NCBI RefSeq assembly: GCF_006345805.1 | Contig: NC_043023.1 | Coordinates: forward strand, 16,430,001 to 16,494,000 | Direction of reading: 5' to 3' | Length of the DNA stretch: 64,000 nucleotides | Origin: Octopus sinensis | Lineage: Eukaryota | Position numbers and translations under genes: made by a program | Shown: positions 1-64,000 of the stretch, in pieces | Numbering within the stretch: the first letter of the stretch is position 1 | Layout of the letters: each line of letters opens with the position of its first letter | Notes under the pieces: model-generated | Told to the model about the DNA's origin: nothing | What the model saw: only the letters and a program-made list of their open reading frames with translations | The model's database searches: none

Positions 1-154
1 TTTACATTTCTGAAGAAAAAAAAGATACCCTTCTCCCCACCCCTAACCCTAAAACAGATTGAAATGCAATAGATCGATACTAGGCTCATAATTGTGGGTG
101 ACAATTTCATATGACACCGCTAGAAAAAAACTGCCGTTCAAACCGAAAAGATCC
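1..154. mobile_element. Partial MITE (family with GGATCTTTTCGGTTTGAACGGCAG terminal inverted repeat)
   Basis: Ends in CTGCCGTTCAAACCGAAAAGATCC. The same internal sequence recurs at 1923-2230, 8058-8254, 18596-19107 and 25560-26130. Confidence 0.7.
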
Positions 155-595
155 GAACCTCTATATTTAGCCCCTTGTGGGCAATACCAAAAACCCCCCC
201 CCAAAAAGTCCCAGGACTACCACGTGTAACTGATATTTTAACTGATTTCGAAATAACCCCAGGTGTGAATTAAAGAATTCTCTAAATGCAGAGTTACTTC
301 CCCATTGTACGTTTTCCCGCAATATTTTTCATTCCCTGCCGTTGATGGACCCTCGCCTACATTATCACCTGTCTCGTTCGTTTAACAGATAATTAGCCAA
401 CATTTAATTTAATAGACGTGATTGCTAATTAACAATATCAATAATTTATCTCCTGCATTCTTTACCACGTTGATCTTAATAATATAAATCAGCATTCATG
501 GTAAAACCTAGAATTTCTTACGAAGCCATCATTCGCTTCCTTGGCTAAAGTTCTGACTGCCTCAACGTTCTGCGACTTCGTTGCCGGATCCTATA

Positions 596-745
596 TACCT
601 ATTTCTTTACTACCCACCAGGGGCTAAACACATAGGGGACAAACAAGGACAGACAAACGGATTAAGTCGATTACATCGACCCCAGTGCGTAACTGGTACT
701 TATTTAATCGACCCCGAAAGGATGAAAGGCAAAGTCGACCTCGGT
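596..745 (-). mobile_element. 3' part of tRNA-derived SINE, family C (…GGGGTCGAT…CCCCTTGTGGGTAGTAAAGAAATAG tail)
   Basis: Matches copies at 20655-21030, 22575-23300 and 32110-32240; the head is seen at 14829. Confidence 0.7.
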
Positions 746-962
746 TTAATTTCTGACTTGCTTGAACGTACTGCGACTTGTTCCTTGCTGGATCTCTATG
801 TTACCTGCTTACTGTCATTGTCCACCTTGGATTTATTGTGATATCTTCCTCCTCTACACTGGGTCTATTATATAATACGTAAGTGTTATATTTATTCTGT
901 CATTGTCTACCTTGGCTGGGCATCTCTCTCTAGATTTATCATTAATGTGTCAGTATTGCGCA

Positions 963-1575
963 GGAGTGGCTGTGTGGTAAGTAGCTTGCTTACCAACCAC
1001 ATGGTTCCGGGTTCAGTCCCACTGCGTGGCACCTTGGGCAAGTGTCTTCTACTATAGCCTCGAGCCAACCAAATCCTTGTGAGTGGATTTGGTAGACGGA
1101 AACTGAAAGAAGCCTGTCGTATAGATGTGTATATATATATGTGTGTGACTGTGTTTGTCCCTCTAGCATTGCTTGACAACCGATGCTGGTGTATATATAT
1201 GTGTTTGTGTGTCTGTTTGTCCCCACCAAAACCACATGGTTTCGGGTTCAGTCCCACTGCGTGGCACCTTGAGCAAGTGTCTGCTACTATAGCCTTGTCA
1301 GTGGATTTGGTAGACGGAAACTGAAAAGAAGCCCGTCGTATATATGTATATATATATATATATATATATACGTGTGTGTTTGTCCTCCTAACATTGCTTG
1401 AGAATTGCTGGTGTGTTTATGTCCCCGTTACCTAGCGGTTCGGCAAAAGTGACCGATAGAATAAGTACTGGGCTTACAAAAGAATAAGTCCCGGGGTCGA
1501 GTTGCTCGATTAAAGGCTGTGCTCCAGCGTGGCCGCAGTCAAATGACTGGAACAAGTAAAAGAGTAAAGAGAGAG
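963..1575 (+). mobile_element. tRNA-derived SINE, family A (GGAGTGGCTGTGTGGTAAG head), with partly duplicated head
   Basis: A-box/B-box-like head (GGTTCAGTCCC), internal (TA)n(TG)n tract and AGTAAAAG-type tail; more than 10 copies in the window. Confidence 0.8.
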
Positions 1576-1922
1576 TATTATTCACTTGAATTTTTTGTGT
1601 GTGTGTTCAGTAAATTATCGGAAAGAAACTGAAGGAGGAAAATAATTGTTTTAATCCATACACGGAAGGGTCTCACACAATGTAAATGCGAATTTAAAAA
1701 TTGGAATAACTAAGATGTTGGTACTATTTAAGAAGAGTGGTCCCGGTGCGCGCACTCGCACAAGCTAGTCGTGACTAGTCGATCCTAAAACGACTACCTA
1801 TCCTATAACAAATGTTCATAAAAATTCGGTTGAAAGTTTTTAGAAGAACGTAAAACGATGTTTTAAGAGTATGATGGGGGTACCAAAAACAGGTACTGTG
1901 TGTTGTTCTTATTTAATCTGTT

Positions 1923-2230
1923 GGATCTTTTCGGTTTGAACGACAGTGTTTTCTAGCAGTGTCATATGAAATTGTCACCCATAATTATGACCCTAGTATC
2001 GATCTATTGCATTTCAATCTAATTTAGGGTTAGGGTTGGGGGAAAGGGCATCTTTTTTTCTTTAGAAATGTAAATAAACCCAATCTGTTTCTTAAACGAG
2101 GGACATATTCATACGGCACAGAATGGTTTCACCTCAATAGACGTCATTGATTGGTTGAAATTGCAGAAATTGAAGAAAAAAACAACAAATATCTTACAAA
2201 CTCTAGAATTTTCTCAATAAAACCAAGAGA
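1923..2230. mobile_element. Partial GGATC-TIR MITE
   Basis: Starts GGATCTTTTCGGTTTGAACG; reverse orientation relative to the copy at 1-154. Confidence 0.7.
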
Positions 2231-2397
2231 CTGAACCCGGAACCATGTTGTTGGTAAACAAGCTACTTACCACACAGCCACAGACGTTTTCAATTTAATT
2301 TGGATTCTTTGCCATCAAATTTGAATTCTTCAATTGGTGCTCAAGCCTTGAAAAAAAAGAGAGTTAAACTACATCAGCCGTAAGGGAATACATGTCT

Positions 2398-2840
2398 GGA
2401 TCTTTTCCGTTTGACCGGCAGTTTTTTAAAATAATTTCCACGTAACTAAACACTTTTAAACTTCCTATACTGGTAGAATGTGTTTATAAAACATCTTTTT
2501 CTCTTGGCTTTATTGAGAAAATTCTATAGTTTGTAAGATATTTGGGATCTTTTCGGTTTGACCGGCAGTTTTTTAAAATAATTTCCACGTAACTAAACAC
2601 TTTTAAACTTCGTATACTGGTAGAATGTGTTTATAAAACATCTTTTTCTCTTGGCTTTATTGAGAAAATTCTATAGTTTGTAAGATATTTGGGATCTTTT
2701 CCGTTTGACCGGCAGTTTTTTAAAATAATTTCCACGTAACTAAACACTTTAAACTTCGTATACTGGTAGAATGTGTTTATAAAACATCTTTTTCTCTTGG
2801 CTTTATTGAGAAAATTCTATAATTTGTAAGATATTTGTCG
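2398..2840. repeat. Tandem array, 3 x 147 bp, derived from the MITE terminus
   Basis: GGATCTTTT starts at 2398, 2545 and 2692 (147-bp period). Confidence 0.9.
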
Positions 2841-3045
2841 TTTAATTTGTTAATTTTCGGCAATTTCAACCAATCAATAACATTGATTGGATGTGCCTCT
2901 CATTAATTCAATCTAGCTGTTTCTGCTCATCTCGACAGGCAGAAAGTTCTGCTTGATAAAATTAATATATTGATGGACAAGCTAAAATCATTAAAACTTG
3001 TGGGTAAACTTTGGGGCAAAAACACCTTTACACCTTATACAAAAG

Positions 3046-3640
3046 TGGAGGCACATGGCCTGGTGGTTAGAGCAGCAGACTTGCAGTTGAGGGATCGCTG
3101 GTTCAAATCTCAGACTGGCCGATGTGTGTGTTTATGAGCGAAACACCTAAGCTCCACGCGGCTCAGGCAGAAGGTAATGGAGAACTTCTGCTGACTCTTT
3201 TGCCACAACTTTCTCTCACTTTTTCCTCCTGCATCTTGCAGCTCACCTGCGACGAACCGGCGTCCCGTCCAGGTGGGGAACCTATACGCCAAGGAAACTG
3301 GGAAAACGGCCCTTATGAGCCAGGCATGGCTCGAGAAGGGACAAAGAATATATATAATATATATGTGGAGGCACATGGTTAGAGTAGTGGACTCGCGGTC
3401 GAGGGATCATGGGTTCAAATATCAGTCTGGGCGATGTGTGTATTTATGAGCGAAACACCTAAGCTCCACGCGGCTCCAGCAGAAGGTAATGGTGAAACTT
3501 CTACTCACTCTTTCGCCACATCTTTCTCTCACCCGCTCACCTGCGACGGACCGGTGTCCCGTCCAGGTGGGGAACCTATTCGCCAAGGAAGCTGGGAAAC
3601 CGGCCCTTATGAGCCAGGCATGGCTCGAGAAGGAACAAAC
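3046..3640 (+). mobile_element. Two adjacent tRNA-derived SINEs, family B
   Basis: GGAGGCACATGG heads at ~3047 and ~3367 with A/B-box-like motifs and near-identical bodies. Confidence 0.75.
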
Positions 3641-3663
3641 AAACCTTATACAAAGAAATAAAT

Positions 3664-3770
3664 CCTGTTGGTCCAGTACTTACGAAATGATTGAGAGATT
3701 CTTCCAACTCTGGCCGTTTTTAGACTCTTTTCAAGGTGATACAAAGCTGCTTGATCATCTGTTGACTCCA
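3664..3770 (+). pseudogene. Possible hAT transposase fragment
   Basis: Translates to WSSTYEMIERFFQL, resembling the hAT RWxSTxxMLxRF motif; very short. Confidence 0.4.
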
Positions 3771-3970
3771 CTGGGCCATTGCGCCTCCACTTTCTAGGGG
3801 TAAGCATGTAGGAAATAACAATTGCTACCAAAGGCCCAAAATCTTGTTATACAATGTTATCTGTTGAAGGCCTTCTACCTCTCTCAAATACAATGTTCAT
3901 ATAAGATTGAGTCTGTATTTTCTGAAGCCTTTTGCCAGATTTTTGATGTGAAATTGTGTGTTGAAACAGA

Positions 3971-4334
3971 CATTGTTGTATTTCGCAATGGTCATTTTGC
4001 CAGTTTAGCCAATAAAAACACACGCACTATATATTTGGTGTTACTTTGCTTCAACGTTATTTATTTTTTACATTAATCCTAATCTTTTTTCGGCCAGAGT
4101 TCTTTCGTCACACTCCTGTGACCGCATCAGTGGTCCTTTGCTTTCTTCTTTCTTATTTGTGTGTCTCTCCTTACTAACCGTCAGCTGATGAGTGTGACGA
4201 AAGAACTCTGGCCAAAATAAGATTAAGATTAATGTAAAAAATAAATAACACTGAAGCAAAGTAACACCAAATATATAGTGTGTGTGTTTTTATTGGCTAA
4301 ACTGGCAAAATGACCATTCCTAAATACAACAGTG
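3971..4334. mobile_element. Foldback element with ~145-bp inverted arms
   Basis: 3971-4115 is the reverse complement of 4190-4334, with a 74-bp spacer. Confidence 0.85.
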
Positions 4335-4852
4335 GCAATAAATGTTGTATATAAATGAACACCAAGCCTTTGTCATAACCAAAGCTACACTCTGTCTTAA
4401 ACTGTTGTTTCTCTATTATTTCAGAATATCAGAGGACATTGGCATGAGAGGAATTTTACTGCAGAAGCGTCATCAATATTTATCATATTTTGAAGATGAT
4501 GTTACACAGAACTGGATATAAGAACCCTGTTTATGTAAATTAACTGTGAATTACAGTAAAATATTTCTTCTGAGTGACATTATTGGTGAAATTTCTTGGA
4601 TTCACTCTGAAATGAGTACAACCTAAATTTGAATTCTGAATAAACTTGGATAAATTTAAAAAGACATTTGCAACATCTGAAGATATCAGCAAAGCTTATA
4701 TTTGATAAAAATATGGCAGTTGTAACATTTGTTAGGAATAAAATATAGAAACAAGAAGAAAGGACATTTCCAGACCATTTTGTTGAAGAAAACAATTACA
4801 GAAAGAGGAATTGTGTGAGAATCTTGGAGTTTTGTTAGTTTTAGCTGCAGAG

Positions 4853-6800
4853 ATGCCAAAAGAAAGAGGAAAATCTGTATATGACTGTGATATCTGTGGT
4901 AAATCATTCTCTGTGAAAGTTAACTTAGCTACTCACAAATGTACTCATACAGGAGAGAAGCCACATCATTGTGATATCTGTGGTAAATCATATTAAAAAT
5001 AAACTTAATCTAACTATTAACAGAAATATTCACACACAGCAAAAACTATATCAGTATGATATCTGTGGTAAATCATTCTCTCAAAACTGTCACATAACTA
5101 AACACAAACTTACTCATACACGAGAGAAACCATATCATTGTGATATCTGCAGTAAATCATTCATTCGCAGAAGTGCTGTAACTGTACATAAACATATTCA
5201 TACAGGTGAGAAACCATATCACTGTGATATCTGTGGTAAATCATTCTCCATGAGAGTTAACTTAGCTAAACACAAACTTACTCATACAGGTGAGAAACCT
5301 TATCAGTGTGATATTTGTGATAAATCATTCGCTCGAAGAAGTGCTGTAACTGTACATAAACGTATTCATACAGGCGATAAACCATATCATTGTGATATCT
5401 GTGGTAAATCATTTTCTAATTGTAGTGGTTTAACATGTCACAGACGTATTCATACAGGAGAGAAACCATATCACTGTGATATCTGTGGTAAATCATTCTC
5501 CATGAAATTTAACTTGGATACACACAAACTTACTCACACTGGGGAGAAACCATATCAGTGTGATATCTGCGGTAAATCATTCTCTCGAAATGGTGCCTTA
5601 GCTAAACACAGACATACTCATACAGGCAAGAAACCTTATCAGTGTGATATCTGTGGTAAATTATTTTCTTTGAAAGGTAACTTAACTACACACAAACTTA
5701 TTCATACAGGTGAGAAACCTTATCAGTGTGATATCTGTGGTAAATCATTCTCTGTGAGAGTTAACTTAGTGACACACAAAGTTATTCATACGGGAGAGAA
5801 ACCTTATCAGTGTGATATCTGTGGTAAATCATTCACTCAAAGAAGTCATGTAACTATACATAAACGTATTCATACAGGAGAGAAACCATATCACTGTGAT
5901 ATCTGTAGTAAATCATTCTCTCGATGTGGTTACTTAGTTACGCACAAACTTACTCATACAGGCGACAAACCTTACCAGTGTGATATCTGCGGTAAATCAT
6001 TCTCTCGAAATGGTGACTTAGCTAAACACAGACATACTCATACTGGCGAGAAACCCCATCATTGTGATATCTGTGGTAAATCATTCTCCTTGCAATGTAA
6101 TTTAAGTAAGCACAGACTTACTCATACAGGGGAGAAACCTTACCAGTGTGATATCTGTGGTAAATCCTTCTCTCGAAATAGTGACTTAGCTACCCACAAA
6201 TTTACTCATACAGGAGAAAAGCCATATTCCTGTGATATCTGTGGTAAATCATTCACTCACAGAAGTGCTGTAACTGTACACAAACGTACTCATACAGGTG
6301 AGAAACCATATCAATGTGATATCTGTGATAAATCATTCTCTCAAAGTGGTGACTTATCCACTCACATGTTTATCCATACAGGTGAGAAACCTTACCACTG
6401 TGATATCTGTGGGAAATCATTCACTCTAAAGGTTGTCTTAACTAAACACAAACGTACTCATACAGGTGAAAAGCCATATCACTGTGATATCTGCAGTAAA
6501 TCATTCATTCAAAAGGGACAATTAAGTAGACACAAATGTATTCCTTCAGGAATGAAATCACATCATTGTGACACCTGTGGTGAATCATTCTCTGTAAAAG
6601 CTAAATTAACTAATCACAAACTTACTCATACAGGTGAAAAGCCATATTATTGTGATATCTGTGGTAAATCATTCACTCAAAAGAACCATTTAAGTAGACA
6701 CAAAGGTATTCATTCAGGGGTGAAGTCACATCATTGTGACACCTGTGGTGAATCATTCTCTGAAATAGATCACTTGACCACTCACAGACTCATTCATTAG
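4853..6800 (+). CDS. C2H2 zinc-finger protein, ~22 finger units; frameshifted near the 5' end (possible pseudogene or truncated product)
   Basis: ATG at 4853 (MPKERGKS…), stop at 4994-4996. An extra base makes the finger 2-3 spacing 85 nt instead of 84. The array continues in ORF 4971-6800 with ~19 intact CxxC…HxxxH fingers and TGEKP linkers. Acceptor TTTCAG at 4424 and AATAAA at 7026 and 7114. Confidence 0.85.
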
Positions 6801-7133
6801 GAGAGAAACCATGTCATTGTGATATCTGTGGTGAATGGTTCTCTCAAATAAATCTCTTAGATAAACACAGACACACATTGATATGGAAGAGAAGCCATGT
6901 AACTGATTCTGTGGTATATCCTTCTCTGAAAAAAGACAATTAACTACAGATATATTTCTCATCATAGAGAAGAGTGACTGTATCAATATCAAAAGTCATT
7001 TGTTGAAAGGAATATCTTATATAACAATAAATGTATCCACATGATAAAGAAGATATAACAAAACACTATATTTTTTATTTATCCCCATCAATATCTACCA
7101 TTCTGATATTTTTAATAAAAGCTGTTTTTCATA

Positions 7134-7330
7134 ATCTCTTATATAAAATCCGTTCTGTCTGTCTGTCTGTGTGTCTTCTCGGATTTCGGGCATCCTCCAT
7201 CCGATTGCACTTAAATTTGATTTGGAGATACCGACTGTATCAGGGTGTGTATTAGTCTTTGAAAAAATTACAAAAATTGATTCCAGGTGAGAATGCGATC
7301 AATAAAGCCGTTTTTGTCCTGCTTTTCTTC
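7134..7330 (+). mobile_element. Helitron-like non-autonomous element, 5' part
   Basis: A|TCTCTTATATAAAA followed by (TCTG)n, like the complete copy at 34762; no CTAG end found. Confidence 0.4.
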
Positions 7331-8057
7331 CGTCAACCTGTACATAACTGCACCTTCCATTTTTCGTTGTTTTTGTCCTGCTTAAAGGCACGTTTCTTTC
7401 CTGCCAAGCTTACTGTTTAAACCATGTTTGTGTTCTCCCAGTCAACAGCCTTATAATTACTGGTACTTTAAACTCTTCGGTTGCATATTTTTGTGAATAA
7501 AATCGTTTTTCTTTGGAATAGAAAAAAAGTCTACCTTTATTTCTTCTTTTGCTGGTGTCCCAAATTTAGGTTAAATCAGTGTTTCTCAAAGGGGAGGCCT
7601 ATGGGACGGTCGGACAAGTTGTTTTGAGAAAATTTGGTTTAAATGTTTGACAACTCAGCACATTCCATTATACGGTGGGGGTGCATTTTGCTCGTGCATA
7701 TATATATATATATATATAAAGTAGACTGTGTGATTTCGTTGTCTTCCTTCCTTCTACCATATACGGGTTGCAAATACTGTTGTTTGTGGAGACTTCTTTT
7801 TGTAGTAATAGTAATAGTAGCCTATTTGGCTGCTATTTCTAATATTTTCGGTATGTGGTTTAAGCAACTTGTTGCAAATAACCCTTTATTATAATTATAT
7901 ATATATTAATGTCCCAGCGGGTTCTCATAAATTTATCATGCTTTTCCATCTAGATTTACCTCCAGCCAACCCATTTGCATGCATCGTTTTTGTCCTGCTT
8001 TTCTTTTGTCATAACTGCACCTTCCACTTTTTTGTTGTTTTTGTACTGCTTAAAGGC

Positions 8058-8300
8058 AGTATGAATATGTCCCTCGTTTAAGAAATAGATTGGGTTTATT
8101 TACATTTGTGGAAAAAAAAAGAAAATTACCCTTCCCCCCAACCCTAACCCTAAAACAGATTGAAATGCAATAGATTGATACTAGGGTCATAATTATGGGT
8201 GACAATTTCATATGACACCACTAGAAAAAACTGCCGGTCAAACCGAAAAGATCCCTTTTTCTTCAGAAATGTAAATAAACCCAATCTGTTTCTTAAATGA
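8058..8300. mobile_element. GGATC-TIR MITE fragment with a short inverted remnant
   Basis: Ends …AAACCGAAAAGATCC at 8254, followed by ~45 bp of inverted internal sequence. Confidence 0.7.
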
Positions 8301-8832
8301 GATTTATCATTGTAGCAGTAAATGTCGCATATAAATGAACCCCAAGCCTTTGTCATAACCAAAGCTACACTCTGTCTTAAACTGTTGTTTCTCTCTTATT
8401 TCAGAATATCAGAGGACATTGGCATCAGAGGAAATTTACTGCAGAAGCGTCATCAATATTTATCATATTTTGAAGACGATGTTACACAGAACTGGATATA
8501 AGAACCCTGTTTATGTAAATTAACTGTGAATTTCAGTAAAATATTTCTTCTGAGTGACATTATTGGTGAAATTTCTTGGATTCACTCTGAAATGAGTACA
8601 ACCTAAATTTGGATTCTGAATAAACTTGGATAAATTTACAAAGACATTTGCAACATCTTAAGATATCAGCAAAGCTTATATTTGATAAAAATATGGCAGT
8701 TGTAACATTTGTTAGGAATAAAATATAGAAACAAGAAGAAATGAAATTTCCAGACCATTTTGTTGAAGAAAAAAATTACAGAAAGAGGAATTGTGTGAGA
8801 ATCTTGGAGTTTTGTTAGTTTTAGCTGCAGAG

Positions 8833-9435
8833 ATGCCAAAAGAAAGAGGAAAATCTGTATACGACTGTGATATCTGTGGTAAATCATTCTCCATGAAATT
8901 TAACTTGGATACACACAGACTTACTCACACAGGGGAGAAACCATATCAGTGTGATATCTGCGGTAAAACATTTGCTCGAAGAAGTGCTGTAACTGTACAT
9001 AAACGTATTCATACAGGCGAGAAACCATTTCAGTGTGATATCTGTGGTAAATCATTCTCTCGAGATGGTAACTTAGCTGCTCACAAGGTTATCCATACAG
9101 GAGAGAAACCATTTCAGTGTGATATCTGTGGTAAATCATTCACTCACAAAAGTGGTGTAATTGTACATAAACGTACTCATACAGGTGAAAAGCCATATCA
9201 ATGTGATATCTGTGATAAATCATTCTCTCAAAGTGGTGACTTATCCACTCACAGATTTATCCATACAGGTGAGAAACCATACAACTGTGATATCTGCAGT
9301 AAATCTTTCACTCAAAAGGGACATTTAAGTAGACACAAAGGTATTCATTCAGGGGTGAAGTCACATCATTGTGACACCTGTGGTGAATCATTCTCTGAAA
9401 TAGATCACTTGACCACTCACAGACTCATTCATTAG
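8833..9435 (+). CDS. C2H2 zinc-finger protein, 7 fingers, 200 aa; intact paralog of 4853-6800
   Basis: Open frame from ATG 8833 with 7 complete fingers. 5' flank (from ~8312) and 3' flank (to ~9780) align with 4332-7135. AATAAA at 9661 and 9758. Confidence 0.92.
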   Translation: MPKERGKSVYDCDICGKSFSMKFNLDTHRLTHTGEKPYQCDICGKTFARRSAVTVHKRIHTGEKPFQCDICGKSFSRDGNLAAHKVIHTGEKPFQCDICGKSFTHKSGVIVHKRTHTGEKPYQCDICDKSFSQSGDLSTHRFIHTGEKPYNCDICSKSFTQKGHLSRHKGIHSGVKSHHCDTCGESFSEIDHLTTHRLIH

Positions 9436-10217
9436 GAGAGAAACCATGTCATTGTGATATCTGTGGTGAATGGTTCTCTCAAATAAATCTCTTAGATAAA
9501 CACAGACACACATTGATATGGAAGAGAAACCATCTAACTGATTCTGTGGTATATCCTTCTCTGAAAAAAGACAATTAACTACAGATATCTTTATCATCAT
9601 AGAGAAGAGTGACTGTATCAATATCAAAAGTCATTTGTTGAAAGGAATATCTTATATAACAATAAATGTATCCAGATGATAAAGAAGATATAACAGCATG
9701 TTATAACAACTTACTAACACTATATTTTTATATATCCTTATCAATTCTGATATTTTTAATAAAAGCTGTTCTTTCATAATATTCATATATATATTCCATT
9801 TAAGATAATTTCTGAATGAATAAAAAATTCTATTAATGTTTGTCCAATTATTACAAAACTGTTTCTCAGAGTTTCATGTTCTTGTCTGTTGGACAGTTGG
9901 AATGAAATGTTTCCATCGCACCTGTCTCTTGAATGCAAACCTGACACTCAGATTAACAGTTTTGTGATAAATTTGCAGCTTTAATAAAAGTATGTATGTA
10001 TGTATATATATATGGCCGTCCCCATGATAGATCGTTAGCCACTATACACATCTTTTTCCCTCCTTGTTTTTTTCTGTAGAAGAGCGTAGGCTCGAAACGT
10101 AAAAGACTTTTTCTATTCCTAAGCATTATACTAATACAACTGTTTGTTTTGTACACCACCTGTCTTCGTCTTTTGATTATTTTCGTAAACTCTCTCTCTA
10201 TATATATAGATATATAT

Positions 10218-10497
10218 GTGTATATGTGATCACGTGACCAACCAGACCATCAGATGTAGTTGCATATCGCTGGTCACAATGTGTTCGCATTGTTTTAGCC
10301 TTCGAAGGACGCCACCCCGCTGGCTAAGCGAGCAGGCCGACAGAAGAGTGGGAGAAAGAGTACAGCAGGGATCACCCCCCCCCCTGCCAGAGCCTCGTGG
10401 AGCTTTTAGGTGTTTTCGCTCAATAAACACTCACAACGCCCGGTCTGGGAATCGAAACCGCGGTCCTGCGAGTCCACTAGGCCATTGCGCCTCCACA
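10218..10497 (-). mobile_element. tRNA-derived SINE, family B
   Basis: Reverse complement of GGAGGCGCAATGGCC…GGTTTCGATTCCCAGACC. Confidence 0.75.
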
Positions 10498-10503
10498 TAT
10501 ATA

Positions 10504-10915
10504 TATAATCAAAATAAGCAACAAGAATGACTCCGGTAATGTGGTACAATTGTTTTGCACTACATCATTTTATTAAATGCTGTAAGTATTACAACAGATT
10601 TAAGATGTTGAGTACTCATCAGCCAATTATATAGGTTTTCCATTAATATAAAAATTTTCAAATCAAATGGCAACATTATAGAGAAGGTAGATATACAAAG
10701 ATGTGGATTTAAATTTTAAGAACATATGAGGTGGTGAAGTCCAACCACTTTTAATAAAATGTTGTAGTGCGAAACAATTGTACCAAATTACCAGAGTCAT
10801 TCTTGTTGCTTATTTTTGATTATAATCACCCCGCAAATTTTTATGGATAACACCATACAAAATTCTGGTGCATAAGTACCATATTCATTTGAATCTAAAT
10901 TTTTGCTGAACTTAT
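10504..10915. mobile_element. Penelope-like inverted-repeat element with hammerhead ribozyme motif (minus strand 10537-10629)
   Basis: Minus strand reads AATTGG-CTGATGA-GTAC…GTGC-AAAAC-AATT-GTA-CCACATTA; the plus arm has GCGAAAC-AATT-GTA-CCAAATTA. Same family as 48115-48600. Confidence 0.65.
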
Positions 10916-11683
10916 GTATATATATATATATAATATATTAATAAATAAAATAAAACATATATGTACGTACCTACCTCTACATGTACATATAATATATATA
11001 TATATGTATACATAAAGACTATGGTCTTTTCCCAAAGGCCCTTCAATTCTAGCCTTGCCTACCACACCTGAAATTTCTCCTTCAGCTTTGGTAGTGACCC
11101 AGCTATAAGCGAAGGTCACCAACACAAAGGAGCCCCTAGGGTCAGCTTGTCATGAATTCCTGCTATTGCCCAGAGGACTATAATGAATAAGAGTGGGCTG
11201 AGGACTGAACCTTGGTGAACAGCCTACTTCTACCAGGAACTCTCCACTATACTCGTTACCAACCCTCATCTCACCGACAGCATCCCTGCGCATGGCTCAT
11301 AGTTTTCCACCCATCCCTTTTCTCCCCGAACAAAAATAAAGGGCTTGCAGCATAAAATGGTACTATTTATGAAGAGTGTATTTCTTTATTACCCGTAAGG
11401 GTTTACATAGATGGGGACAATACAATGATTTGGGGTCATGTGGATGAAATGGAACTATTTACAGTGAAATCGAATGGATTATTTACAATGAAAATGAAAT
11501 TGAATGAGTTACAAGAACAAATAAAAAGGGACATATGAAGTGAAAAGAACAGGATAGCCGACCCCATGAGCCCTGTTATTTTAACTGAAACCCTTCGGTA
11601 AGGGATCACGGCGTGTTCATGCAAGGCCTCTCACACCTAGCATCCGTCTTTTTTTAAATGCAGACACATTTTCTCCAGCCCCA

Positions 11684-12261
11684 CCACTATTTATGACGAG
11701 TGGTCCCTGTGCGCGCACACGCACTAGCTCGTCAAACCGGTCAGAAAAACAAGATATAAAAATAGTGTAAAAACTTCCTCTAAACGAATATGGCAAAAAA
11801 AAAAAAAAAAAGGCGCGCTCGCGAAAGGGGTTGGGTGGGGGAGAGGACTCGGAAAATCCACATCGTGAATCTTACGGGTCTAACCCTGGCACAAAAGCCA
11901 AAAAAAGTGTAATAGGTGTAAAACAATTCCTATATATATATACATACACCGGAGTAAACACATGTTAAAAAAGGTGGAAAAAAAGCGTACTCAAATATCA
12001 TATGTAGAGTAATATGCCTTATTTAAAAGCAGCAGAAATTCTAATGCTGCTACCCGGGGCTTTACGCTCCCGTTCGCCGGACAGTCCCTCCGTATTTCAA
12101 ACAAAACTGTCCGACAAACGGGAACGTGAAACCCCGAGCAGCAGCTTTTGTCAAACATCCGCTGCTTTTAAACAAAGTATGGAATATAAGTAAAAAAAAA
12201 AAAACCGTGTCTCATAAAAACATTCTCAAACACACCGGGACCACTCTGCTTAAATAGTACC
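11684..12261. mobile_element. MITE with GGTACTA(T/C)…TAGTACC-type inverted termini
   Basis: ACTATTTATGACGAGTGGTCCC… is inverted relative to …GGGACCACTCTGCTTAAATAGTACC. Related termini at 1720, 16272-16456, 21204-21384 and ~30130-30215. Confidence 0.55.
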
Positions 12262-12442
12262 GCACACCTTGAGGTCAGCGGTTCCTAATACCATACAAAG
12301 AGTATTCGTTTAGTGAAAATTATGCGGGTGAAAGAATAAATAATAAAACATTCATTCGGCACCAACACCAAATGACATAGTTTTGACAGATTATAAATCG
12401 CAAATATTAAGTCGAGAGAAGACAAATACGCAAAGTGTGAGA

Positions 12443-12458
12443 GGCCCTGAAAAGGGCC
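12443..12458 (-). terminator. Histone 3' stem-loop (H2A)
   Basis: Minus strand GGCCCTTTTCAGGGCC, 38 nt after the H2A stop. Confidence 0.92.
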
Positions 12459-12496
12459 GTTGATACGGATAAAGCCAAAAATGCCACCGAATTAAT

Positions 12497-12874
12497 TTAC
12501 TTGGAAGCCTTCTGGGTTTTCTTGGGCAGAAGAACAGCCTGAATGTTGGGAAGAACACCACCCTGGGCGATGGTCACTCCGGACAAAAGTTTGTTCAATT
12601 CTTCGTCGTTACGGATGGCCAACTGCAAGTGACGGGGAATGATTCTCGATTTCTTGTTATCTCTGGCAGCATTTCCTGCCAATTCCAACACCTCAGCAGC
12701 CAAATATTCCATTACAGCGGCCAAGTAGACTGGGGCTCCGGCACCGACACGTTGGGCATAATTTCCCTTACGGAGAAGACGGTGGATACGACCGACAGGG
12801 AACTGAAGTCCGGCACGGGACGAACGGGTCTTGCTCTTTCCCTTTACTTTTCCTCCTTTACCACGTCCAGACAT
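12497..12874 (-). CDS. H2A: Histone H2A, canonical replication-dependent
   Basis: MSGRGKGGK…[12 protein letters not shown]…LLPKKT; intronless; has a stem-loop. Confidence 0.99.
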
Positions 12875-13143
12875 ATTTCAAAGTTCGACAGTAGTTCTCA
12901 GCAAAGAAGAGAGTTGGCGACTAAATACGAGGGCGGCTTTTGGCTTTAAATAGCAGTCAGGAGGCTCCAGCAGTCACAAACTGCCGAGTGAAAAAGGAGC
13001 GGGTTTATGTCATGTGATTAGACTGCTGTCAAATTCCACCAATGAAATTGATTGGCGCGAAACGTCAGCAAGGTGCTCGGCTGAGCCTACTTGTCAATTA
13101 TAAATAGCGTGGACGAGGGTTGATTAGTAGAGCAAGTGACATT
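12875..13143. promoter_or_regulatory. Bidirectional H2A/H2B promoter
   Basis: 269-bp divergent spacer with TATAAATA at 13099, TATTTAAA on the minus strand at 12945-12952, CCAAT at 13039 and ATTGG at 13051. Confidence 0.8.
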
Positions 13144-13521
13144 ATGCCACCAGCACCAGCAACTGCTTCGAAAGGAGCCAAGAAGGCTTCCAAGGCCAAG
13201 ACCTCTCGCCCTGCCGGGGACAAGAAACGTAAGAAGAAGAGGAAGGAAAGTTATTCCATCTACATCTACAAAGTGATGAAGCAAGTCCACCCGGACACTG
13301 GCATCTCCAGCAAAGCTATGTCCATCATGAACAGTTTTGTCAACGATCTGTTCGAAAGAATAGCTTCTGAATCCAGCCGCTTGGCTCACTACAACAAACG
13401 TTCGACCATCAGTAGCCGTGAGGTGCAGACTGCTGTCCGTCTTCTCCTTCCTGGTGAGTTGGCCAAACACGCCGTCTCTGAGGGTACCAAGGCCGTCACC
13501 AAATACACTAGCAGCAAATAA
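13144..13521 (+). CDS. H2B: Histone H2B
   Basis: True ATG at 13144: [10 protein letters not shown]…[12 protein letters not shown]…AVTKYTSSK. Confidence 0.99.
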
Positions 13522-13553
13522 ACCTGCTTCGTTTCTCTTCATCGAGGAATAAC

Positions 13554-13569
13554 GGTCCTTTTCAGGGCC
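13554..13569 (+). terminator. Histone 3' stem-loop (H2B)
   Basis: GGTCCTTTTCAGGGCC followed by ACCCA and a downstream CATGAAAG. Confidence 0.93.
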
Positions 13570-14349
13570 ACCCACATTCTCATGAAAGTTGATTCAGATT
13601 TTCTGCCGATTTGCGATCCATGTTTTTGGGGTTAATTTCTTTAGGCTTTGCGCAGGAGACAACAGTCATAGAATGGATTGGGGGTGGAAACAATTTGTGT
13701 ACATCGAAGCACAGGTATTTGTATACTCACTCGAATATATAAACATGTTTGCAAGTTTTTCACGATTTTCTTTTTGAAATTTAAGAAATCCCTCCTCCGA
13801 CTTCAACTTTGTCTTGTGTCCCCCAGCGCTAACCTTAACCGTAATTACAGGAATGTTTTGAAACTTTTGTCCGAATTTTCCCGCATATTTAGGATAAGTT
13901 GATTCCTAAAAGATTTATGTAAAAAATGAAGGAAACGGGTGGTAGTTTAGAAATGTTGATTGTTATTTTTTTTGCCAATTTATTTTGCAGATTCGAATTC
14001 ACCGTAACCGAAAAAGGGGGTTTGCGTCGAATAAGTTTAAAAAGTGGGCGGTTTTGGGGTGGAGGCGAGCCCATTCATTTATAAATATTTAATTCTATAA
14101 ATTAAAACAAAACAGAAAACAGGCAAATTATTGATTGTTTTTAATTGCTCTCTCAGGGCTTGTAACTAACAACCGTCTGATACCTTCCTTATTTTCATAT
14201 TTTAGTCATCAATAAGCAAGTAAACAGGGCTAACTGGTGTACGAAGACCTGTGTGTAGTATTAAAGGCGCCATCGTACCTCTTCCGTGTCCCCAAAAGAA
14301 GTCGCTGGGTTGGCGGTGAGTTGGCCCGTATGAATAATAACCGAGTGTG

Positions 14350-15800
14350 AGAAAAAGGTATTCATTGTGAAATTTCAATAAAGGTTTTGTCTTGAGGTGA
14401 AAACGCGTGCATTCAGCAGCTGGGGTGTTTCTTAACAATACAATAAAACCTGGAGTAGAAACAGTACTATATATATATATTTACTACTTGAATATGTCAT
14501 GTTTTCCAATTTTATTAAAATAAACACACAAAAGTTCTCGTTTAAAGGCAAAAAAGTAAGCCAAGTTTTCGTTTGTCATATTACAACTAAATTTTTAAGT
14601 CTCATAACATTCTCTGTAATTGTCTGTCTTGTGTCCCGATCTATGTAAGATCGCATGATTATAATACAGATTTTATACTAATATGAATGCAAAACATCAC
14701 GGGGGAATAGTAATCTTTAAATAGCGACGAGGGACTGACTACTGTGCCCTGAATATCGCCTGCTTTTCACGATCATGTGTCAGTGAAAGCAGGCACTCGC
14801 ACACACCCCATTATCTCTTATACGTAAAGGCGGCGAGCTGGCAGAAACGTTAGCACGCTGGGCGAAATGCGAAGCCGTATTTCGTCTGCCGCTACGTTCT
14901 GGGTTCAAATTCCGCCGAGGTCGACCTAGCCTTTCATCCTTTCGGGGTCGATAAATTAAGTACCAGTTACACACTGTATTCAGCAGCTGGGGTGTTTCTC
15001 ACAATACAATAAAACCCGAAGTAGAAACCACTATATATATTTTCTAATTTTATTAAACAAAAATCACACAAAGTTCTCGTAAAGGCAAAAGTAAGCCAAG
15101 TTTTCGTTTCTGTCATATTACAACTAAATTTTTAAGTCTCATAACATTCTCTGTAATTGTCTATCTATGTAAGATCGCATGATTTTATATATGTATATAC
15201 ACATGTATGTATATATATACATGTATATACACATCTTTAATTAAACTATTGACCGCCTTAAAACGGATTTCAACAGACAAATATTACTATAATGGATAAT
15301 ATAAGCATAACTACTTATACCACATACACACACACACGTGTGTATGTGATCGCGGTGGTGGTCATTTGTGTAGATTTGGTGTGATTTCCTTTTTAAAAAC
15401 AAAATAATGAATAATGCAAGTATATATTTATTTATAAGGTTTAAACAGAACATGGAATGAAATGTTTTAAACTGAACTAATAACCGACTGAGAATTTATT
15501 AAGTTATTTATGTGAAATTTCAATAAAGGTTTTGCCTCGTTGAGGTGTAACGCCTGCAGTTAGCAGCTGGGTTTGTTTGTCATCAGTACAATAATCCCTC
15601 CAACACCGAAAATCTGATGAAATACTATATATTTCTTTATTATTTCAATAAACTATTTCTAAATGCAAACCACCACGGAGGAATCGTTAGCTTAAATAAC
15701 TGATATAGCGACGAGGGACTACTGCTGTACATTGAATATCGTTTGCTTCTCACGATGTGTCAGTGAAAGCACACACCCATTACCTTTTATACGTAAAGAT
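14350..15800. repeat. Three degenerate direct copies of a histone-spacer segment
   Basis: GTGAAATTTCAATAAAGGTTTTG, CAGCAGCTGGG, TAGCGACGAGGGACT and GTGTCAGTGAAAGC blocks recur at ~14355-14830, 14975-15185 and 15510-15800. Confidence 0.75.
14829..14975 (+). mobile_element. 5' part of tRNA-derived SINE, family C
   Basis: GGCGGCGAGCTGGCAGAAACGTTAGC…GGGTTCAAATTCC head. Confidence 0.75.
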
Positions 15801-16271
15801 GTATTTACAGTAATACCTTAATAAGCTTAACACACAGCCACCAAAACAAAAAATCTTATAGCGGTAAAAAGTGTATATTTCTTTATTATCCATACGGATT
15901 AACATAGATGGGGACAATACAATGTTTGGGGTCAACATGGAACTTTTTACAATGAAATCGGATGAGTTATTTATAAAGGAATGAAATTACAATGAAAATT
16001 AAATAGGGAAAAGTAAACAATGAAGATAAAAAGCGGTAAAAAGTGTAGACAGATTCAACCCTGCACCCGGATTAAAGTATTGCAGTCTCCAAATGCGGCC
16101 AGAGTTCTGACAGAAGCACGTAGCAAAACCGCCAACTTTTCCCACTTTTATGAAATTTCCTAACATTTCCGATTGTCTTCAGCACAATGGAACGATTATG
16201 CAATAACAAAGCTCATTAACGATATTAGCAGAGACAGCCGTCCGATCCCATGAATATCGGAGGGAAATATG

Positions 16272-16456
16272 GGTACTACTTAAGAAGCGTGGTCCTGGTG
16301 CGCGCACTCGCAATTAGTCGATCCTTATTTTGTATGTTTTTTATTTACTTTGTGTAAAAAAAATTATTTTACCTTGCTAGGTAGTCGTCGTAGGATCGAC
16401 TATTCACGATTAGCTAACGCGAGTGCGCGCGCACCGGGATCTTCTTGAGTAGTACC
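16272..16456. mobile_element. ~185-bp MITE with GGTACTAC…GTAGTACC termini
   Basis: Imperfect inverted arms of ~55 bp; sister copy at 21204-21384. Confidence 0.65.
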
Positions 16457-17344
16457 GAAATACGTAGCCAAAAACTAACTCCAACCGCATTAAGAGGCTG
16501 CAGATTTTCACCACTGAACAATCGATTATAGTTAGCAAAGTACATCTTGTCTATTAGATTGGTGACCGGGTACTAAACTTAATGTAACCAAAGTTACGGC
16601 TACCAATAATGCTCCTAAGTGTTACTAGACTTTCTAAAGAGAAATCTACAAGTCTCTGTGAATCAGCAATCGCATCCAAGTGTTTGCACAGAATATTCTG
16701 CACTAGGGCGATGCAAGTGTCCCGAAATATCTGATTTAACGATAAGAAAACGCAGATGGTCTGGGGGCAAATACTTCGTGCAGCCGATCCCCTAACCGTG
16801 ACGTGTATTTGCCATTTAAATATGGCTAACCCCTAAGGGTGGATGCTACTGTAGTTTGTAGCCACAGGAGGACACCTCCGGTTGGCTTTAGACACTCTCT
16901 GTGCCCTATCAGTATTTGCAAAGGCAAGCCACCCTTCCAGTCTTCTACTTATGATACACACGGACTAGAGCTTACCCCTAACGCTTTCCCGAAAAGGCGT
17001 AACTTCGGAAGAAGTACCGGATACATTTCAACAAACTGTATTTATATATATAGGGGATTCAAGGTTGGTGGGAGTAAAGGGTTTATCTTCAGAAATGTAA
17101 CAAAGCCACTTACGGTAGTTATACCGAAAGATCGCCCCCGAAAAGTGTGGACCGAATCACACCACCAAAGTAAATATTTCGTAACGGGTCGTACACCGGT
17201 GTGAAATAATTTTTTTCCCCAAAAGGGTGTGAACAAAGTTTTCCCACCAAGGGGCGCGTTAAATACCAGTAGTTGCAAAATAACAATAAACACAGAAGAA
17301 GCACATCGCGATTTCAGAGAGTTGACTTAAATCAAAAAGTGGGT

Positions 17345-17360
17345 GGCCCTGAAAAGGGCC
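17345..17360 (-). terminator. Histone 3' stem-loop (H4)
   Basis: Minus strand GGCCCTTTTCAGGGCC followed by ACCCAC. Confidence 0.93.
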
Positions 17361-17393
17361 GGTATGTTCTTGAATAAGCTTAGGAATGTTCAC

Positions 17394-18392
<999 letters not shown>

Positions 18393-18421
18393 GTCGCCGT
18401 TGCTTTGTCAGCATATTAAAT

Positions 18422-18436
18422 GGCCCTTTTAGGGCC
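18422..18436 (+). terminator. Histone 3' stem-loop (H3), 15-nt variant
   Basis: GGCCCTTTTAGGGCC, one loop base short of the 16-nt consensus. Confidence 0.8.
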
Positions 18437-18595
18437 GCCACGTTATATCCTAAGTATTCTCTTTCGATCGTTGATATGCTAATCGTTTATGTTTGTTCAG
18501 TTTCTGTCTTCCCTTAGTTTTTCTTGGTCAATGTTAAGGTCCTCGCTCCTTAGCGAAAACAGGAGAAATTCCAGCCAGCTGGGTGTTAGCAATTG

Positions 18596-19107
18596 GGATC
18601 TTTTCGGTTTGAACGGCAGTTTTTAACATAGTTTCTAGGTAACTAAGAGCTTTTAAACTTCGTATACTGGTAGAATGTGTTTGTAAAACTGACGTCTATT
18701 GAGGTAACGGTGTTTCTGTGGCTTTGTTTCAGTTTAAATCGAAGTTCTAAGTTTGTAGAACGATACATAAAATACATATTATTTGAGTAAATTTTTAATA
18801 TTTACTCTATGCGACCTCATATAGCATCTTTGTCTTATGTTTGTCTTGTATTGTCTCATTTTATATAAAATCGCCATGATCATGATAGAGATACTCTGTT
18901 GAGGTAAGGAAACGTTCTGTGCCGTATGAATATGTCCCTCGTTTAAGAAACAGATTGGGTTTATTTACATTTCTGAAGAGAAAATGATATCCTTTACCCA
19001 CTAACTCTAAAACATTGAAATGCAATAGATCGATATTAGGGTCATAGTTATGGGTAATAATTTCATGACACCGCTAGAAAGAACTGCCGTTTAAACCGAA
19101 AAGTTCC
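18596..19107. mobile_element. GGATC-TIR MITE with both termini
   Basis: GGATCTTTTCGGTTTGAACGGCAG … CTGCCGTTTAAACCGAAAAGTTCC. Confidence 0.75.
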
Positions 19108-19478
19108 AGTAATTGTGTAGAAATCGAATATGAATAGAAAGGATTTGCGCAAACGATCCTGACGGGTGGGGACCGGCATCCGATTTTCCCCTTATAATGC
19201 ACATTTTCAGTTCCAAAAGCATATGATGTTTTGCGCTGGGTATTTTTTGTTATTTCCGCACTTATTTTTTTGTATCTTTACTTTGTCGTTACTGCGGGAG
19301 ATTTCTGATAGAAAAATGTGCAAAGGTGAGTGGATTAATTACATGATTTTTTTGTACTGTTATCGCAGTTTTGGAGATTTGGCTGTTATTTCTGGCACGC
19401 GGATAGCCTGCTTGTTGCCGACGGGGAATACGAATTTGCAAAAGTAGACATTTCTATTATATAACCCCCACTTATTTC

Positions 19479-19854
19479 GGCAATCTTTCGTCTCTAGTAG
19501 ACATTTCCGTAAAATTTTTTTTACATATGGGCTTGCGGGAACTTTTGAAGTAATGAGAGCGAAAGAGACTAAGAGAAAGCGATTTTATGACGAGGGAAGT
19601 TCTTTTGAAGTTACCGTGCATGGCAAGCATTGATGTACATGTGTGTTTGATGGGGTGTGGGAGAGAGACAGTATGTTGTGTAAGTGAAGTGCTTCTGTTA
19701 GTGTGTGTGAAAGAAAGAGATAACTGGAATTTTTTACTCGGTGTATGTGTATATGTATGTATATTACTTCAAAAGTTCCCGCAAGCCCATATGTAAAAAA
19801 AAGATTTTGTTTACGGAAATCGACGGAAAGGTCTACTAGAGACGAAAGATCGCC
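19479..19854. mobile_element. Foldback element with GGCGATCTTTCG-type ends, flanked by a 30-bp direct repeat
   Basis: ~70-85-bp inverted arms. CATTTCTATTATATAACCCCCACTTATTTC at 19449-19478 and 19855-19884. Confidence 0.8.
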
Positions 19855-20654
19855 CATTTCTATTATATAACCCCCACTTATTTCCTTCGTTCTTCACTAA
19901 TTTTTTTTCAAAATGTGCGGAGATTCTGATTCTGAAAGAGTTTCCAAATGTCTGTAAAATTTGGCATTCCTTCGATCGGGTATTTCCGTGGGTTGTGGAG
20001 TTTAGGTGTAACGAAATTATGCCAGCAATGTCTCGTTTTAAACTCGAAGTAAAAATAGCCTTGCATATTTGTTCTTACCCGTTTCATGTGTGTATGAAAA
20101 ATCCGCAAATTCCCAAGCAGAAAGCAAACTGTAAGATTTTTGAAGGGGTTCATTCCCACTGCGTGGCACCTTGGGCAGGTGTCTTCTGCTATAGCCTCGG
20201 GCCGACCAAAGCCTTGTGAGTGGATTTGGTAGAGGCCTGTCGTATATATGTGTGTGTCTTACAAAGAATAAGTCCTGGGGTCGATTTGCTCGACTAACGG
20301 CGGTGCTCCGGTATGGCCACGGTCAAGTGGCTGAAACAAGTAAAAGAGTTACGGTGTTAGGGTTAGTGTCGGGGAGAAAAGTCAAAATTGAAGAAGTTGG
20401 TGACGGTGGGAATTTCACAATGACGATTTTGGGCAAAAAAAGGGTTACAAAAATAAACAAATTTGGGAGAAGATGGGCTAGGGACGGGTGGAAGTCTTTC
20501 TACGTGGCCCGTCCCCAAAACGCTAAACATAGCAGCTGCTATCCCTCACCTGGACGAAGCACTGACACGTCCTGCACTCACGGATTCCCCGATTGAAAAG
20601 GGCGCAATCGTACCCTGCTTGTGCGTGCTTCCTCCTCTGCTCAGCTCCCTAACC

Positions 20655-21030
20655 TATTTCTTTACTGCCCACAAGGGGCTAAGCACAGAGGGGGACAGAC
20701 AGGTATTAAGTCGATTGCATCGACCCCAGTGCATAACTGGTACTTAATTTACCGATCCCGAAAGGATGAAAGGCAAAGCCGACCTCGGCGGAATTTGAAC
20801 TCACAACGTAACTGCAGACGAAATACCTATTTTTTTATTACCCACAAGGGGCTAAACATAGAGGGGACAGACATAGGTATTATATCGACCCCAGTGCGGA
20901 ACTGGTACTTAATTTGTCGACCCCGAAAGGATGAAAGGCAAAGTCAACCTCGGCGGAATTTGAACTCACAACGTAACTGCAGACGAAATACCGCTAAGCA
21001 TTTCGTCCGGTGTGCTAACGTTTCTGCTAG
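20655..21030 (-). mobile_element. Two tandem family C SINEs
   Basis: Repeated CCCACAAGGGGCTAA…CCTCGGCGGAATTTGAACTC blocks. Confidence 0.75.
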
Positions 21031-21203
21031 CTCGACATCATCCCAGAGTTCTGAGTTCATATTCCGTCAGGGTCGATAAAGTAAGTCCCAATTGACTAGA
21101 CCCCCATCCGCCAAATTTCAGGGCTTGTGCCTCTAGAAGAAGGATATTTTTTAGTAGGAGGGATGGTTTAGTGTGAGAAAATGTTAGTAATTGTACACGG
21201 TTG

Positions 21204-21384
21204 GGTACTACTAGCTAACAGTGGTTCAGGTGCGCGCAAGCTAGACATAAGTAATCGATCCTAAATAATTTTTTAAACTAAGTAAATGAATTATTTTTAT
21301 AAACAAAGGTTAGGGTTAAAAAGTCGTAGGATCGACTACCTGCGTCTAGCTAGCGCACTGGGACCACTGTTCGCTAGTAGTACC
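21204..21384. mobile_element. MITE with GGTACTAC…GTAGTACC termini
   Basis: Inverted arms like those of 16272-16456. Confidence 0.65.
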
Positions 21385-22590
21385 AAGAAAGCAGCTCCAT
21401 ATAATATTCCAAAAAAAAATTCCAGCATTGATTAGAGGAAGGGATTAGATCTGAGAGAAATTTGTGTTGGTATTAATTCATTGAAAGACGATAAGGAAAA
21501 TTAGTGAGTAAAGGGAGATAAGCAAGGGCATGAGCCTAATTACGGGAAAAAGAAGCATTCGATCTTTAGATGGCTTCATAGGCTTATAACGGTGGTGGAT
21601 CTCCGTCGTTTCACTAGGAAGAGTCAATCTTTTGGTCAACTGATTTACTTGCACTTCATTGAGTATTTGCTGGTGTACAAGATGCATCCTTACTTTAGCA
21701 GAATATTTAGGGCAGAAACCAGATTAATACGTTTCGTCATTCAGCCATTGGAAAACGTTTTAAAGTAGTTTTGTAGAGAAAATGTGTCTGGTGCAATGTA
21801 AAAAGCAGTGAAATCTCATAAAGCAAAGCAATAATTTCCCATAGAAGCAATGTTATAAATTGTAATTCATTCCCAGAAAAATATTTTACCAATAAAATTT
21901 ATAATACTTGTAAATAAATGACAATAAAACAACAGTAGAATGTAAAGAATATTTTATGTAAAGTCAAAAACAATGTCAAGATCATTTAGAATAGATAAAA
22001 TATTATTATTATAATTGTTTTCAGATATATAGAGAGAAATGGATGGTGATGGAGATTATGAGGACATACACAAAAAGTAGACGTGGTGGGGGAATATTAG
22101 TGGTACAGAGGATAGAGGGGGATGTTTCATAGAAGTGTGAGGGGCTTATGAATGTGTGTGTGTGTTACTATATCCTTGCCTTGAGACTGTGTGATAATTG
22201 TAAACGAGTGTCACTGTCATACAAGCAGTGTCCATCTCCAATCTGACATAAAAACATGTCTGGTCATGGGGAAATACCTTAGTTTGGCTAGAAGGATATT
22301 GAGCTTAACTTGATAAGCAGCTGATCTAGGAAGCGGGGCCTCATATCAGTGAGGGGGAGGGCGGTGCGCATTGATGCCATCGAGAGGTAGGCCCCGAAAC
22401 GGTGTGCATTCTCTCCTGATGACCCCATACACTTGCTGGCTTCAGGTATACGGAGCTTTTGACTGGTAGCACTTGAATGTGCAAGTTGTTTGCAAGACAT
22501 CAGGTGAAGGTTGGCCACAGGAGGGACATCAGCCCCAAGAAAATTCACCTCAAAAAATTTCATCATGGAAGAATGTATTTCTTTACAACC

Positions 22591-22922
22591 CACAAGGGGC
22601 TAAACACAGAGGGGACAAAGAAATAGAAATGAACTCTGAACAGCCCTCAGCTTGTTAGCACCTTTCTAACCATCCAAGCCATGCCAGCGTGTAAAATAGA
22701 CAAAGGTGCTAACAAGCTGAGGGCTGTTCAGGGTTCATTTCTATTTCTTAATTACCCACAAGGGGCTAAACACAGAGGGGACAAAGAAATAGAAATGAAC
22801 TCTGAACAGCCCTCAGCTTGTTAGCACCTTTCTAACCATCCAAGCCATGCCAGCGTGTAAAATAGACAAAGGTGCTAACAAGCTGAGGGCTGTTCAGGGT
22901 TCATTTCTATTTCTTAATTACC
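22591..22922. repeat. 2 x 166-bp tandem repeat, each unit containing a 48-bp-arm hairpin
   Basis: CACAAGG/GACAAGG at 22591, 22757 and 22923; arms 22618-22665 and 22702-22749. Confidence 0.85.
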
Positions 22923-23719
22923 GACAAGGGGCTAAACACAGAAGAGACAAACAAGGACGGACATAGGTATTAAGTCGATTATATCGACCCCAGTGCGTAA
23001 CTGGTACTTAATTCATTGACCCCGAAAGGATAAAAGGCAAAGTCGACCTCGGCGGAATTTGAACTCACAACGTAACGGCAGCCGAAATACATATTTCTTT
23101 ATTACCCATAAGGGGCTAAACACATAGGGGACAAACAAGGACGGACAAAGGGATTAAGTCGATTACATCGACCTCAGTGCGTAACTGGTACTTATTTGAT
23201 CGACCCCGGAAGGATGAAAGGCAATGTCGACCTCGGCGGAATTTGAACTCTGAACGTAACGACAGCCGAAATTCCGACCGGCGTGCTAACGATTCTACCA
23301 GCCTTACGGGAATGAGATGTATCGACGCTGATATGCTTCGACCAATGGTTAACATTTCAAAGGTTTGCTGTTCCACACGAATTACTAGTTTGTCAACTGA
23401 TAAACATATTTACAAGTGTCCAGAAAGATAAGGGGTCTTTGATTGCGGCATTTTACTTCATTCTCAACTCCTTTTGATTTCGGTCGAGACGCATGTTCTA
23501 GCCTCTTGAATAGTTACTCAGACAGGAGACAAAAGATCAATCTAAAGCAATCTTCCTTTAAATAACGAACGAATATCTTTGTTTTACCGTTTAGTGATCG
23601 AGGTAAGAGCCGCGGGTTCGAGTTCCTATTCTTAGCTTATGAAAGAAATCACAGAGCGAGGGCAGCTAAGATTCAGAGTGGTCTCCCTTGTGCCGTTGTG
23701 TTTAAAAGTCCAACTATAA

Positions 23720-24210
23720 TACAAAAAGCCGAAGTTGTCTCTGTGTGTGGCAGGTTTGGTAGCCTTCGATTAACACCATCTCCTCCGAGACCCTGCGGCG
23801 CAAGTTGACCAAAATTGAGAGTATGATAGAAGAAGGCTCGCTCTTCATTCCGTAGAAGAAAAAATTCAAATCGGATCAAGTTAACAATAAAAATTATTTA
23901 CATCAAAAAATGCTTTTTTCTATGAAAATCCCTATTTTTTACGATTTTTTCACTGCTGTGTCGCCACTTTTCGGTGTATTTCAACCAGAAAAATGTTCAC
24001 TTAAAGAGAATAACAAGCTACATAATGCAAAATTTTTACTTTTCAAAAATTCCAATTCTAAAGGGTCGAAACAAACCCGGGCAATAACTGCTAGTATATA
24101 TATAAAGCTGAAGTTGTCTGTGTGTGGTAGATTTGGTAGCCTTCAACTAACACTATCTCCTCCGAGACCCTGCGACGCAAGTTGACCAAAGTTGAGAGTA
24201 TGATAGAAGA
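23720..24210 (+). mobile_element. Helitron-like non-autonomous elements in tandem
   Basis: AAAGCTGAAGTTGTCT…CTCCTCCGAGACCCTGCG block occurs twice; 3' end AACCCGGGCAATAACTGCTAG|T at ~24074-24095. Confidence 0.55.
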
Positions 24211-24552
24211 AGGCTTTTTATTTTCGTTTTGTTTTTCAGAAATTAGAACAGATAAATTTGGTGGGTGGAGCATAATTTTGTACCTGGGAACGTAAGTACA
24301 AAATATGCCTATTTATGACAAAACATTCGACAATAAAACTTTTTAAAAGTGTTGGTTAATGTTTATATGTTGACACGGAACTGGAAATCAAAGAGAAAAA
24401 AAAGAAAAAGAAAAAATATTCAAATGGATGTAAAACAATGTGTAGGCAACGAATAGGGAACAAAATGCGTGCTACGCAACGGGAGGGTGGGGAGAGGACT
24501 TGGGAAAATTCACAAGATCCGAGTTTTTCCATCAACTTTTAGGAAAATGGGG

Positions 24553-26867
24553 GGATCTTTTCCGTTTACCGGCAGTTTTTTAAAATAATTTCCAACTAAC
24601 TAAACACTTTTAAACTTCGTATACTGGTAGAATGTGTTTATAAACCATCTTTTTCTCTTGGCTTTATTGAGAAAATTCTATAGTTTGTAAGATATTTGGG
24701 ATCTTTTCGGTTTGAACGGCAGTTTTTTAAAATAATTTCCTCGTAACTAAACACTTTTAAACTTCGTATACTGGTAGAATGTGTTTATAAAACATCTTTT
24801 TCTCTTGGCTTTATTGAGAAAATTCTATGATTTGTAAGATATTTGGGTCTTTTCTGTTTGACCGGCAGTTTTTTAAAATAATTTCCAACTAACTAAACAC
24901 TTTTAAACTTCGTATACTGGTAGAATGTGTTTATAAAACATCTTTTTCTCTTGGCTTTATTGAGAAAATTCTATGATTTGTAAGATATTTGGGTCTTTTC
25001 TGTTTGACCGGCAGTTTTTTTAAATAATTTCCAACTAACTAAACACTTTTAAACTTCGTATACTGGTAGAATGTGTTTATAAAACATCTTTTTCTCTTGG
25101 CTTTATTGAGAAAATTCTATAGTATGTAAGATATTTGGGATCTTTTCCGTTTGACCGGCAGTTTTTTAAAATAATTTCCAACTAACTAAACACTTTTAAA
25201 CTTCGTATACTGGTAGAATGTGTTTATAAAACATCTTTTTCTCTTGGCTTTATTGAGAAAATTCTATAGTTTGTAAGATATTTGGGTCTTTTCGGTTTGA
25301 ACGGCAGTTTTTTAAAATAATTTCCACGTAACTAAACACTTTTAAAGTTCGTATACTGGTAGAATGTGTTTATAAAACATCTTTTTCTCTTGGCTTTATT
25401 GAGAAAATTCTATAATTTGTAAGACATTTGTTGTTTTTCTTTCTTCAATTTCCGCAATTTCAACCAATCAATGGACGTCTATTGAGGTAAAAAACATTGT
25501 AACATATTTCGTAATAAATATTGTAACATATTTCGTCTAAAATTTCCTGCATTTCGGCAATTTTAACCAATCAATTACCTCCATTGACGTAAACAACATT
25601 CTGTGCATAATGAATATGTCCCTCGTTTAAGAAACAGATTGGGTTTATTTACATTTATGAAGAAAAAAGATACCCTTCCTCCACCCCAAACCCTAACCCT
25701 AACTCTAAATCTAAATCTAAAATAGATTGAAATGCAATAGATCGATACTAGGGTTATAATTATGGGTGACAACTTCATACGACACTGCTATAAAAAACTT
25801 AGCATTTCAATCTATTTTAGATTTAGGGTTAGGGGTGGGGGGAAGGGTACCTTTTTTTCTTCACAAATGTAACTAAACCCAATCTGTTTCATAAAGAAGG
25901 GACATATTCATTATGTACAGAATGTTATTTACCTAAATGGACGCCAGTGATTGGTTAAAATTGCCGAAATGCAAGAAATTAAAGACGAAATATCTTACAA
26001 CCTATAGAATTTTCTCAATAAAGCCAAGAGAAAAAGATGTTTTATAAACACATTCTACCAGTATACGAAGTTTAAAAGTGTTTAGTTACGTGGAAATTAT
26101 TTTAAAAAACTGCCGTTCAAACCGAAAAGATCCCAAATATCTTACAAACTATAGAATTTTCTCAATAAAGCCAAGAGAAAAAGATGTTTTATAAACACAT
26201 TCTACCAGTATACGAAGTTTAAAAGTGTTTAGTTACGTGGAAATTATTTTAAAAAACTGCCGTTCAAACCGAAAAGATCCCAAATATCTTACAAACTATA
26301 GAATTTTCTCAAGAAAGCCAAGAGAAAAAGATGTTTTATAAACACATTCTACCAGTATACGAAGTTTAAAAGTGTTTAGTTACGTGGAAATTATTTTAAA
26401 AAACTGCCGTTCAAACCGAAAAGATCCCAAATATCTTACAAACTATAGAATTTTCTCAAGAAAGCCAAGAGAAAAAGATGTTTTATAAACACATTCTACC
26501 AGTATACGAAGTTTAAAAGTGTTTAGTTACGTGGAAATTATTTTAAAAAACTGCCGTTCAAACCGAAAAGATCCCAAATATCTTACAAACTATAGAATTT
26601 TCTCAAGAAAGCCCAGAGAAAAAGATGTTTTATAAACACATTCTACCAGTATACGAAGTTTAAAAGTGTTTAGTTACGTGGAAATTATTTTAAAAAACTG
26701 CCGTTCAAACCGAAAAGATCCCAAATATCTTACAAACTATAGAATTTTCTCAATAAAGCCAAGAGAAAATGGTGTTTTATAAACACATTCTACCAGTACA
26801 GGAAGTTTAAAACTTTTTAGTTACCTAGAAATTATGTTACAAAGTGCCGTTCAAAAGGAAAAGATCC
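24553..26867. repeat. 2.3-kb palindrome: two head-to-head MITEs, each with six ~147-bp terminal repeats
   Basis: Left units at 146-147-bp spacing from 24553. Right GATCC at 26129, 26276, 26423, 26570, 26717 and 26863. Centre near 25800. Confidence 0.9.
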
Positions 26868-28006
26868 GATTCCGTGTAATTTCCATAGTGTGTGTGTGCC
26901 TGTTCTGTTTTTATCTACAAAATCCACTCACAATGCTTTGGTCGACCCGTGGAAGACACTTGCCCAATGTGTCAAGCAGTGGGAATGAACCCGGAACCAT
27001 GTGATTGGTAAGCAAGCTACTTACCACACAGCCACTCATGCGCCTTTGGTGAAAGTTTCGTTAAAAAGTATGAACTTCTTGGAAGTTTTGAGGCAACAAA
27101 GTCGGTGGGGTATTAAACTGTAGGTATGCCTCTTGTTCAATAAACCTTAACGGTAACTTCCGTTGATTTTCCAAAGAATTAACGAAGTGAACTTTTAGAT
27201 TAACCGTGCCCACCTCTGTATATATGTATAGGCTTGTATGGGTCCGTATGTATAATAAGTATGTATACGAGTGTCGTACGAGAAGGTACGAGACCTAATG
27301 ATGTTTATTTTTGAACATAGTACCCCCTCGCCCATACATCCCAACCGTCGAAGCTGCAGTGGTTAATTCTATTGGTGGCGAACTTTGCACTCTTTTTAGT
27401 CTTCGACAGCAGATGCTACGTCGTCGTTACTGCAATACTTGTTCTCGGGTAAGTGTTTTTAAATTCCAATGTTGGGCAGGGCCGTCGAGGCCCTAAGCTC
27501 TTAAAAGATTTGGGTATCTCCGTAAAAGATTATGTAATTCGAAATATTAAACGAATCTTTTCGGTTTGAATCGGAACAACATTTTCTATGAATTCCTATG
27601 ATCTCCTAATATGCTATAAAATCCTTTTTCGAGTCCCGAAATCGGGGTGGGGTGAGGTGGAAACCTCAGAAATTTCACCCGCACCCCTATTAAGCTTTTC
27701 ACCTGCACGATTTTCACCGAGGGAAAAAAACTCCAGCAAAATAATAACAACAAGAACAACAATAATAATAATGGAATTATTGTATACCGTGCTCAGGTGC
27801 ACCACAACTTGTCAAAACAAAAAACCATTATACATCATCATCATCTTTTAACATCTACTTTCCATGCTGGCATGGGTTGGATGGTTTGATAAAGGACTGT
27901 GTGTGTGTGTGTGTGAGCCTGTACATCTGAGAGAAAAGAAAATATTTGTCAACAGAAAAGTTTACAAATTTTGCATCAAAATAAGGGCGATCCTTCGGCA
28001 TTTCTC

Positions 28007-28121
28007 TACCGGGTTCAGTTCCACTGCGTGGCATCTTGGGCAAGTGTCTTCTGCTATAGCCCCGGGCCGACCAATGCCTTGTGAGTGGATTTGGTAGACG
28101 GAAACTGAAAGAAGCCTGTCG

Positions 28122-28164
<43 letters not shown>

Positions 28165-28365
28165 TTGTGTGCCTGTGTTTGTCCCCCTAGCATTGCTTGA
28201 CAACCGATGTTGGTGTGTTTACGTCCCCGTCACTTAGCGGTTCGGCAAAAATGAGACCGATAGAATAAGTACTGGGCTTACAAAGAATAAGTCCCGGGGT
28301 CGATTTGCTCGACTAAAGGCGGTGCTCCAGCATGGCCGCAGTCAAATGAAACAAGGTAAAGAGAG
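28007..28365 (+). mobile_element. Family A SINE, 5'-truncated
   Basis: CCGGGTTCAGTTCCACTGCG…GCAGTCAAATGAAACAAG. Confidence 0.75.
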
Positions 28366-28399
28366 AGTGCCTGTATTCGGGTGTGTCTGTATTTTAAAA

Positions 28400-28785
28400 C
28401 TAGCTGTATCGCCCGGCGTTGCTCAGGTTTGTAAGGGAAATAACTATAAAGCATTTTTAGAGAGTTATAGCCAAAAAATAGCAAAAAAATGGAAAAAAAT
28501 GATGGTAAATATTTTTTTGAGAGTCAAAAAAGGATGGAGCTGCGTCCCCTAGACAATTTGTGGTTCGTGTTTCTGATTCTCAACCCCATGTCGAATTTAT
28601 CGATTTTTTTCAGAACTGGGGAAACTTTTCAAAATTTTCGCTGCGTTAGTTTTGAATTATGACATTGGGCTATGTGTGTGTCAAGTTTCATCAGAATCGG
28701 TTGAAAGCCGTGGTCGGGGTGAGGGTACAAGCAAACAGACACACAGAAACACGCACAGACAAACTGCCGTTTATATATAGAGAGA
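28400..28785 (-). mobile_element. Helitron-like non-autonomous element
   Basis: Minus strand: TC start, subterminal hairpin (GAGCAACGCCGGGCG) and CTAG end; related to 34762-35133. Confidence 0.7.
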
Positions 28786-28989
28786 TACACACACCCATAT
28801 TCTCTCTCTTTCACCTTCTCCCTCCCTCTATTCCCCATTATACACACACACACACACACTCTCTCTCTCTCTCCACTTCATTTACCAATAATGTAAATAC
28901 AGAAAACGCACACACCCATATTCCCTCTCTTTCACCTTCTCCATCCCTCTATCTCCCTATCACTCCCTCTGAATCCACAGCATCTAAGC

Positions 28990-29211
28990 CAGTGCTTTTC
29001 AGCCTTTTTGCTGGAGCGGAACCCCAAGGAAGCATTCCACTGGCTCGAGGAACCCCTGTGCAATAATTTAATTGTCTTATTATGCACACATATCTGCACA
29101 GGAGAATTAAAAATTACTGTCGATTTTAGCAGTTTTGTAACAGCTTGCGGAACCCCTGGACTGTACTGACGGAAGCCTAAGGTTCCGCGGAACCCTGGTT
29201 GAAAACCACAG
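28990..29211. mobile_element. hAT-type MITE
   Basis: CAGTGCTTTTCAGCC … GGTTGAAAACCACAG termini, with CATCTAAGC duplicated on both flanks. Confidence 0.75.
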
Positions 29212-29405
29212 CATCTAAGCAGTATTCGTTGCATCCATTTTTCTGGAAGTTACGACGCACCAAAGTCGAGGAGGTCACGCATCTGGAGTTACGCCAAATA
29301 AAATTACGTATTTTATTTATATAGAAATAGCAAGTAATTCGTACTGGAAACTGAAACTTATGGGCAAAGGCAATGTTTCGTTTGTAGTAGCACGCTTGTA
29401 GCACG

Positions 29406-29999
29406 TTTCCGTCGATTTCCGTAAAAAACTATTATTTTTTTACATATGGGTTTGCGGGAATATTTGAAGTAATGAGAGCGAAAGAGACTAAGAGAAAGCG
29501 ATTTTATGACGAGGGAAGTTCTTTTGAAGTTACCATCCAGGGGAAGCATTGATGTACATGTGTGTGTGTGTGTGTGTTTGATGGGGTGTGGGAGACAGAC
29601 AGTATGTTGTGTAAGTGAAGTGCTTCTGTTAGTGTGTGCGAAGAGACAGACATACATATACACATACACCGAGTAAAAAATTACGATGAATCGGCCATAC
29701 ATACACACACACACTTACACACACACACACATACATGCAGACATATACACATACACCGAGTAAAAAATCAGTTATCTCTCTCTTTCACACATTACTCTCT
29801 GTCTCTTCGCACACACTAACAGAAGCACTTCACTTACACAACATACTGTCTGTCTCCCACACCCCATCAAACACACACAGGCCGACTTCAAAGAGAAACC
29901 TTCTCGTCGTAAAATCGCTTCCTCTTAGTCTCTTTCGCTCTCATTACTTATGTAAAAAAATAAAGGTATTTTACGGAAATCGACGGAAATCGACGGAAA
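29406..29999. mobile_element. ~600-bp foldback of the same family as 19479 and 31018
   Basis: The internal segment is itself duplicated in inverted orientation. Confidence 0.75.
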
Positions 30000-30720
30000 T
30001 CTGAGCTACGACATACGAAACTTCGCCTAAATTAATTTATCAATTAAGAAAAAAAGACGAAAGGCTAAAAGTAGGGTCAGGGTTAGTGTTAGTGAATGTT
30101 TTTAAAACAAAGTCAATAAAACTCAAAGTATGGATCGACTAGTCATGACTAGCTTTGCGGATGCATGACTACACAAGTGCGCGCGCCGTGACGTCTATAC
30201 TCAAGTAGTCCCGCCCCTTCGTCTGTGCCATAAGAGAAGTTTGTTTCAGTGAATGAGGTCGTTTACCAAAACTGAAGAATTACGTCTGGAAATCTTTCGG
30301 CTTTGGCTGCAGAAGCGTCGAATTTGATCAGCGGATTGTTCGTAAATTCCCGTAAAAAATTATTTTATTTTCTTTTATTTTGATGATGAGTGGAAGGCGA
30401 TATTTGCTTCTGAGAGGAGAAAGTGAAAGATGTGTGTCCCTGTTTATGAAAGATAACGGATGTACGCGCAATCACGCCATATTCAGCTGTATCTACTTGT
30501 AGTTAATCACACCCAAACACACATCTACACTCATTATCTTTCATATACATCAGACAGTTTTTGCTCCATACTAGCAAAAACTGTCTCATGAACGGCAACG
30601 AGAAACTCAGAGTAACAGATTTTGTTGAATTTTCTGCTGCTTAAAATAAAGCATATTACTCTACCACTGGTATTTGAGTACTCTTTTTTCCACCTTGTTT
30701 CACATTTATGTGTTTACTCC

Positions 30721-30722
<2 letters not shown>

Positions 30723-30802
<80 letters not shown>
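30723..30802. repeat. (TA)40 microsatellite
   Basis: Uninterrupted TA run. Confidence 0.95.
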
Positions 30803-30805
<3 letters not shown>

Positions 30806-30896
30806 TTTAGGGTAGCAAAAAATTCTAGAAAAAAATTCTCCGCTACCAGCAGTCAAGTGAGAGAGAAAACATAGTCAATAGACTCTGTAATATACA

Positions 30897-31549
30897 TTCA
30901 AGCATATAAGGGATGGTCATAATAGGACATTCGACTCACTAGAAAGAGCAGTTAAACTCCAAACCACTAATAGTTGTAATTCTGAAATGGAAAGAGAAAT
31001 AAAAGGGTAAACGTTTTGGCGATCTTTCGTCTCTAGTAGACCTTTCCGTCGATTTCCGTAAAAAAAATTTTTTTTTTACATATGGGCTTGCGGGAACTTT
31101 TGAAGTAATATACATACATATACACATACACCGAGTACAAAATTTCAGTTATCTCTTTCTTTCACACATTACTCTCTCTGTCTCTTCACACACACTAACA
31201 GAAGCACTTCACTTACACAACATACTGTCTGTCTCACACACCCCATCAAACACACACCCACATGTACATCAATGCTTCGGTAACTTCAAAAGAACTTCCC
31301 TCGTCATACAATCGCTTTCTCTTAGTCTCTTTCGCTCTCATTACTTCAAAAGTTCCCGCAAGTCCATATGTAAAAAAAAATTTTTTAAGGAAATCGACGG
31401 AAAGGTCTACTAGAGACGAAAGATCGCCAAAACGTTTACCCTTTTATCTCTCTTTCCATTTCAGAATTACAACTATTAGTGGTTTGGAGTTTAACTGCTC
31501 TTTCTAGTGAGTCGGATGTCCTATTATGGCCATGCCTTATATGTTTGCA
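30897..31549. mobile_element. Foldback element: inner GGCGATC…GATCGCC unit (31018-31428) plus 121-bp outer inverted arms
   Basis: 30897-31017 is the reverse complement of 31429-31549. Confidence 0.85.
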
Positions 31550-32554
31550 ATTATATATATATATAAAACTTAGAACTTAGATATGTTTCGACCAAGGATT
31601 GGTCCAGGCCATGTCTAACTTAATAGCACCACCTGATAGGATTATCTAAATCCTGTTTGAGTCAAGTTTTGTTCAAGTAGTGAGTTCTTGTTGGGTGAGT
31701 TGTATCCAATTATGGGTGGCTTATCTGGTATTCTTTGAAGGAATCTATCCAGACTCCGTTTAAAGTTGATGGGATCCTTTTCCTCTTTGATCTCCCTCGG
31801 GACAATGTTAAATAGGGCAGGGCCTGTTGAGGAAAAGAAATTATGTTGCAGTGTGTATATATATATATATATATTAATTTATCTCCCTCATTATTTATAT
31901 ATATATATCGACTACTTACTTGGACGATGAAACCGTCCAGCACGCTTTTGTACATTGTCGGCAGCTGTCAAGCTTCATAAGTTACGCAGAATACGTGTTA
32001 TCGCATCTGGGACGAGTACAGCTGTCGGCTGAGTCTATAATTAAGATGATACCTATTTAGTCTATAATTAAGATGATACCTATTTAGTCTATAATTAAGA
32101 TGATATCTATTTCTTTATTACCCACAAGGGGCTAAACATAGAGGGGACAAACAAGAACAGACATAGGTATTAAGTCGATTACATCGACTCCAGTGCGTAA
32201 CTGGTACTTAATTTATCGACCCCGAAAGGATGATAGGCAGGCACTAGTCGTGAAGACTGGACCCTGTACGCGCATCCGCGCTAGCTAGTCGCCAAAAAAT
32301 TATTTACTTTGTTCGACATAAAAGGTCGGAAGTCTAAACACTTCAGCATCATAAATTTCCCAGAACTAAATAATACCACTTGACATTTGAACTGTACCTA
32401 CTTAATATAGAGTGTAGAATTCACGTACGCATGCTTTTATGTATGTATGCATGCACACACACACACATACACACATTGTGTACGCTCAACCTTAAGGCTA
32501 ACTTTCCACTAAGATTTCCTTCCAAAAATTCTTGTGGCCAAATATTATGTTATC

Positions 32555-32771
32555 TATTCTCTTTTACTCTTTTACTTCTTTCGGTCATTTGACTGAGGCC
32601 ATGCTGGAGCACCGCCTTCAGTTGAGCAAATCGACCCCTGGACTTATTCTTCGTAAGCACAGTACTTATTCTATCGGTCTCTTTTGCTGAACCACTAAGT
32701 TACAGGAACATAAACACACCAGCATCGGTTGTCAATCTATGTTGGGGGGACAAACACAGACACACAAACAT

Positions 32772-32807
<36 letters not shown>

Positions 32808-33130
32808 CGGGCTTCTTTCAGTTTCCGTCTACCAAATCCACTCACAAGGCTTTGGTCAACATGGGGCCACTTGCCCAAGGTGTCACACAGTGGGACTGAA
32901 CCCGGAACCATGTGGTTGGTAAACAAGCTACTTACCACACAGCCACTCCTACACCTACATATATACGACAGGCTTCTTTCAGTTTCCGTCTACCAAATCC
33001 ACTCACAAGGCTTTGATCAGCCCGAGGCCATAGTAGAAGACACTTGCCCAAGGTGCCACGCAGTGGGAATGAACCCAGAACCATGTGGCTGGTAAACAAG
33101 TTACTTACCACACAGCCACCCCTGCACCTA
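32555..33130 (-). mobile_element. Family A SINE with multiple heads
   Basis: CTTACCACACAGCCAC occurs at ~32931 and ~33104, followed by one body. Confidence 0.75.
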
Positions 33131-33569
33131 TTCGTGTATGTAGTTTTAATTTAGAATGGATCGCTTGAAATAATTAAGAATAAGACTGTTAATTAGCTTA
33201 TTTTAATTAAGTAATGTAAACGTTTTATAAAATATATTTATGGTATTTCATTATCGTTATTTCAATCAGTCATCATCATTAATTTTAACAGCTTGAAATA
33301 ATTAAGAATAAGATTGTTAATTAGGTTTATTTTGAAGCTTATTTCTTTAAGCGATTTAGGATGGCTGTGTGGTAAGAAGCTTGCATTCCAGCCACATTGG
33401 TTCGGTCACACTGCGTGGCTCTTAGATCAGGTGTTTGCTACTAAAACCATGGGGCACTCAAAGCCTTGTGAGTGGATTTGGTAGAAAGAAAATGAAAGAA
33501 GCCTGTCACAAGTATATGTGTGTATATACATATATATATAGACATATACAAAATAAGAAAAATCAAAAT

Positions 33570-34120
33570 CAAAAATCAAAATCGATCAACATGAATGGAA
33601 ATTGTAGATGTGATACCAGTGCCGGTGGCACATAAGAGAACCATCCGAACGTGGCTGTTGCCAGCGCCGTCCCGACTGGCCTCTGTGCTGGTGGCACGTA
33701 AAAAGCACCATACGATCGTGGCCGTTTGCCAGCCTCGCCTGGCCTCTGTGCCGGTGGCGCGTAAAAAGCACCATCCGATCGTGGCCGTTTGCCAGCCTCG
33801 CCTGGCCTCCGTGCCAGTGGCATGTAAAAAGCACCATCCGATCGTGGCCGTTTGCCAGCCGCACTTCGCCTCCGTGCCGGTGGCACGTAAAAAGCACCAT
33901 CCGATCATGGCCGTTTGCCAGCCTCGCCTCGCTTCCGTGCCAGTGGCACGTAAAAAGCACCCACTACACTCACAGAGTGTTTGGCGTTAGGAAGGGCATC
34001 CAGCTGTAGAAACATTGCCAGATCAGACTGGGCCTGGTGCAGCCTTCTGGCTTCCCAGACCCCAGTTGCACCGTCCAACCCATGCCAGCATGGAAAGCGG
34101 ACGCTAAATGATGATGATGA
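33570..34120 (+). mobile_element. (ATG)n-tailed SINE-like element, family D, with internal 63-bp tandem repeats
   Basis: AAAAAGCACC at 33700, 33763, 33826, 33889 and 33952; GGCGTTAGGAAGGGCATCCAGC core; …AAATGATGATGATG tail. Confidence 0.8.
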
Positions 34121-34140
34121 GGAGGAGGAATAGATTCCTT

Positions 34141-34570
34141 AGAATCATCATCTTACAGATAATACCAATTCATATAATTTATTAACTAATTAAATAGGAA
34201 CATCCAAATCCAACAGAGTAAAACAGAATAAAACAATATACATCAATGAGATTATACCATAAAAATAATACATATAAAATGGATCTTACAGCTGTTTCAG
34301 CCTGTAGATAAGGGTATCTCATTATGCCCATATTAGTCAGATGTATTGAGGTAATATGCAGTTAAAAATGAGTTACTTATATATATATATCTCAAGGCCT
34401 AGGCTGAAACAGCTTTAAGATCCATTTTATGTGTATTATTTTTATGGTATTATCTTACTTATAGATGTATATTGTTTTATTCTGTCTTATTCTGTTGGAT
34501 TTGGATGTTCCTATTTAATTAGTTAATAAATTATATGAATTGGTATTATCTGGAAGTTGATGATTGAAAG
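34141..34570. mobile_element. Foldback with ~160-bp arms and a partial hammerhead motif
   Basis: 34141-34300 is inverted relative to 34400-34570; inner ends read GAAAC-AGCT-(G/T)TA-AGATCC. Confidence 0.7.
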
Positions 34571-34761
34571 AAATCTATTCCTCCATTTTCTTATTTTGTA
34601 TTATGAATTTCAGGTAAAACATTTTACCTTCGCCCATATAATACAATAAATGAATTGCATTGCAATTCTTAGCATTTCTGGGTACTTTATTGGCAGTATA
34701 TTGGATAAATGATATCCCATAGTGGGTTACACTCATAACCCCTATCTCACTCTGTACTATA

Positions 34762-35133
34762 TCTTTATATATAAAAGAGAGGTTGTGTGCTGTCTGTCTC
34801 CTATGATTTAGATTCCTAACTACTCCCACATTTTGCGGTGCAGTTTAACCAAAACCGGGTATCTTATAGTCGTGATTCATATCAAGCCCTTCTGGGTATT
34901 AGCACGCGTCTACGATTTAAAAAAAAATTTACCATCATTTTTTTCGCTATTATATAAGGGAAGTAACTCTCTAAAAATGTCTACGATGAGTCAACGATTT
35001 AAAAAAAAATTTACCATCATTTTTTTTCCATTTTTAATGCATTTTTTGGCTATTTTTTTGGCTATAACTCTCTAAAAATGCTTATATAGTTATTTCCCTT
35101 ACAAACCCGAGCAACGCCAGGCGATACTGCTAG
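34762..35133 (+). mobile_element. Helitron-like non-autonomous element, both ends present
   Basis: A|TCTTTATATATAAAAG … CCCGAGCAACGCCAGGCGATACTGCTAG|T, inserted at an AT dinucleotide. Confidence 0.75.
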
Positions 35134-35624
35134 TATATATATATATATATATATTTACACGATAGGCTCTTTTCAGTTTCTATGTGTGTGTGTGTGTTTA
35201 TCTTTGGTCTCTGTTTAATCATCCTGTCCCCACTTGTCAGCAGGTGTTGATGTGATAAGGTCCCCCTAATTTAGTGTTTCGGCAAAAAGATATCAATACA
35301 ATTAGTTCTAGGCTTAAAAATAAGTCCTGGGGTCAATTTGTTTGACTAAATCGCTTTGAGATGACGCTCCAGCATGGCCACAGTCAAATTGCTGAAAGAA
35401 GTAAAGGCATATCTACACAAGTTGTGGTGCACCTGAGCACTGTATACAATAATTTCATTATATTTAAGTGCATCCCCCCCCACGTCCATACACCTTTCTT
35501 TCCTCATATCGTCCAGAAAAATGAATATTCTTTTAAAGGAAATTTGCAACAAATATGCTTCAGATGTTGTAGATTACAATTATATTGAAATCTATTCTAA
35601 AAAAAAAAAAAAATTGATGGGCAC

Positions 35625-36150
35625 AGGAGTGGCTGTGTGGTAAGTAGCTTGCTTACCAACCACATGGTTCCGGGTTCAGTCCCACTGCATGGCATCTTGG
35701 GCAAGTGTCTTCTGCTATAGCCTCGGGCCGACCAATGCCTTGTGAGTGGATTTGGTAGACGGAAACTGAAAGAAGCCTGTCGTATATATGTGTGTGTTTG
35801 TGTGTCTGTGTTTGTCCCCCTAGCATTGCTTGACAACCGATGCTGGTGTGTTTACATCCCCGTAACTTAGCAGTTCGGCAAAAGAGACCGATAGAATAAG
35901 TACTGGGCTTACAAAGAATAAGTCCTGGGGTCGATTTGCTTGATTAAAGGCGGTGCTCCAGCATGGTCGCAGTCAAATGACTGAAACAAGTAAAAGAGTA
36001 AAAAGAGTAAACCTAGCGGTTCGGCATAAGAGACCGATAGAATAAGTACTGGGCTTACAAAGAATAAGTCCTGGGGTTGATTTGCTCGATTAAAGGCGGT
36101 GCTCCAGCATGGCCTCAGTCAAATGACTGAAACAAGCAAGAGAGAAAGAG
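35625..36150 (+). mobile_element. Family A SINE with duplicated 3' part
   Basis: Full head, then the GCGGTTCGGC…GGAAACAAG-type 3' block twice. Confidence 0.8.
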
Positions 36151-37799
36151 ATGGGTTTGCACACACACACACACACATACTGACAGATAACATTTTTCTA
36201 TCAAAATTTCAAGTTTCAATTCACGATGTGTATGTAATTATGTATGTGTGTGAGCCCACAAATTTTGTTTACGTATTAAATTCTGATATAATCGTCACCT
36301 TCACAATCCGAATAATATTTGTAGAAAATTCCACTAAAGAAATATCCATTTTTCCAAAAATTATGAGGAAATAAAACCAACTGATGTGAATTTTCCAAAA
36401 CTTTTCACCCCACCCTCAGAAAACTTTTTCACAACAAATTCCAATATATCCATTAATATCCATTTGTCAGAAAGTTATGAGTAAAGAAAGGTTTGTGATT
36501 TAAGGGAGATCTGCCTGTTGTTTCTAACACATCCCACAACCACCTTTCTTGTTTCTTCCTCACTCTAACATGTATTCATGTTTTTCAATATTTTTGTCCC
36601 CATAAAAGCATTTATGCTGTTAAAACAAATTGGTTTTAAAATTTGATTTTTGGTAGAATTCTGGTTTAAGAACCCCATATAACCCCTCATAACCTTTTTT
36701 AACTTTTTGGAATAAAAAAAAAAATTCAGTACATTTTCAGTAAAATATTCAAAACTAAAGTTTTTCAATTTTATATTTCAGCTGATGTAGAGAAACTAAG
36801 TTCCTTTTGTTGCTTGCATTTCCCAGTTGATTCTTGAAAATTTCCATTGCATCAAGCCATAAGTACAAGGTATGTTGGAATAAAAGAGATTTTGCTGTAA
36901 ATGTTTGTAGTGGATCTTGCTAGCATGAAGTGGATTCGATCCACCATAGCCGAATTTAAATTAACACTGCAACAAAACTTTTCCCATGGTGGAACAATGG
37001 TTTTTTTTTCTCTGACAGCAGTTTTACATTTTCCAGATGCCTTTAGCTAGGCCGAAATAATGTCTTCACTACTTGACCCTTTCTAACCTTTTCTACTTCA
37101 CCAAAAGCTAGAATAGAGATAACAAAACCACCAACTAAATCTATGATATATCTATCCTTCTGGTTAGTTATAAAAGCAAGAACACCCCAAGCAAAAATCA
37201 GTAAGTCAACTCCTGTGATAACACAACAAGTTCAGTCACTTTGGTGATGACTCACCAAGTTAGCCACTACAATGATAACTCAGTGAGAACAAAGTCTGGC
37301 TGACCAGCTAGAACCTTGTTCAGAGGGAGAAATGAAGTTTACTGTCAGCAACTGCGAGACAACGTCCCACACCTTACAACTCTCTCTAGCTCTAATTCTG
37401 TTCTCTTACAACATCATTCTATCTCTCTCTCTGGAATTACTACTAAACAATGAAGAGGATACAAACACAAACTTTACTTCGCATGCTTTTGGATTTTTCA
37501 AAACCTGCCCGTCGATGCAAGTTATTGGTAATGTAACAATAAATAAATATTTCCTTAAAACTTCATGCCTTGTTCCTCTTTGACATCCTACAGTATGCAA
37601 TTATAACAACAAATTTTCATCGTCACAAATGCTGACAATCGACACATCGTAATATTGTTTACTAATCAATTTCTACCGTTACAATTACTGACCCTCAACT
37701 TCAACTAAAAATTTTATCGTTACAAATAGTCTAATAAAAATATACCCGTTACAACTTGTGGCCCCGAAGAAGAGCATTGTAGCCTTCACAAAGATTAAC

Positions 37800-38092
37800 T
37801 GCAAGCCAGCGCCGCCTCGACTACCTTCCGTACCGGTGGCACGTAAAATACACCAATCCGACCGTGGCCGTTGCCAGCCTCGCCTGGCACCTGTGCAGGT
37901 GGCACGTAAAAAGCACCCACTACACTCACGGAGTGGTTGGCGTTAGGAAGGGCATCCAGCTGTAGAAACATTGCCAGATAAGACTGGAGCCTGGTGCAGC
38001 CTTCTGGCTTCCCAGACCCCAGTTGAACCGTCCAACCCATGCTAGCATGGAAAACAGACGTTAAACGATGATGATGATGATGATGATGATGA
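37800..38092 (+). mobile_element. Family D SINE-like element
   Basis: Same core and (ATG)n tail as 33570-34120. Confidence 0.75.
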
Positions 38093-38662
38093 AACTGGCG
38101 AGCCCGTGGAAAAAGATTGGCTGCCTTCTGAACCTATGTTACCAACAATTTGGTGAACCCGTGTAAAGAGAAATAATACCTTTTCATGCTAGATGCTGAT
38201 TCGAATTAAAGAACTGGACCATCTACAGTCGCTAACCCAAAGGAAAATGAATGACAACCTTCGACACCACCATGATGCACCCTCCATCGATCTGCTACAG
38301 GAAGCACTATTCTGCAATGCAATCTACGATGCACTTCGCTGCAATGCAACACAGCCGACGCACAAGGTATTCGCTTACATGCCAAGAAACTAACTGGAAG
38401 AAAATATGGAAGCCCGCACATGCAACCTTTTCAGCACACACACGCTTTTCGTCTCATCCTGATGTACAAACCCTGCATGGTTTGTGAACTTTTGCATGGA
38501 CGTAAGTCTCTCACATAGACTTTGAGCAACTCTTTTTATTTGCATGCACATCTATTCACTTTCAGCTGTAGACAAAGGACACTATTTTCAGCTAAGTTTG
38601 TTATTTTTGCTTATTTTATTATTGTTCTGTTTGCACTGCACACTTTCATTTGTTTACGAGTT

Positions 38663-41119
38663 ACACATATTCCACGATGCACACATTCCACGAAGCACAT
38701 ATTCCACGAAGCACATTCTGCGATGAACATATTCCCTGATGCACATATTCCACAATACATATATTCCATGTTGCACATATTCCATGAAGTGCATTCCACG
38801 ATGCACATATTCCACAAAGCACATTCCCCGATGCACATATTCCACGATGCACATATTCCACGAAGCACATTCTGCGATGCATATATTCCACAAAGCACAT
38901 TCCCCGATGCACATATTCCACGATGCACATATTCCACGAAGCACATTCTGTGATGCATATATTCCACAAAGCACATTCCCCGATGCACATATTCCACGAT
39001 GCACATATTCCACGAAGCACATTCTGCGATGCATATATTCTACGAAGCACATTCTGTGATGCATATATTCCACGAAGCACATTCTGTGATGCATATATTC
39101 CACAAAGCACATTCCCCCGATGCACATATTCCATGAAGCACATTCTGTGATGCATATATTCCACAAAGCACATTCCCCCGATGCACATATTCCATGAAGC
39201 ACATTCTGTGATGCATATATTCCACAAAGCACATTCCCCCGATGCACATATTCCACGAAGCACATTCTGTGATGCATATATTCCACAAAGCACATTCCCC
39301 CGATGCACATATTCCACGAAGTACATTCTGTGATGCATATATTCCACAAAGCACATTCCCCGATGCACATATTCCACGATGCACATATTCCACGAAGCAC
39401 ATTCTGCGATGCATATATTCCACGAAGCACATTCCCCCGATGCACATATTCCACGAAGTACATTCTGTGATGCATATATTCCACAAAGCACATTCCCCGA
39501 TGCACATATTCCACAATACATATATTCCACAAAGCACATTCTGCGATGCATATATTCCACGAAGCACATTCTGTGATGCATATATTCCACGAAGCACATT
39601 CTGTGATGCATATATTCCACAAAGCACATTCCCCCGATGCACATATTCCATGAAGCACATTCTGCGATGCACATATTCCCTGATGCACATATTCCACAAT
39701 ACATATATTCCACAAAGCACATTCTGTGATGCACATATTCCACGAAGTGCATTCCCCGATGCACATATTCCACGAAGCACATTCTGTGATGCATATATTC
39801 CACAAAGCACATTCCACGATGCACATATTCCACGATGCACATATTCCCTGATGCACATATTCCGCAATACATATATTCCACGTTGCACATATTCCACGAA
39901 GCGCATTCCACGATGCACATATTCCACAAAGCACATTCCCTGATGCACATATTCCACAATACATATATTCCACGTTGCACATATTCCGCGATGCACATAT
40001 TCCACAATACATATATTCCACAAAGCACATTCTGTGATGCACATATTCCACGAAGTGCATTTCCCGATGCACATATTCCACGAAGCACATTCTGTGATGC
40101 ATATATTCCACAAAGCACATTCCACGATGCACATATTCCACGATGCACATATTCCCTGATGCACATATTCCGCAATACATATATTCCACGTTGCACATAT
40201 TCCACGAAGCGCATTCCACGACGCACATATTCCACAAAGCACATTCCCTGATGCACATATTCCACAATACATATATTTCACGTTGCACATATTCCGCGAT
40301 GCACATATTCCACAATACATATATTCCACAAAGCACATTCTGTGATGCACATATTCCACGAAGTGCATTCCCCGATGCACATATTCCACGAAGCACATTC
40401 GGTGATGCATATATTCCACAAAGCACATTCCACGATGCACATATTCCACGATGCACATATTCCCTGATGCACATATTCCGCAATACATATATTCCACGTT
40501 GCACATATTCCACGAAGCGCATTCCACGATGCACATATTCCACAAAGCACATTCCCTGAGGCACATATTCTACAATACATATATTCCACGTTGCACATAT
40601 TCCGCGATGCACATATTCCACAATACATATATTCCACAAAGCACATTCTGTGATGCACATATTCCACGAAGTGCATTCCCCGATGCACATATTCCACGAA
40701 GCACATTCTGTGATGCATATATTCCACAAAGCACATTCCACGATGCACATATTCCACGATGCACATATTCCCTGATGCACATATTCCGCAATACATATAT
40801 TCCACGTTGCACATATTCCACGATGCACATATTCCACAAAGCACATTCCCTGATGCACATATTCCACAATACATATATTCCACGTTGCACATATTCCACG
40901 AAGCACATTCTGCGATGCACACATTCTGCAATGCACATCTTCCATGAAGCGCATCCTACGATGCACATATTCCGCGTTGCACACATTCCGCGTTACACAT
41001 ATTCCACCCAGCACATTCCGTGAAGTACATATTCCACGAAGCACATTCCACAAAGCACATTCTGTGTTGCACACATTCTGTGTTGCACACATTCCACGAA
41101 GCACATTCCACGTTGCACA
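38663..41119. repeat. 2.45-kb minisatellite of 14/16-bp variant units with a 308-bp higher-order repeat
   Basis: Units such as GATGCACATATTCCAC, GAAGCACATTCTGT and AAAGCACATTCCCC. Identical blocks start at 39835, 40143, 40451 and 40759. Confidence 0.92.
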
Positions 41120-41251
41120 AATTATGTGACGATTCGTTTCACTAAAGCAGCTAAATCCATTTGCATCTCTTTTTGAATGTTCCTTATTATTATTATTCAT
41201 ATTTTGAATGTACATTTTTTTTGTTCACTTTGAAAATGTTTGTATTGTTGC

Positions 41252-41440
41252 ATAGACACACGCATGCACCTTTCTTCACAGCCTTGCGCATGCATCTGCA
41301 CACTTGATTCATACACACACGCATGCACCTTTCTTCACAGCCTTGCGCATGCATCTGCACACTTGATTCATACACACACGCATGCACCTTTCTTCACAGC
41401 CTTGCGCATGCATCTGCACTCTTGATTCATACACACACAC
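41252..41440. repeat. 3 x 59-bp tandem repeat
   Basis: CGCATGCACC at 41261, 41320 and 41379. Confidence 0.9.
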
Positions 41441-41629
41441 ATGCTATCTCTGCCACATTCATGCTCTACACATGCCTTTCTCTCTAACGGGAAATAAATA
41501 TCTCCTTAAAACTTCATGCATTTTTCCTCTTTTACATCCTGCATTATGCAATTATAACAACAAATTTTTATCGTCAGAACTACTGACGATCGACACATCA
41601 TAATATTGCATGCCTGATCAATTTCTACC

Positions 41630-43790
41630 ATTAAAAACAAATTGGTTTGAAAATTTGATTTTTGGTGGAATTCTCGTTTAAGAACCCCATATGACCCCTC
41701 ATAACCTTTTTTAGCTTTTTGGAATTTAAAAATAAATTCAGCACATTTTCAGTGAAATATTCAAAAATATAGTTTTTTAAATTTTATATTTCAGCTTATG
41801 TAGAGAAACTAAGTTCCTTTTCTTGCTTGTATTTCAATATTTTTATCCCCATAAAAACATTTATGCTATTAAAACAAATTGGTTTGAAAATTTGATTTTT
41901 TGTGGAATTCTTGTTTAAGTACCCCATATGACCCCTCATAACCTTTTTTAACTTTTTGGAATTTAAAAATAAATTCAGCACATTTTCAGTGAAATATTCA
42001 AAAATATAGTTTTTTAATTTTATATTTCAGCTTATGTAGAGAAACTAAGTTCCTTTTCTTGCTTGTATTTCAATATTTTTATCCCCATAAAAACATTTAT
42101 GCTATTAAAACAAATTGGTTTGAAAATTTGATTTTTGGTGGAATTCTGGTTTAAGAACCCCATATGACCCCTCATAACCTTTTCTAACTTTTTGGAATTT
42201 AAAAAAAAATTCAGCACATTTCCAGTGAAATATTCAAAAATATAGTTTTTTAATTTTATATTTCAGCTTATGTAGAGAAACTAAGTTCCTTTTCTTGTTT
42301 GTATTTTCCAGTTGGTTCTAACATGTATTCATCATCATCATCATCATCGTTTAGCGTCCGCTTTCCATGCTAGCATGGGTTGGACGGTTCAACTGGGCTC
42401 TGGGAAGCCAGAAGGCTGCACCAGGCCCAGTCTGATCTGGCAATGTTCTACGGCTGGATGCCCTTCCTAACACCAACCACTCCATGAGTGTAGTGGGTGC
42501 TTTTTACATGTCACCGGCACAGGTGCCAGGGGAGGCTGGCAAACGGCCACGATCGGATGGTGCTTTTTATGTGCCGTCCCCATAAAAACATTTATGCTAT
42601 TAAAAAAAATTGGTTTGAAAATTTGATTTTTTGTGGAATTCTTGTTTAAGAACCCCATATAACCCCTCATAACATTTTCTAACTTTTTGGAATTTAAAAA
42701 AAAATTCAGTACATTTTCAGTGAAATATTCAAAAATATAGTTTTTTAATTTTGTATTTCAGCTTATGTACAGAAACTAAGTTCCTTTTCTTGCTTGTATT
42801 TCAATATTTTTATCCCCATAAAAACATTTATGCTATTAAAACAAATTGGTTTGAAAATTTGATTTTTGGTGGAATTCTCGTTTAAGAACCCCATATGACC
42901 CCTCATAACCTTTTTTAACATTTTGGAATTTAAACATAAATTCAGTACATTTCCAGTGAAATATTCAAAAATATAGTTTTTTAATTCTGTATTTCAGCTT
43001 ATGTACAGAAACTAAGTTCCTTTTCTTGCTTGTATTTCAATATTTTTATCCCCATAAAAGCATTTATGCTATTAAAAGAAATTGGTTTGAAAATTTGATT
43101 TTTGGTGGAATTCTGGTTTAAGAACCCCATATGACCCCTCATAACCTTTTCTAACTTTTTGGAATTTAAAAAAAAATTCAGTACATTTCAAGTGAAATAT
43201 TCAAAAATATAGTTTTTTAATTTTATATTTCAGCTTATGTAGAGAAACTAAGTTCCTTTTCTTGTTTGTATTTCCCAGTTGGTTCTAACATGTATTCATC
43301 ATCATCATCATCGTTTAGCGTCCGCTTTCCATGCTAGCATGGGTTGGACGGTTCAACTGGGGTCTGGGAAGCCAGAAGGCTGCACCAGACCCAGTCTGAT
43401 CTGGCAATGTTTCTATGGCTGGATGCCCTTCCTAATGCCAACCACTCTGTGAGTGTAGTGGGTGCTTTTTACGTGTCACCGGCACAGGTGCCAGACGAGG
43501 CTGGCAAACGATCACAATCAGATGATGCTTTTTATGTGCCATCCCCATAAAAACATTTATGCTATTAAAAAAAATTGGTTTGAAAATTTGATTTTTTGTG
43601 GAATTCTCGTTTAAGAACCCCATATAACCCCTCATAACCTTTTCTAACTTTTTGGAATTTAAAAAAAAATTCAGTACATTTTCAGTAAAATATTCAAAAA
43701 TATAGTTTTTTAATTTTATATTTCAGCTTATGTAGAGAAACTAATTTCCTTTTCTTGCTTGTATTTCCCAGTTGGTTCTAACATGTATGG
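41630..43790. repeat. ~236-bp satellite array with two embedded family D SINEs (~967-bp higher-order unit)
   Basis: CCCCATAAAAAC at 41847 and 42083, among others; SINEs at ~42330-42575 and ~43297-43540 share identical junctions. Confidence 0.88.
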
Positions 43791-45031
43791 TTTTTCAATC
43801 ATCACCTTCACAATCCGAATGATATTTGTAGAAAATTCCACTAAAGAAATATCCATTTTTCCAAAAGTTATGAGGAAATAAAGCCAACTGATGTGAATTT
43901 TCCAAAACTTTTCACTCCACCCTCGGAAAACTTTTTCACATCAAATTCCGATATATCCATTAATATCCATTTGTCAGAAAGTTATGAGTAAAGGAAGGTG
44001 TGTGATTTAAGGGAGATCTGCCTGTTGTTTCTAACACATCCCACAACCACCTTTCTTGTTTCTTCCTCATTCTAACATGTATTCATGTTTTTCAATATTT
44101 TTGTCCCCATAAAAACATTTATGCTATTTAAAAAAACTGGTTTGAAAATTTGATTTTTGGTGGAATTCTCGTTTAAGTACCCCATATAACCCCTCATAAC
44201 CTTTTTACTTTTTAAATTTTAAAAAAATTCAGTACATTTTCAGTAAAATTCTAAAAAATAATATCTTTTATTTTTTTCTTTCAGAAACTAAGTTCTTTTC
44301 GTTGTTTGTATTTCCCAGTTGGTTTTTGAAACTTCCCATTGCATCAAGCCACAACTATAAGGTTTGTCCAAATAGAAGAGATTCTGTTGTAAATATTGGA
44401 TTGTATAGTCATAAAAACACAAGATATATATATGAGGGAGATTTAGCTGTTGTGTCTTGCACATCACACAGACTTTCACAGAATTACATGTAGACATAGA
44501 TTAAAGAACAAACAAAATGTGAAAACTAATTCCTTATTTTAAGCATTAAAAATGTAAATTCAGGACTCTATCAATATCTGTAACTTACTGCAAACTCATT
44601 AGGAGATGTGGAGAGAGAGAGAGACAACCCAAAGCAAAACGACCAAGGAGCCGCCGGTTGCCGAAACAGACACTCCGAGGATTTTCACCAGAGCCCCGTC
44701 TGCCGGGTTGTGGGCCTAATACCACTCGGTGTCAGACCAAACTGCCTTGGGTGGCCCTACCAGGAACCAAAGTTCCCGACAGCATAGCTCTGACACTACC
44801 CGTTGCCAGTGTCCCCACCACGGTGAGGAGGGGATGGACTTCGGGGACGCATGATTTTTGAATGCAACATGAGTTATGGTGCTTGAGTGCATTGAACTAG
44901 AATGAGGGTTGTCATTCAAAAGTCCAAGAAAAAAACAAAGTTTGTAAATGCGAGGAAATACCATGGAGTTTCAGGGAACCTGACATGATCTGTAACTGTT
45001 GGATTTTCAGAAAAACTATACAAGAAGGTGC

Positions 45032-45425
45032 AGGAGTGGCTGTGTGGTAAGTAGCTTGCTTACCAACCACATGGTTCCGGGTTCAGTCCCACTGCGTGGA
45101 ATCTTGGGCAAGTGTCTTCTGCTATAGCCCCGGGCCGACCAATGCCTTGTGAGTGGATTTGGTAGACGGAAACTGAAAGAAGCCTTTCATATATATGTAT
45201 ATATATATATGTATGTGTGTGTCTGTGTTTGTCCCACTAGCATTGCTTCACAACCGATGCTGGTATGTTTACATCCCCGTCACTTAGCGGTTCGGCAAAA
45301 TAGACCGATAGAATAAGTACTGGGCTTACAAAGAATAAGTCCCAGGTTCGATTTGCTCGACTAAAGGTGGTGCTCCAGCATGGCCGCAGTCAAATGACTG
45401 AAACAAGTAAAAGAGTAAAGAGTAA
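45032..45425 (+). mobile_element. Full-length family A SINE
   Basis: Head to AGTAAAAG-type tail. Confidence 0.8.
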
Positions 45426-45734
45426 GAAGAATGTTCACAGTTAGAAGTTTCAAATGATTTAGAATTTTCTTCAGAAAACGTTTATTTTGACGTGAAAATG
45501 CTGTAGCAAAAAGTGTTTGTGCAAGTTCAAACTGCACTTGTCTCTACTGTACAGCGTTCTGTAGTATTCGAAATAGTTAAGAATAAGATCTCCAATGCCA
45601 CAGGCTCGACCACAAATCTATTAAAGAGTGACTGATGATATTGTGACTGTTTGTTTTTCTCAGCCTGACCAGCCTCGGACCCTGGGCTATAAACTTTGTT
45701 ATTTTGCAGCTTTTCAAAATTATTTTTTCAGATC

Positions 45735-45780
45735 ATGGCTAAATGGATCTTGTTCTGCTATTTGTTTGTAACATTTGACC
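45735..45780 (+). CDS. Exon 1 (signal peptide) of a novel Ig-like type I membrane protein
   Basis: Acceptor TTTTTTCAG|ATC then ATG GCT; encodes MAKWILFCYLFVTFD + c; donor |GTAAGT, phase 1. Confidence 0.75.
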
Positions 45781-45967
45781 GTAAGTTTTATTTATATTTT
45801 ATTTAATTTCTTTCCATAACTTATTTTTGTTAAGGCAAACTTACTCAGGTGCACAGGGGTCTGGAATGGGGTCACTCACATAAGGAGGATTTTCTTTGTT
45901 TTGGTAGGGATTTTCCCAATTTTGTTTTCATCACAGCTTTAGAAATGATGCATTTTATGGAAGAAAA

Positions 45968-46552
45968 TTTGGTCCAGTGGTTAGGGCAGCGGACTCGCGG
46001 TTTCGATTCCCAGACCGGGCGTTGTGAGTGTTTATTGAGCGAAAACACCTAAAGCTCCACGAGGCTCCGGCAGGGGATGGTGGTGATCCCTGCTGTACTC
46101 TTTCACCACAACTTTCTCTCACTCTTACTTCCTGTTTCTGTTGTACCTGTATTTCAAAGGGCCGGCCTTGTCACTCTCTGTGTCACGCTGAATATCCCCA
46201 AGAACTACGTTAAGGGTACACGTGTCTGTGGAGTGCTCAGCCACTTACACGTTTATTGAGCGAAAACACCTAAAAGCTCCACGAGGCTCCGGCAGGGGAT
46301 GGTGGTGATCCCTGCTGTACTCTTTCACCACAACTTTCTCTCACTCTTACTTCCTGTTTCTGTTGTACCTGTATTTCAAAGGGCCGGCCTTGTCACTCTC
46401 TGTGTCACGCTGAATATCCCCGAGAACTACGTTAAGGGTACACGTGTCTGTGGAGTGCTCAGCCACTTACACGTTAATTTCACGAGCAGGCTGTTCCGTT
46501 GATTCGGATCAACCGGAACCCTCATCGTCGTAACCGACGGAGTGCTTCCATC
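45968..46552 (+). mobile_element. Family B SINE with an internal ~220-bp tandem duplication
   Basis: TTTATTGAGCGAAAACACC at ~46031 and ~46253. Confidence 0.8.
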
Positions 46553-46557
46553 CATCC

Positions 46558-46712
46558 ACCGTCTTATTTCTGGAGTGCAGTCACCATCTCGATTTCTTTT
46601 GGAGCCAAGGAAGATGAAATCATCAACCACTTCAATCTCTTCATTATCGATCTTGATGCTGGTGTTTGTTGTGGCTGCTGTTGACATGATCTTCGTTTTC
46701 TTAACCACAACC
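46558..46712 (-). pseudogene. RTE (BovB-like) reverse transcriptase fragment
   Basis: KKTKIMS…IKIDNEEIEVVDDFIFLGSK…DGDCTPEIRR matches the post-RT region of RTE LINEs. Confidence 0.75.
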
Positions 46713-46926
46713 CGTCACTATTTAATAAATTCTCAGATGTCTTTACTTTAACAGCTTCGTTTCCCTCTGTGTCTGCTGTAGTGTTTCCTGGTTTATCGAA
46801 ATACGTGGGAATTTCATTTATGTATCCAATATTTCCTGGGGAGAACCCAAACATTTTACACTCCTTCAGAACAAATTTTTTCAGTTTCTGAGCAATATGA
46901 GTTTTTTTTTTGGCAGTCGCAGTCAC
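46713..46926 (-). pseudogene. pogo/Tigger-type DDE transposase fragment
   Basis: THIAQKL…IGYINEIPTYFDKPGNTT…G…VKVKT resembles the pogo IGNMDETPxxFDMPxxxTxxxxGxKxV motif. Confidence 0.6.
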
Positions 46927-47460
46927 TTATCAATACATGTCAGCCTCAACATCCAAAGCCCTCATGTTCCACCATTTTGTCCTGCACCTTTCAGGGTCCA
47001 CCTCTTCCACAGATTGCCTCCGCAGTTAGAGATCAGCACTTCTTTACATAGCAGTCCTTGTCCGTTCATTTTTAGAATGACATTGTAAGACAGGTGTAAA
47101 AGGATGACCCATTACCAGTTTAAACATGAAACAGGTAGAATCTTTGTGCCAGGTATGGCTACTTTAACTCGTTAGCAATTAGTTTATTCCGTTTAATGTA
47201 ATGCTCCTTTAGACTTGGTTTTTGAATTAATCATTCGTTATCTTGTAGTTTTGACATTTTGATGATGTGATTGTTTATTTTTAGACTGACATTGTAGGGT
47301 AGGTGTGAGGGGCTGGACCCAGCCACTTAGAACATAAAACAGATATGGCTGCTTTAATCCTTTAGCAATCAAATTACTGTGAAATGTAATGTTCATTTAT
47401 TCACATTGTTTTGAATTATTTCATCTTAAAATCAAAAAATTTTGTTTTCATCTTTTACAG

Positions 47461-47499
47461 ATTTGTCAAGGGCACAAAAGTATAATATCACCCAAAGTG
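47461..47499 (+). CDS. Exon 2, 39-nt micro-exon (end of signal peptide plus first strand)
   Basis: CATCTTTTACAG| … |GTAAAT; phase 1-1; encodes (H)LSRAQKYNITQS(G). Confidence 0.72.
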
Positions 47500-47689
47500 G
47501 TAAATATATTCTTCTTTCCTACATTTGACCCTCCAACATGGAGTATAGGCCACTCATAATTGAATTCCATGTTGCATAATTTTTCACCTCTGTACTTATA
47601 CTCTGCCATGAATGTCCCCCTTTCTCTAGTTCCTTTTGTGTTGATCTACGCCACTAGTTCTTAGGCCTACCTCTCTTTCTATATCCAAG

Positions 47690-47947
47690 TTAAGCTAAGT
47701 TAAGGTAAGTTAAGTTAATTTTTGGGCTCAAAAAGCAAAAAAGCAAGGCCATGTAGGGGGACATGGAGTTATGTACAGGGTGGTGTTCATGCAAAGAGTT
47801 CAGGCCATTTGTGGTCAAGGGAGACTTTGAACCAAGCAGTCGTCAGCATCTTCACTATCTCGTCCGGCAGCTTATTCCACGGATCCGCAACCCGGACGGA
47901 GAAGGCCCCTCTTCTTCGATTGAGATGAAATTGTCGCAGATAGAGTG
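47690..47947 (-). mobile_element. CR1/L2-type LINE 3' end
   Basis: LYLRQFHLNRRRGAFSVRVADPWNKLPDEIV…FKVSLDHKW followed by a (TAACT)n-like tail. Confidence 0.75.
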
Positions 47948-48114
47948 CATTCCACTCTGCGCTTTGCTCTACAATGATACAAAGAGTGGCGGTTTGATCT
48001 CCACATGAACGGTTCTTCCTAAATCCAGCTTCTTCTTTACTGCTGTCCTCATCATCTCTAAAAGTATCCTGTTAAAATCTTTTCCGGGAGCTGATAATAG
48101 CCTAATCCCTCTAT

Positions 48115-48600
48115 AAGATGCTGAGTACTCATCAGCCAATTATAGAGGTTTTCCATTAATAAAAAAGTTATCAAATCAAGTGGCAACATTATAGAGAAGG
48201 TAGATATATAGACAAAGATGTGGATTTAAATTTTAAGAACATATGAGGTACTAAGATTTGGTTGTTCCACTACATCATACGTTCTTAAAATTAAAATCCA
48301 CATCTTTGTCTATATATCTACCTTCTCTATAATGTTGCCACGTGATATGAACATTTTTGTATTAACAGAAAACCTCTATAATTGGCTGATGAGTGTTCAG
48401 CATTTTAAAACTGTTGTAATACTTACAACATTTAATAAAATGATGTAGTACGAAACGATCGTACCAAATTACCGGAGTCATTCTTATTGCTTATTTTCAT
48501 TATAATCACCCCACGGATTTCTATGGATAACACCATACAAAATTCTGGTGCATCTAAATTAAGTACCATATTCATTTGAATCTAAATTTTTGCTGAACTT
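48115..48600. mobile_element. Penelope-like foldback carrying a hammerhead ribozyme
   Basis: ~135-bp inverted arms (48115-48248 and 48272-48407); 3' sequence matches 10752-10915. Confidence 0.7.
48379..48471 (+). ncRNA. Type I hammerhead ribozyme motif
   Basis: TAATTGG-CTGATGA(48386)-long helix II-C-GAAAC(48452)-GATC-GTA(48461-63)-CCAAATTA; complete catalytic core with a palindromic helix III. Confidence 0.68.
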
Positions 48601-48816
48601 ATATATATATATATTTGCCAACATAATGTGGCAGTCTTGGTTAGGACGAATGATACTGTAAATTTAGTCTTAGGAAACATCATCTATCTGCATACCAATG
48701 GTCTCTGGGTTATTTCCCTTCATCAGCACAGAATAACTGCTCGGCTACAGATGACTCCACTAAACTCTTGTCCAAAATATATACTTTCCAAAGTGACACA
48801 AAGTCTCTGATCTAAC

Positions 48817-49197
48817 AAATAGAAAATTATTTCTAAATCTCTGAACAAAAGACATTGAGTAACAGTACTCTAGGGTAGAGATTATTTGCCAACATAATGT
48901 GGCAGTCCTGGTTAGGACGATTGTTACTGTTCCTTAGCCCTAGGAAATATCGTCTCCAGCAGGCTATATGACACACTAGCTGCATCCTTATATTTTCAAA
49001 CAAGGGAGTTTAGCATCCCATAGGACATAGATAGCGTGTCATATACCCAGCTGGAGGCAGTGTTTCCTAGGGCTAGATAACAGTAACAATCATCCTAACT
49101 AGGACTGCCATATTATGCTGGCAAATAATCCTTACTCTCGAGTAATGTTACTGAATGTTTCTCATTCAGGGACTTAGAAATAATAATTTTCTATTTA
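48817..49197. mobile_element. Foldback MITE with ~160-bp arms
   Basis: 48817-48978 is inverted relative to 49035-49197; partial copy at 48614-48700. Confidence 0.8.
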
Positions 49198-49514
49198 CAT
49201 ATATATATATATACATATATATAAACAATGGGCTTCTTTCAGTTTCCATCTATCAAATCCACTCACAAGGCTTTGAAACACACAAGTTTGTATGTATATA
49301 TATACACACACAAGTGTGTATGTATATATATACACACACATATACATACACACACATATACATACAATGGGCTTCTTTCAATTTCCATCTAGAAAATCCA
49401 CTCACAAGGCTGATGCTGTAGTAGAAGACACTTTCCCGAGGTGCTCTGCAGTGGGACTGAACCCAGGACCATGTGATTTGGAAGCAAACTTCTTAACTGA
49501 TTTCGTTATTTCAG

Positions 49515-49763
49515 GAATTGCTGTGCTCAATGGATGTCTCACCCTTACGATAACAATACCTGATATGAAACGACCGGTGGTTTGGAAGTGCCGCAATTAT
49601 AAATATGAATGTGACAAGACATGCGCTGATGGCCCTGACTATAAAGTGACACAGGATGGAGATACCTCCACGCTTTGGATCAAAAAAGTAACTGAGAAAT
49701 GTTTGACTTGGAGATTTGATGATGACAACCTTAATGCTGCAGACATTGATTTGAAGATAAAGA
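49515..49763 (+). CDS. Exon 3, atypical Ig-like domain 1
   Basis: TTATTTCAG| … |GTAAGG; 249 nt, phase 1-1, open frame; …LTLTITIP…VVWKC…STLWIKKVT…TWRF…IDLKIK. Confidence 0.8.
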
Positions 49764-50342
49764 GTAAGGAAATGATTTATAATAATTTCTTTATTGACCA
49801 CAGAGGGCTAACACAAAGGAAAACATTCGGGAGGGTCTAGTGTGGGTTTTAGCATGTAAAAAGTCATACAAAGAATAAAAGAAATTCAAAGTAACATCCC
49901 TGATAGTTTGGGGACTTTGAAGGGCCACACGTAAAGAAAGCCCACAAAATCCAAGGTCTCCCTGGCCACCAGGGTTGATGCCCTCTCCCAGTCTTTCCTC
50001 TCCAATATACAGGTACACTCTGAGAGAAGGCCCATTCACTCAGGTAATGCTCACCCCTCTCACCCACCTTTCAACAAACTGCTTGGAAGCCAGCACTTAC
50101 CTCTCCACCCTGATTTTCCTCTTCAAGTAAAACCTGAAAAAGTTTATTAGGGTTTTGACAAAATGGCAGTTGCTGGTCTTCAGCCCTTTCAGACATGTCC
50201 ACTGTATGATCCCCTTTGCCATGGGCCCCGAGCAGATAAAAACTGGTTGCCCTTCCTGGTTGAGGGAAAGTAGAGGGGCCATCTTCACAATGGACTTCCA
50301 AAATTTTCCAAAAATCAAAATTTTTGTTTTCATCTTTTACAG

Positions 50343-50381
50343 GTTTCTCAAGTGCAAACATTTACAAGATCACCCAAAGTG
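50343..50381 (+). CDS. Exon 4, 39-nt micro-exon copy 2
   Basis: CATCTTTTACAG| … |GTAAAT; phase 1-1; encodes (S)FSSANIYKITQS(G). Confidence 0.72.
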
Positions 50382-50565
50382 GTAAATATATTCTTGTTTC
50401 CTACATTTGACCCTCCAACGTGGAGTATAGGCCACTCATAATTGAATTCCATGTTGCATAATATTTCGCCTCTGTACTTATACTCTGCCATGAATGTCCT
50501 CCTTTCTCTAGTTCCTTTTGTGTTGATCTACGCCACGGAGTTCTTAGGCCTACCTTTCTTTTTAC

Positions 50566-51690
50566 ATCCAACCGGTTTCCACTTTAAACACTTTTTGCTA
50601 CATTTAGTGTGTCTTTTCTAATTGTGCTACCAATCCACTTCCTCCTTTTCTTAAATATTTGCTCCCTAATCAAAACTTGATTTGTTCATTGCCATAGCTC
50701 CATATTGCTTATGTGTTTGGGCCATCTAATTTTAAGTATACTACGCAAGCATCTGTTGATGAATGGTTTTATTTGCTTATTTGATTTAACTGTTGTTTGC
50801 CATGTCTCAGCCCCATACAATAACACCGCTTTTACGTTCGTGTTAAAAATTTTAACTTAAGTTAAGATAATTTTTGGGCTCAAAAAGCAAAAAAGCAAGG
50901 CCATGTAGGGGGACTTGGAGTTATGTACAGGGTGGTGTTCATGCAAAGAGTTCAGGCCATTTGTGGACAAGGGAGACTTTGAACCGAGCGGTCGTCGGCA
51001 TCTTCATTATCTCGTCCGGCAGCTTATTCCACGGAACCGCAACCCGGATGGAGAAGGGCCCTCTCCTTCGATTGAGATGAAATCGTCACAGATAGAGCTT
51101 TTCGGAGTGACCCCGCAGCCGACGCTCTGGAGCAGGAGTGAAGAACATCTCTTCCGAGAGGTTACTTTGTTGTTTATTGAAATTACACTTGCGCTCCATA
51201 CTTTCTTTAACAGGTGAAAAACGGTCCTTGCCTTACTTATTCTCACCTTAATATCTTCGTCGGTGCCACCTGAAAACGTTATCTTACTACCTGAATACAT
51301 AAACTTGGCTACATCCTCTTGTTCACCAGTTTCTAGTTTAATACATTCATTGTTTACTTCATTAACGTGCATAATTTTTGATTTGAGGTTGACTTTCAAT
51401 CCTAGTTTGGCAGCTATTGCTTCTAATTTTGACATTTTATTTTGCATTTGGCTATGTTTGTGAAAGCAGCCCCCTATCATCTGCAAAGTCGAGATCTTCT
51501 ACAGCTTCCACATCCGTCCATTCAATGCTTGTTTGGCTTTCAATCGTAGTTTCCTTCATAATCCAATCTATAACTAATAGAAATAAAAAGGGTGTAAGGA
51601 TACAGCCCTGTCGAACTCCTGTTTTTACTTCAAATTTATCTGTAGCTCCGTTTCCATGCAAGACTCGGCATGACATTCCTTGGTATGTTG
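50566..51690 (-). pseudogene. RTE-clade LINE RT relic, interrupted by a CR1 3' end (50852-51160)
   Basis: GVRQGCILTPFLFLLVIDWIM…DLDFADD, then …IKVRISKARTVF…, and after the CR1 insert …IFNTNVKAVLLYGAETW…. Confidence 0.8.
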
Positions 51691-51712
51691 GTCTTATATA
51701 TATATATGTATA

Positions 51713-51970
51713 TCATCATCATCATCATCATCATCGTTTAACGTCCGCTTTCCGCGCTAGCACGGGTTGGACGGTTTGACCGGGTCTGGGAAGCCAGGGG
51801 CCGCACCAGGCTCCAGTCTGATCTGGCAGAGTTTCTACGGCTGGATGCCCTTCCTAACGCCAACCACTCCGTGAGTGGATTGGGTGCTTTTTACGTGACA
51901 CCTGCACAGGGGCCGGAGGGTCCGGCATCGGTCACGATCGGTTCGAGCATTTTAACGTGTCAGCGGCACG
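51713..51970 (-). mobile_element. Family D SINE-like element
   Basis: (CAT)n CGTTTAACGTCCGC…GGATGCCCTTCCTAACGCC. Confidence 0.75.
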
Positions 51971-51983
51971 GGGGCAACGAGGT

Positions 51984-52047
51984 CCGGGGTACTTTGGGGA
52001 TCGGGGTACTTTGGGGATCCAGGGTACTTTGGGGTCCGGGGTACTTA
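51984..52047. repeat. 4 x 17-18-bp GGGGTACTTTGGGGATC-type repeat
   Basis: Visible directly in the sequence. Confidence 0.85.
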
Positions 52048-53045
52048 GAATGGGTAGGGGGTATGTGGAATTGCTGCAGAAAGCAGCCCGGGTCTTTGTA
52101 GTCACAGCATTTATCGTCACTGAGTAACGTAATTAGGTAGAGGAAAGAAATACAGATATTCTAGAGTTGAGTTGGGGAGGGGGGGTCCAGTTGAGGCGGG
52201 TAATATAGGGGAGCAACCAGTGGGGAAGGTTGGGGTAAGGAGGAACGATGGCAGGAAGGGGTTGGTGAAGGTTCCTAAGAAATAAAAACGTAGGATATTG
52301 AAATAAAAACGTAGGATATTACGAGGCGGGAGGGTACTAAAGGGGGTGGTCGGAATGAGGCAGTGTCAGGAGGAAGCGTAAGATCGGTGGGCAGTTGATG
52401 AGCTATGGCGCTAGCAGCTTCTCTTTTCACAGTGAAAGCATATGAGGAGAAGGGGTAGTGGGTGGAGGGGGAGGGAGTAGGGCGTACCCGGTGTAGATGA
52501 GTAAGGCGTATCCGGTGTAGATGGTGAGAACAGGGTATACTGGTATTGGTGGTGGGGGGTGAGAACAGTGTTCACCGGTATTGGTGGTGGTGGTGGTGAG
52601 AACAGAGTTCACCGGTATTGGGGGTGGGGGGCGGGCGCATGGCGGAAAGATGGGAAGAGATGGGATTACGGCTTGAGGTAGCCTAAGGTTAAATTTTGTA
52701 GAGAGAGAGATAGGAAAGATAAATCAAGTTATGGCGAAGGCTTGAAAGTAGCCTAAAAGGTTAAATTTTTTCGTAACAATGTATGAATAAACGTAGTAAC
52801 AACGAATAAAAATAGTAAGATAAATTTTTAAGAACTTGCTGCGGGCATCGATCGAGAGTTGAAATTGAAGAAGAAAGTAAGTTGAATTGGGAATTTAAAT
52901 TGCAGATATATACACACACACACATACACACATACACACATACATATAAATATATATATACACACACACATACATACAATAGGCTTCTTTTAGTTTCCAT
53001 CTATCAAATCCACTCACAAGTCTTTGAAATACACAAGTGTGTATG

Positions 53046-53077
<32 letters not shown>

Positions 53078-53269
53078 TATACATACACATGCACACATAC
53101 ACACACACACACATACATAGAATGGGCTTCTTTCAATTTCCATCTTGAAAATCCACTCACAAGGCTGATGCTGTAGTAGAAGACACTTTCCTGAGGTGCT
53201 GTGTAGTGGGACTGAACCCAGGACCATGTGATTTGGAAGCAAACTTCTTAACTGATTTCTTTATTTCAG

Positions 53270-53518
53270 GAATTGCTGTGCTCAATAGAAACCTCACCCT
53301 TTCGATAACAATACCGAACATGAAACGACCGGTGGTTTGGAAGTGCCAGAATTATAAATATGAATGTGACAAGACATGCGCTGATGGCCCTGACTATAAA
53401 GTGACACAGGATGGAGATACCTCCAAGCTTTGGATCAAAAAAGTAACTGAGAAATGTTCGACTTGGAAATTTGATGATGACAACCTTAATATTGGAAGAA
53501 TTGATTTGGAGATAAAGA
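53270..53518 (+). CDS. Exon 5, atypical Ig-like domain 2
   Basis: TTATTTCAG| … |GTAAGG; 249 nt, phase 1-1; 71/83 aa identical to exon 3. Confidence 0.8.
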
Positions 53519-54149
53519 GTAAGGAAATGATTTATAATAATTTCTTTATTGACCACAGAGGGCTAACACAAAGGAAAACATTCGGGAGGGTCCAGCGTGG
53601 GTTTTAGCATGTAAAAAGTCATACAAAGAATAAAAGAAAGTCAAAGTAACATCCCTGATAGTTTGGGGACTTTGAAGGGCCACACGTAAAGAAAGCCCAC
53701 AAAATCCAATGTCTCCCTGACCACCAGGGTGGATGCCCTCTCCCGGTCTTTCCTCTCCAATATACAGGTACACTCTGAGAGAAGGCCCATTCACTCAGGT
53801 AATGCTCACCTCTCTCACCCACCTTTCAACAAACTGCTTGGAAGCCAGCACTTACCTCTCCACCCTGATTTTCCTCTTCAAGTGAAACCTGAAAAAGTTT
53901 ATTAGGGTTTTGACAAAATGGCAGTTGCTGGTCTTCAGCCCTTTCAGACATGTCCACTATATGATCCCTTTTGCCATGGGCCCCGAGCAGATAAAAACTG
54001 GTTGCCCTTCCTGGTTGAAGGAAAGTAGAGGGGCCATCTTCACAATGGACTCAGCTGATAGTTGTATATAATAAGGGTTTCTTTTATTTGCCACAAGGGC
54101 AAAGGATGAGGGGGTCAATACCAAGGTGTGTGTGTGTGGAGGTTATATT

Positions 54150-54690
54150 ATCTTTCTCTTTTTACTTGTTTCAGTCATTTGACTGTGGCCATGCTGGAGC
54201 ACCGCCTTTAGTCGAGCAAATCAACCCCAGGATTTATTCTTTGTACTTATTCTATGAGTTCTCTTTTGCCGAACCACTAAGTAACGGGGATGTAGACAAA
54301 CCAGCAACGGTTGTCAAGCGATGTTTGGAGGACAAACAGACACACAAACACACACATATATACGACGGGCTTCTTTCAGTTTCCATCTACCAAATTGGTT
54401 CTCTTGCTGAACCGCTAAGTAACGGGGACGTAGACACCCCAGCATCGGTTGTCAAGCAATGCTAGGGGGACAAACAGACACACAAACACACACATATATA
54501 CGACGGGCTTCTTTCAGTTTCCATCTACCAAATTGGTTCTCCTGCTGAACCGCTAAGTAACGGGAATGTAGACACCCCAGCATCGGTTGTCAAGCAATGC
54601 TAGGGGGACAAACAGACACACAAACACACACATATATACGACGGGCTTCTTTCAGTTTCCGTCTACCAAATCCACTCACAAGGCTTTATA
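54150..54690 (-). mobile_element. Family A SINE with ~3 tandem internal repeats
   Basis: The AACC(A/G)CTAAGTAACGGG…TTTCAGTTTCC block recurs three times. Confidence 0.75.
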
Positions 54691-54890
54691 TAACCAAGCT
54701 CATGTGTGCAACATAGTGTTACTGGAAATTTTGATGGGGACTTTTCCTTTAGATCACTTTGAAATGGAATTTGTATAACAGAAATGAAAGTATTTTTTAA
54801 TAGTTTAGTATGAAAATGGTCAAACTTGGGAGATATTACTATTTTTTATTAAAAACAAAAGGTATATATTTTATTGTTTGTCAATTGCAG

Positions 54891-55021
54891 ATCCGAAACC
54901 TAAACCTCATGGACTAACTACACTTGAGATTGTCGGAATCATTTTTGGCTCACTGATCCTTGCTGCAATCCTTGTTGGACTCGCTTATTTCGGCTACAAA
55001 TATTTTAAAAATAACCATTAG
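54891..55021 (+). CDS. Exon 6, stalk + transmembrane helix + short tail
   Basis: TTGTCAATTGCAG|; phase 1; (N)PKPKPHGLTTLEIVGIIFGSLILAAILVGLAYFGYKYFKNNH, TAG at 55019-55021; AATAAA at 55189. Confidence 0.8.
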
Positions 55022-56072
55022 TATAAGAATGCTACAATTTGTGTTCTTTTCATCATCATCATCATCATCATCGTCTGCTTTCCATGCTAGCATGGGTTGG
55101 ACGGTTCAACTGATGTCTGGAAAGAAGAAATAATTCTGTTTATCAGAATAAGACTTTCACTGACTGCATTGGCATAGTTGGTTTTTAAAATAAATTATAT
55201 CCATATTTTAGCAATATTTCTTCCAAAACTCTGCTCCGTCTTTTACTGGGAGTTTAAAAATCTTAAAAGCTATTAACTGTATATTTATCAATTTAGGACA
55301 ACAACTAATTTCATTTATATAATTAACAGACAAAACTACATCAATACACTAAACTTGAAATCAATAAATTTGAAACCGAAGGAGCTGAAGGGAAAAACAC
55401 AAACAGAAAAGGTCCACTTTTTAAAATATTCTTTCCAGAAAAAGTGAGCGGTAGCAGATTCAGCATGGAAAATTACATGAATATTCCAAATTTGAAAATT
55501 TTGACTGAATCTTAGAATGCAAAAGAATGTGATGTGTATGTGTGTGTGTGGTGTCCCACCAACATGTGCTATTCCAATATAATTGCAATCTACACTTTCT
55601 TAAAGGTATTTCTCAAAATTTTCATTTAAAAATACCCATTTTTCCAGAAGTTATGAAGAAACAAAGTCGGTGGGGTACATTTGCATATGTATACCCATTG
55701 CTTTAGCATAAATATCTTCAATTATAATCAAAGGGTCACTGCTTCCGTAGCCAACGAGAACAAAATCCTTAAGCATAGGAAATGAAGTGTGACCCATTTC
55801 TTCCACCTGTGACATTTGCCACAGTGAAGTTCTTACCATTGTTGGCGCCTCGCCTTACAGAATGGGTTCGGTGATCCCTATAAGGGTACTTGCTGCACCT
55901 CCTGTTTGTGTTTCTTTTGGTTTAGGATTTGTATTTTAATGTGGTATTGTATTATACGTGTATCATGTAAAGACATGTTATATAAGATAAAACAACAGAA
56001 AAATAAGCCAACAAATCAAAATATTTACTTATTAAAAAAAATAAAAACTCTTTACAGAATTTGCAAGAAAAA

Positions 56073-56270
56073 TACGAGATGGTATCAAAAAGTTCTCAGA
56101 CAACCTATGTTTCATAAAAATTACTAATTTACCAAAGTTTTAACAAAATCTCCTGTGAAATACTCACCTTTCATAGCAATACACTGGCCCCACAATTCCT
56201 ACTGCTTCGGGAATCTGGCCTGGAAGTTGTTTTCTTTAAGCAAGTCAAGGACCTTTTGCGATTTTATTTC
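56073..56270. mobile_element. Possible mariner-type terminal fragment
   Basis: TACGAGATGGTATCAAAAAGTT resembles Tc1/mariner TIR starts. Confidence 0.35.
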
Positions 56271-56434
56271 CTTTTCTGTATAATTGTTTATTTATTTTTA
56301 TATCTGAAACGCTGATTATTTCTTGCATAAAATTATAAATTATTATCAAGTGTCCAACTTTTTTTTGTGTTATTGGATGGTTGTGAATGCCATAAAAGGT
56401 GCAAAATCTTTCCTTTCAGGTTCACAGCGAACAG

Positions 56435-56820
56435 TGGAGGTGCAATGGCCCAGTGGTAAGGGTAGTGGACTCGCAGTCGTAGGATCGCGGTTTCGATTCC
56501 CAGACCGGGCGTTGTGAGTGTTTATTGAGCGAAAACACCTAAAGCTCCACAAGGCTCCGGCAGGGATGGTGTTGATCCCTGCTGTACTCTTTCACCACAA
56601 TTTTCTCTCACTCTTACTTCCTGTTTCTGTTGTACCTGTATTTCAAAGGGCCGGCCTTGTCACTCTCTGTGTCACGCTGAATATCCCCGAGAACTACCTT
56701 AAGGGTGCACGTGTCTGTGGAGTGCTCAGCCACTTACACGTTAATTTCACGAGCAGGCTGTTCCGTTGATTCAGATCAATCGGAACCCTCGTCGTCGTAA
56801 CCGATGGAGTGCTTCCACCA
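56435..56820 (+). mobile_element. Full-length family B SINE
   Basis: Same head and body as 45968-46552. Confidence 0.8.
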
Positions 56821-56865
56821 CAGTGAACTACGACAGACAAATGGCAAAATTGGGAGAGAATTAGA

Positions 56866-57420
56866 CATCATCATCATCATTGTTTGACCGTGGTCAAGAC
56901 AATGGAATTTACCATGCTACGCCAGACTTCACAGTCCATCATAGCATTACGGAGGTCCTGTTGCTGGATGCCTGTATCCCTGGAGATTACATCAGAGTAG
57001 GAGAGTGTGCGCCCTCTGGTATCGCGACTGTGGTCGAGACAATGGAATTTACCATGCTACACCAGACTTCACGGTCCATCATGGCATTACAGAGGTCCTG
57101 TTGCTGGATGCCTGTATCCCTGGAGATTACATCAGGGTAGGAGAGTGTGCACCCTCTGGTATTATGAGTAGATGGCTTCCAGAGGAGAAGAGCAGAAATT
57201 ACCTCGTTTTCAGCTCTACAACAATGTCCAGCAAACTGGACTCTTCTACCTTTTACAAGAGATGACACGGGTGGTAGTTTCCCATATATATGTACTTTGG
57301 TTGGATGACGCTTCCACAAGAGATTTTGAGCTCTCATAAGGAGGCGAGTGTAGGTTCCATCCAACCGCCTCTCAAGCTTCTTTGATAACATCCAGGTTTC
57401 TGAGCCATAGAGTAGAAAAC
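56866..57420 (-). pseudogene. RTE-X-like LINE 3' end with (ATG)n tail and a 140-bp terminal duplication
   Basis: LLYGSETWMLSKKLERRLDGTYTRLL…RRVQFAGHC…MMDREVW; repeat starts at 56887 and 57027. Confidence 0.75.
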
Positions 57421-57762
57421 TTGAAGACTTGAATTAGACATAGAAGAATGAGAATCATTTCTTGACGAAGAACCAAATGAAGAGGAATCTGAAGAGAATT
57501 GAACCTGGTACCTCCAAGATGTTATCATGAAGATTCCATAAAAAGATGCTTGTTGTGCCCCAGGTCAAAAGATCGTAAGACAAGAAATTTCTTCCAAAAG
57601 AAGAGAGTAAAGCTGAGGAAGAAATAAGAGATGATGAGGGAGGAACTGAAGCAGATGGCATGTTGCAGACTTCACCAGATGATTCTTTAGAAGGAAGGGA
57701 AGAAGCTGATGATGAAGATGAACAGCAGACTTCCAGGAACAGAGAAAAACATTTTTGGAGCA

Positions 57763-58141
57763 AATCAAAATCAAAATTGCAATCGATCAACATCAATGGA
57801 ATTTGTAGCTGTGATACCAGTGTCGGTGGCATGTAAGGGAACCATCCGAACGTGGCCGTAGCCAGCGCCGCCCTGACTGGCCTCCGTGGCGGTGGTACGT
57901 AAAAAGCACCATCCGATTGTGGCCTTTGCCAGCGCTGCCTTGACTGGCTTCTGTGCCGGTGACACATTAAAAGCACCTACTACACTCACGGAGTGGTTGG
58001 CACTAGGAAGGGCATCCAGCTATAGAAACACTGCCAGATCAGACTGGAGCCTGGTGCAGCCTCCTGGCTTCCCAGACCCCAGTTGAACCGTCCAACCCAT
58101 GCTAGCATGGAAAACAGACGTTAAACGATGATGATGATGAT
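57763..58141 (+). mobile_element. Family D element nested in piggyBac
   Basis: Same (AAATC)n start as 33570, fewer internal repeats, (ATG)n tail. Confidence 0.78.
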
Positions 58142-58367
58142 AATGGAACTTTCTGGAAAGGAATTCCCCCATGCCTTCCACGGCATACACGTGCATAGAA
58201 CAATTACCAGGATTCCCCAGGACCCAAGAGGAGCAGCAAAACCTGTGTCTGCTGTAAAGGTCTTTGTTTCTCAGACAAGAACTTCTGAATGAATTCGAAG
58301 CTTGCAGTAATATCTACATTGAAAATAAACAACGAAAATATGAAGATAGGTGAAAAGAGACACTTAG

Positions 58368-58920
58368 GCGTAGGAGTGGCTGTGTGGTAAGTAGCTTGCT
58401 TACCAACCACATGGTTCTGGGTTCAGTCCCACTGCGTGGCATCTTTGGCAAGTGTCTTCTATTATAGCCTCAGGCCAACCAAAGCCTTGTGAGTGGATTT
58501 GGTAGACGGAAACTGAAAGAAGCCCGTCGTATATATGTAGGCGTAGGAATGGCTGTGTGGTAAGTAGCTTGCTTACCAACCACATAGTTCTGGGTTCAGT
58601 CCCACTGCGTAGCATCTCGGGCAAGTGTCTTCTACTATAGCCTCGGGCCAACCAAAGCCTTGTGAGTGGATTTGGTAGACGGAAACTGAAAGAAGCCCGT
58701 CGTATATATGTATATAAACGTGTGTGTTTGTGCCCCCAACATCACTTGACAACCGATGCTGGTGTGATTACGTCCTCGTAACTTAGCGGTTCGGCAAAAG
58801 AGACCGATAGAATAAGTACGAGGCTTACAAAGAATAAGTCTTGGGGGTCGATTTGCTCGACTAAAAGGCGGTACTCCAGCATGGCCGCAGTCAAATGACT
58901 GAAACAAGTAAAAGAGTAAT
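58368..58920 (+). mobile_element. Double-headed family A SINE nested in piggyBac
   Basis: Heads at ~58374 and ~58546, one body. Confidence 0.8.
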
Positions 58921-59384
58921 GAAAGGGAGATGAAAGCTACAATAGGACTTCTTTATCTGTTGGGAGTTTTACAGGCAACCGAACGAATATGGAAGATGTT
59001 TGGGCAATGGACGGTACAGGAATTAAAATTTTTCCAGCAACTATATATTTGCAGAAGTTTCATTTCTCGCTGGGGTCTCTGAGGTTTGATGACATCCACA
59101 CCTGAGCTGAAAGGAGGCGAGAGGATAAGATTGCACCTTTTAGAAAGTCCTTTGAGAAATTTATGGCTAAGTGTATCTTGAATTATAATGTCTCAGTGTA
59201 TGCGACAGTAGATGAAATGTTGGCTGCCTTTACAGAGAACTATCCATTTTAAACCAGCAAAATATGGCATAAAAATTTTTTCTTTTGGCCGATGCTAAAA
59301 CTTTCTATGCATCATATATGGAGGTCTACTTGGGGAAACAAGCAGAAGGCCCTTCTATAGGTAATTCAGGAGAAGCAGTGCTAG

Positions 59385-59760
59385 TGGAGGCGCAATGGTC
59401 CAATGGTTAGGGCAGCGGACTCGTGGTCAGAGGATCGCGGTTTTGATTTCCAGACCAGGCGTTGTATGTGTTTATTGAGCGAAAAACACCTAAAGCTCCA
59501 TGAGGCTCCAGCAAGGGGTAGTGGCGACCCCTGTTGTACTCTTTCGCCCCAACTTTCTCTCACTCTTTCTTCCTGTTTCTTGTCCCCGACTTCCTACGCA
59601 ACCACTGAGCCTGGATGCGCATTCATCCATCCGTCGATGCTCTCAGTGTCGGGGGTTGACCTGCTTTCTCTCCTGCGGGTCTTACGAATAGCAAAGGACC
59701 ACGTTTCGGACTTCTCCCACAAGGACGAAGATCGCTACACTCAACAGCAACAGCAGCAGT
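59385..59760 (+). mobile_element. Family B-headed SINE with a distinct 3' tail, nested in piggyBac
   Basis: GGAGGCGCAATGG head, (CAG/CAA)n tail and GCAGTG duplicated at the flanks. Confidence 0.75.
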
Positions 59761-60409
59761 GGTAAAATGGTTGGGGTCTCATATAAAAGGGTCTGGAAGA
59801 AATATTACCATGGATAATTGGTTTACAAGTTATGGATTTAGAGTTAATCTCTTGGAGAAATATAGATTAACATTTGTTGACCCTTTCAGAAAGAACAAGA
59901 TAGAACTTCCCCCTCAGTTTGTTGCCACAAGAGGCAGAACTGAATATACAAGCTTGTTTGGTTTCCAGAAGGATGTTACACTGACCCCATATGTTCCCAC
60001 GAAAAGTAAAATGTCGTCCTATGGAGTACAATGCATCATGATGCTGCAATTGATGTAAGTACGAAAGAAAAAAGAAAACCAGAGATTAGAACCTTCTACA
60101 ACATTACTAAAGGAAGGGTAGGCCCCGTGGTGGATCAATTGTGTTCCATGTACGATGTTTCCAGAAATACTCGATGTTGGCCACTTACAGTTTTCTTCAC
60201 CATACTCAATGTTGCAGGAATAAATGTATACAATATGTTCATGGCAAACCCTCAAACAGCTATCAGGGTCTGAAAGTTTCTGAGGGAATCGGGACTGAAG
60301 TTGGTGGAGGACCAAATTCATCATTGCAAGACAAAACCCATCCATATTTGAGGAAAGACATGGAAAATAAGATTCGACATTTCTCAGCATCTAAAGAATT
60401 ACCTCCAAG

Positions 60410-60665
60410 ATGGCATGTAAAAAGCACCATCCGATCGTGGCCGTTACCAGCCTCCCCTGGCACCTGTGCCGGTGACACGTAAAAAGCACCCACTACACTC
60501 ATGGAGTGGTTGTCGTTAGGAAGGGCATCCAGCCATAGAAACACTGCCAGATAAGACTGGGCCTGGCACAGCCTTCTGGTGCAGCCTTCTGGCTTCCCAG
60601 ACCCCAGTTGAACCGTCCAACCCATGCTAGCATGGAAAGCGGACGCTAAACGACGATGATGATGA
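60410..60665 (+). mobile_element. 5'-truncated family D element nested in piggyBac
   Basis: Splits CCTCCAA|GATGTTATC, which is intact at 57510. Confidence 0.78.
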
Positions 60666-62580
60666 TGTTATCATGAAGATTTCATACAAAGATGGTCATT
60701 ATGCCCCAGGTCAAAAGATCACAAAACAAGAAATTGCTTCCGAAAGTTCTCCAAGCCAATCTGCTTGCAACATGCGATGCACATCTGCATCGACTTCTTT
60801 GCTCAGAGTGATGAGGATGAGAGTGCAAACAATGAGTAAACAGTGAATATGAAAGGACCACTCTCCCCTCCGTAAGATACTTTTATCTAGTTTCACTTTC
60901 ATTTCCAAAGAGTACTCGCTTGTTTTTGTTTACATGTTAAACACATTATATCAGAATATGGTTTTTGGTAATATTATTGCTTAGGAACACATCAAAATCA
61001 TAGAAAATATTAAAAAATAAGCTAAAACTATTAATGGGGTTCTCCATACCCCAACCACACCAATGATGAAAAATACAGAACTACCCCACCAGTGGGTTAA
61101 GATGGTTCATCATAAAGCCATTGGAAGACATTTTAAAATAGTTTTGCAGAGAACTTTGCAAGTTTCTTTGCTTGTGAATCAGTTGTCACGTCTACAAATG
61201 ATGGTGTCCCTGAGTCTTTTCAGAGTGATTCAGAAAACAATTATATATTTTTTGTCTATTCTAAATGATCTTGACATTGTTTTTGACTTTACATAAAATA
61301 TTCTTTACATTCTACTGTTGTTTTATTGTCATTTATTTACAAGTATTATAAATTTTATTGGTAAAATATTTTTCTGGGAATGAATTACAATTTATAACAT
61401 TGCTTCTATGGGAAATTATTGCTTTGCTTTATGAGTTTTCACTTTAGGAGCAATCTCCATGAAGAAGTTAACTTATATATCAAGGCATTATTGTATCTGA
61501 CAGTATTTTGGCACAAGGCCAGCAATTTCAGGGGAAGGAGTAAGTTGAATAACCACATGGATCAGCATGTGTGCTTTTTACATGAACTAGCACAAATGCT
61601 TCTTACAGGGAGTGGCATTGCACGATATACCTATATATATAAAGCTGAAGTTGTCTGTGTGTGTAGCAGGTTTTGCAGCCTTCAACTAACACTATCTCTA
61701 CCGAGACACTGTGATGTCATTTATTTACAAGTTTTATAAATTTTAGAGGTAAAATATTTTTCTGGGAATGAATTAGGATTTATAACATTGCTTCTAGAAT
61801 ACAGTTTTTTGGTAATATTATTGCTTAGGAACACATCTAAAGTCATAAAAAGTACTAAAAAAAATGGCTAAAACTATTAATGGGGTTCTCCATACCCCAC
61901 TGCATTAATCACGAAAAAATACAGAACTACCCCACCAGTGGGTTAATATTTTATCATAAAGCCATTGGAAGACATTTTTAAGTAGTTTTGCAGAGAAAAT
62001 ATGGCAAAAGTTTGCTTTAAACTCAGCATATAACTTCTCGTAACTTCTATATTTTTAGGAATATTTTTCTTTGCATAATCGTACGATTGTGATTATACAA
62101 GTAAAGAAACAAAATTGGTGCATGTTTTAAGGGCCATTTAGCTTACAGTAGTGTCCCCTTTTCCCTGTTTAGGAATTGAACCCACAATTTTCCCTATTTA
62201 GGAATTGACTTCACAGATCTTCCAAACTTTGATCAGCCATTTGCTATTTTGCCAAGCATGTACTGTGGGAAACATACTCTGTCTTTGTACCTCACCCTAC
62301 CCTCATAAATGGCTAGGCATTTATGAGGGTATATCAGAATATGGTTTTTGGTAATAGTATTGCTTAAGAACACATCTAAAGTCATAAAAAGTATAGAAAA
62401 TGGCTAAAACTATTATATTAACATATAAACAAAAACAAATGAGTACTCTTTGAAAATGAAAGTGAAACAAGATAAAAGTATCTTATGGTTAGAGACTCAT
62501 TTATAAGCATTATGATGAAGGTCTTATTTTAAATAAGGGACCAGTTTGGTTCTCCACCTACTGGCCCACTACTAGTGTCT

Positions 62581-62832
62581 TCAGTGTAGGTATTGTGACA
62601 GTTTTAAAAATCCTGTCTCTATCATGATACTGGAAACATGAAAGTCACTAAAAGCTTCTTCGCTGCTCCAATCGTTTGCTATTCTGGGTAACTTGCTTAT
62701 TCTCATTAATATATTTATAGCAGAAAATGCTTGGATTTCATCTAAGCATGTGGGTGGCCAGAAATGGTCCTTTCTACCACATTGCTTATATTCTGTGTAG
62801 CAATGGTTCTGCACAGTAATTGCTTCCAACAA
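62581..62832 (-). pseudogene. Second piggyBac (PGBD4-like) transposase relic
   Basis: WPPTCLDEIQAFSAINILMRISKLP…WSS…SSIMIETGFLKLSQYLH matches the conserved N-terminal block. Confidence 0.7.
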
Positions 62833-62904
62833 ACTAGGAGGGAAAAATAAAGAAGGTCAAATGGTTTTGTCTCCTGGAAATCACTGTGACTAGGTCCAAT
62901 CTCT

Positions 62905-63838
62905 TTTCTCTTTTACTTGTTTCAGTCATTTGACTGCGGCCATGCTGGAGCACTGCCTTTAATCGAGCAACTCGACCCTGGGACTTATTCTTTGTAAGCC
63001 CAGTACTTATTCTATTGGTCCCCTTTTACCGAACCGCTAAGTCACGGGGACATAAACACACCAGCATCGGTTGTCAAGCAATGCTAGGGGGACAAACACA
63101 AACACACAATACATATATATATATATACATATATACAACAGGCTTCTTTCAGTTTCCGTCTACCAAATGCACACACAAGGCTTTGGTCGTCCCGAGGCTA
63201 TAGTAGAAGACACTTGCCCAAGGTGCCATGCAGTGGGACTGAACCCGGAACCATGTGGTTGGTAACCAAGCTACTTACCACACAGCCGCTCCTACACCTA
63301 TATATATATACATACGATGTTCTTCTTTCAGTTTCCGTCTACCAAATCCACTCACAAGGCTTTGGTCGTCCCGAGGCTATAGTAGAAGACACTTGCCCAA
63401 GGTGCCATGCAGTGGGACTGAACCCGGAACCATGTGGTTGGTAACCAAGCTACTTACCACACAGCCGCTCCTACACCTATATATATATATATACATACGA
63501 TGGGCTTCTTTCAGTTTCCGTCTACCAAATCCATTCACAAGGCATTGGTCGGCCCGAGGCTATAGTAGAAGACACTTGCCCAAGGTGCCATGCAGTGGGA
63601 CTGAACCCGGAACCATGTGGTTGGTAACCAAGCTACTTACCACACAGCCGCTCCTACACCTATATATATATATATACATACGATGGGCTTCTTTCAGTTT
63701 CCGTCTACCAAATCCACTCACAAGGCTTTGGTCGTCCCGAGGCTATAGTAGAAGACACTTGCCCAAGGTGCCATGCAGTAGGACTGAACCCGGAACCATG
63801 TGGTTGGTAACCAAGCTACTTACCACTCAGCCGCTCCT
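62905..63838 (-). mobile_element. Family A SINE with four tandem tRNA-like heads
   Basis: Head ends (CCTACACC at 63291, 63470, 63653; GCTCC at ~63838) spaced 179-183 bp apart. Confidence 0.85.
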
Positions 63839-64000
63839 AAACAGTATTCAAACATTTGTTACAGTCAGATACAAGTTCGTTTTCTTTGTCACTGAGTTAT
63901 TGTCTGAATTACTTTCACTTTCAGAAACAGAAATATCTCATTCGATTTCAGACACCAGGATTTTGTTTTTGCTGAATATTTTGTTCGATTTTATTTCTAT

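Follow-up and report, generated by a model that had tools for sequence, protein, structure and literature searches.

LOC115225116 of Octopus sinensis encodes a type I membrane glycoprotein with two predicted, divergent Ig-like domains and belongs to an expanded family so far seen only in octopods

The LOC115225116 locus and its gene models

The window analysed here is the whole 64,000-nucleotide stretch of O. sinensis contig NC_043023.1 (positions 16,430,001 to 16,494,000, forward strand), and coordinates below count from its first letter. Six exons (45735-45780, 47461-47499, 49515-49763, 50343-50381, 53270-53518 and 54891-55021, all checked in the window) have lengths of 46+39+249+39+249+131 = 753 nt and join into one 250-aa frame that closes with a TAG stop at 55019-55021. 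The internal exon boundaries are AG...GT throughout and the junctions phase 1 throughout, and the spliced product contains MAKWILFCYLFVTFDHLSRA, NITQS, LTLTI, VVWKC, ECDKTC, STLWIKKVTEKC, PKPKP and a KYFKNNH tail. A preliminary description of this DNA had proposed this frame, and its coordinates, AG/GT sites, phase and motifs are all confirmed. It had also presented the gene as hidden, novel and complete in six exons, and here it needs revision: NCBI already carries the gene as LOC115225116, named only 'uncharacterized protein', RefSeq holds several predicted isoforms of it, and at least two additional 5' exons lie inside the window, with isoforms X2 and X8 adding exons of an upstream unit outside it. 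What had been taken for exon 1 is an internal exon that opens at 45732, and an exact junction search shows that exons 38420-38501 and 44285-44361 (GT/AG) reproduce the X6 model exactly. The features of the gene within the window are as follows.

38420..38501, + strand: upstream 5' exon of isoform X6, with GT donor at 38502 (tblastn of the X6 N-terminus and exact junction search); probably 5'UTR
44285..44361, + strand: second upstream exon, with AG acceptor and GT donor (tblastn of the X6 N-terminus and exact junction search)
45732..45780, + strand: signal-peptide exon, with acceptor AG at 45730-45731 and ATG at 45735; encodes MAKWILFCYLFVTFD and the first base of the next codon
47461..47499, + strand: mini-exon a of 39 nt, phase 1-1; closes the signal peptide with its c-region, (H)LSRA, and supplies the A strand for Ig domain 1 (QKYNITQSG)
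49515..49763, + strand: 249-nt exon, phase 1-1; Ig-like domain 1, strands A'/B to G
50343..50381, + strand: 39-nt mini-exon b, a duplicate of mini-exon a; interdomain linker (FSSA) and A strand of domain 2
53270..53518, + strand: 249-nt exon, phase 1-1; Ig-like domain 2, differing from the domain 1 exon at 20 nt
54891..55021, + strand: terminal coding exon; PKPKP stalk, transmembrane helix at about 218-243, KYFKNNH tail and TAG

The spliced product is 100% identical to the RefSeq O. sinensis models of LOC115225116: all 250 aa lie within isoform X6 (P0002), and isoform X2 covers 94% of them. Because of this identity, and because the exon plan recurs in paralogous loci, the six-exon coding frame is far beyond chance, and LOC115225116 is a genuine protein-coding gene, intact and annotated already. 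The exon at 38420..38501 is probably 5'UTR since its ORF would bury the signal peptide; paralogues and isoform X8 begin at the Met equivalent to the ATG at 45735. Partial copies of the exon at 44285..44361 are found at 36792, 42277, 43244 and 43737.

It is possible, if rather less than probable, that the 250-aa two-domain form is not the main product, and that the window holds the 3' part of a longer locus with its promoter outside, the main mRNA carrying a third domain (X2, 345 aa) or being cassette-spliced in the manner of X8, where the two mini-exons are spliced together without domain 1. X2 and X8 are both in RefSeq, their first exons (MDILKFFCC..., MAKWILFCLLFVTFV...) and the third domain being absent from the window; any exon combination keeps the frame, because all coding exons are phase 1-1; and the numbered isoforms of the neighbouring LOC115225115 reach at least 12 and carry 1-4 domains. 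However, the upstream exons would lie more than 45 kb off, past zinc-finger genes and a histone H2A/H2B/H3 cluster, and distant joins like this are what chimeric computational models typically show where paralogues stand in tandem arrays. The O. vulgaris annotation fuses histone H2B with a paralogue (P0004, P0020), so gene models here are error-prone, and the MAKW exon has upstream exons of its own and a correctly placed N-terminal signal peptide.

Architecture and fold of the protein

The window frame of LOC115225116 encodes a type I membrane glycoprotein composed, in order, of a cleavable signal peptide, two divergent I-set-like Ig domains, a short Pro/Lys stalk, one transmembrane helix and a 7-residue cytoplasmic tail. 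The leader, called like the GPI signals below by rule of thumb, shows Lys3, then a hydrophobic core over residues 4-14, and S-R-A at positions -3 to -1, the Ala at -1 being conserved in paralogues. There is one strong hydrophobic segment (Kyte-Doolittle 19-residue peak of 2.75, residues 221-239); 19-residue windows above 1.6 start only at residues 214-226, with basic residues following, and the full-length model places a helix at 218-249, residues 1-21 being of low confidence. The type I topology put forward earlier thus stands, on the hydrophobic leader with its S-R-A, the single hydrophobic segment and the 7-aa basic tail. The preliminary description had put forward a signalling partner or a decoy role as candidates. 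Activating immunoreceptors recruit adaptors through a mid-membrane charged residue; the transmembrane segment of LOC115225116 has none.

Structure prediction and profile comparison support the assignment of both domains as divergent Ig-like domains. The single-domain AlphaFold2 model (pLDDT 89.1, pTM 0.82) is a 7-strand beta-sandwich with strands in I-set order, and its top 50 Foldseek matches in the PDB are all Ig domains (probability 1.00; TM-scores mostly 0.5-0.67). These include antibody VL, CD8a, shark NAR V, titin I81 and obscurin Ig32, the last giving the best structural superposition (rmsd 2.4 A over 80 columns), and Ig-like proteins were also returned from the viral library. In the full-length model two sandwiches are folded alike (block pLDDT mostly 76-95) on either side of a flexible linker at 111-115. 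A family profile run against 1.84 billion representatives matched obscurin (E 2.6e-25, 15 stretches) and a CD22-like protein with Ig repeats. With hhalign against canonical Ig domains the probability is 96.5% (E 8e-10), W37 aligning with the core Trp and I26 with the B-strand Cys. W37 is invariant in a 30-domain alignment and is found in 76 of the 84 distinct domain sequences, six of the remainder being gaps, and the E-strand pattern of Ig is likewise retained. For Pfam I-set, with its cut-off of 23.7 bits, the window protein scores below at 17.1, the four-domain paralogue P0021 reaches 23.6, and a Haliotis relative lies above at 56.8. The four domain-coding exons are all phase 1-1, and three paralogous loci have domain exons of similar size (about 249 nt) flanked by the same splice sequences. 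The AlphaFold and Foldseek check that the preliminary description had proposed accordingly returns a predicted beta-sandwich with top matches that are all Ig.

The canonical B-F Cys pair was not found, the hhalign comparison placing Ile26 at the B-strand Cys and the 30-domain alignment giving an F strand of LTW(R/K)F without YxC; an Ig-like fold lacking these cysteines, as first described, is borne out by the predicted sandwich. The B-F disulfide is typical of Ig but not obligatory, being absent from CD2 domain 1 and some titin domains. The four other conserved cysteines per domain that had been pointed out are kept in both domains and in the family alignment. In a set of 66 distinct domains, C39 occurs together with C76 (Fisher p = 5e-13), and C82 with C87 (p = 9e-10), the latter pair nearly always where C39 is missing, while C46 is present in 66/66 and C50 in 64/66. 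Connectivity derived from this co-occurrence and from predicted strand order and adjacency suggests replacement disulfides, C39-C76 linking the C strand to the F strand and C46-C50 closing a small C' loop. Domain 1 alone also has an odd unpaired Cys at residue 36.

An octopod family

Sequence searches place LOC115225116 in an expanded, so far octopod-only family. In O. sinensis it comprises at least 17 loci, three of which, with the same exon plan, are placed on chromosome CM016885.1 at 10.98, 12.27 and 19.01 Mb, spanning 8 Mb. Clear relatives have so far been found solely in octopods by family searches that include the profile search of 1.84 billion representatives, in agreement with the lineage restriction originally suggested. 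Members hold 1-4 such Ig-like domains; P0082, P0016 and P0025 have GPI-signal-like C-termini (GAQGTSSLRTKSILVIGMIIAVII), and the remaining members have short tails unrelated to each other. One member appears as a 138-aa ORF without interruption on a contig of 1,067 nt from SRR3401912, an octopus metatranscriptome run (PMC11662614), and therefore represents a spliced mRNA.

Tandem duplication and rate of change

The gene contains two tandem units.

47428..50309, + strand: tandem unit 1, taking in mini-exon a, an intron, the exon for domain 1 and some of the intron that follows (direct-repeat families D1, D4 and D5)
50310..54060, + strand: tandem unit 2, taking in mini-exon b, an enlarged intron, the exon for domain 2 and 540 nt of the intron downstream of it (direct repeats and intron identity)

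The introns of the two units are 89-97% identical (maximum 96.7%), that of unit 2 being enlarged by repeats inserted at about 51.1-52.9 kb, and the domain exons differ at 20/249 nt, with 12 amino-acid-changing codons versus 1 silent. Judged by this similarity, domains 1 and 2 arose when a unit of one mini-exon and one domain exon was recently duplicated in tandem within the gene; since both exons would have been copied together, the interdomain linker is a copy of the signal-peptide end. Nei-Gojobori dN/dS is 1.1 for domain 1 versus 2, 2.5 versus paralogue P0082 and 0.4 versus a distant mRNA, values above 1 depending on very few silent changes (Sd 2-4) and that for the domain 1/2 pair not being significant (binomial p = 0.62). 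Because the differences between the domains are clustered (NAAD vs NIGR, GC vs RN) and either variant recurs in paralogues, gene conversion could account for them without positive selection.

A possible role at the cell surface

Taking these results together, we think it likely that the LOC115225116 protein, with its two divergent Ig domains and its place in an octopod family, serves as a surface binding or recognition module unable to signal alone. The preliminary description had named immune, allorecognition and neural roles as candidates. Such a role is the most likely one on the architecture, from which alone we infer function. The product would be displayed on the cell surface as a binding module, its Ig-like domains contacting a ligand or counter-receptor carried by another cell, by a microbe or by the matrix. 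As seven cytoplasmic residues cannot signal, any signalling would run through a partner associated with it laterally; otherwise the protein would serve purely for adhesion or recognition. The fast change seen among recent paralogue sequences appears to fit recognition better than housekeeping.

A bolder extension, to which we give little probability, is that the octopod family forms a diversified recognition system in immunity or self/non-self discrimination. If so, phase 1-1 cassettes of mini-exon and domain exon would be duplicated, gene-converted between paralogues and combined by alternative splicing, yielding a surface-receptor repertoire built on an Ig domain in which a C-F disulfide replaces the canonical one, and a cephalopod counterpart to snail FREPs or insect Dscam. 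The RefSeq isoforms with 1-4 domains, and X8 without domain 1, are consistent with this idea of a cassette repertoire.

By analogy with known Ig-type subunits, the protein might instead be the obligatory partner of a multi-pass transporter or channel, controlling its trafficking or gating through a conserved transmembrane helix, though we regard this as quite unlikely. Basigin, embigin and neuroplastin serve MCT and PMCA transporters in this way, and Ig-type beta subunits serve sodium channels; basigin-2 likewise combines two Ig domains with a single transmembrane helix and a very short tail. Foldseek aligns the full-length model over about 240-250 columns with basigin-2 in MCT1 complexes (7ckr_B, E 3.6e-7; 6lyy_B, 6lz0_B), but with TM-scores of only about 0.3, and single-chain antibodies score as well, so that what is matched is 'two Ig domains' and nothing particular to basigin. 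The transmembrane segment LEIVGIIFGSLILAAILVGLA(Y/F)FGYKYF, which has small-xxx-small motifs, is near-identical in LOC115225116 and LOC115225115 despite their differing ectodomains; in other members, however, the transmembrane segments are unrelated or the ends GPI-signal-like, which misfits a helix-mediated partnership. LOC115225116 has no basigin-like mid-membrane acidic residue, and auxiliary subunits are usually conserved and present in few copies, whereas the octopus family is lineage-specific and fast-evolving.

That the gene is a decaying or non-functional duplicate in the paralogue array, perhaps transcribed but with no maintained function, is highly improbable: dN/dS of about 1 between the domains, the unpaired Cys 36 of domain 1 and frameshifted domain translations at annotated loci elsewhere (P0006, and P0016 in its N-terminal part) would agree with decay, but the six-exon frame is intact with all splice sites canonical, both domains retain the four conserved cysteines, the core Trp and other near-invariant positions, and the P0006 frameshift comes from the loss of one T in an unplaced contig that is redundant and 98% identical and lies outside the window.

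Comparison with known systems

Among established Ig classes, the I-set (obscurin/titin type, Pfam PF07679) shares with the octopus domains a 7-9-strand beta-sandwich in I-set strand order (as predicted), the strand C core Trp, the E-strand L-x-I-x-x-V and phase 1-1 exons. Unlike it, the octopus domains are without the B-F disulfide and DxGxYxC, have the co-varying C39-C76 and the near-invariant C46-x3-C50, and are divided over 39-nt and 249-nt exons, with the window protein below the Pfam cut-off.

Vertebrate CD2, CD58 and CD48 have two Ig-like domains and a short stalk, the membrane-distal domain being without the canonical disulfide; the family includes both transmembrane and GPI-anchored forms and acts by ectodomain binding. 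The octopus family resembles it in having two Ig-like domains on a short stalk and both transmembrane and GPI-like ends. The lineages are unrelated, however, with no significant sequence relation to the CD2 family (CD2 domain 2 matches at chance level, E 1.4), and the octopus domains are both of one type and not a V-set plus C2-set pair.

The basigin/embigin/neuroplastin group is similar in its two Ig domains, conserved single transmembrane helix and short tail, basigin-2 aligning over the whole length of the model. Basigin has canonical disulfides and a mid-membrane Glu and is widely conserved across animals, whereas the octopus family is lineage-restricted and some members have GPI-like ends. 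Membership of the basigin family was considered and rejected: the Pfam, PDB-sequence and profile searches brought up no basigin sequence, and the sole link is the structural alignment of low TM-score.

Among small IgSF families expanded in particular invertebrate lineages, Drosophila Dpr/DIP and Beat and the IgSF domains of molluscan FREPs keep the canonical disulfide and act in cell-cell or pathogen recognition. The octopus family is not orthologous to them and lacks that disulfide; it is like them in its many paralogues, 1-3 Ig domains being common to both, and in being GPI- or transmembrane-tethered without signalling motifs, and Dpr2 Ig1-Ig2 (6eg1_C) is among the Foldseek matches of the full-length model.

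The nearest non-cephalopod relative found is Haliotis rufescens LOC124119024 (E 4e-16, 5 stretches), an uncharacterized protein with five repeats and a transmembrane segment. Unlike the window protein it passes Pfam I-set, and it is without the C39/C76 pair, but it shares with the octopus domains the C-x3-C loop (TCNPSC vs ECDRTC), the STL(T/W)I E strand and the F-strand (T)W-x-(I/F)-x-D-x-N.

Gene structure

Scripted joining of six intervals on the plus strand gives 753 nt, translating to 250 amino acids before a TAG stop, with every internal boundary of the form AG-exon-GT and every junction in phase 1. This is the gene structure proposed in the preliminary description, and the motifs quoted there are all found in the product.

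Coding exons of LOC115225116
45735-45780, plus strand: exon with leader ATG, 46 nt
47461-47499, plus strand: mini-exon a, 39 nt
49515-49763, plus strand: domain 1 exon, 249 nt
50343-50381, plus strand: mini-exon b, 39 nt
53270-53518, plus strand: domain 2 exon, 249 nt
54891-55021, plus strand: terminal coding exon, 131 nt

The gene is not hidden, as had been thought, being already annotated by NCBI as LOC115225116, an 'uncharacterized protein'. Searched against 5.8 billion protein clusters, its product recovered 20 proteins, all from Octopus. All 250 residues are present, 100% identical, in isoform X6 (P0002, 304 aa); isoform X2 (P0001, 345 aa) spans 94% of them, and P0006 (LOC115230624) is a truncated copy; all three carry the name 'uncharacterized protein'. 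Nor is the exon originally described as the first in that position. X6 carries 54 more residues at its N-terminus, which are encoded by two exons further 5' in the window; an exhaustive search over junctions rebuilds X6, with GT/AG sites throughout:

38420-38501, plus strand: X6 5' exon
44285-44361, plus strand: X6 5' exon
45732-45780, plus strand: signal-peptide exon, with N-terminal residues MAKW

Since X6 is reproduced via the two upstream exons, and an acceptor at 45730-45731 opens the third, the supposed exon 1 is internal. The Met of MAKW is nevertheless the likelier translation start, because it puts the hydrophobic leader at the N-terminus, where use of the upstream frame would bury it, and because the equivalent Met opens isoform X8, P0006 and the paralogues.

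A tblastn search with the domain finds exactly two domain exons in the 64-kb window, and no third. Isoforms X2 and X8 open with another signal exon and a third domain; their first exons, absent from the window by tblastn, would sit more than 45 kb upstream, past zinc-finger genes and a histone cluster. The two isoforms may be genuine, or they may be chimeric models. The P0006 locus lies on an unplaced 50.8-kb contig, VCDQ01005272.1, that is 98% identical to the window from 34.5 kb onwards, and a single T missing from its domain 2 exon (GGTTTGG to GGTTGG; contig positions 17530-17670) accounts for the frameshifted tail of LOC115230624. On the strength of this identity and the lost T, P0006 is a redundant, error-bearing copy, and the contig copy is probably a haplotig or assembly error.

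Five full or partial copies of a 5' exon-like sequence encoding ETKF(F/L)..FVFPSWF occur at window positions 36792, 42277, 43244, 43737 and 44281, and several paralogue models (P0008, P0014) include that peptide too; the repeated copies may serve the octopod family as a promoter or 5'UTR module. The minisatellite listed below falls within intron 1 as modelled for RefSeq X6, has strongly negative GC skew and leaves several frames open (ORFs up to 853 aa). The histone cluster lies about 27-33 kb upstream of LOC115225116, and the O. vulgaris annotation fuses H2B with a family paralogue (P0004, P0020), evidently a gene-model error. The two zinc-finger ORFs are typical of the cephalopod zinc-finger expansion.

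Neighbouring features
4971-6800, plus strand: intronless C2H2 zinc-finger ORF, 609 aa, about 20 fingers
8791-9435, plus strand: intronless C2H2 zinc-finger ORF, 214 aa
12497-12874, minus strand: ORF of H2A/H2B/H3 histone cluster (named from sequence)
13144-13521, plus strand: ORF of same cluster
17982-18392, plus strand: ORF of same cluster
38664-41123: 2.5-kb minisatellite, 16/30-nt unit CACATATTCCACGATG..., higher-order period 308
41251-41444 and 41634-43274: further arrays (period 236)

Immunoglobulin-like fold

Thirty domains cut from the octopod family were aligned (alignment A1), and W37, C46 and C50 are invariant across them. With A1 as input, AlphaFold2 models domain 1 at pLDDT 89.1 and pTM 0.82, predicting strands B (22-27), C (35-39), C' (42-46), D (56-61), E (64-69), F (78-82) and G (89-92), together with short A and A' strands, in the strand order of the I-set. 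The best 50 Foldseek matches in the PDB are Ig domains only (antibody VL, CD8a, shark NAR V, obscurin Ig32 and titin I81), with TM-scores mostly 0.5-0.67 and an rmsd of 2.4 A over 80 columns for obscurin Ig32; matches in the viral library are Ig-like proteins of herpesvirus, poxvirus and adenovirus. The full-length model has residues 1-21 below pLDDT 50 and, after them, two beta-sandwiches whose blocks score mostly 76-95; residues 111-115 make up a floppy linker and 218-249 a helix.

At the sequence level, a Pfam scan of the 250-aa protein yields no family reaching its curated cut-off, and four-domain paralogue P0021 scores 23.6 bits against the I-set cut-off of 23.7. Among PDB sequences, the family profile matched only titin (E 0.46) and CD2 (E 1.4), both at chance level. 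Searching 1.84 billion representatives with the A1 profile recovered 55 proteins; the strong matches looked up were octopod throughout (O. sinensis, O. vulgaris, O. bimaculoides and Argonauta hians), followed by the abalone Haliotis rufescens LOC124119024 and, beyond it, vertebrate obscurin (E 2.6e-25, 15 repeats) and then a CD22-like protein. A second, word-indexed search with the domain alignment as query gave five proteins and gained little. Alignment of A1 with canonical Ig domains from the profile matches, using hhalign, gives 96.5% probability (E 8e-10). W37 coincides with the core Trp, STLWIKKV with the E strand and Ile26 with the canonical B-strand Cys; the alignment stops before the F strand. 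Predicted fold and sequence comparison together thus support the Ig-like assignment first suggested by strand patterns, and the absence of the canonical B-F disulfide, also noted earlier, is real, as Ile26 aligns with the B-strand Cys.

The top Pfam score belongs to bacterial Sgo0707_N2 (E 3.7e-4, 20.4 versus 27 bits), the sole Pfam label precomputed for P0001; we reject this match as either coincidental or a reflection of beta-sandwiches in general.

Cysteine pairs

What might stand in for the missing disulfide? Cysteines were tabulated in 66 distinct complete domains.

Cysteine occurrence (A1 numbering)
C39 and C76: both present in 33, both absent in 28, mixed in 5 (Fisher p = 5e-13)
C82 with C87: co-occurrence p = 9e-10, almost solely in domains without C39
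C46: 66 of 66 domains
C50: 64 of 66 domains

C39 lies at the end of strand C and C76 just before strand F; as these strands are antiparallel neighbours in one sheet, a C-F disulfide is geometrically reasonable. From the co-occurrence and the predicted strands we infer that C39-C76 replaces the B-F bond, and C46 and C50 would form a replacement disulfide as well. In protein numbering, the predicted bonds are Cys54-Cys91 and Cys61-Cys65 for domain 1 and Cys150-Cys187 and Cys157-Cys161 for domain 2, and Cys36 would stay unpaired. The domains in which C82-C87 takes the place of C39-C76 are mostly membrane-proximal.

Intragenic duplication

The two halves of the gene share extended direct repeats:

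47428-47654 with 50310-50536
47700-47945 with 50852-51097
49323-49622 with 53078-53377

Identity between copies is 96.7% over the 540 nt 3' of each domain exon and 94% over the 160 nt 3' of each mini-exon. On sequence grounds, domains 1 and 2 arose by intragenic duplication of a unit consisting of the 39-nt mini-exon, an intron and the 249-nt exon. Mini-exon a carries the last part of the signal peptide together with the A strand, so the interdomain linker FSSA-NIYKITQSG comes from its duplicate; similar leader-like linkers (SLTKAE..., NLSRAQ...) occur in paralogues with three and four domains.

Divergence is greater in exons than in introns, the domain exons differing at 20 of 249 nt, with 12 replacement codons and one silent. 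Nei-Gojobori dN/dS is 1.14 between domains 1 and 2 (not significant, binomial p = 0.62), about 2.5 between the window domains and paralogue P0082 (Sd only 2-3), and about 0.4 against a distant octopus mRNA. The differences between domains 1 and 2 are clustered, and the NAAD and NIGR variants both recur among other paralogues, so gene conversion would explain them at least as well as positive selection. We therefore reject positive selection between the two domains, the test being non-significant and confounded by likely gene conversion.

The intron of the second unit is some 870 nt longer than that of the first; the extra sequence, within 51000-52900, holds a minus-strand 159-aa ORF (51007-51486) and a G-rich block (51.7-52.7 kb), and is likely a transposable element inserted after the duplication. 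Interspersed (CA)n/(TA)n-rich repeats with the core 'gggcttctttcagtttcc(a/g)tct...ccactcacaagg' (49193-49443, 52944-53250, 54262-54675, also 46030-46479) lie immediately 5' of both domain exons, and three tandem 138-nt copies precede the last exon. Intron 1 holds a 222-nt tandem repeat pair. ARAGORN, run over the whole window for tRNA-derived SINE heads, found no tRNA-like gene.

An octopod family

Judging from the names retrieved, O. sinensis has at least 17 family loci, 11 of them reported on CM016885.1, a 21.3-Mb chromosome record. Three were placed there (10.98, 12.27 and 19.01 Mb), with domain exons of equal size and matching flanking splice sequences; the gene of P0013 spans more than 100 kb. 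Pfam domain annotation is almost lacking, and all loci are labelled 'uncharacterized protein'. Paralogue P0025 is a 138-aa uninterrupted ORF on a 1,067-nt contig from run SRR3401912, an octopus metatranscriptome (PMC11662614); the contig thus derives from a spliced mRNA, which shows that P0025 at least is expressed.

A sub-family on other chromosomes and in Argonauta hians (P0018, P0019, P0028, P0042, P0043) has a single domain of the LOC115225116 type, without C39 and C76 and with W-x-F-S-x-W instead; next come a Cys-rich domain of another kind (KPKIE...C.Y.V.A.CSLP) and at least one transmembrane segment. From this distribution, the domain predates the CM016885.1 array. Another family match, P0036, in which a zinc-finger protein and an Ig-like domain are fused, is probably a chimeric model.

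Three kinds of C-terminus occur in the family:

Type 1: PKP stalk, transmembrane helix and 7-9-residue tail (LOC115225116, LOC115225115)
Type 2: different transmembrane segments with short, unrelated tails (other members)
Type 3: ends like GAQGTSSLRTKSILVIGMIIAVII(YTF)

The last look like GPI-attachment signals in sequence, so that transmembrane and GPI-like anchors interchange within the family. An alternative GPI-type terminal exon has no match at E < 1 in the window, and no family tail carries a recognisable signalling motif.

Membrane topology and possible function

In the LOC115225116 leader, Lys3 precedes a hydrophobic core spanning W4-F14; DHLSRA comes next, and positions -3 and -1 hold small residues, of which the Ala at -1 is kept in paralogues (YLSSA, YFTRA, CLTSA). 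Hydropathy exceeds 1.6 only in 19-residue windows that begin between residues 214 and 226, peaking at 2.75 for 221-239, after which comes KYFKNNH. The protein has N-glycosylation sequons at two sites, N24 and N132. Its predicted architecture is two Ig-like domains anchored at the cell surface, leaving next to nothing in the cytoplasm. The ectodomain would be the working part, binding a ligand or counter-receptor, and any signal would require a membrane partner. The transmembrane helix is near-identical in LOC115225116 and its neighbouring paralogue LOC115225115 and contains small-xxx-small motifs, so lateral association through it is possible, and the lack of a mid-membrane charge argues against pairing of the DAP12 or FcR-gamma type. 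The main functional rival, that the protein is a basigin-like auxiliary subunit, draws on the Foldseek alignment of the whole model to basigin-2 of MCT1 complexes, but the TM-score is only about 0.3 and single-chain antibodies match equally well, and we consider it improbable. The surface-anchored, ligand-binding pair of domains is the reading we favour.

Significance

Cephalopod genomes contain many 'octopus-specific' genes without an assigned fold, and we know of no characterised cephalopod repertoire of surface recognition receptors apart from the protocadherin expansion. Literature searches by LOC identifiers, UniProt accessions and runs SRR11869385 and SRR11869391 found no paper, and searches on octopus IgSF and octopus-specific membrane families found no description of the octopod family. 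While LOC115225116 was already an annotated gene, the fold assignment, altered disulfide pattern, duplication history and definition of an octopod-restricted family are new. At least 17 O. sinensis loci thereby gain an identity as divergent Ig-superfamily surface proteins with an unusual predicted disulfide arrangement and cassette-like exons, the A1 profile can be used to annotate family proteins, and work on octopus immunity, tissue recognition or neural wiring has in this family a concrete candidate to study.

IgSF expansions confined to one lineage are common among animals, so the octopod family leaves general principles unchanged. Abalone LOC124119024 passes Pfam I-set at 56.8 bits; the octopus protein, at 17.1 bits, falls below the 23.7 cut-off. 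The LOC115225116 product is a divergent member of a very well-known kind, the Ig superfamily.

What the first reader, a model, noticed from the sequence alone, without database searches (positions are those of the whole stretch)
47428..54051. Tandemly duplicated [micro-exon + domain exon] cassette that permits combinatorial isoforms
Seen: unit 1 spans ~47428-50297 and unit 2 ~50311-54051, with the junction ~30 nt upstream of micro-exon 2, preserving its acceptor. Each micro-exon encodes an S-x-A signal-cleavage site, so exon 1 gives a plausible leader with either (…FDHLSRA|QKY or …FDRFSSA|NIY). All phases are compatible. Inference: Ig1-TM, Ig2-TM, Ig1-Ig2-TM and micro-exon/domain swaps are all in frame, like a nascent Dscam- or protocadherin-style variable cassette array.
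Basis: partly seen in the sequence, partly recalled or inferred. Interest (0 to 1): 0.8.

Follow-up and report, generated by a model that had tools for sequence, protein, structure and literature searches.

The report
Duplicated Ig-like exon cassette in octopus
An uncharacterised octopus cell-surface gene carries two tandem copies of a "tiny exon plus Ig-like-domain exon" unit; the duplication is real and older than first thought, its coding parts change unusually fast, and mix-and-match splicing is possible but shown only by database gene models.

Summary
Window 47428-50296 and 50311-54051 are tandem copies, 92-94% identical in three blocks. Each holds a 39-nt micro-exon (47461-47499, 50343-50381) and a 249-nt domain exon (49515-49763, 53270-53518), all phase 1. 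The gene is Octopus sinensis LOC115225116, an uncharacterised type-I membrane protein of a family found only in octopods. AlphaFold and Foldseek show the unit is a divergent Ig-like domain.

The duplication is not nascent. The same junction occurs at the orthologous O. vulgaris locus and in a second O. vulgaris paralogue. Family members carry 1-5 such units.

Between the two species, most introns differ by 0-0.5% (up to about 2.5% downstream), but each domain exon differs by 10.4% and micro-exon 2 by 23%. The differences form mosaic patches shared with other cluster paralogues, so gene conversion is the likely cause. They avoid every conserved core residue.

The local RefSeq isoforms X5/X6 include all four exons. 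Other models in this gene, its sister gene and O. vulgaris skip domain exons, swap micro-exons or skip a whole unit. I could not inspect any reads.

Nothing indicates mutually exclusive splicing, and cassette 2 has no leader exon of its own. The Dscam/protocadherin analogy is therefore unsupported.

The parts
38420..38503 (+). Probable first (5'UTR) exon of the local transcripts X5/X6. RefSeq reads it as coding (MQPFQHTHAFRLILMYKPCMVCELLHG), but that ORF is not conserved in the O. vulgaris model.
   Evidence: tblastn of the X6 N-terminus; P0002/P0025; different upstream ORF in P0014
44281..44364 (+). 5'UTR exon 2 (reads ETKFFSLFVFPSWFLKLPIASSHNYK if translated). An alternative donor at 44391 gives X5. 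It is also the acceptor used by the H2B-fusion models in O. vulgaris.
45732..45780 (+). Leader exon: ATG at 45735, MAKWILFCYLFVTFD plus 1 nt (phase 1), donor gtaagt.
   Evidence: 45/46 nt identical to O. vulgaris
47428..50296 (+). Duplication unit 1.
   Evidence: self-BLAST; the repeat finder
47461..47499 (+). Micro-exon 1 (39 nt, phase 1-1): (H)LSRAQKYNITQS(G). It encodes the signal-peptide C-region plus strand A of the Ig-like domain.
   Evidence: 39/39 identical to O. vulgaris
49515..49763 (+). Domain exon 1 (249 nt, phase 1-1): the rest of Ig-like domain 1.
   Evidence: AF2 pLDDT 94
49515..49995 (+). Hyper-divergent tract versus O. vulgaris (about 10%, against 0-0.5% in the flanks). It covers domain exon 1 and about 230 nt of the downstream intron and is the inferred gene-conversion tract.
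50297..50310 (+). Duplication junction (filler CCAAAATTTTCC...). The same junction is found in O. vulgaris L001 and L003.
50311..54051 (+). Duplication unit 2.
50343..50381 (+). Micro-exon 2 (39 nt, phase 1-1): (S/R)FSSANIYKITQS(G). It differs at 8/39 nt from micro-exon 1 and at 9/39 from its O. vulgaris orthologue. The peptide is identical to micro-exon peptides of the sister gene LOC115225115.
51713..52906 (+). Insertion absent from both O. vulgaris loci: a SINE-like element plus G-rich minisatellites.
53270..53518 (+). Domain exon 2 (249 nt, phase 1-1): Ig-like domain 2. It has 20/249 nt differences from domain exon 1 and 26/249 from its O. vulgaris orthologue.
54891..55021 (+). Last coding exon: (N)PKPKPHGLTT stalk, a roughly 25-aa transmembrane helix, a 7-aa tail KYFKNNH, then the TAG stop.
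   Evidence: 131/132 nt identical to O. vulgaris

Best explanation
The region is the ectodomain-coding core of Octopus sinensis LOC115225116. The gene encodes a small type-I membrane glycoprotein with two tandem, divergent Ig-like domains, one transmembrane helix and a 7-residue tail. It belongs to an octopod-restricted family whose building block is a 39-nt micro-exon plus a 249-nt exon, repeated 1-5 times per gene. The micro-exon encodes the end of the signal peptide or the inter-domain linker, plus strand A. The two-unit state arose by a roughly 2.9-kb intragenic tandem duplication (shown). That event predates the O. sinensis/O. vulgaris split and also a duplication of the whole gene (shown by the shared junction). 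The default product is the two-domain protein (annotation-level evidence). Since the duplication, the coding parts have been overwritten in patches by gene conversion from other units in the same histone-interspersed cluster. This yields about 10% exon divergence between species whose most flanking introns differ by 0.5% or less (up to about 2.5% downstream), while the fold-defining residues are kept (pattern shown, mechanism inferred). Because every exon is phase 1-1, skipping or re-pairing exons keeps the frame. Some transcripts probably do this, but it looks like optional cassette skipping, not a regulated one-of-N choice (inferred). The likely role is cell-surface recognition or adhesion under diversifying pressure (inferred, untested).
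For: Duplication. Gene identity and isoforms; X5/X6 contain exon 1, m1, D1, m2, D2 and TM. Ig-like fold: AF2 pLDDT 94.2 and pTM 0.85. Foldseek top hits are VHH/VL, obscurin Ig32, titin and sDscam Ig1, TM-score 0.6-0.74. The family profile hits giant I-set proteins at E 1e-17 to 1e-27. Age: the O. vulgaris orthologue is colinear (98.1% over 15.7 kb) with the same exon order and junction. Paralogue L003 has the same junction. The family is seen in O. bimaculoides and Argonauta hians. Exon-focused divergence: D1 26/249, D2 26/249 and m2 9/39, against 3 mismatches in about 3.6 kb of intron, TM exon 1/132 and m1 0/39. Site patterns are 'orthologous' in the flanks but 'concerted' or singleton in the tract. 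D1 is closest to unit Dc of LOC115225115 (73/82), ahead of D2 (70) and its positional orthologue (64). Constraint: 28 variable positions avoid all 18 conserved positions, P = 5e-4. dN/dS is about 1-2.8 in most pairs.
Against: No transcript reads were examined. 'Default two-domain product' rests on Gnomon models. The O. vulgaris annotation has no two-domain model for the orthologue; its longest recorded product, P0014, jumps to a downstream gene. The exon-focused divergence could in part be an assembly or polishing artefact, since multi-mapped reads from paralogues can overwrite conserved segments. Against that, the two units remain distinct from each other in both assemblies. A second contig of the O. 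sinensis assembly agrees base for base apart from 1-nt indels, though it was presumably built from the same read set and pipeline. dN/dS near 1 alone cannot separate relaxed from diversifying selection. The function is entirely inferred.
Confidence: 0.7

Rival explanations
1. One reading: the two units (and the wider cluster) form a variable-cassette array whose exons are used combinatorially. Ig1-TM, Ig2-TM, Ig1-Ig2-TM and micro-exon swaps would give each cell or tissue a different receptor repertoire, as with Dscam, sDscam or clustered protocadherins.
For: All combinations are in frame. Both micro-exons would complete the signal peptide. RefSeq X8 skips D1 but keeps m1. X3 uses the leader and micro-exon of an upstream gene. 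LOC115225115 isoforms X8/X9/X11/X12 show domain-exon skipping and micro-exon swaps. O. vulgaris models skip the second unit (P0004) or all units (P0020). That annotation used Iso-Seq, PASA and EVM (PMC10700109).
Against: All of this is model-level evidence in a cluster of near-identical exons, where mis-mapping is a risk. The gene ranges are 345-380 kb across histone repeats, which is suspicious. X1-X6 include both units. No single-domain isoform of this gene is on record. Cassette 2 has no leader exon. Many paralogues have 2-3 long-diverged domains, which suggests fixed multi-domain proteins rather than alternatives.
Confidence: 0.2
2. One unit is a decaying, non-functional duplicate (pseudo-exons). 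The high nonsynonymous divergence would then be neutral drift.
For: dN/dS is about 1 between D1 and D2. D1 lost the family-conserved N-x-T sequon and gained an unpaired Cys (NGC). Micro-exon 2 lost the N-I-T sequon.
Against: Both units keep open frames and consensus splice sites in O. sinensis and in two O. vulgaris loci. Variable positions avoid all 18 conserved core positions, P = 5e-4. The 'NGC' variant is shared with two units of LOC115225115, so it is not a private lesion. Both exons are in RefSeq X1-X6.
Confidence: 0.06
3. The apparent exon hyper-divergence and mosaicism are assembly or polishing artefacts in a repeated cluster. Biologically this would be a plain conserved two-domain gene.
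For: The divergent tract coincides with the segment conserved among all paralogues (exon plus about 230 nt of intron), which is where multi-mapping reads accumulate. The O. sinensis assembly holds a redundant contig full of 1-nt indel errors.
Against: Within each assembly the two units stay different (20 and 12 differences), so they were not collapsed. The redundant O. sinensis contig has identical substitutions across 10.5 kb. Three O. vulgaris loci each carry distinct exon sequences.
Confidence: 0.1

Closest known systems
Internal tandem duplication of phase 1-1 Ig-domain exons in immunoglobulin-superfamily surface receptors (general mechanism; own knowledge)
   Same: Symmetric phase-1 exons, one domain per duplicated unit, a tandem copy added in frame, and the product a longer multi-domain type-I membrane protein.
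   Different: Here each domain is split into a 39-nt micro-exon plus a main exon. The internal micro-exons still carry the signal-peptidase-like L-S-x-A motif of the leader-proximal copy.
[quoted passage not shown] 2016, PMC4835542)
   Same: Tandem repeats of two-exon (or four-exon) units encoding Ig domains. Isoform diversity is attributed to cassette choice. One of many similar-scoring Foldseek matches is sDscam Ig1 (rank 36).
   Different: sDscam cassettes are each preceded by a promoter and are spliced one at a time to constant exons. Here cassette 2 has no leader exon and both units are included in the main models. There are no FNIII or other constant Dscam domains, and no sequence-level Dscam orthology was found.
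Drosophila Dscam1 mutually exclusive exon clusters
   Same: Arrays of similar, same-length, same-phase exons encoding Ig-domain parts.
   Different: Mutual exclusivity is not seen: annotated mRNAs contain both copies. There are only two copies. Docking and selector RNA elements were not looked for.
Vertebrate clustered protocadherins
   Same: A cluster-wide picture in which RefSeq models join several alternative upstream leader exons to shared downstream exons.
   Different: The domains are not cadherins. The variable unit is not a single large promoter-bearing exon. The long-range joins (380 kb across histone genes) are unverified.
Fast-evolving clustered Ig-superfamily receptor families shaped by gene conversion, such as KIR/LILR (own knowledge)
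   Same: Tandem clusters, mosaic exon sequences shared among paralogues, exon divergence far above intron divergence, and a conserved fold core.
   Different: This is a different lineage (octopods). The cytoplasmic tail is very short with no recognisable signalling motif, the ligand is unknown, and the family sits inside the histone gene repeat cluster.

Membership tests
Immunoglobulin superfamily (Ig-like beta-sandwich domain) | Seven- to nine-stranded Greek-key beta-sandwich fold | tested here: met
   AF2 on a 30-sequence family alignment gives pLDDT 94.2 with 7 main strands plus a short strand A. Foldseek against the PDB gives top hits VHH/VL, obscurin Ig32, titin and sDscam Ig1, with probability 1.00 and TM-score 0.6-0.74.
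Immunoglobulin superfamily (Ig-like beta-sandwich domain) | Sequence-profile match to a curated Ig family above threshold | tested here: inconclusive
   Pfam I-set scores 21.7-23.6 bits against a cut-off of 23.7. The PDB profile search gives only titin at E 0.44 and CD2 at E 3.8. The reverse search with the family profile hits proteins with 23-37 I-set domains at E 1e-17 to 1e-27, summed over many stretches.
Immunoglobulin superfamily (Ig-like beta-sandwich domain) | Canonical strand-B to strand-F disulfide with a Trp in strand C | tested here: not met
   The Trp (W32) is invariant, but strand B has no Cys. The conserved cysteines are C41/C45 (invariant, ECDxTC) and a co-varying pair, WKC and xKC, on strands C and F.
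Dscam1-type mutually exclusive exon cluster | Array of similar exons of equal length and phase | tested here: met
   Two 39-nt and two 249-nt exons, all phase 1-1.
Dscam1-type mutually exclusive exon cluster | Exactly one copy per mature mRNA | tested here: not met
   RefSeq isoforms X1-X6 contain both units. No single-unit isoform of this gene is in the protein collection. This is annotation-level evidence only.
Dscam1-type mutually exclusive exon cluster | Competing docking-site and selector RNA pairings | not tested
   The introns are full of SINE, LINE and MITE copies in both orientations. A search for complementary segments would not be interpretable without conservation and expression data.
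Clustered protocadherin / sDscam-type variable 5' cassette array | Each variable cassette starts with its own leader exon (promoter inferred) | tested here: not met
   Only one leader exon (45735) is present. tblastn finds no leader-like exon in the 579-nt D1-m2 intron or anywhere else in the window. Promoters were not scanned.
Clustered protocadherin / sDscam-type variable 5' cassette array | Alternative 5' units spliced to shared constant exons | tested here: inconclusive
   RefSeq X1-X3 join three different far-upstream leaders and an upstream domain to the in-window exons. However, the gene range is 380 kb across many histone genes, and read support cannot be inspected.
Constitutive internal domain duplication | Both copies intact, with consensus splice sites, included in the main transcript and conserved in a sister species | tested here: met
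   Two O. vulgaris loci show the same layout and junction. Inclusion is known only from gene models.

The most novel reading that the evidence does not exclude
The histone-interspersed cluster, including this gene and LOC115225115, works as an octopod-specific receptor-diversification system. Several alternative leader exons and optional [micro-exon + Ig exon] units spread over hundreds of kb would be spliced in different combinations onto shared transmembrane or GPI-type 3' exons. Germline gene conversion among the units would keep reshuffling the exposed residues. This would be a molluscan counterpart of sDscam/protocadherin isoform diversity combined with KIR-like rapid evolution.
Probability: 0.15. 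Interest if true: 0.8.

Novelty: new member of a known kind. Interest (0 to 1): 0.45.

Why it matters
Cephalopods lack the hypervariable Dscam of insects. Beyond the expanded protocadherins, little is known about how they diversify cell-surface recognition for immunity, neuronal wiring or self-recognition.

This is an octopod-only family of small Ig-like surface proteins built from freely re-combinable phase-1 units. Its exons differ about 10% between species about 2.5 My apart, while most introns differ by 0.5% or less. That makes it a concrete and cheaply testable candidate for a diversified recognition system.

If only the ordinary reading holds, it is still a clean example of domain gain by exon-pair duplication followed by exon-focused gene conversion. 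It is also a warning that RefSeq models in this cluster (380-kb genes, histone fusions) need read-level checking.

Tried and rejected
- **Literature search for the gene and family.** I searched for this gene and eleven relatives by LOC or UniProt identifier and found no papers.
- **Sequence search of the family profile against PDB chains.** Only non-significant Ig hits came back.
- **Looking in the window for other RefSeq isoform parts.** The upstream domain (D0), leaders A and B, and the alternative GPI-like C-terminal exon are not in the window, so those isoforms need introns of more than 47 kb and more than 9 kb.
- **Fetching the whole RefSeq gene.** The range is 380 kb and no DNA was returned.
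- **Using the unplaced contig that encodes LOC115230624 as a second haplotype to look for allelic variation.** It is an assembly duplicate, identical apart from 1-nt indels. Its 'frameshift' in D2 is a single missing T at 53336, so it gives no population information.
- **Testing whether D1/D2 divergence reflects point-mutation positive selection alone.** Rejected in favour of gene conversion. The divergent tract runs about 230 nt into the intron, and the variant patches are shared with other paralogues.
- **Pseudo-exon hypothesis.** Considered and largely rejected.


Full report
**1. What is in the sequence**

The window is animal DNA, 33-45% GC and full of SINE-like repeats. Self-BLAST of 45-56 kb confirms a direct tandem repeat in three colinear blocks:
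- 47428-47688 vs 50311-50571 (92.0%)
- 47700-47945 vs 50852-51097 (93.9%)
- 49193-50296 vs 52944-54051 (93.2% over 1114 nt)

The middles do not align. They hold different repeat insertions: a LINE-like reverse-transcriptase fragment and inverted-repeat elements.

Reading the sequence gives a gene on the + strand:

| Exon | Coordinates | Content |
|---|---|---|
| Leader exon | CDS 45735-45780 | MAKWILFCYLFVTFD plus 1 nt |
| Micro-exon 1 (m1) | 47461-47499 | |
| Domain exon 1 (D1) | 49515-49763 | |
| Micro-exon 2 (m2) | 50343-50381 | |
| Domain exon 2 (D2) | 53270-53518 | |
| Last exon | 54891-55021 | stalk, transmembrane helix, 7-aa tail, TAG |

All internal exons are phase 1-1 and have consensus AG/GT sites.

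**2. Identity of the gene**

A protein search with the conceptual two-domain product returns 100% matches to 'uncharacterized protein LOC115225116' of Octopus sinensis. Eight RefSeq isoforms are recorded:
- X5 and X6 are the local transcripts: 5'UTR exons at 38420-38503 and 44281-44364, then leader, m1, D1, m2, D2 and TM. RefSeq translates the UTR exons as an N-terminal extension.
- X1-X4 and X7 place a third domain (D0) and other leaders in front of m1.
- X8 has D0, then m1 joined directly to m2, then D2. Domain exon 1 is skipped.

D0, those leaders, and the alternative GPI-like C-terminal exon of X4 are not in the window. The RefSeq gene range is 380 kb and runs across many histone genes. 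These long-range joins are unverified, and in a cluster of near-identical exons they may be mapping artefacts.

**3. What the unit encodes**

All relatives found are octopod: O. sinensis, O. vulgaris, O. bimaculoides and Argonauta hians. They are unnamed proteins with 1-5 copies of a roughly 92-aa unit, followed by a transmembrane helix or a GPI-like hydrophobic tail.

Pfam gives only sub-threshold I-set hits, 22-23.6 bits against a 23.7 cut-off. The structural evidence is stronger:
- AlphaFold2 on a 30-unit alignment predicts an all-beta domain with pLDDT 94.2.
- Foldseek matches VHH/VL domains, obscurin Ig32, titin Ig and sDscam Ig1, with TM-scores of 0.6-0.74.
- The family profile finds giant I-set proteins at E 1e-17 to 1e-27.

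The unit is a divergent Ig-like domain. It has an invariant Trp and a non-canonical cysteine pattern: ECDxTC plus a co-varying WKC/xKC pair.

The micro-exon supplies the last four residues of the signal peptide when it comes first, or the inter-domain linker when it is internal. In both cases it also supplies strand A. Internal micro-exons across the family keep an L-[ST]-x-[AS] motif. This suggests that domains were repeatedly added by copying the leader-proximal [micro-exon + domain exon] pair.

**4. Age of the duplication**

A 99-kb O. vulgaris locus (L001) is colinear with the window:
- Window 36000-51713 matches L001 5716-21321 at 98.1%.
- Window 52906-57022 matches L001 21334-25424 at 96.4%.
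- Window 51713-52906 is absent from O. vulgaris.

L001 has the same exon order and the same duplication junction, CACAATGGACTT/CCAAAATTTTCC. A second O. vulgaris paralogue (L003) also has two units and the same junction.

The duplication therefore predates both the species split and a duplication of the whole gene. The split is dated at about 2.5 Mya in PMC10700109. The array is not nascent.

**5. Exon-focused divergence**

Divergence between the two species is very uneven:

| Region | Differences |
|---|---|
| Introns upstream of D1 | 3 mismatches in about 3.6 kb |
| m1 | 0/39 |
| Leader exon | 1/46 |
| TM exon | 1/132 |
| D1 | 26/249 |
| D2 | 26/249 |
| m2 | 9/39 |

The divergent tract around D1 runs from the exon start to about 230 nt into the downstream intron, 49515-49995.

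Site patterns change along the unit. In the flanks they are 'orthologous': unit 1 groups with unit 1 across species. Inside the tract they are 'concerted' (10 sites in the exon, 15 in the intron) or lineage-specific singletons.

The 'private' variants are in fact shared with other cluster members:
- The m2 peptide FSSANIYKITQSG is identical to micro-exon peptides of the sister gene LOC115225115.
- D1 is closer to that gene's unit Dc (73/82) than to D2 (70/82) or to its own positional orthologue (64/82).

I read this as patchy gene conversion among paralogous units. Pairwise dN/dS is about 1-2.8 in most pairs. The 28 positions that vary among the four units avoid all 18 family-conserved positions, P = 5e-4. 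Both units therefore remain under fold-preserving constraint.

Caveat: polishing with multi-mapped reads could mimic part of this signal. Against that, the units stay distinct within each assembly. A redundant O. sinensis contig also agrees at every substitution, although it was presumably built from the same read set and pipeline.

**6. Alternative use of the units**

Evidence for alternative use:
- X8 of this gene skips domain exon 1.
- In LOC115225115, isoforms X8 and X9 skip a domain exon, and X11 and X12 differ in which micro-exon precedes the same domain exon.
- O. vulgaris model P0004 goes from the first unit straight to the TM exon, skipping an intact second unit.
- O. vulgaris model P0020 has a leader joined directly to the TM exon.
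- The O. vulgaris annotation used Iso-Seq, PASA and EVM.

Evidence against:
- Every item above is a gene model, not a read.
- X1-X6 include both units.
- No single-unit isoform of this gene is on record.
- Cassette 2 has no leader exon of its own.
- Many paralogues have two or three long-diverged domains, which looks like fixed multi-domain proteins rather than alternatives.

My reading is that the default product is a two-domain protein, and that optional exon skipping is plausible (roughly even odds). A Dscam-like one-of-N choice or a protocadherin-like promoter choice is not supported.

**7. Comparison and novelty**

The closest formal analogue is the chelicerate sDscam arrangement of tandem two-exon Ig cassettes (PMC4835542). 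Its defining feature, a promoter before each cassette with single-cassette usage, is not matched here: cassette 2 has no leader exon, and both units are used in the main models. Promoters themselves were not scanned.

The evolutionary behaviour resembles fast-evolving clustered Ig-superfamily receptor families shaped by gene conversion (own knowledge).

The gene is already in RefSeq but is uncharacterised. No paper mentions it or its relatives by identifier. I class it as a new member of a known kind: a modular Ig-superfamily gene grown by exon-pair duplication. Its noteworthy twists are the split micro-exon, its position inside the histone repeat cluster, and the extreme contrast between exon and intron divergence.

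Noticed in passing
window 12497-12874 (-), 13144-13521 (+), 17394-17705 (-), 17982-18392 (+): A histone quartet (H2A, H2B, H4, H3) lies about 27 kb upstream. The RefSeq range of LOC115225116 spans many such quartets, so this Ig-like family is interleaved with the tandem histone repeat cluster.
   Followed up: partly
window 13450-13460: The H2B coding sequence contains a consensus splice donor, CCTG|GTGAGT. O. vulgaris models P0004 and P0020 splice exactly there (…LLLP|ETKFF…) into the homologue of the 5'UTR exon at 44281. The frame works in this window too. This implies either histone read-through chimeric transcripts or an annotation artefact.
   Followed up: partly
window 4971-6800 and 8791-9435 (+): Long ORFs encode arrays of C2H2 zinc fingers (609 and 214 aa). 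One database protein (P0041) fuses zinc fingers to a domain of this family, probably as a chimeric model.
   Followed up: no
window 38664-41123: A 2.5-kb minisatellite (periods 16, 30, 124 and 308 nt) with strong negative GC skew gives long spurious ORFs on both strands, up to 853 aa. Gene models in both species translate its + strand as an N-terminal extension (MHIFH… in P0014). It lies just downstream of the probable first exon.
   Followed up: partly
window 41634-44364 and 36792-36872: A tandem array with a 236-nt period carries at least five partial copies of the 5'UTR exon (ETKFLFLFVFPSWF…). Only the last copy, 44281-44364, matches the exon used in the models.
   Followed up: no
window 49332-49497 and 53081-53252; also 45017-45421 and 54151-54687: A tRNA-derived SINE fragment ends about 17 nt upstream of the acceptor of each domain exon and is present in all paralogues examined. 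SINE copies in the opposite orientation sit in the intron before exon 1. The inverted pairs could base-pair in the pre-mRNA and favour exon skipping; this is untested.
   Followed up: no
L002 (O. sinensis VCDQ01005272.1) versus window 39932-63405: This unplaced contig is a redundant copy of the locus. Across the re-aligned 45000-55999 stretch it shows no substitutions up to 55500 (two just after) and differs otherwise only by 1-nt indels. RefSeq LOC115230624 (P0006, 'frameshifted' domain 2) therefore looks like an assembly-error artefact: one T is missing at window 53336.
   Followed up: yes
L001 80850-89217 (O. vulgaris): A downstream one-unit paralogue has a stop codon inside its transmembrane exon (…AAILV*). 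The only recorded O. vulgaris model for the orthologue of the window gene (P0014) jumps about 70 kb from exon 1 and m1 into this paralogue, skipping the orthologue's own D1, m2, D2 and TM.
   Followed up: partly
window 46030-46479 and 54262-54671: Two young intronic tandem repeats are present: a 222-nt unit in 2 copies (98-99% identical) in intron 1, and a 138-nt SINE-derived unit in 3 copies (about 94% matches) in the intron before the TM exon.
   Followed up: no

What the first reader, a model, noticed from the sequence alone, without database searches (positions are those of the whole stretch)
49515..53518. Exons diverge faster than their introns: signature of diversifying selection
Manual counts: the domain exons differ at 20/249 nt (8%) in 13 codons, 12 of which change the amino acid and only 1 is purely synonymous. 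The adjacent downstream introns differ at about 12/530 nt (~2%). The micro-exons differ at 9/39 nt versus about 9/185 in their downstream intron. Changes cluster at the domain ends (GC/RN, AAD/IGR), while the central Cys-rich segment is identical. Domain 1 has an extra Cys where domain 2 has an N-glycosylation sequon. Inference: positive selection as in immune or recognition receptors; intron-biased gene conversion is an alternative.
Basis: partly seen in the sequence, partly recalled or inferred. Interest (0 to 1): 0.8.

Follow-up and report, generated by a model that had tools for sequence, protein, structure and literature searches.

The report
Fast-evolving octopus Ig-like receptor exons
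Two duplicated exons of an uncharacterised octopus membrane-protein gene encode antibody-like (Ig-fold) domains that change several times faster than the surrounding non-coding DNA, most likely because selection favours new protein variants while neighbouring gene copies swap short patches of sequence.

Summary
Domain exons differ at 20/249 nt against 12/533 in the downstream intron, and micro-exons at 9/39 against 9/189 (Fisher p = 3e-4 and 2e-3).

The window is Octopus sinensis gene LOC115225116. It encodes signal peptide, two [micro-exon + 249-nt exon] units, stalk, transmembrane helix and a short tail. Each unit is predicted to form an Ig-like fold. The family is small, tandemly clustered and found almost only in octopuses; I found no paper on it.

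The two copies alone do not prove positive selection: omega is 1.1 to 1.9, not significant.

The O. vulgaris ortholog and nine further paralogous exons make the case stronger:
- Orthologous exons differ by 8.4% and 11.6%, against a 2.3% non-coding background.
- Joint omega over five separate pairs is about 2.2 (p = 0.011).
- Single-hit codons give 61 nonsynonymous to 7 synonymous changes (p = 0.004).
- Purely synonymous divergence is close to intron divergence.

Many D1/D2 differences are multi-nucleotide blocks also found in other paralogs, and both introns and exons are mosaic. Gene conversion therefore moves variants between copies.

Intron homogenisation is not the main cause, because introns follow orthology at the background rate.

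Verdict: a real feature. It is a new example of a known evolutionary mode, diversifying selection combined with interlocus exchange.

The parts
45733..45780 (+). Signal-peptide exon (ATG at 45735; MAKWILFCYLFVTFD + 1 nt), donor GT at 45781
   Evidence: tblastn of P0001/P0003 and the sequence itself. It differs at 6/47 nt from the O. vulgaris ortholog, inside a block that is 97.5% identical overall.
47461..47499 (+). Micro-exon A (39 nt, phase 1-1; ..LSRAQKYNITQS.), the N-terminal strand or linker of Ig-like unit 1
   Evidence: It is identical to the O. vulgaris ortholog, 0/39.
49515..49763 (+). Domain exon 1 (249 nt, phase 1-1), Ig-like domain D1 with an extra Cys8
   Evidence: The AF2 model has pLDDT 91.8 and Ig-like Foldseek hits.
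50343..50381 (+). Micro-exon B (39 nt; ..FSSANIYKITQS.)
   Evidence: It differs at 9/39 from micro-exon A and at 9/39 from its O. vulgaris ortholog. It is identical in protein to the micro-exon of the O. sinensis neighbour LOC115225115.
53270..53518 (+). Domain exon 2 (249 nt), Ig-like domain D2 with the N-L-T sequon at residues 8-10
54891..55021 (+). Last coding exon: stalk (NPKPKPHGLTT), transmembrane helix, 10-residue tail and stop codon
   Evidence: The stalk and C-terminus differ from the O. vulgaris ortholog by indels.
47428..50310 (+). Tandem repeat unit 1 (micro-exon A, intron, D1, intron)
   Evidence: Self-BLAST: 47428-47688 matches 50311-50571 at 92%, 47700-47945 matches 50852-51097 at 94%, and 49400-50296 matches 53155-54051 at 96% without gaps.
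50311..54051 (+). Tandem repeat unit 2 (micro-exon B, intron with extra RT/SINE inserts, D2, intron). Homology ends at 54051 at a SINE insertion.
53324..53701 (+). Tract in unit 2 (exon position 55 to intron +432) where O. sinensis D2 carries the same state as D1 at nearly every site that separates O. vulgaris D1 from D2. This is a putative D1/D2 conversion tract.
   Evidence: Diagnostic-site table. Flanking sites at -68, -65, -9, 47-50 and from +451 onward are D2-type.
53426..53509 (+). 3' exon block of D2 (exon positions 157-240; ..K..S..K...NIGRIDLE), matching the Ov3_c/Ov4_c type of paralog rather than D1 or the O. vulgaris D2 ortholog
   Evidence: Variable-site matrix and informative-site patterns 0000101 and 0011101.
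49532..49564 (+). 5' variable block of D1 (GGA-TGT 'GC', ACG, CCT-GAT). The 'GC' variant is shared with domains b and c of O. sinensis LOC115225115.
38420..38503 (+). Alternative 5' exon of RefSeq isoform X6
   Evidence: tblastn, 96% over 28 aa.
44281..44364 (+). 5' exon (..TKFFSLFVFPSWFLKLPIASSHNYK), which also occurs at the 5' end of paralogous gene models

Best explanation
The region is the ectodomain-coding part of Octopus sinensis LOC115225116. The gene encodes a small single-pass type I membrane protein with two tandem Ig-like domains. Each domain is encoded by a 39-nt micro-exon plus a 249-nt phase 1-1 exon. The gene belongs to a young, tandemly clustered family found almost only in octopuses.

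The coding exons diverge faster than the introns for two linked reasons. First, amino-acid replacements in the extracellular domains are favoured by diversifying (positive) selection, with a family-wide omega of about 2. Second, short patches, often confined to an exon, are copied between cluster members by interlocus gene conversion. This shuffles existing variants into new combinations. As a result D1 and D2, and also orthologs in sibling species, differ by blocks of several nucleotides.

What is shown directly:
- the gene structure;
- the excess of exon over intron divergence, in paralogs and in orthologs;
- omega above 1 at the family level;
- the mosaic structure of exons and introns;
- the predicted Ig-like fold.

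What is inferred:
- that the selective agent is a changing ligand, for example a pathogen, a gamete or a self/non-self partner;
- that the protein sits at the cell surface as a recognition receptor.
For: Identity and structure:
- 100% match to XP_029651922.1. Exon map.
- AF2 model with pLDDT 91.8 and pTM 0.82. Foldseek TM scores of 0.6-0.72 to titin, obscurin and IgLON Ig domains and to antibody VL.
- Only 37 representative proteins match in 1.84 billion.

Exon versus neutral rate:
- D1/D2: 20/249 against 17/682 in the flanks, p = 4e-4. Nonsynonymous changes against intron, p = 9e-4.
- The positional ortholog in O. vulgaris is confirmed by colinear synteny, 19.6 kb at 2.3% mismatch.
- Against that ortholog, D1 differs at 21/249, D2 at 29/249, micro-exon B at 9/39 and the signal-peptide exon at 6/48 (one search counted 6/47, including one intron base). 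P values run from 8e-4 to 3e-12.

Selection:
- In seven close copies, mean pN is 0.113 and intron divergence is 0.039.
- Synonymous divergence at codons whose amino acid is unchanged is 0.054, close to the intron value.
- ML GY94 joint omega is 2.34 (p = 0.028, three pairs) and 2.17 (p = 0.011, five pairs).
- Single-hit codons give 61 N: 7 S, against a neutral expectation of 76% nonsynonymous, p = 0.0036.
- Codon 27 has five amino-acid states among 13 close domains.

Conversion:
- Partitions at informative sites switch along the unit, in exons and in introns.
- The diagnostic-site analysis shows a tract.
- The 20 differences fall in only 13 codons, p = 5e-5.
- O. sinensis D1, D2 and LOC115225458 are identical at 15 consecutive polymorphic sites (exon 104-140), although their introns differ by 11% (p = 0.0015-0.003).
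- O. sinensis-specific variants ('GC', micro-exon B) are shared with the neighbour LOC115225115.
Against: - For the D1/D2 pair alone, omega is not significantly above 1. The bootstrap test of pN > pS in the close group gives p = 0.087.
- The codon models were my own implementation, not codeml. They assume tree-like, independent pairs and single-nucleotide steps. Conversion patches and multi-nucleotide mutations inflate omega.
- Synonymous counts are tiny (about 50 sites).
- Variable residues are not significantly enriched in loops (p = 0.19), and I had no coordinates with which to test surface exposure.
- There are no expression, polymorphism or functional data. The gene models are automatic predictions.
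Confidence: 0.6

Rival explanations
1. Neutral patchwork. The exons are under relaxed constraint. Their excess divergence comes only from conversion tracts limited to the exons and imported from more divergent paralogs, whose introns are too different to take part. No positive selection is involved.
For: - Block-wise multi-nucleotide differences are shared with other paralogs.
- There is an exon-only identity tract with LOC115225458, whose introns differ by 11%.
- Five of the 13 changed codons are multi-hit.
- Pairwise omega is not significant.
Against: - Import from old paralogs should bring in many synonymous differences. Against the distant copy Ov4_a, pS is 0.53 and pN is 0.25, so omega is about 0.45.
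- Among close copies, however, pS is only 0.05-0.075 and pN is 0.113.
- Excluding multi-hit codons still gives 61 N: 7 S.
- Lineage-unique single changes in O. vulgaris D1 (P41R, D71Y, D79Y) are all nonsynonymous.
Confidence: 0.2
2. Old exons, young introns. D1 and D2 are ancient lineages. Their introns, and the exon core, are kept similar by repeated intron-biased gene conversion, as for red/green opsin exon 5 or MHC exon 2. The exons are therefore not fast; the introns are homogenised.
For: - There is a local tract where O. sinensis D2 carries the D1 state (exon position 55 to intron +432).
- The AAD and xG(R/K) motif classes also occur in distant family members.
- The concept is described in PMC3924837.
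Against: - Introns follow orthology. D1 differs by 1.7% and D2 by 3.9% between species, against 3.5% and 5.2% between paralogs within a species.
- Intron divergence equals the 2.3% genomic background.
- Orthologous exons are themselves 8-12% diverged, which intron homogenisation cannot explain.
- Purely synonymous exon divergence is close to intron divergence.
Confidence: 0.1
3. Mutational artefact. A local process raises the mutation rate in these exons without selection. Candidates are clustered multi-nucleotide mutations, transcription- or editing-associated damage, or assembly and annotation error.
For: - The differences are clustered.
- The NG86 pS of 0.072 is nominally above the intron rate (p = 0.05).
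Against: - An independent scaffold gives identical bases.
- Open reading frames and splice sites are intact in 11 copies from two species.
- Purely synonymous divergence is not elevated.
- The excess is specifically nonsynonymous.
Confidence: 0.05

Closest known systems
Rapidly evolving tandem IgSF receptor clusters of vertebrates (KIR/LILR, CEACAM/PSG, SIRP, fish NITR). Compared from my own knowledge, not tested here.
   Same: - Small type I membrane proteins with one to four Ig-like ectodomains encoded by phase 1-1 exons.
- Tandem clusters, birth-and-death expansion and exon shuffling.
- Ectodomain dN/dS above 1.
- Interlocus sequence exchange.
   Different: - No detectable sequence homology: Pfam I-set scores fall below threshold and there is no PDB sequence hit.
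- No canonical B-F disulfide.
- A very short tail without ITIM/ITAM motifs, and no charged transmembrane residue.
- Restricted to octopuses, with weak Haliotis relatives. Ligand and tissue are unknown.
MHC class I/II peptide-binding exons and plant NLR clusters: selection for diversity combined with gene conversion (review PMC3924837; RPP8 abstract PMC6771003)
   Same: - Exon diversity exceeds that of the flanking introns.
- Mosaic motifs are shared among paralogs.
- Conversion acts as a shuffler of variants.
   Different: - Allelic hyper-polymorphism and trans-species polymorphism were not testable here.
- The variable sites are not shown to form a binding surface.
Peak of divergence between duplicates undergoing gene conversion: red/green opsin exon 5 (Teshima and Innan 2008, as described in PMC3924837)
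   Same: A sharp local rise in paralog divergence within an exon, flanked by introns of low divergence, in a tandem duplicate.
   Different: - In the opsins the introns are more alike within a species than between orthologs, and the exons are conserved between orthologs.
- Here the introns follow orthology and the orthologous exons are themselves highly diverged.
Molluscan diversified IgSF immune molecules (Biomphalaria FREPs). Compared from my own knowledge, not tested here.
   Same: A mollusc, IgSF domains, a multigene family and sequence diversification that involves conversion-like exchange.
   Different: - FREPs are secreted, carry a fibrinogen domain and are reported to diversify somatically.
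- This family is membrane-anchored and has no fibrinogen domain. Only germline divergence was seen.

Membership tests
Immunoglobulin superfamily (I-set/V-like Ig fold) | Two-sheet beta-sandwich of seven or more strands with Ig topology | tested here: met
   The AF2 model has pLDDT 91.8 and seven strands. The top Foldseek PDB hits are titin, obscurin, twitchin, IgLON and NCAM2 Ig domains and antibody VL, with TM 0.6-0.72.
Immunoglobulin superfamily (I-set/V-like Ig fold) | A sequence match to an Ig profile above the curated threshold | tested here: not met
   Pfam I-set scores are 17.8 bits (two-unit query) and 23.6 bits (P0020), against a cut-off of 23.7. Single domains give no hit. The PDB profile search finds only titin, at E = 0.97.
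Immunoglobulin superfamily (I-set/V-like Ig fold) | Invariant core Trp in strand C | tested here: met
   W24, in the predicted strand 22-26, is invariant in all 18 family domains.
Immunoglobulin superfamily (I-set/V-like Ig fold) | Canonical disulfide between strands B and F | tested here: not met
   There is no Cys in predicted strands 9-14 or 65-69. The Cys residues are at 26, 33, 37 and 63. C33 and C37 are invariant. C26 and C63 are lost together in P0016-P0018.
Gene family under diversifying selection with interlocus gene conversion (the MHC, KIR and NLR mode) | dN/dS above 1 in the ectodomain | tested here: met
   At the family level, ML omega is 2.17, LRT p = 0.011, and single-hit codons give 61 N: 7 S, p = 0.0036. 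For the D1/D2 pair alone the test is inconclusive: omega 1.15-1.88, p = 0.31 or higher.
Gene family under diversifying selection with interlocus gene conversion (the MHC, KIR and NLR mode) | Nonsynonymous rate above the local neutral (intron or intergenic) rate | tested here: met
   pN is 0.113 against 0.039 for introns in the close group. Ortholog exons differ by 8.4% and 11.6% against a 2.3% background.
Gene family under diversifying selection with interlocus gene conversion (the MHC, KIR and NLR mode) | Mosaic sequence blocks shared among paralogs, i.e. conversion tracts | tested here: met
   Incompatible partitions occur along the unit. The analysis finds a diagnostic-site tract. Run tests give p = 0.0015-0.003. 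Motifs are shared with LOC115225115.
Gene family under diversifying selection with interlocus gene conversion (the MHC, KIR and NLR mode) | Variable residues concentrated on a ligand-binding surface | tested here: inconclusive
   Variable positions are 22/39 in loops and 18/44 in strands, p = 0.19. No model coordinates were available for surface mapping.
Gene family under diversifying selection with interlocus gene conversion (the MHC, KIR and NLR mode) | High allelic polymorphism in populations | not testable with these tools
   The only second O. sinensis copy (L005) is the same haplotype: 0 mismatches in 7.8 kb.
Concerted evolution with a selected divergence peak (opsin type) | Paralog introns more alike within a species than orthologous introns between species | tested here: not met
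   Paralog introns differ by 3.5% (O. sinensis) and 5.2% (O. vulgaris). Ortholog introns differ by 1.7% (D1) and 3.9% (D2). The only exception is a local tract.
Concerted evolution with a selected divergence peak (opsin type) | Orthologous exons conserved while paralogous exons differ | tested here: not met
   Ortholog exons differ by 8.4% and 11.6%. Paralog exons differ by 8.0% and 10.8%.

The most novel reading that the evidence does not exclude
This octopus-restricted cluster of Ig-fold membrane proteins is a germline-diversified recognition-receptor system, for immune, allorecognition or gamete-recognition use. Exon-limited gene conversion among cluster members, together with read-through and alternative splicing that gives one to four domains, would act as the generator of diversity. 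It would be an independent cephalopod analogue of the KIR, MHC and VLR style of repertoire evolution.
Probability: 0.2. Interest if true: 0.75.

Novelty: new member of a known kind. Interest (0 to 1): 0.55.

Why it matters
Cephalopods have no adaptive immunity, and few diversified recognition-receptor families are described for them. This family has the hallmarks of a molecule in an evolutionary arms race or a recognition system. Its Ig-fold surface proteins evolve about four to five times faster than neutral DNA between sibling species, omega is about 2, and variants move between copies by conversion. That makes it a concrete, testable candidate for immune, self/non-self or reproductive recognition in octopus. 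It is also a clean example of an exon divergence peak that intron homogenisation does not cause. Finally, it is a methodological warning. The two-copy comparison alone is not significant, and block substitutions would mislead a naive dN/dS reading.

Tried and rejected
- Fetching DNA for further paralogs failed. P0002, P0013, P0020 and P0014 are not on record, and the gene range of P0006 is too long. LOC115225115 could therefore be compared only as protein.
- L005 was expected to be an alternative haplotype. It is the same haplotype, with indel errors only, so it gave no polymorphism data.
- My Sawyer-type run test over the whole unit was dominated by a poorly aligned distal intron stretch (relative positions 706-781) in the two distant copies. 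I used only the exon-centred runs.
- Variable sites showed no significant enrichment in loops over strands.
- Pfam gave no curated hit. The weak Sgo0707_N2 and DUF4379 matches were rejected as chance.
- The O. bimaculoides locus L006 aligns only over 49367-49786 at 73% and is not an ortholog, so I did not use it for polarisation.
- Literature searches for the LOC identifiers and for an octopus IgSF family found nothing.
- I considered that L001 might be the ortholog of LOC115225115, as its O. vulgaris label says, rather than of the window gene. I rejected this because colinear synteny runs from the upstream zinc-finger gene to 7 kb downstream.
Full report
**What is there.** The window is Octopus sinensis DNA. 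A query made of the four putative exons matches RefSeq XP_029651922.1 (LOC115225116 isoform X6) at 100%. The gene lies on the + strand:

| Feature | Coordinates |
|---|---|
| 5' exons | 38420-38503, 44281-44364 |
| Signal-peptide exon | 45733-45780 |
| Micro-exon A | 47461-47499 |
| Domain exon D1 | 49515-49763 |
| Micro-exon B | 50343-50381 |
| Domain exon D2 | 53270-53518 |
| Last exon (stalk, transmembrane helix, 10-residue tail) | 54891-55021 |

The [micro-exon, intron, domain exon, intron] unit is tandemly duplicated as 47428-50310 and 50311-54051. The part around the domain exon (49357-50296 = 53112-54051) aligns without a gap. Only two domain exons occur in the window.

- The domain exons differ at 20/249 nt in 13 codons. 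Twelve change the amino acid and one is purely synonymous.
- The downstream intron differs at 12/533 and the upstream 149 nt at 5/149. Fisher p is 3e-4 to 4e-4.
- The micro-exons differ at 9/39, against 9/189 downstream and 4/33 upstream (p = 0.0018).
- The differences are clustered. None falls in exon positions 81-156 (p = 0.010), and the 20 differences hit only 13 codons (p = 5e-5).
- D1 has Cys8 where D2, like nearly all family members, has an N-x-T sequon.
- A second O. sinensis scaffold carries the same bases, so this is not assembly noise.

**What the protein is.**
- Single domains have no Pfam hit. The I-set model scores just under threshold, and a PDB sequence-profile search finds only titin at E = 0.97.
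- An AlphaFold2 model built from 18 family domains is confident (pLDDT 91.8, pTM 0.82). It is a seven-strand beta-sandwich.
- Its best structural matches are I-set Ig domains of titin, obscurin, twitchin, IgLON and NCAM2, and antibody VL domains, with TM scores of 0.6-0.72.
- The core Trp (W24) is invariant. The canonical B-F disulfide is absent. The Cys residues sit at 26, 33, 37 and 63, and C26 and C63 are lost together in some members.
- An exhaustive profile search of 1.84 billion representative proteins finds only 37 relatives. Every relative for which a source name was available is from Octopus, except a weaker multi-repeat transmembrane protein from the abalone Haliotis rufescens.
- Family members carry one to four such domains, and some have a second, different domain, followed by a transmembrane helix. 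They lie in a cluster of several hundred kilobases.
- I found no paper that mentions these genes.

**Does the D1/D2 pair prove positive selection? No.**
- Nei-Gojobori gives Sd = 3.7 over 51 synonymous sites and Nd = 16.3 over 198 nonsynonymous sites, so omega is 1.15 (Fisher p = 1.0).
- My ML implementation of the Goldman-Yang model gives omega 1.88, LRT p = 0.31.
- Twelve of 13 changed codons being nonsynonymous is close to the neutral expectation of 76-79%.
- What is significant for the pair is that the nonsynonymous rate exceeds the intron rate (p = 9e-4).

**Adding orthologs and paralogs.**
- I fetched the O. vulgaris locus L001. It is the positional ortholog: colinear blocks run from the upstream C2H2 zinc-finger gene to 7 kb beyond the gene, 19.6 kb in all, at 2.3% mismatch. 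It has the same two-unit structure.
- Against this 2.3% background the orthologous exons are far more diverged:

| Exon (O. sinensis vs O. vulgaris) | Differences | p vs background |
|---|---|---|
| D1 | 21/249 | 6e-7 |
| D2 | 29/249 | 3e-12 |
| Micro-exon B | 9/39 | 2e-7 |
| Signal-peptide exon | 6/48 | 8e-4 |
| Micro-exon A | 0/39 | 1.0 |

- The fast exons are therefore a property of the gene, not only of the duplicate pair.
- Together with seven further domain exons from four other loci, seven copies form a close group whose flanking introns differ by only 1.7-5.5%. Their exons differ by 5-15%.
- In this group mean pN is 0.113, NG86 pS is 0.075 and intron divergence is 0.039. Synonymous divergence at codons whose amino acid is unchanged is 0.054, close to the intron value.
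- Joint ML over phylogenetically separate pairs gives omega 2.34 (three pairs, p = 0.028) and 2.17 (five pairs, p = 0.011).
- Dropping all multi-hit codons, to remove conversion patches and multi-nucleotide mutations, leaves 61 nonsynonymous to 7 synonymous changes (p = 0.0036 at kappa = 2).
- Against the most distant copy omega is about 0.45. The domain is therefore constrained over the long term but diversifies over the short term.

**Gene conversion is also at work.**
- The variable-site matrix is reticulate.
- The AAD versus I/V/G-G-R/K block (six nucleotide differences in nine), the CCT-GAT versus CCG-AAC block and the Q/H/R/D/S codon 27 occur in combinations that do not follow the intron tree.
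- O. sinensis D2 is D2-type upstream and up to exon position 50. It then carries the D1 state from position 55 to intron +432, and is D2-type again from +451.
- Inside that tract its 3' exon block (157-240) matches a third type, NIGRIDLEIK, as in Ov3_c and Ov4_c. The O. vulgaris ortholog has AAD at that position.
- O. sinensis D1, D2 and LOC115225458 are identical over 15 consecutive polymorphic exon sites, although their introns differ by 11% (p = 0.0015-0.003).
- The O. sinensis-specific 'GC' variant, micro-exon B (FSSANIYKITQS) and NAADIDLKIK all recur in the neighbouring gene LOC115225115. The O. vulgaris last exon equals the LOC115225115 version.
- Part of the D1/D2 and ortholog divergence is thus imported in blocks rather than made by point mutation.

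**Weighing the explanations.**
Introns follow orthology (1.7% and 3.9% between species, against 3.5% and 5.2% between paralogs) and evolve at the background rate. It also cannot explain diverged orthologous exons.
- Neutral import from divergent paralogs predicts many imported synonymous differences. Old divergence in this family has pS of about twice pN, but close copies show pS below pN and close to the intron rate. The nonsynonymous excess also survives removal of multi-hit codons.
- I therefore favour diversifying selection on the Ig-like ectodomain, with conversion acting as a shuffler (confidence about 0.6).
- The neutral patchwork model stays at about 0.2, the old-exon/young-intron model at about 0.1, and mutational or artefactual causes at about 0.05.

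**Caveats.**
- Synonymous counts are small.
- The codon models are my own implementation and ignore recombination.
- Variable residues are not significantly enriched in loops.
- There are no polymorphism, expression or functional data.

**Comparison with known systems.**
- The mode of evolution resembles vertebrate IgSF receptor clusters (KIR/LILR, CEACAM; my own knowledge).
- It also resembles the 'selection for diversity plus gene conversion' class reviewed in PMC3924837, which covers MHC, plant R genes and immunoglobulins.
- It differs from the opsin-type 'peak of divergence under concerted evolution' in the same review, because both defining features of that type fail here.
- As a family it is an Ig fold by predicted structure only. 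Two of four IgSF criteria are met and two are not, namely the profile threshold and the canonical disulfide.

**Verdict.** This is a new, undescribed member of a known kind of system. It is of moderate to good interest as a candidate cephalopod recognition-receptor family.

Noticed in passing
window 4971-6800 and 8791-9435 (+): Two long C2H2 zinc-finger ORFs, of 609 aa (about 20 fingers) and 214 aa. They are syntenic with two called genes upstream in the O. vulgaris locus L001. This is typical of the octopus zinc-finger expansion.
   Followed up: partly
window 38664-41123: A 2.46-kb minisatellite with a 16/30-nt unit (CACATATTCCACGATG) and strongly negative GC skew. It lies between the two 5' exons of the gene. 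The array differs in length and sequence from the O. vulgaris ortholog, at about 77-84% identity.
   Followed up: no
window 41634-43274: A 236-nt tandem repeat, 6.9 copies, in the same 5' intron.
   Followed up: no
window 49412-49495 and 53167-53250: An 84-nt SINE-like piece lies about 20 nt upstream of the splice acceptor of both domain exons. More than ten other copies occur in the window at about 80-84% identity, including a 183-nt tandem array at 63116-63839. The element was therefore part of the unit before it duplicated.
   Followed up: partly
window 51007-51676 (-) and 51700-52900: Reverse-transcriptase fragment ORFs (weak RVT_1 match) and a SINE plus G-rich insert, found only in the intron of unit 2. 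They account for the size difference between the units.
   Followed up: partly
window 49515-49763; proteins P0002 and P0020: RefSeq isoform X8 of this gene skips D1 and begins with the signal peptide and domain of an upstream paralog. LOC115225115 isoform X8 strings four domains together. This suggests read-through and alternative splicing across the cluster, giving proteins with one to four domains.
   Followed up: no
window 54891-55021 versus L001 about 43990-44130: The last exon differs from the O. vulgaris ortholog by stalk indels and a 1-nt deletion that changes the C-terminus (YFKNNH versus YFTK). The O. vulgaris version is the same as that of O. sinensis LOC115225115.
   Followed up: partly
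L005 17529-17776 (= window 53270-53518): The unplaced O. sinensis scaffold copy of D2 has a 1-nt deletion at window position 53336, which produces the truncated RefSeq protein LOC115230624. There are 12 single-base indels and 0 mismatches over 7.8 kb, so this looks like an assembly indel error in a redundant contig.
   Followed up: yes
L001 10001-44204: The O. vulgaris gene model for the ortholog is fused to a histone H2B-like N-terminus (Pfam Histone) and omits D2. This is probably an annotation chimera.
   Followed up: no
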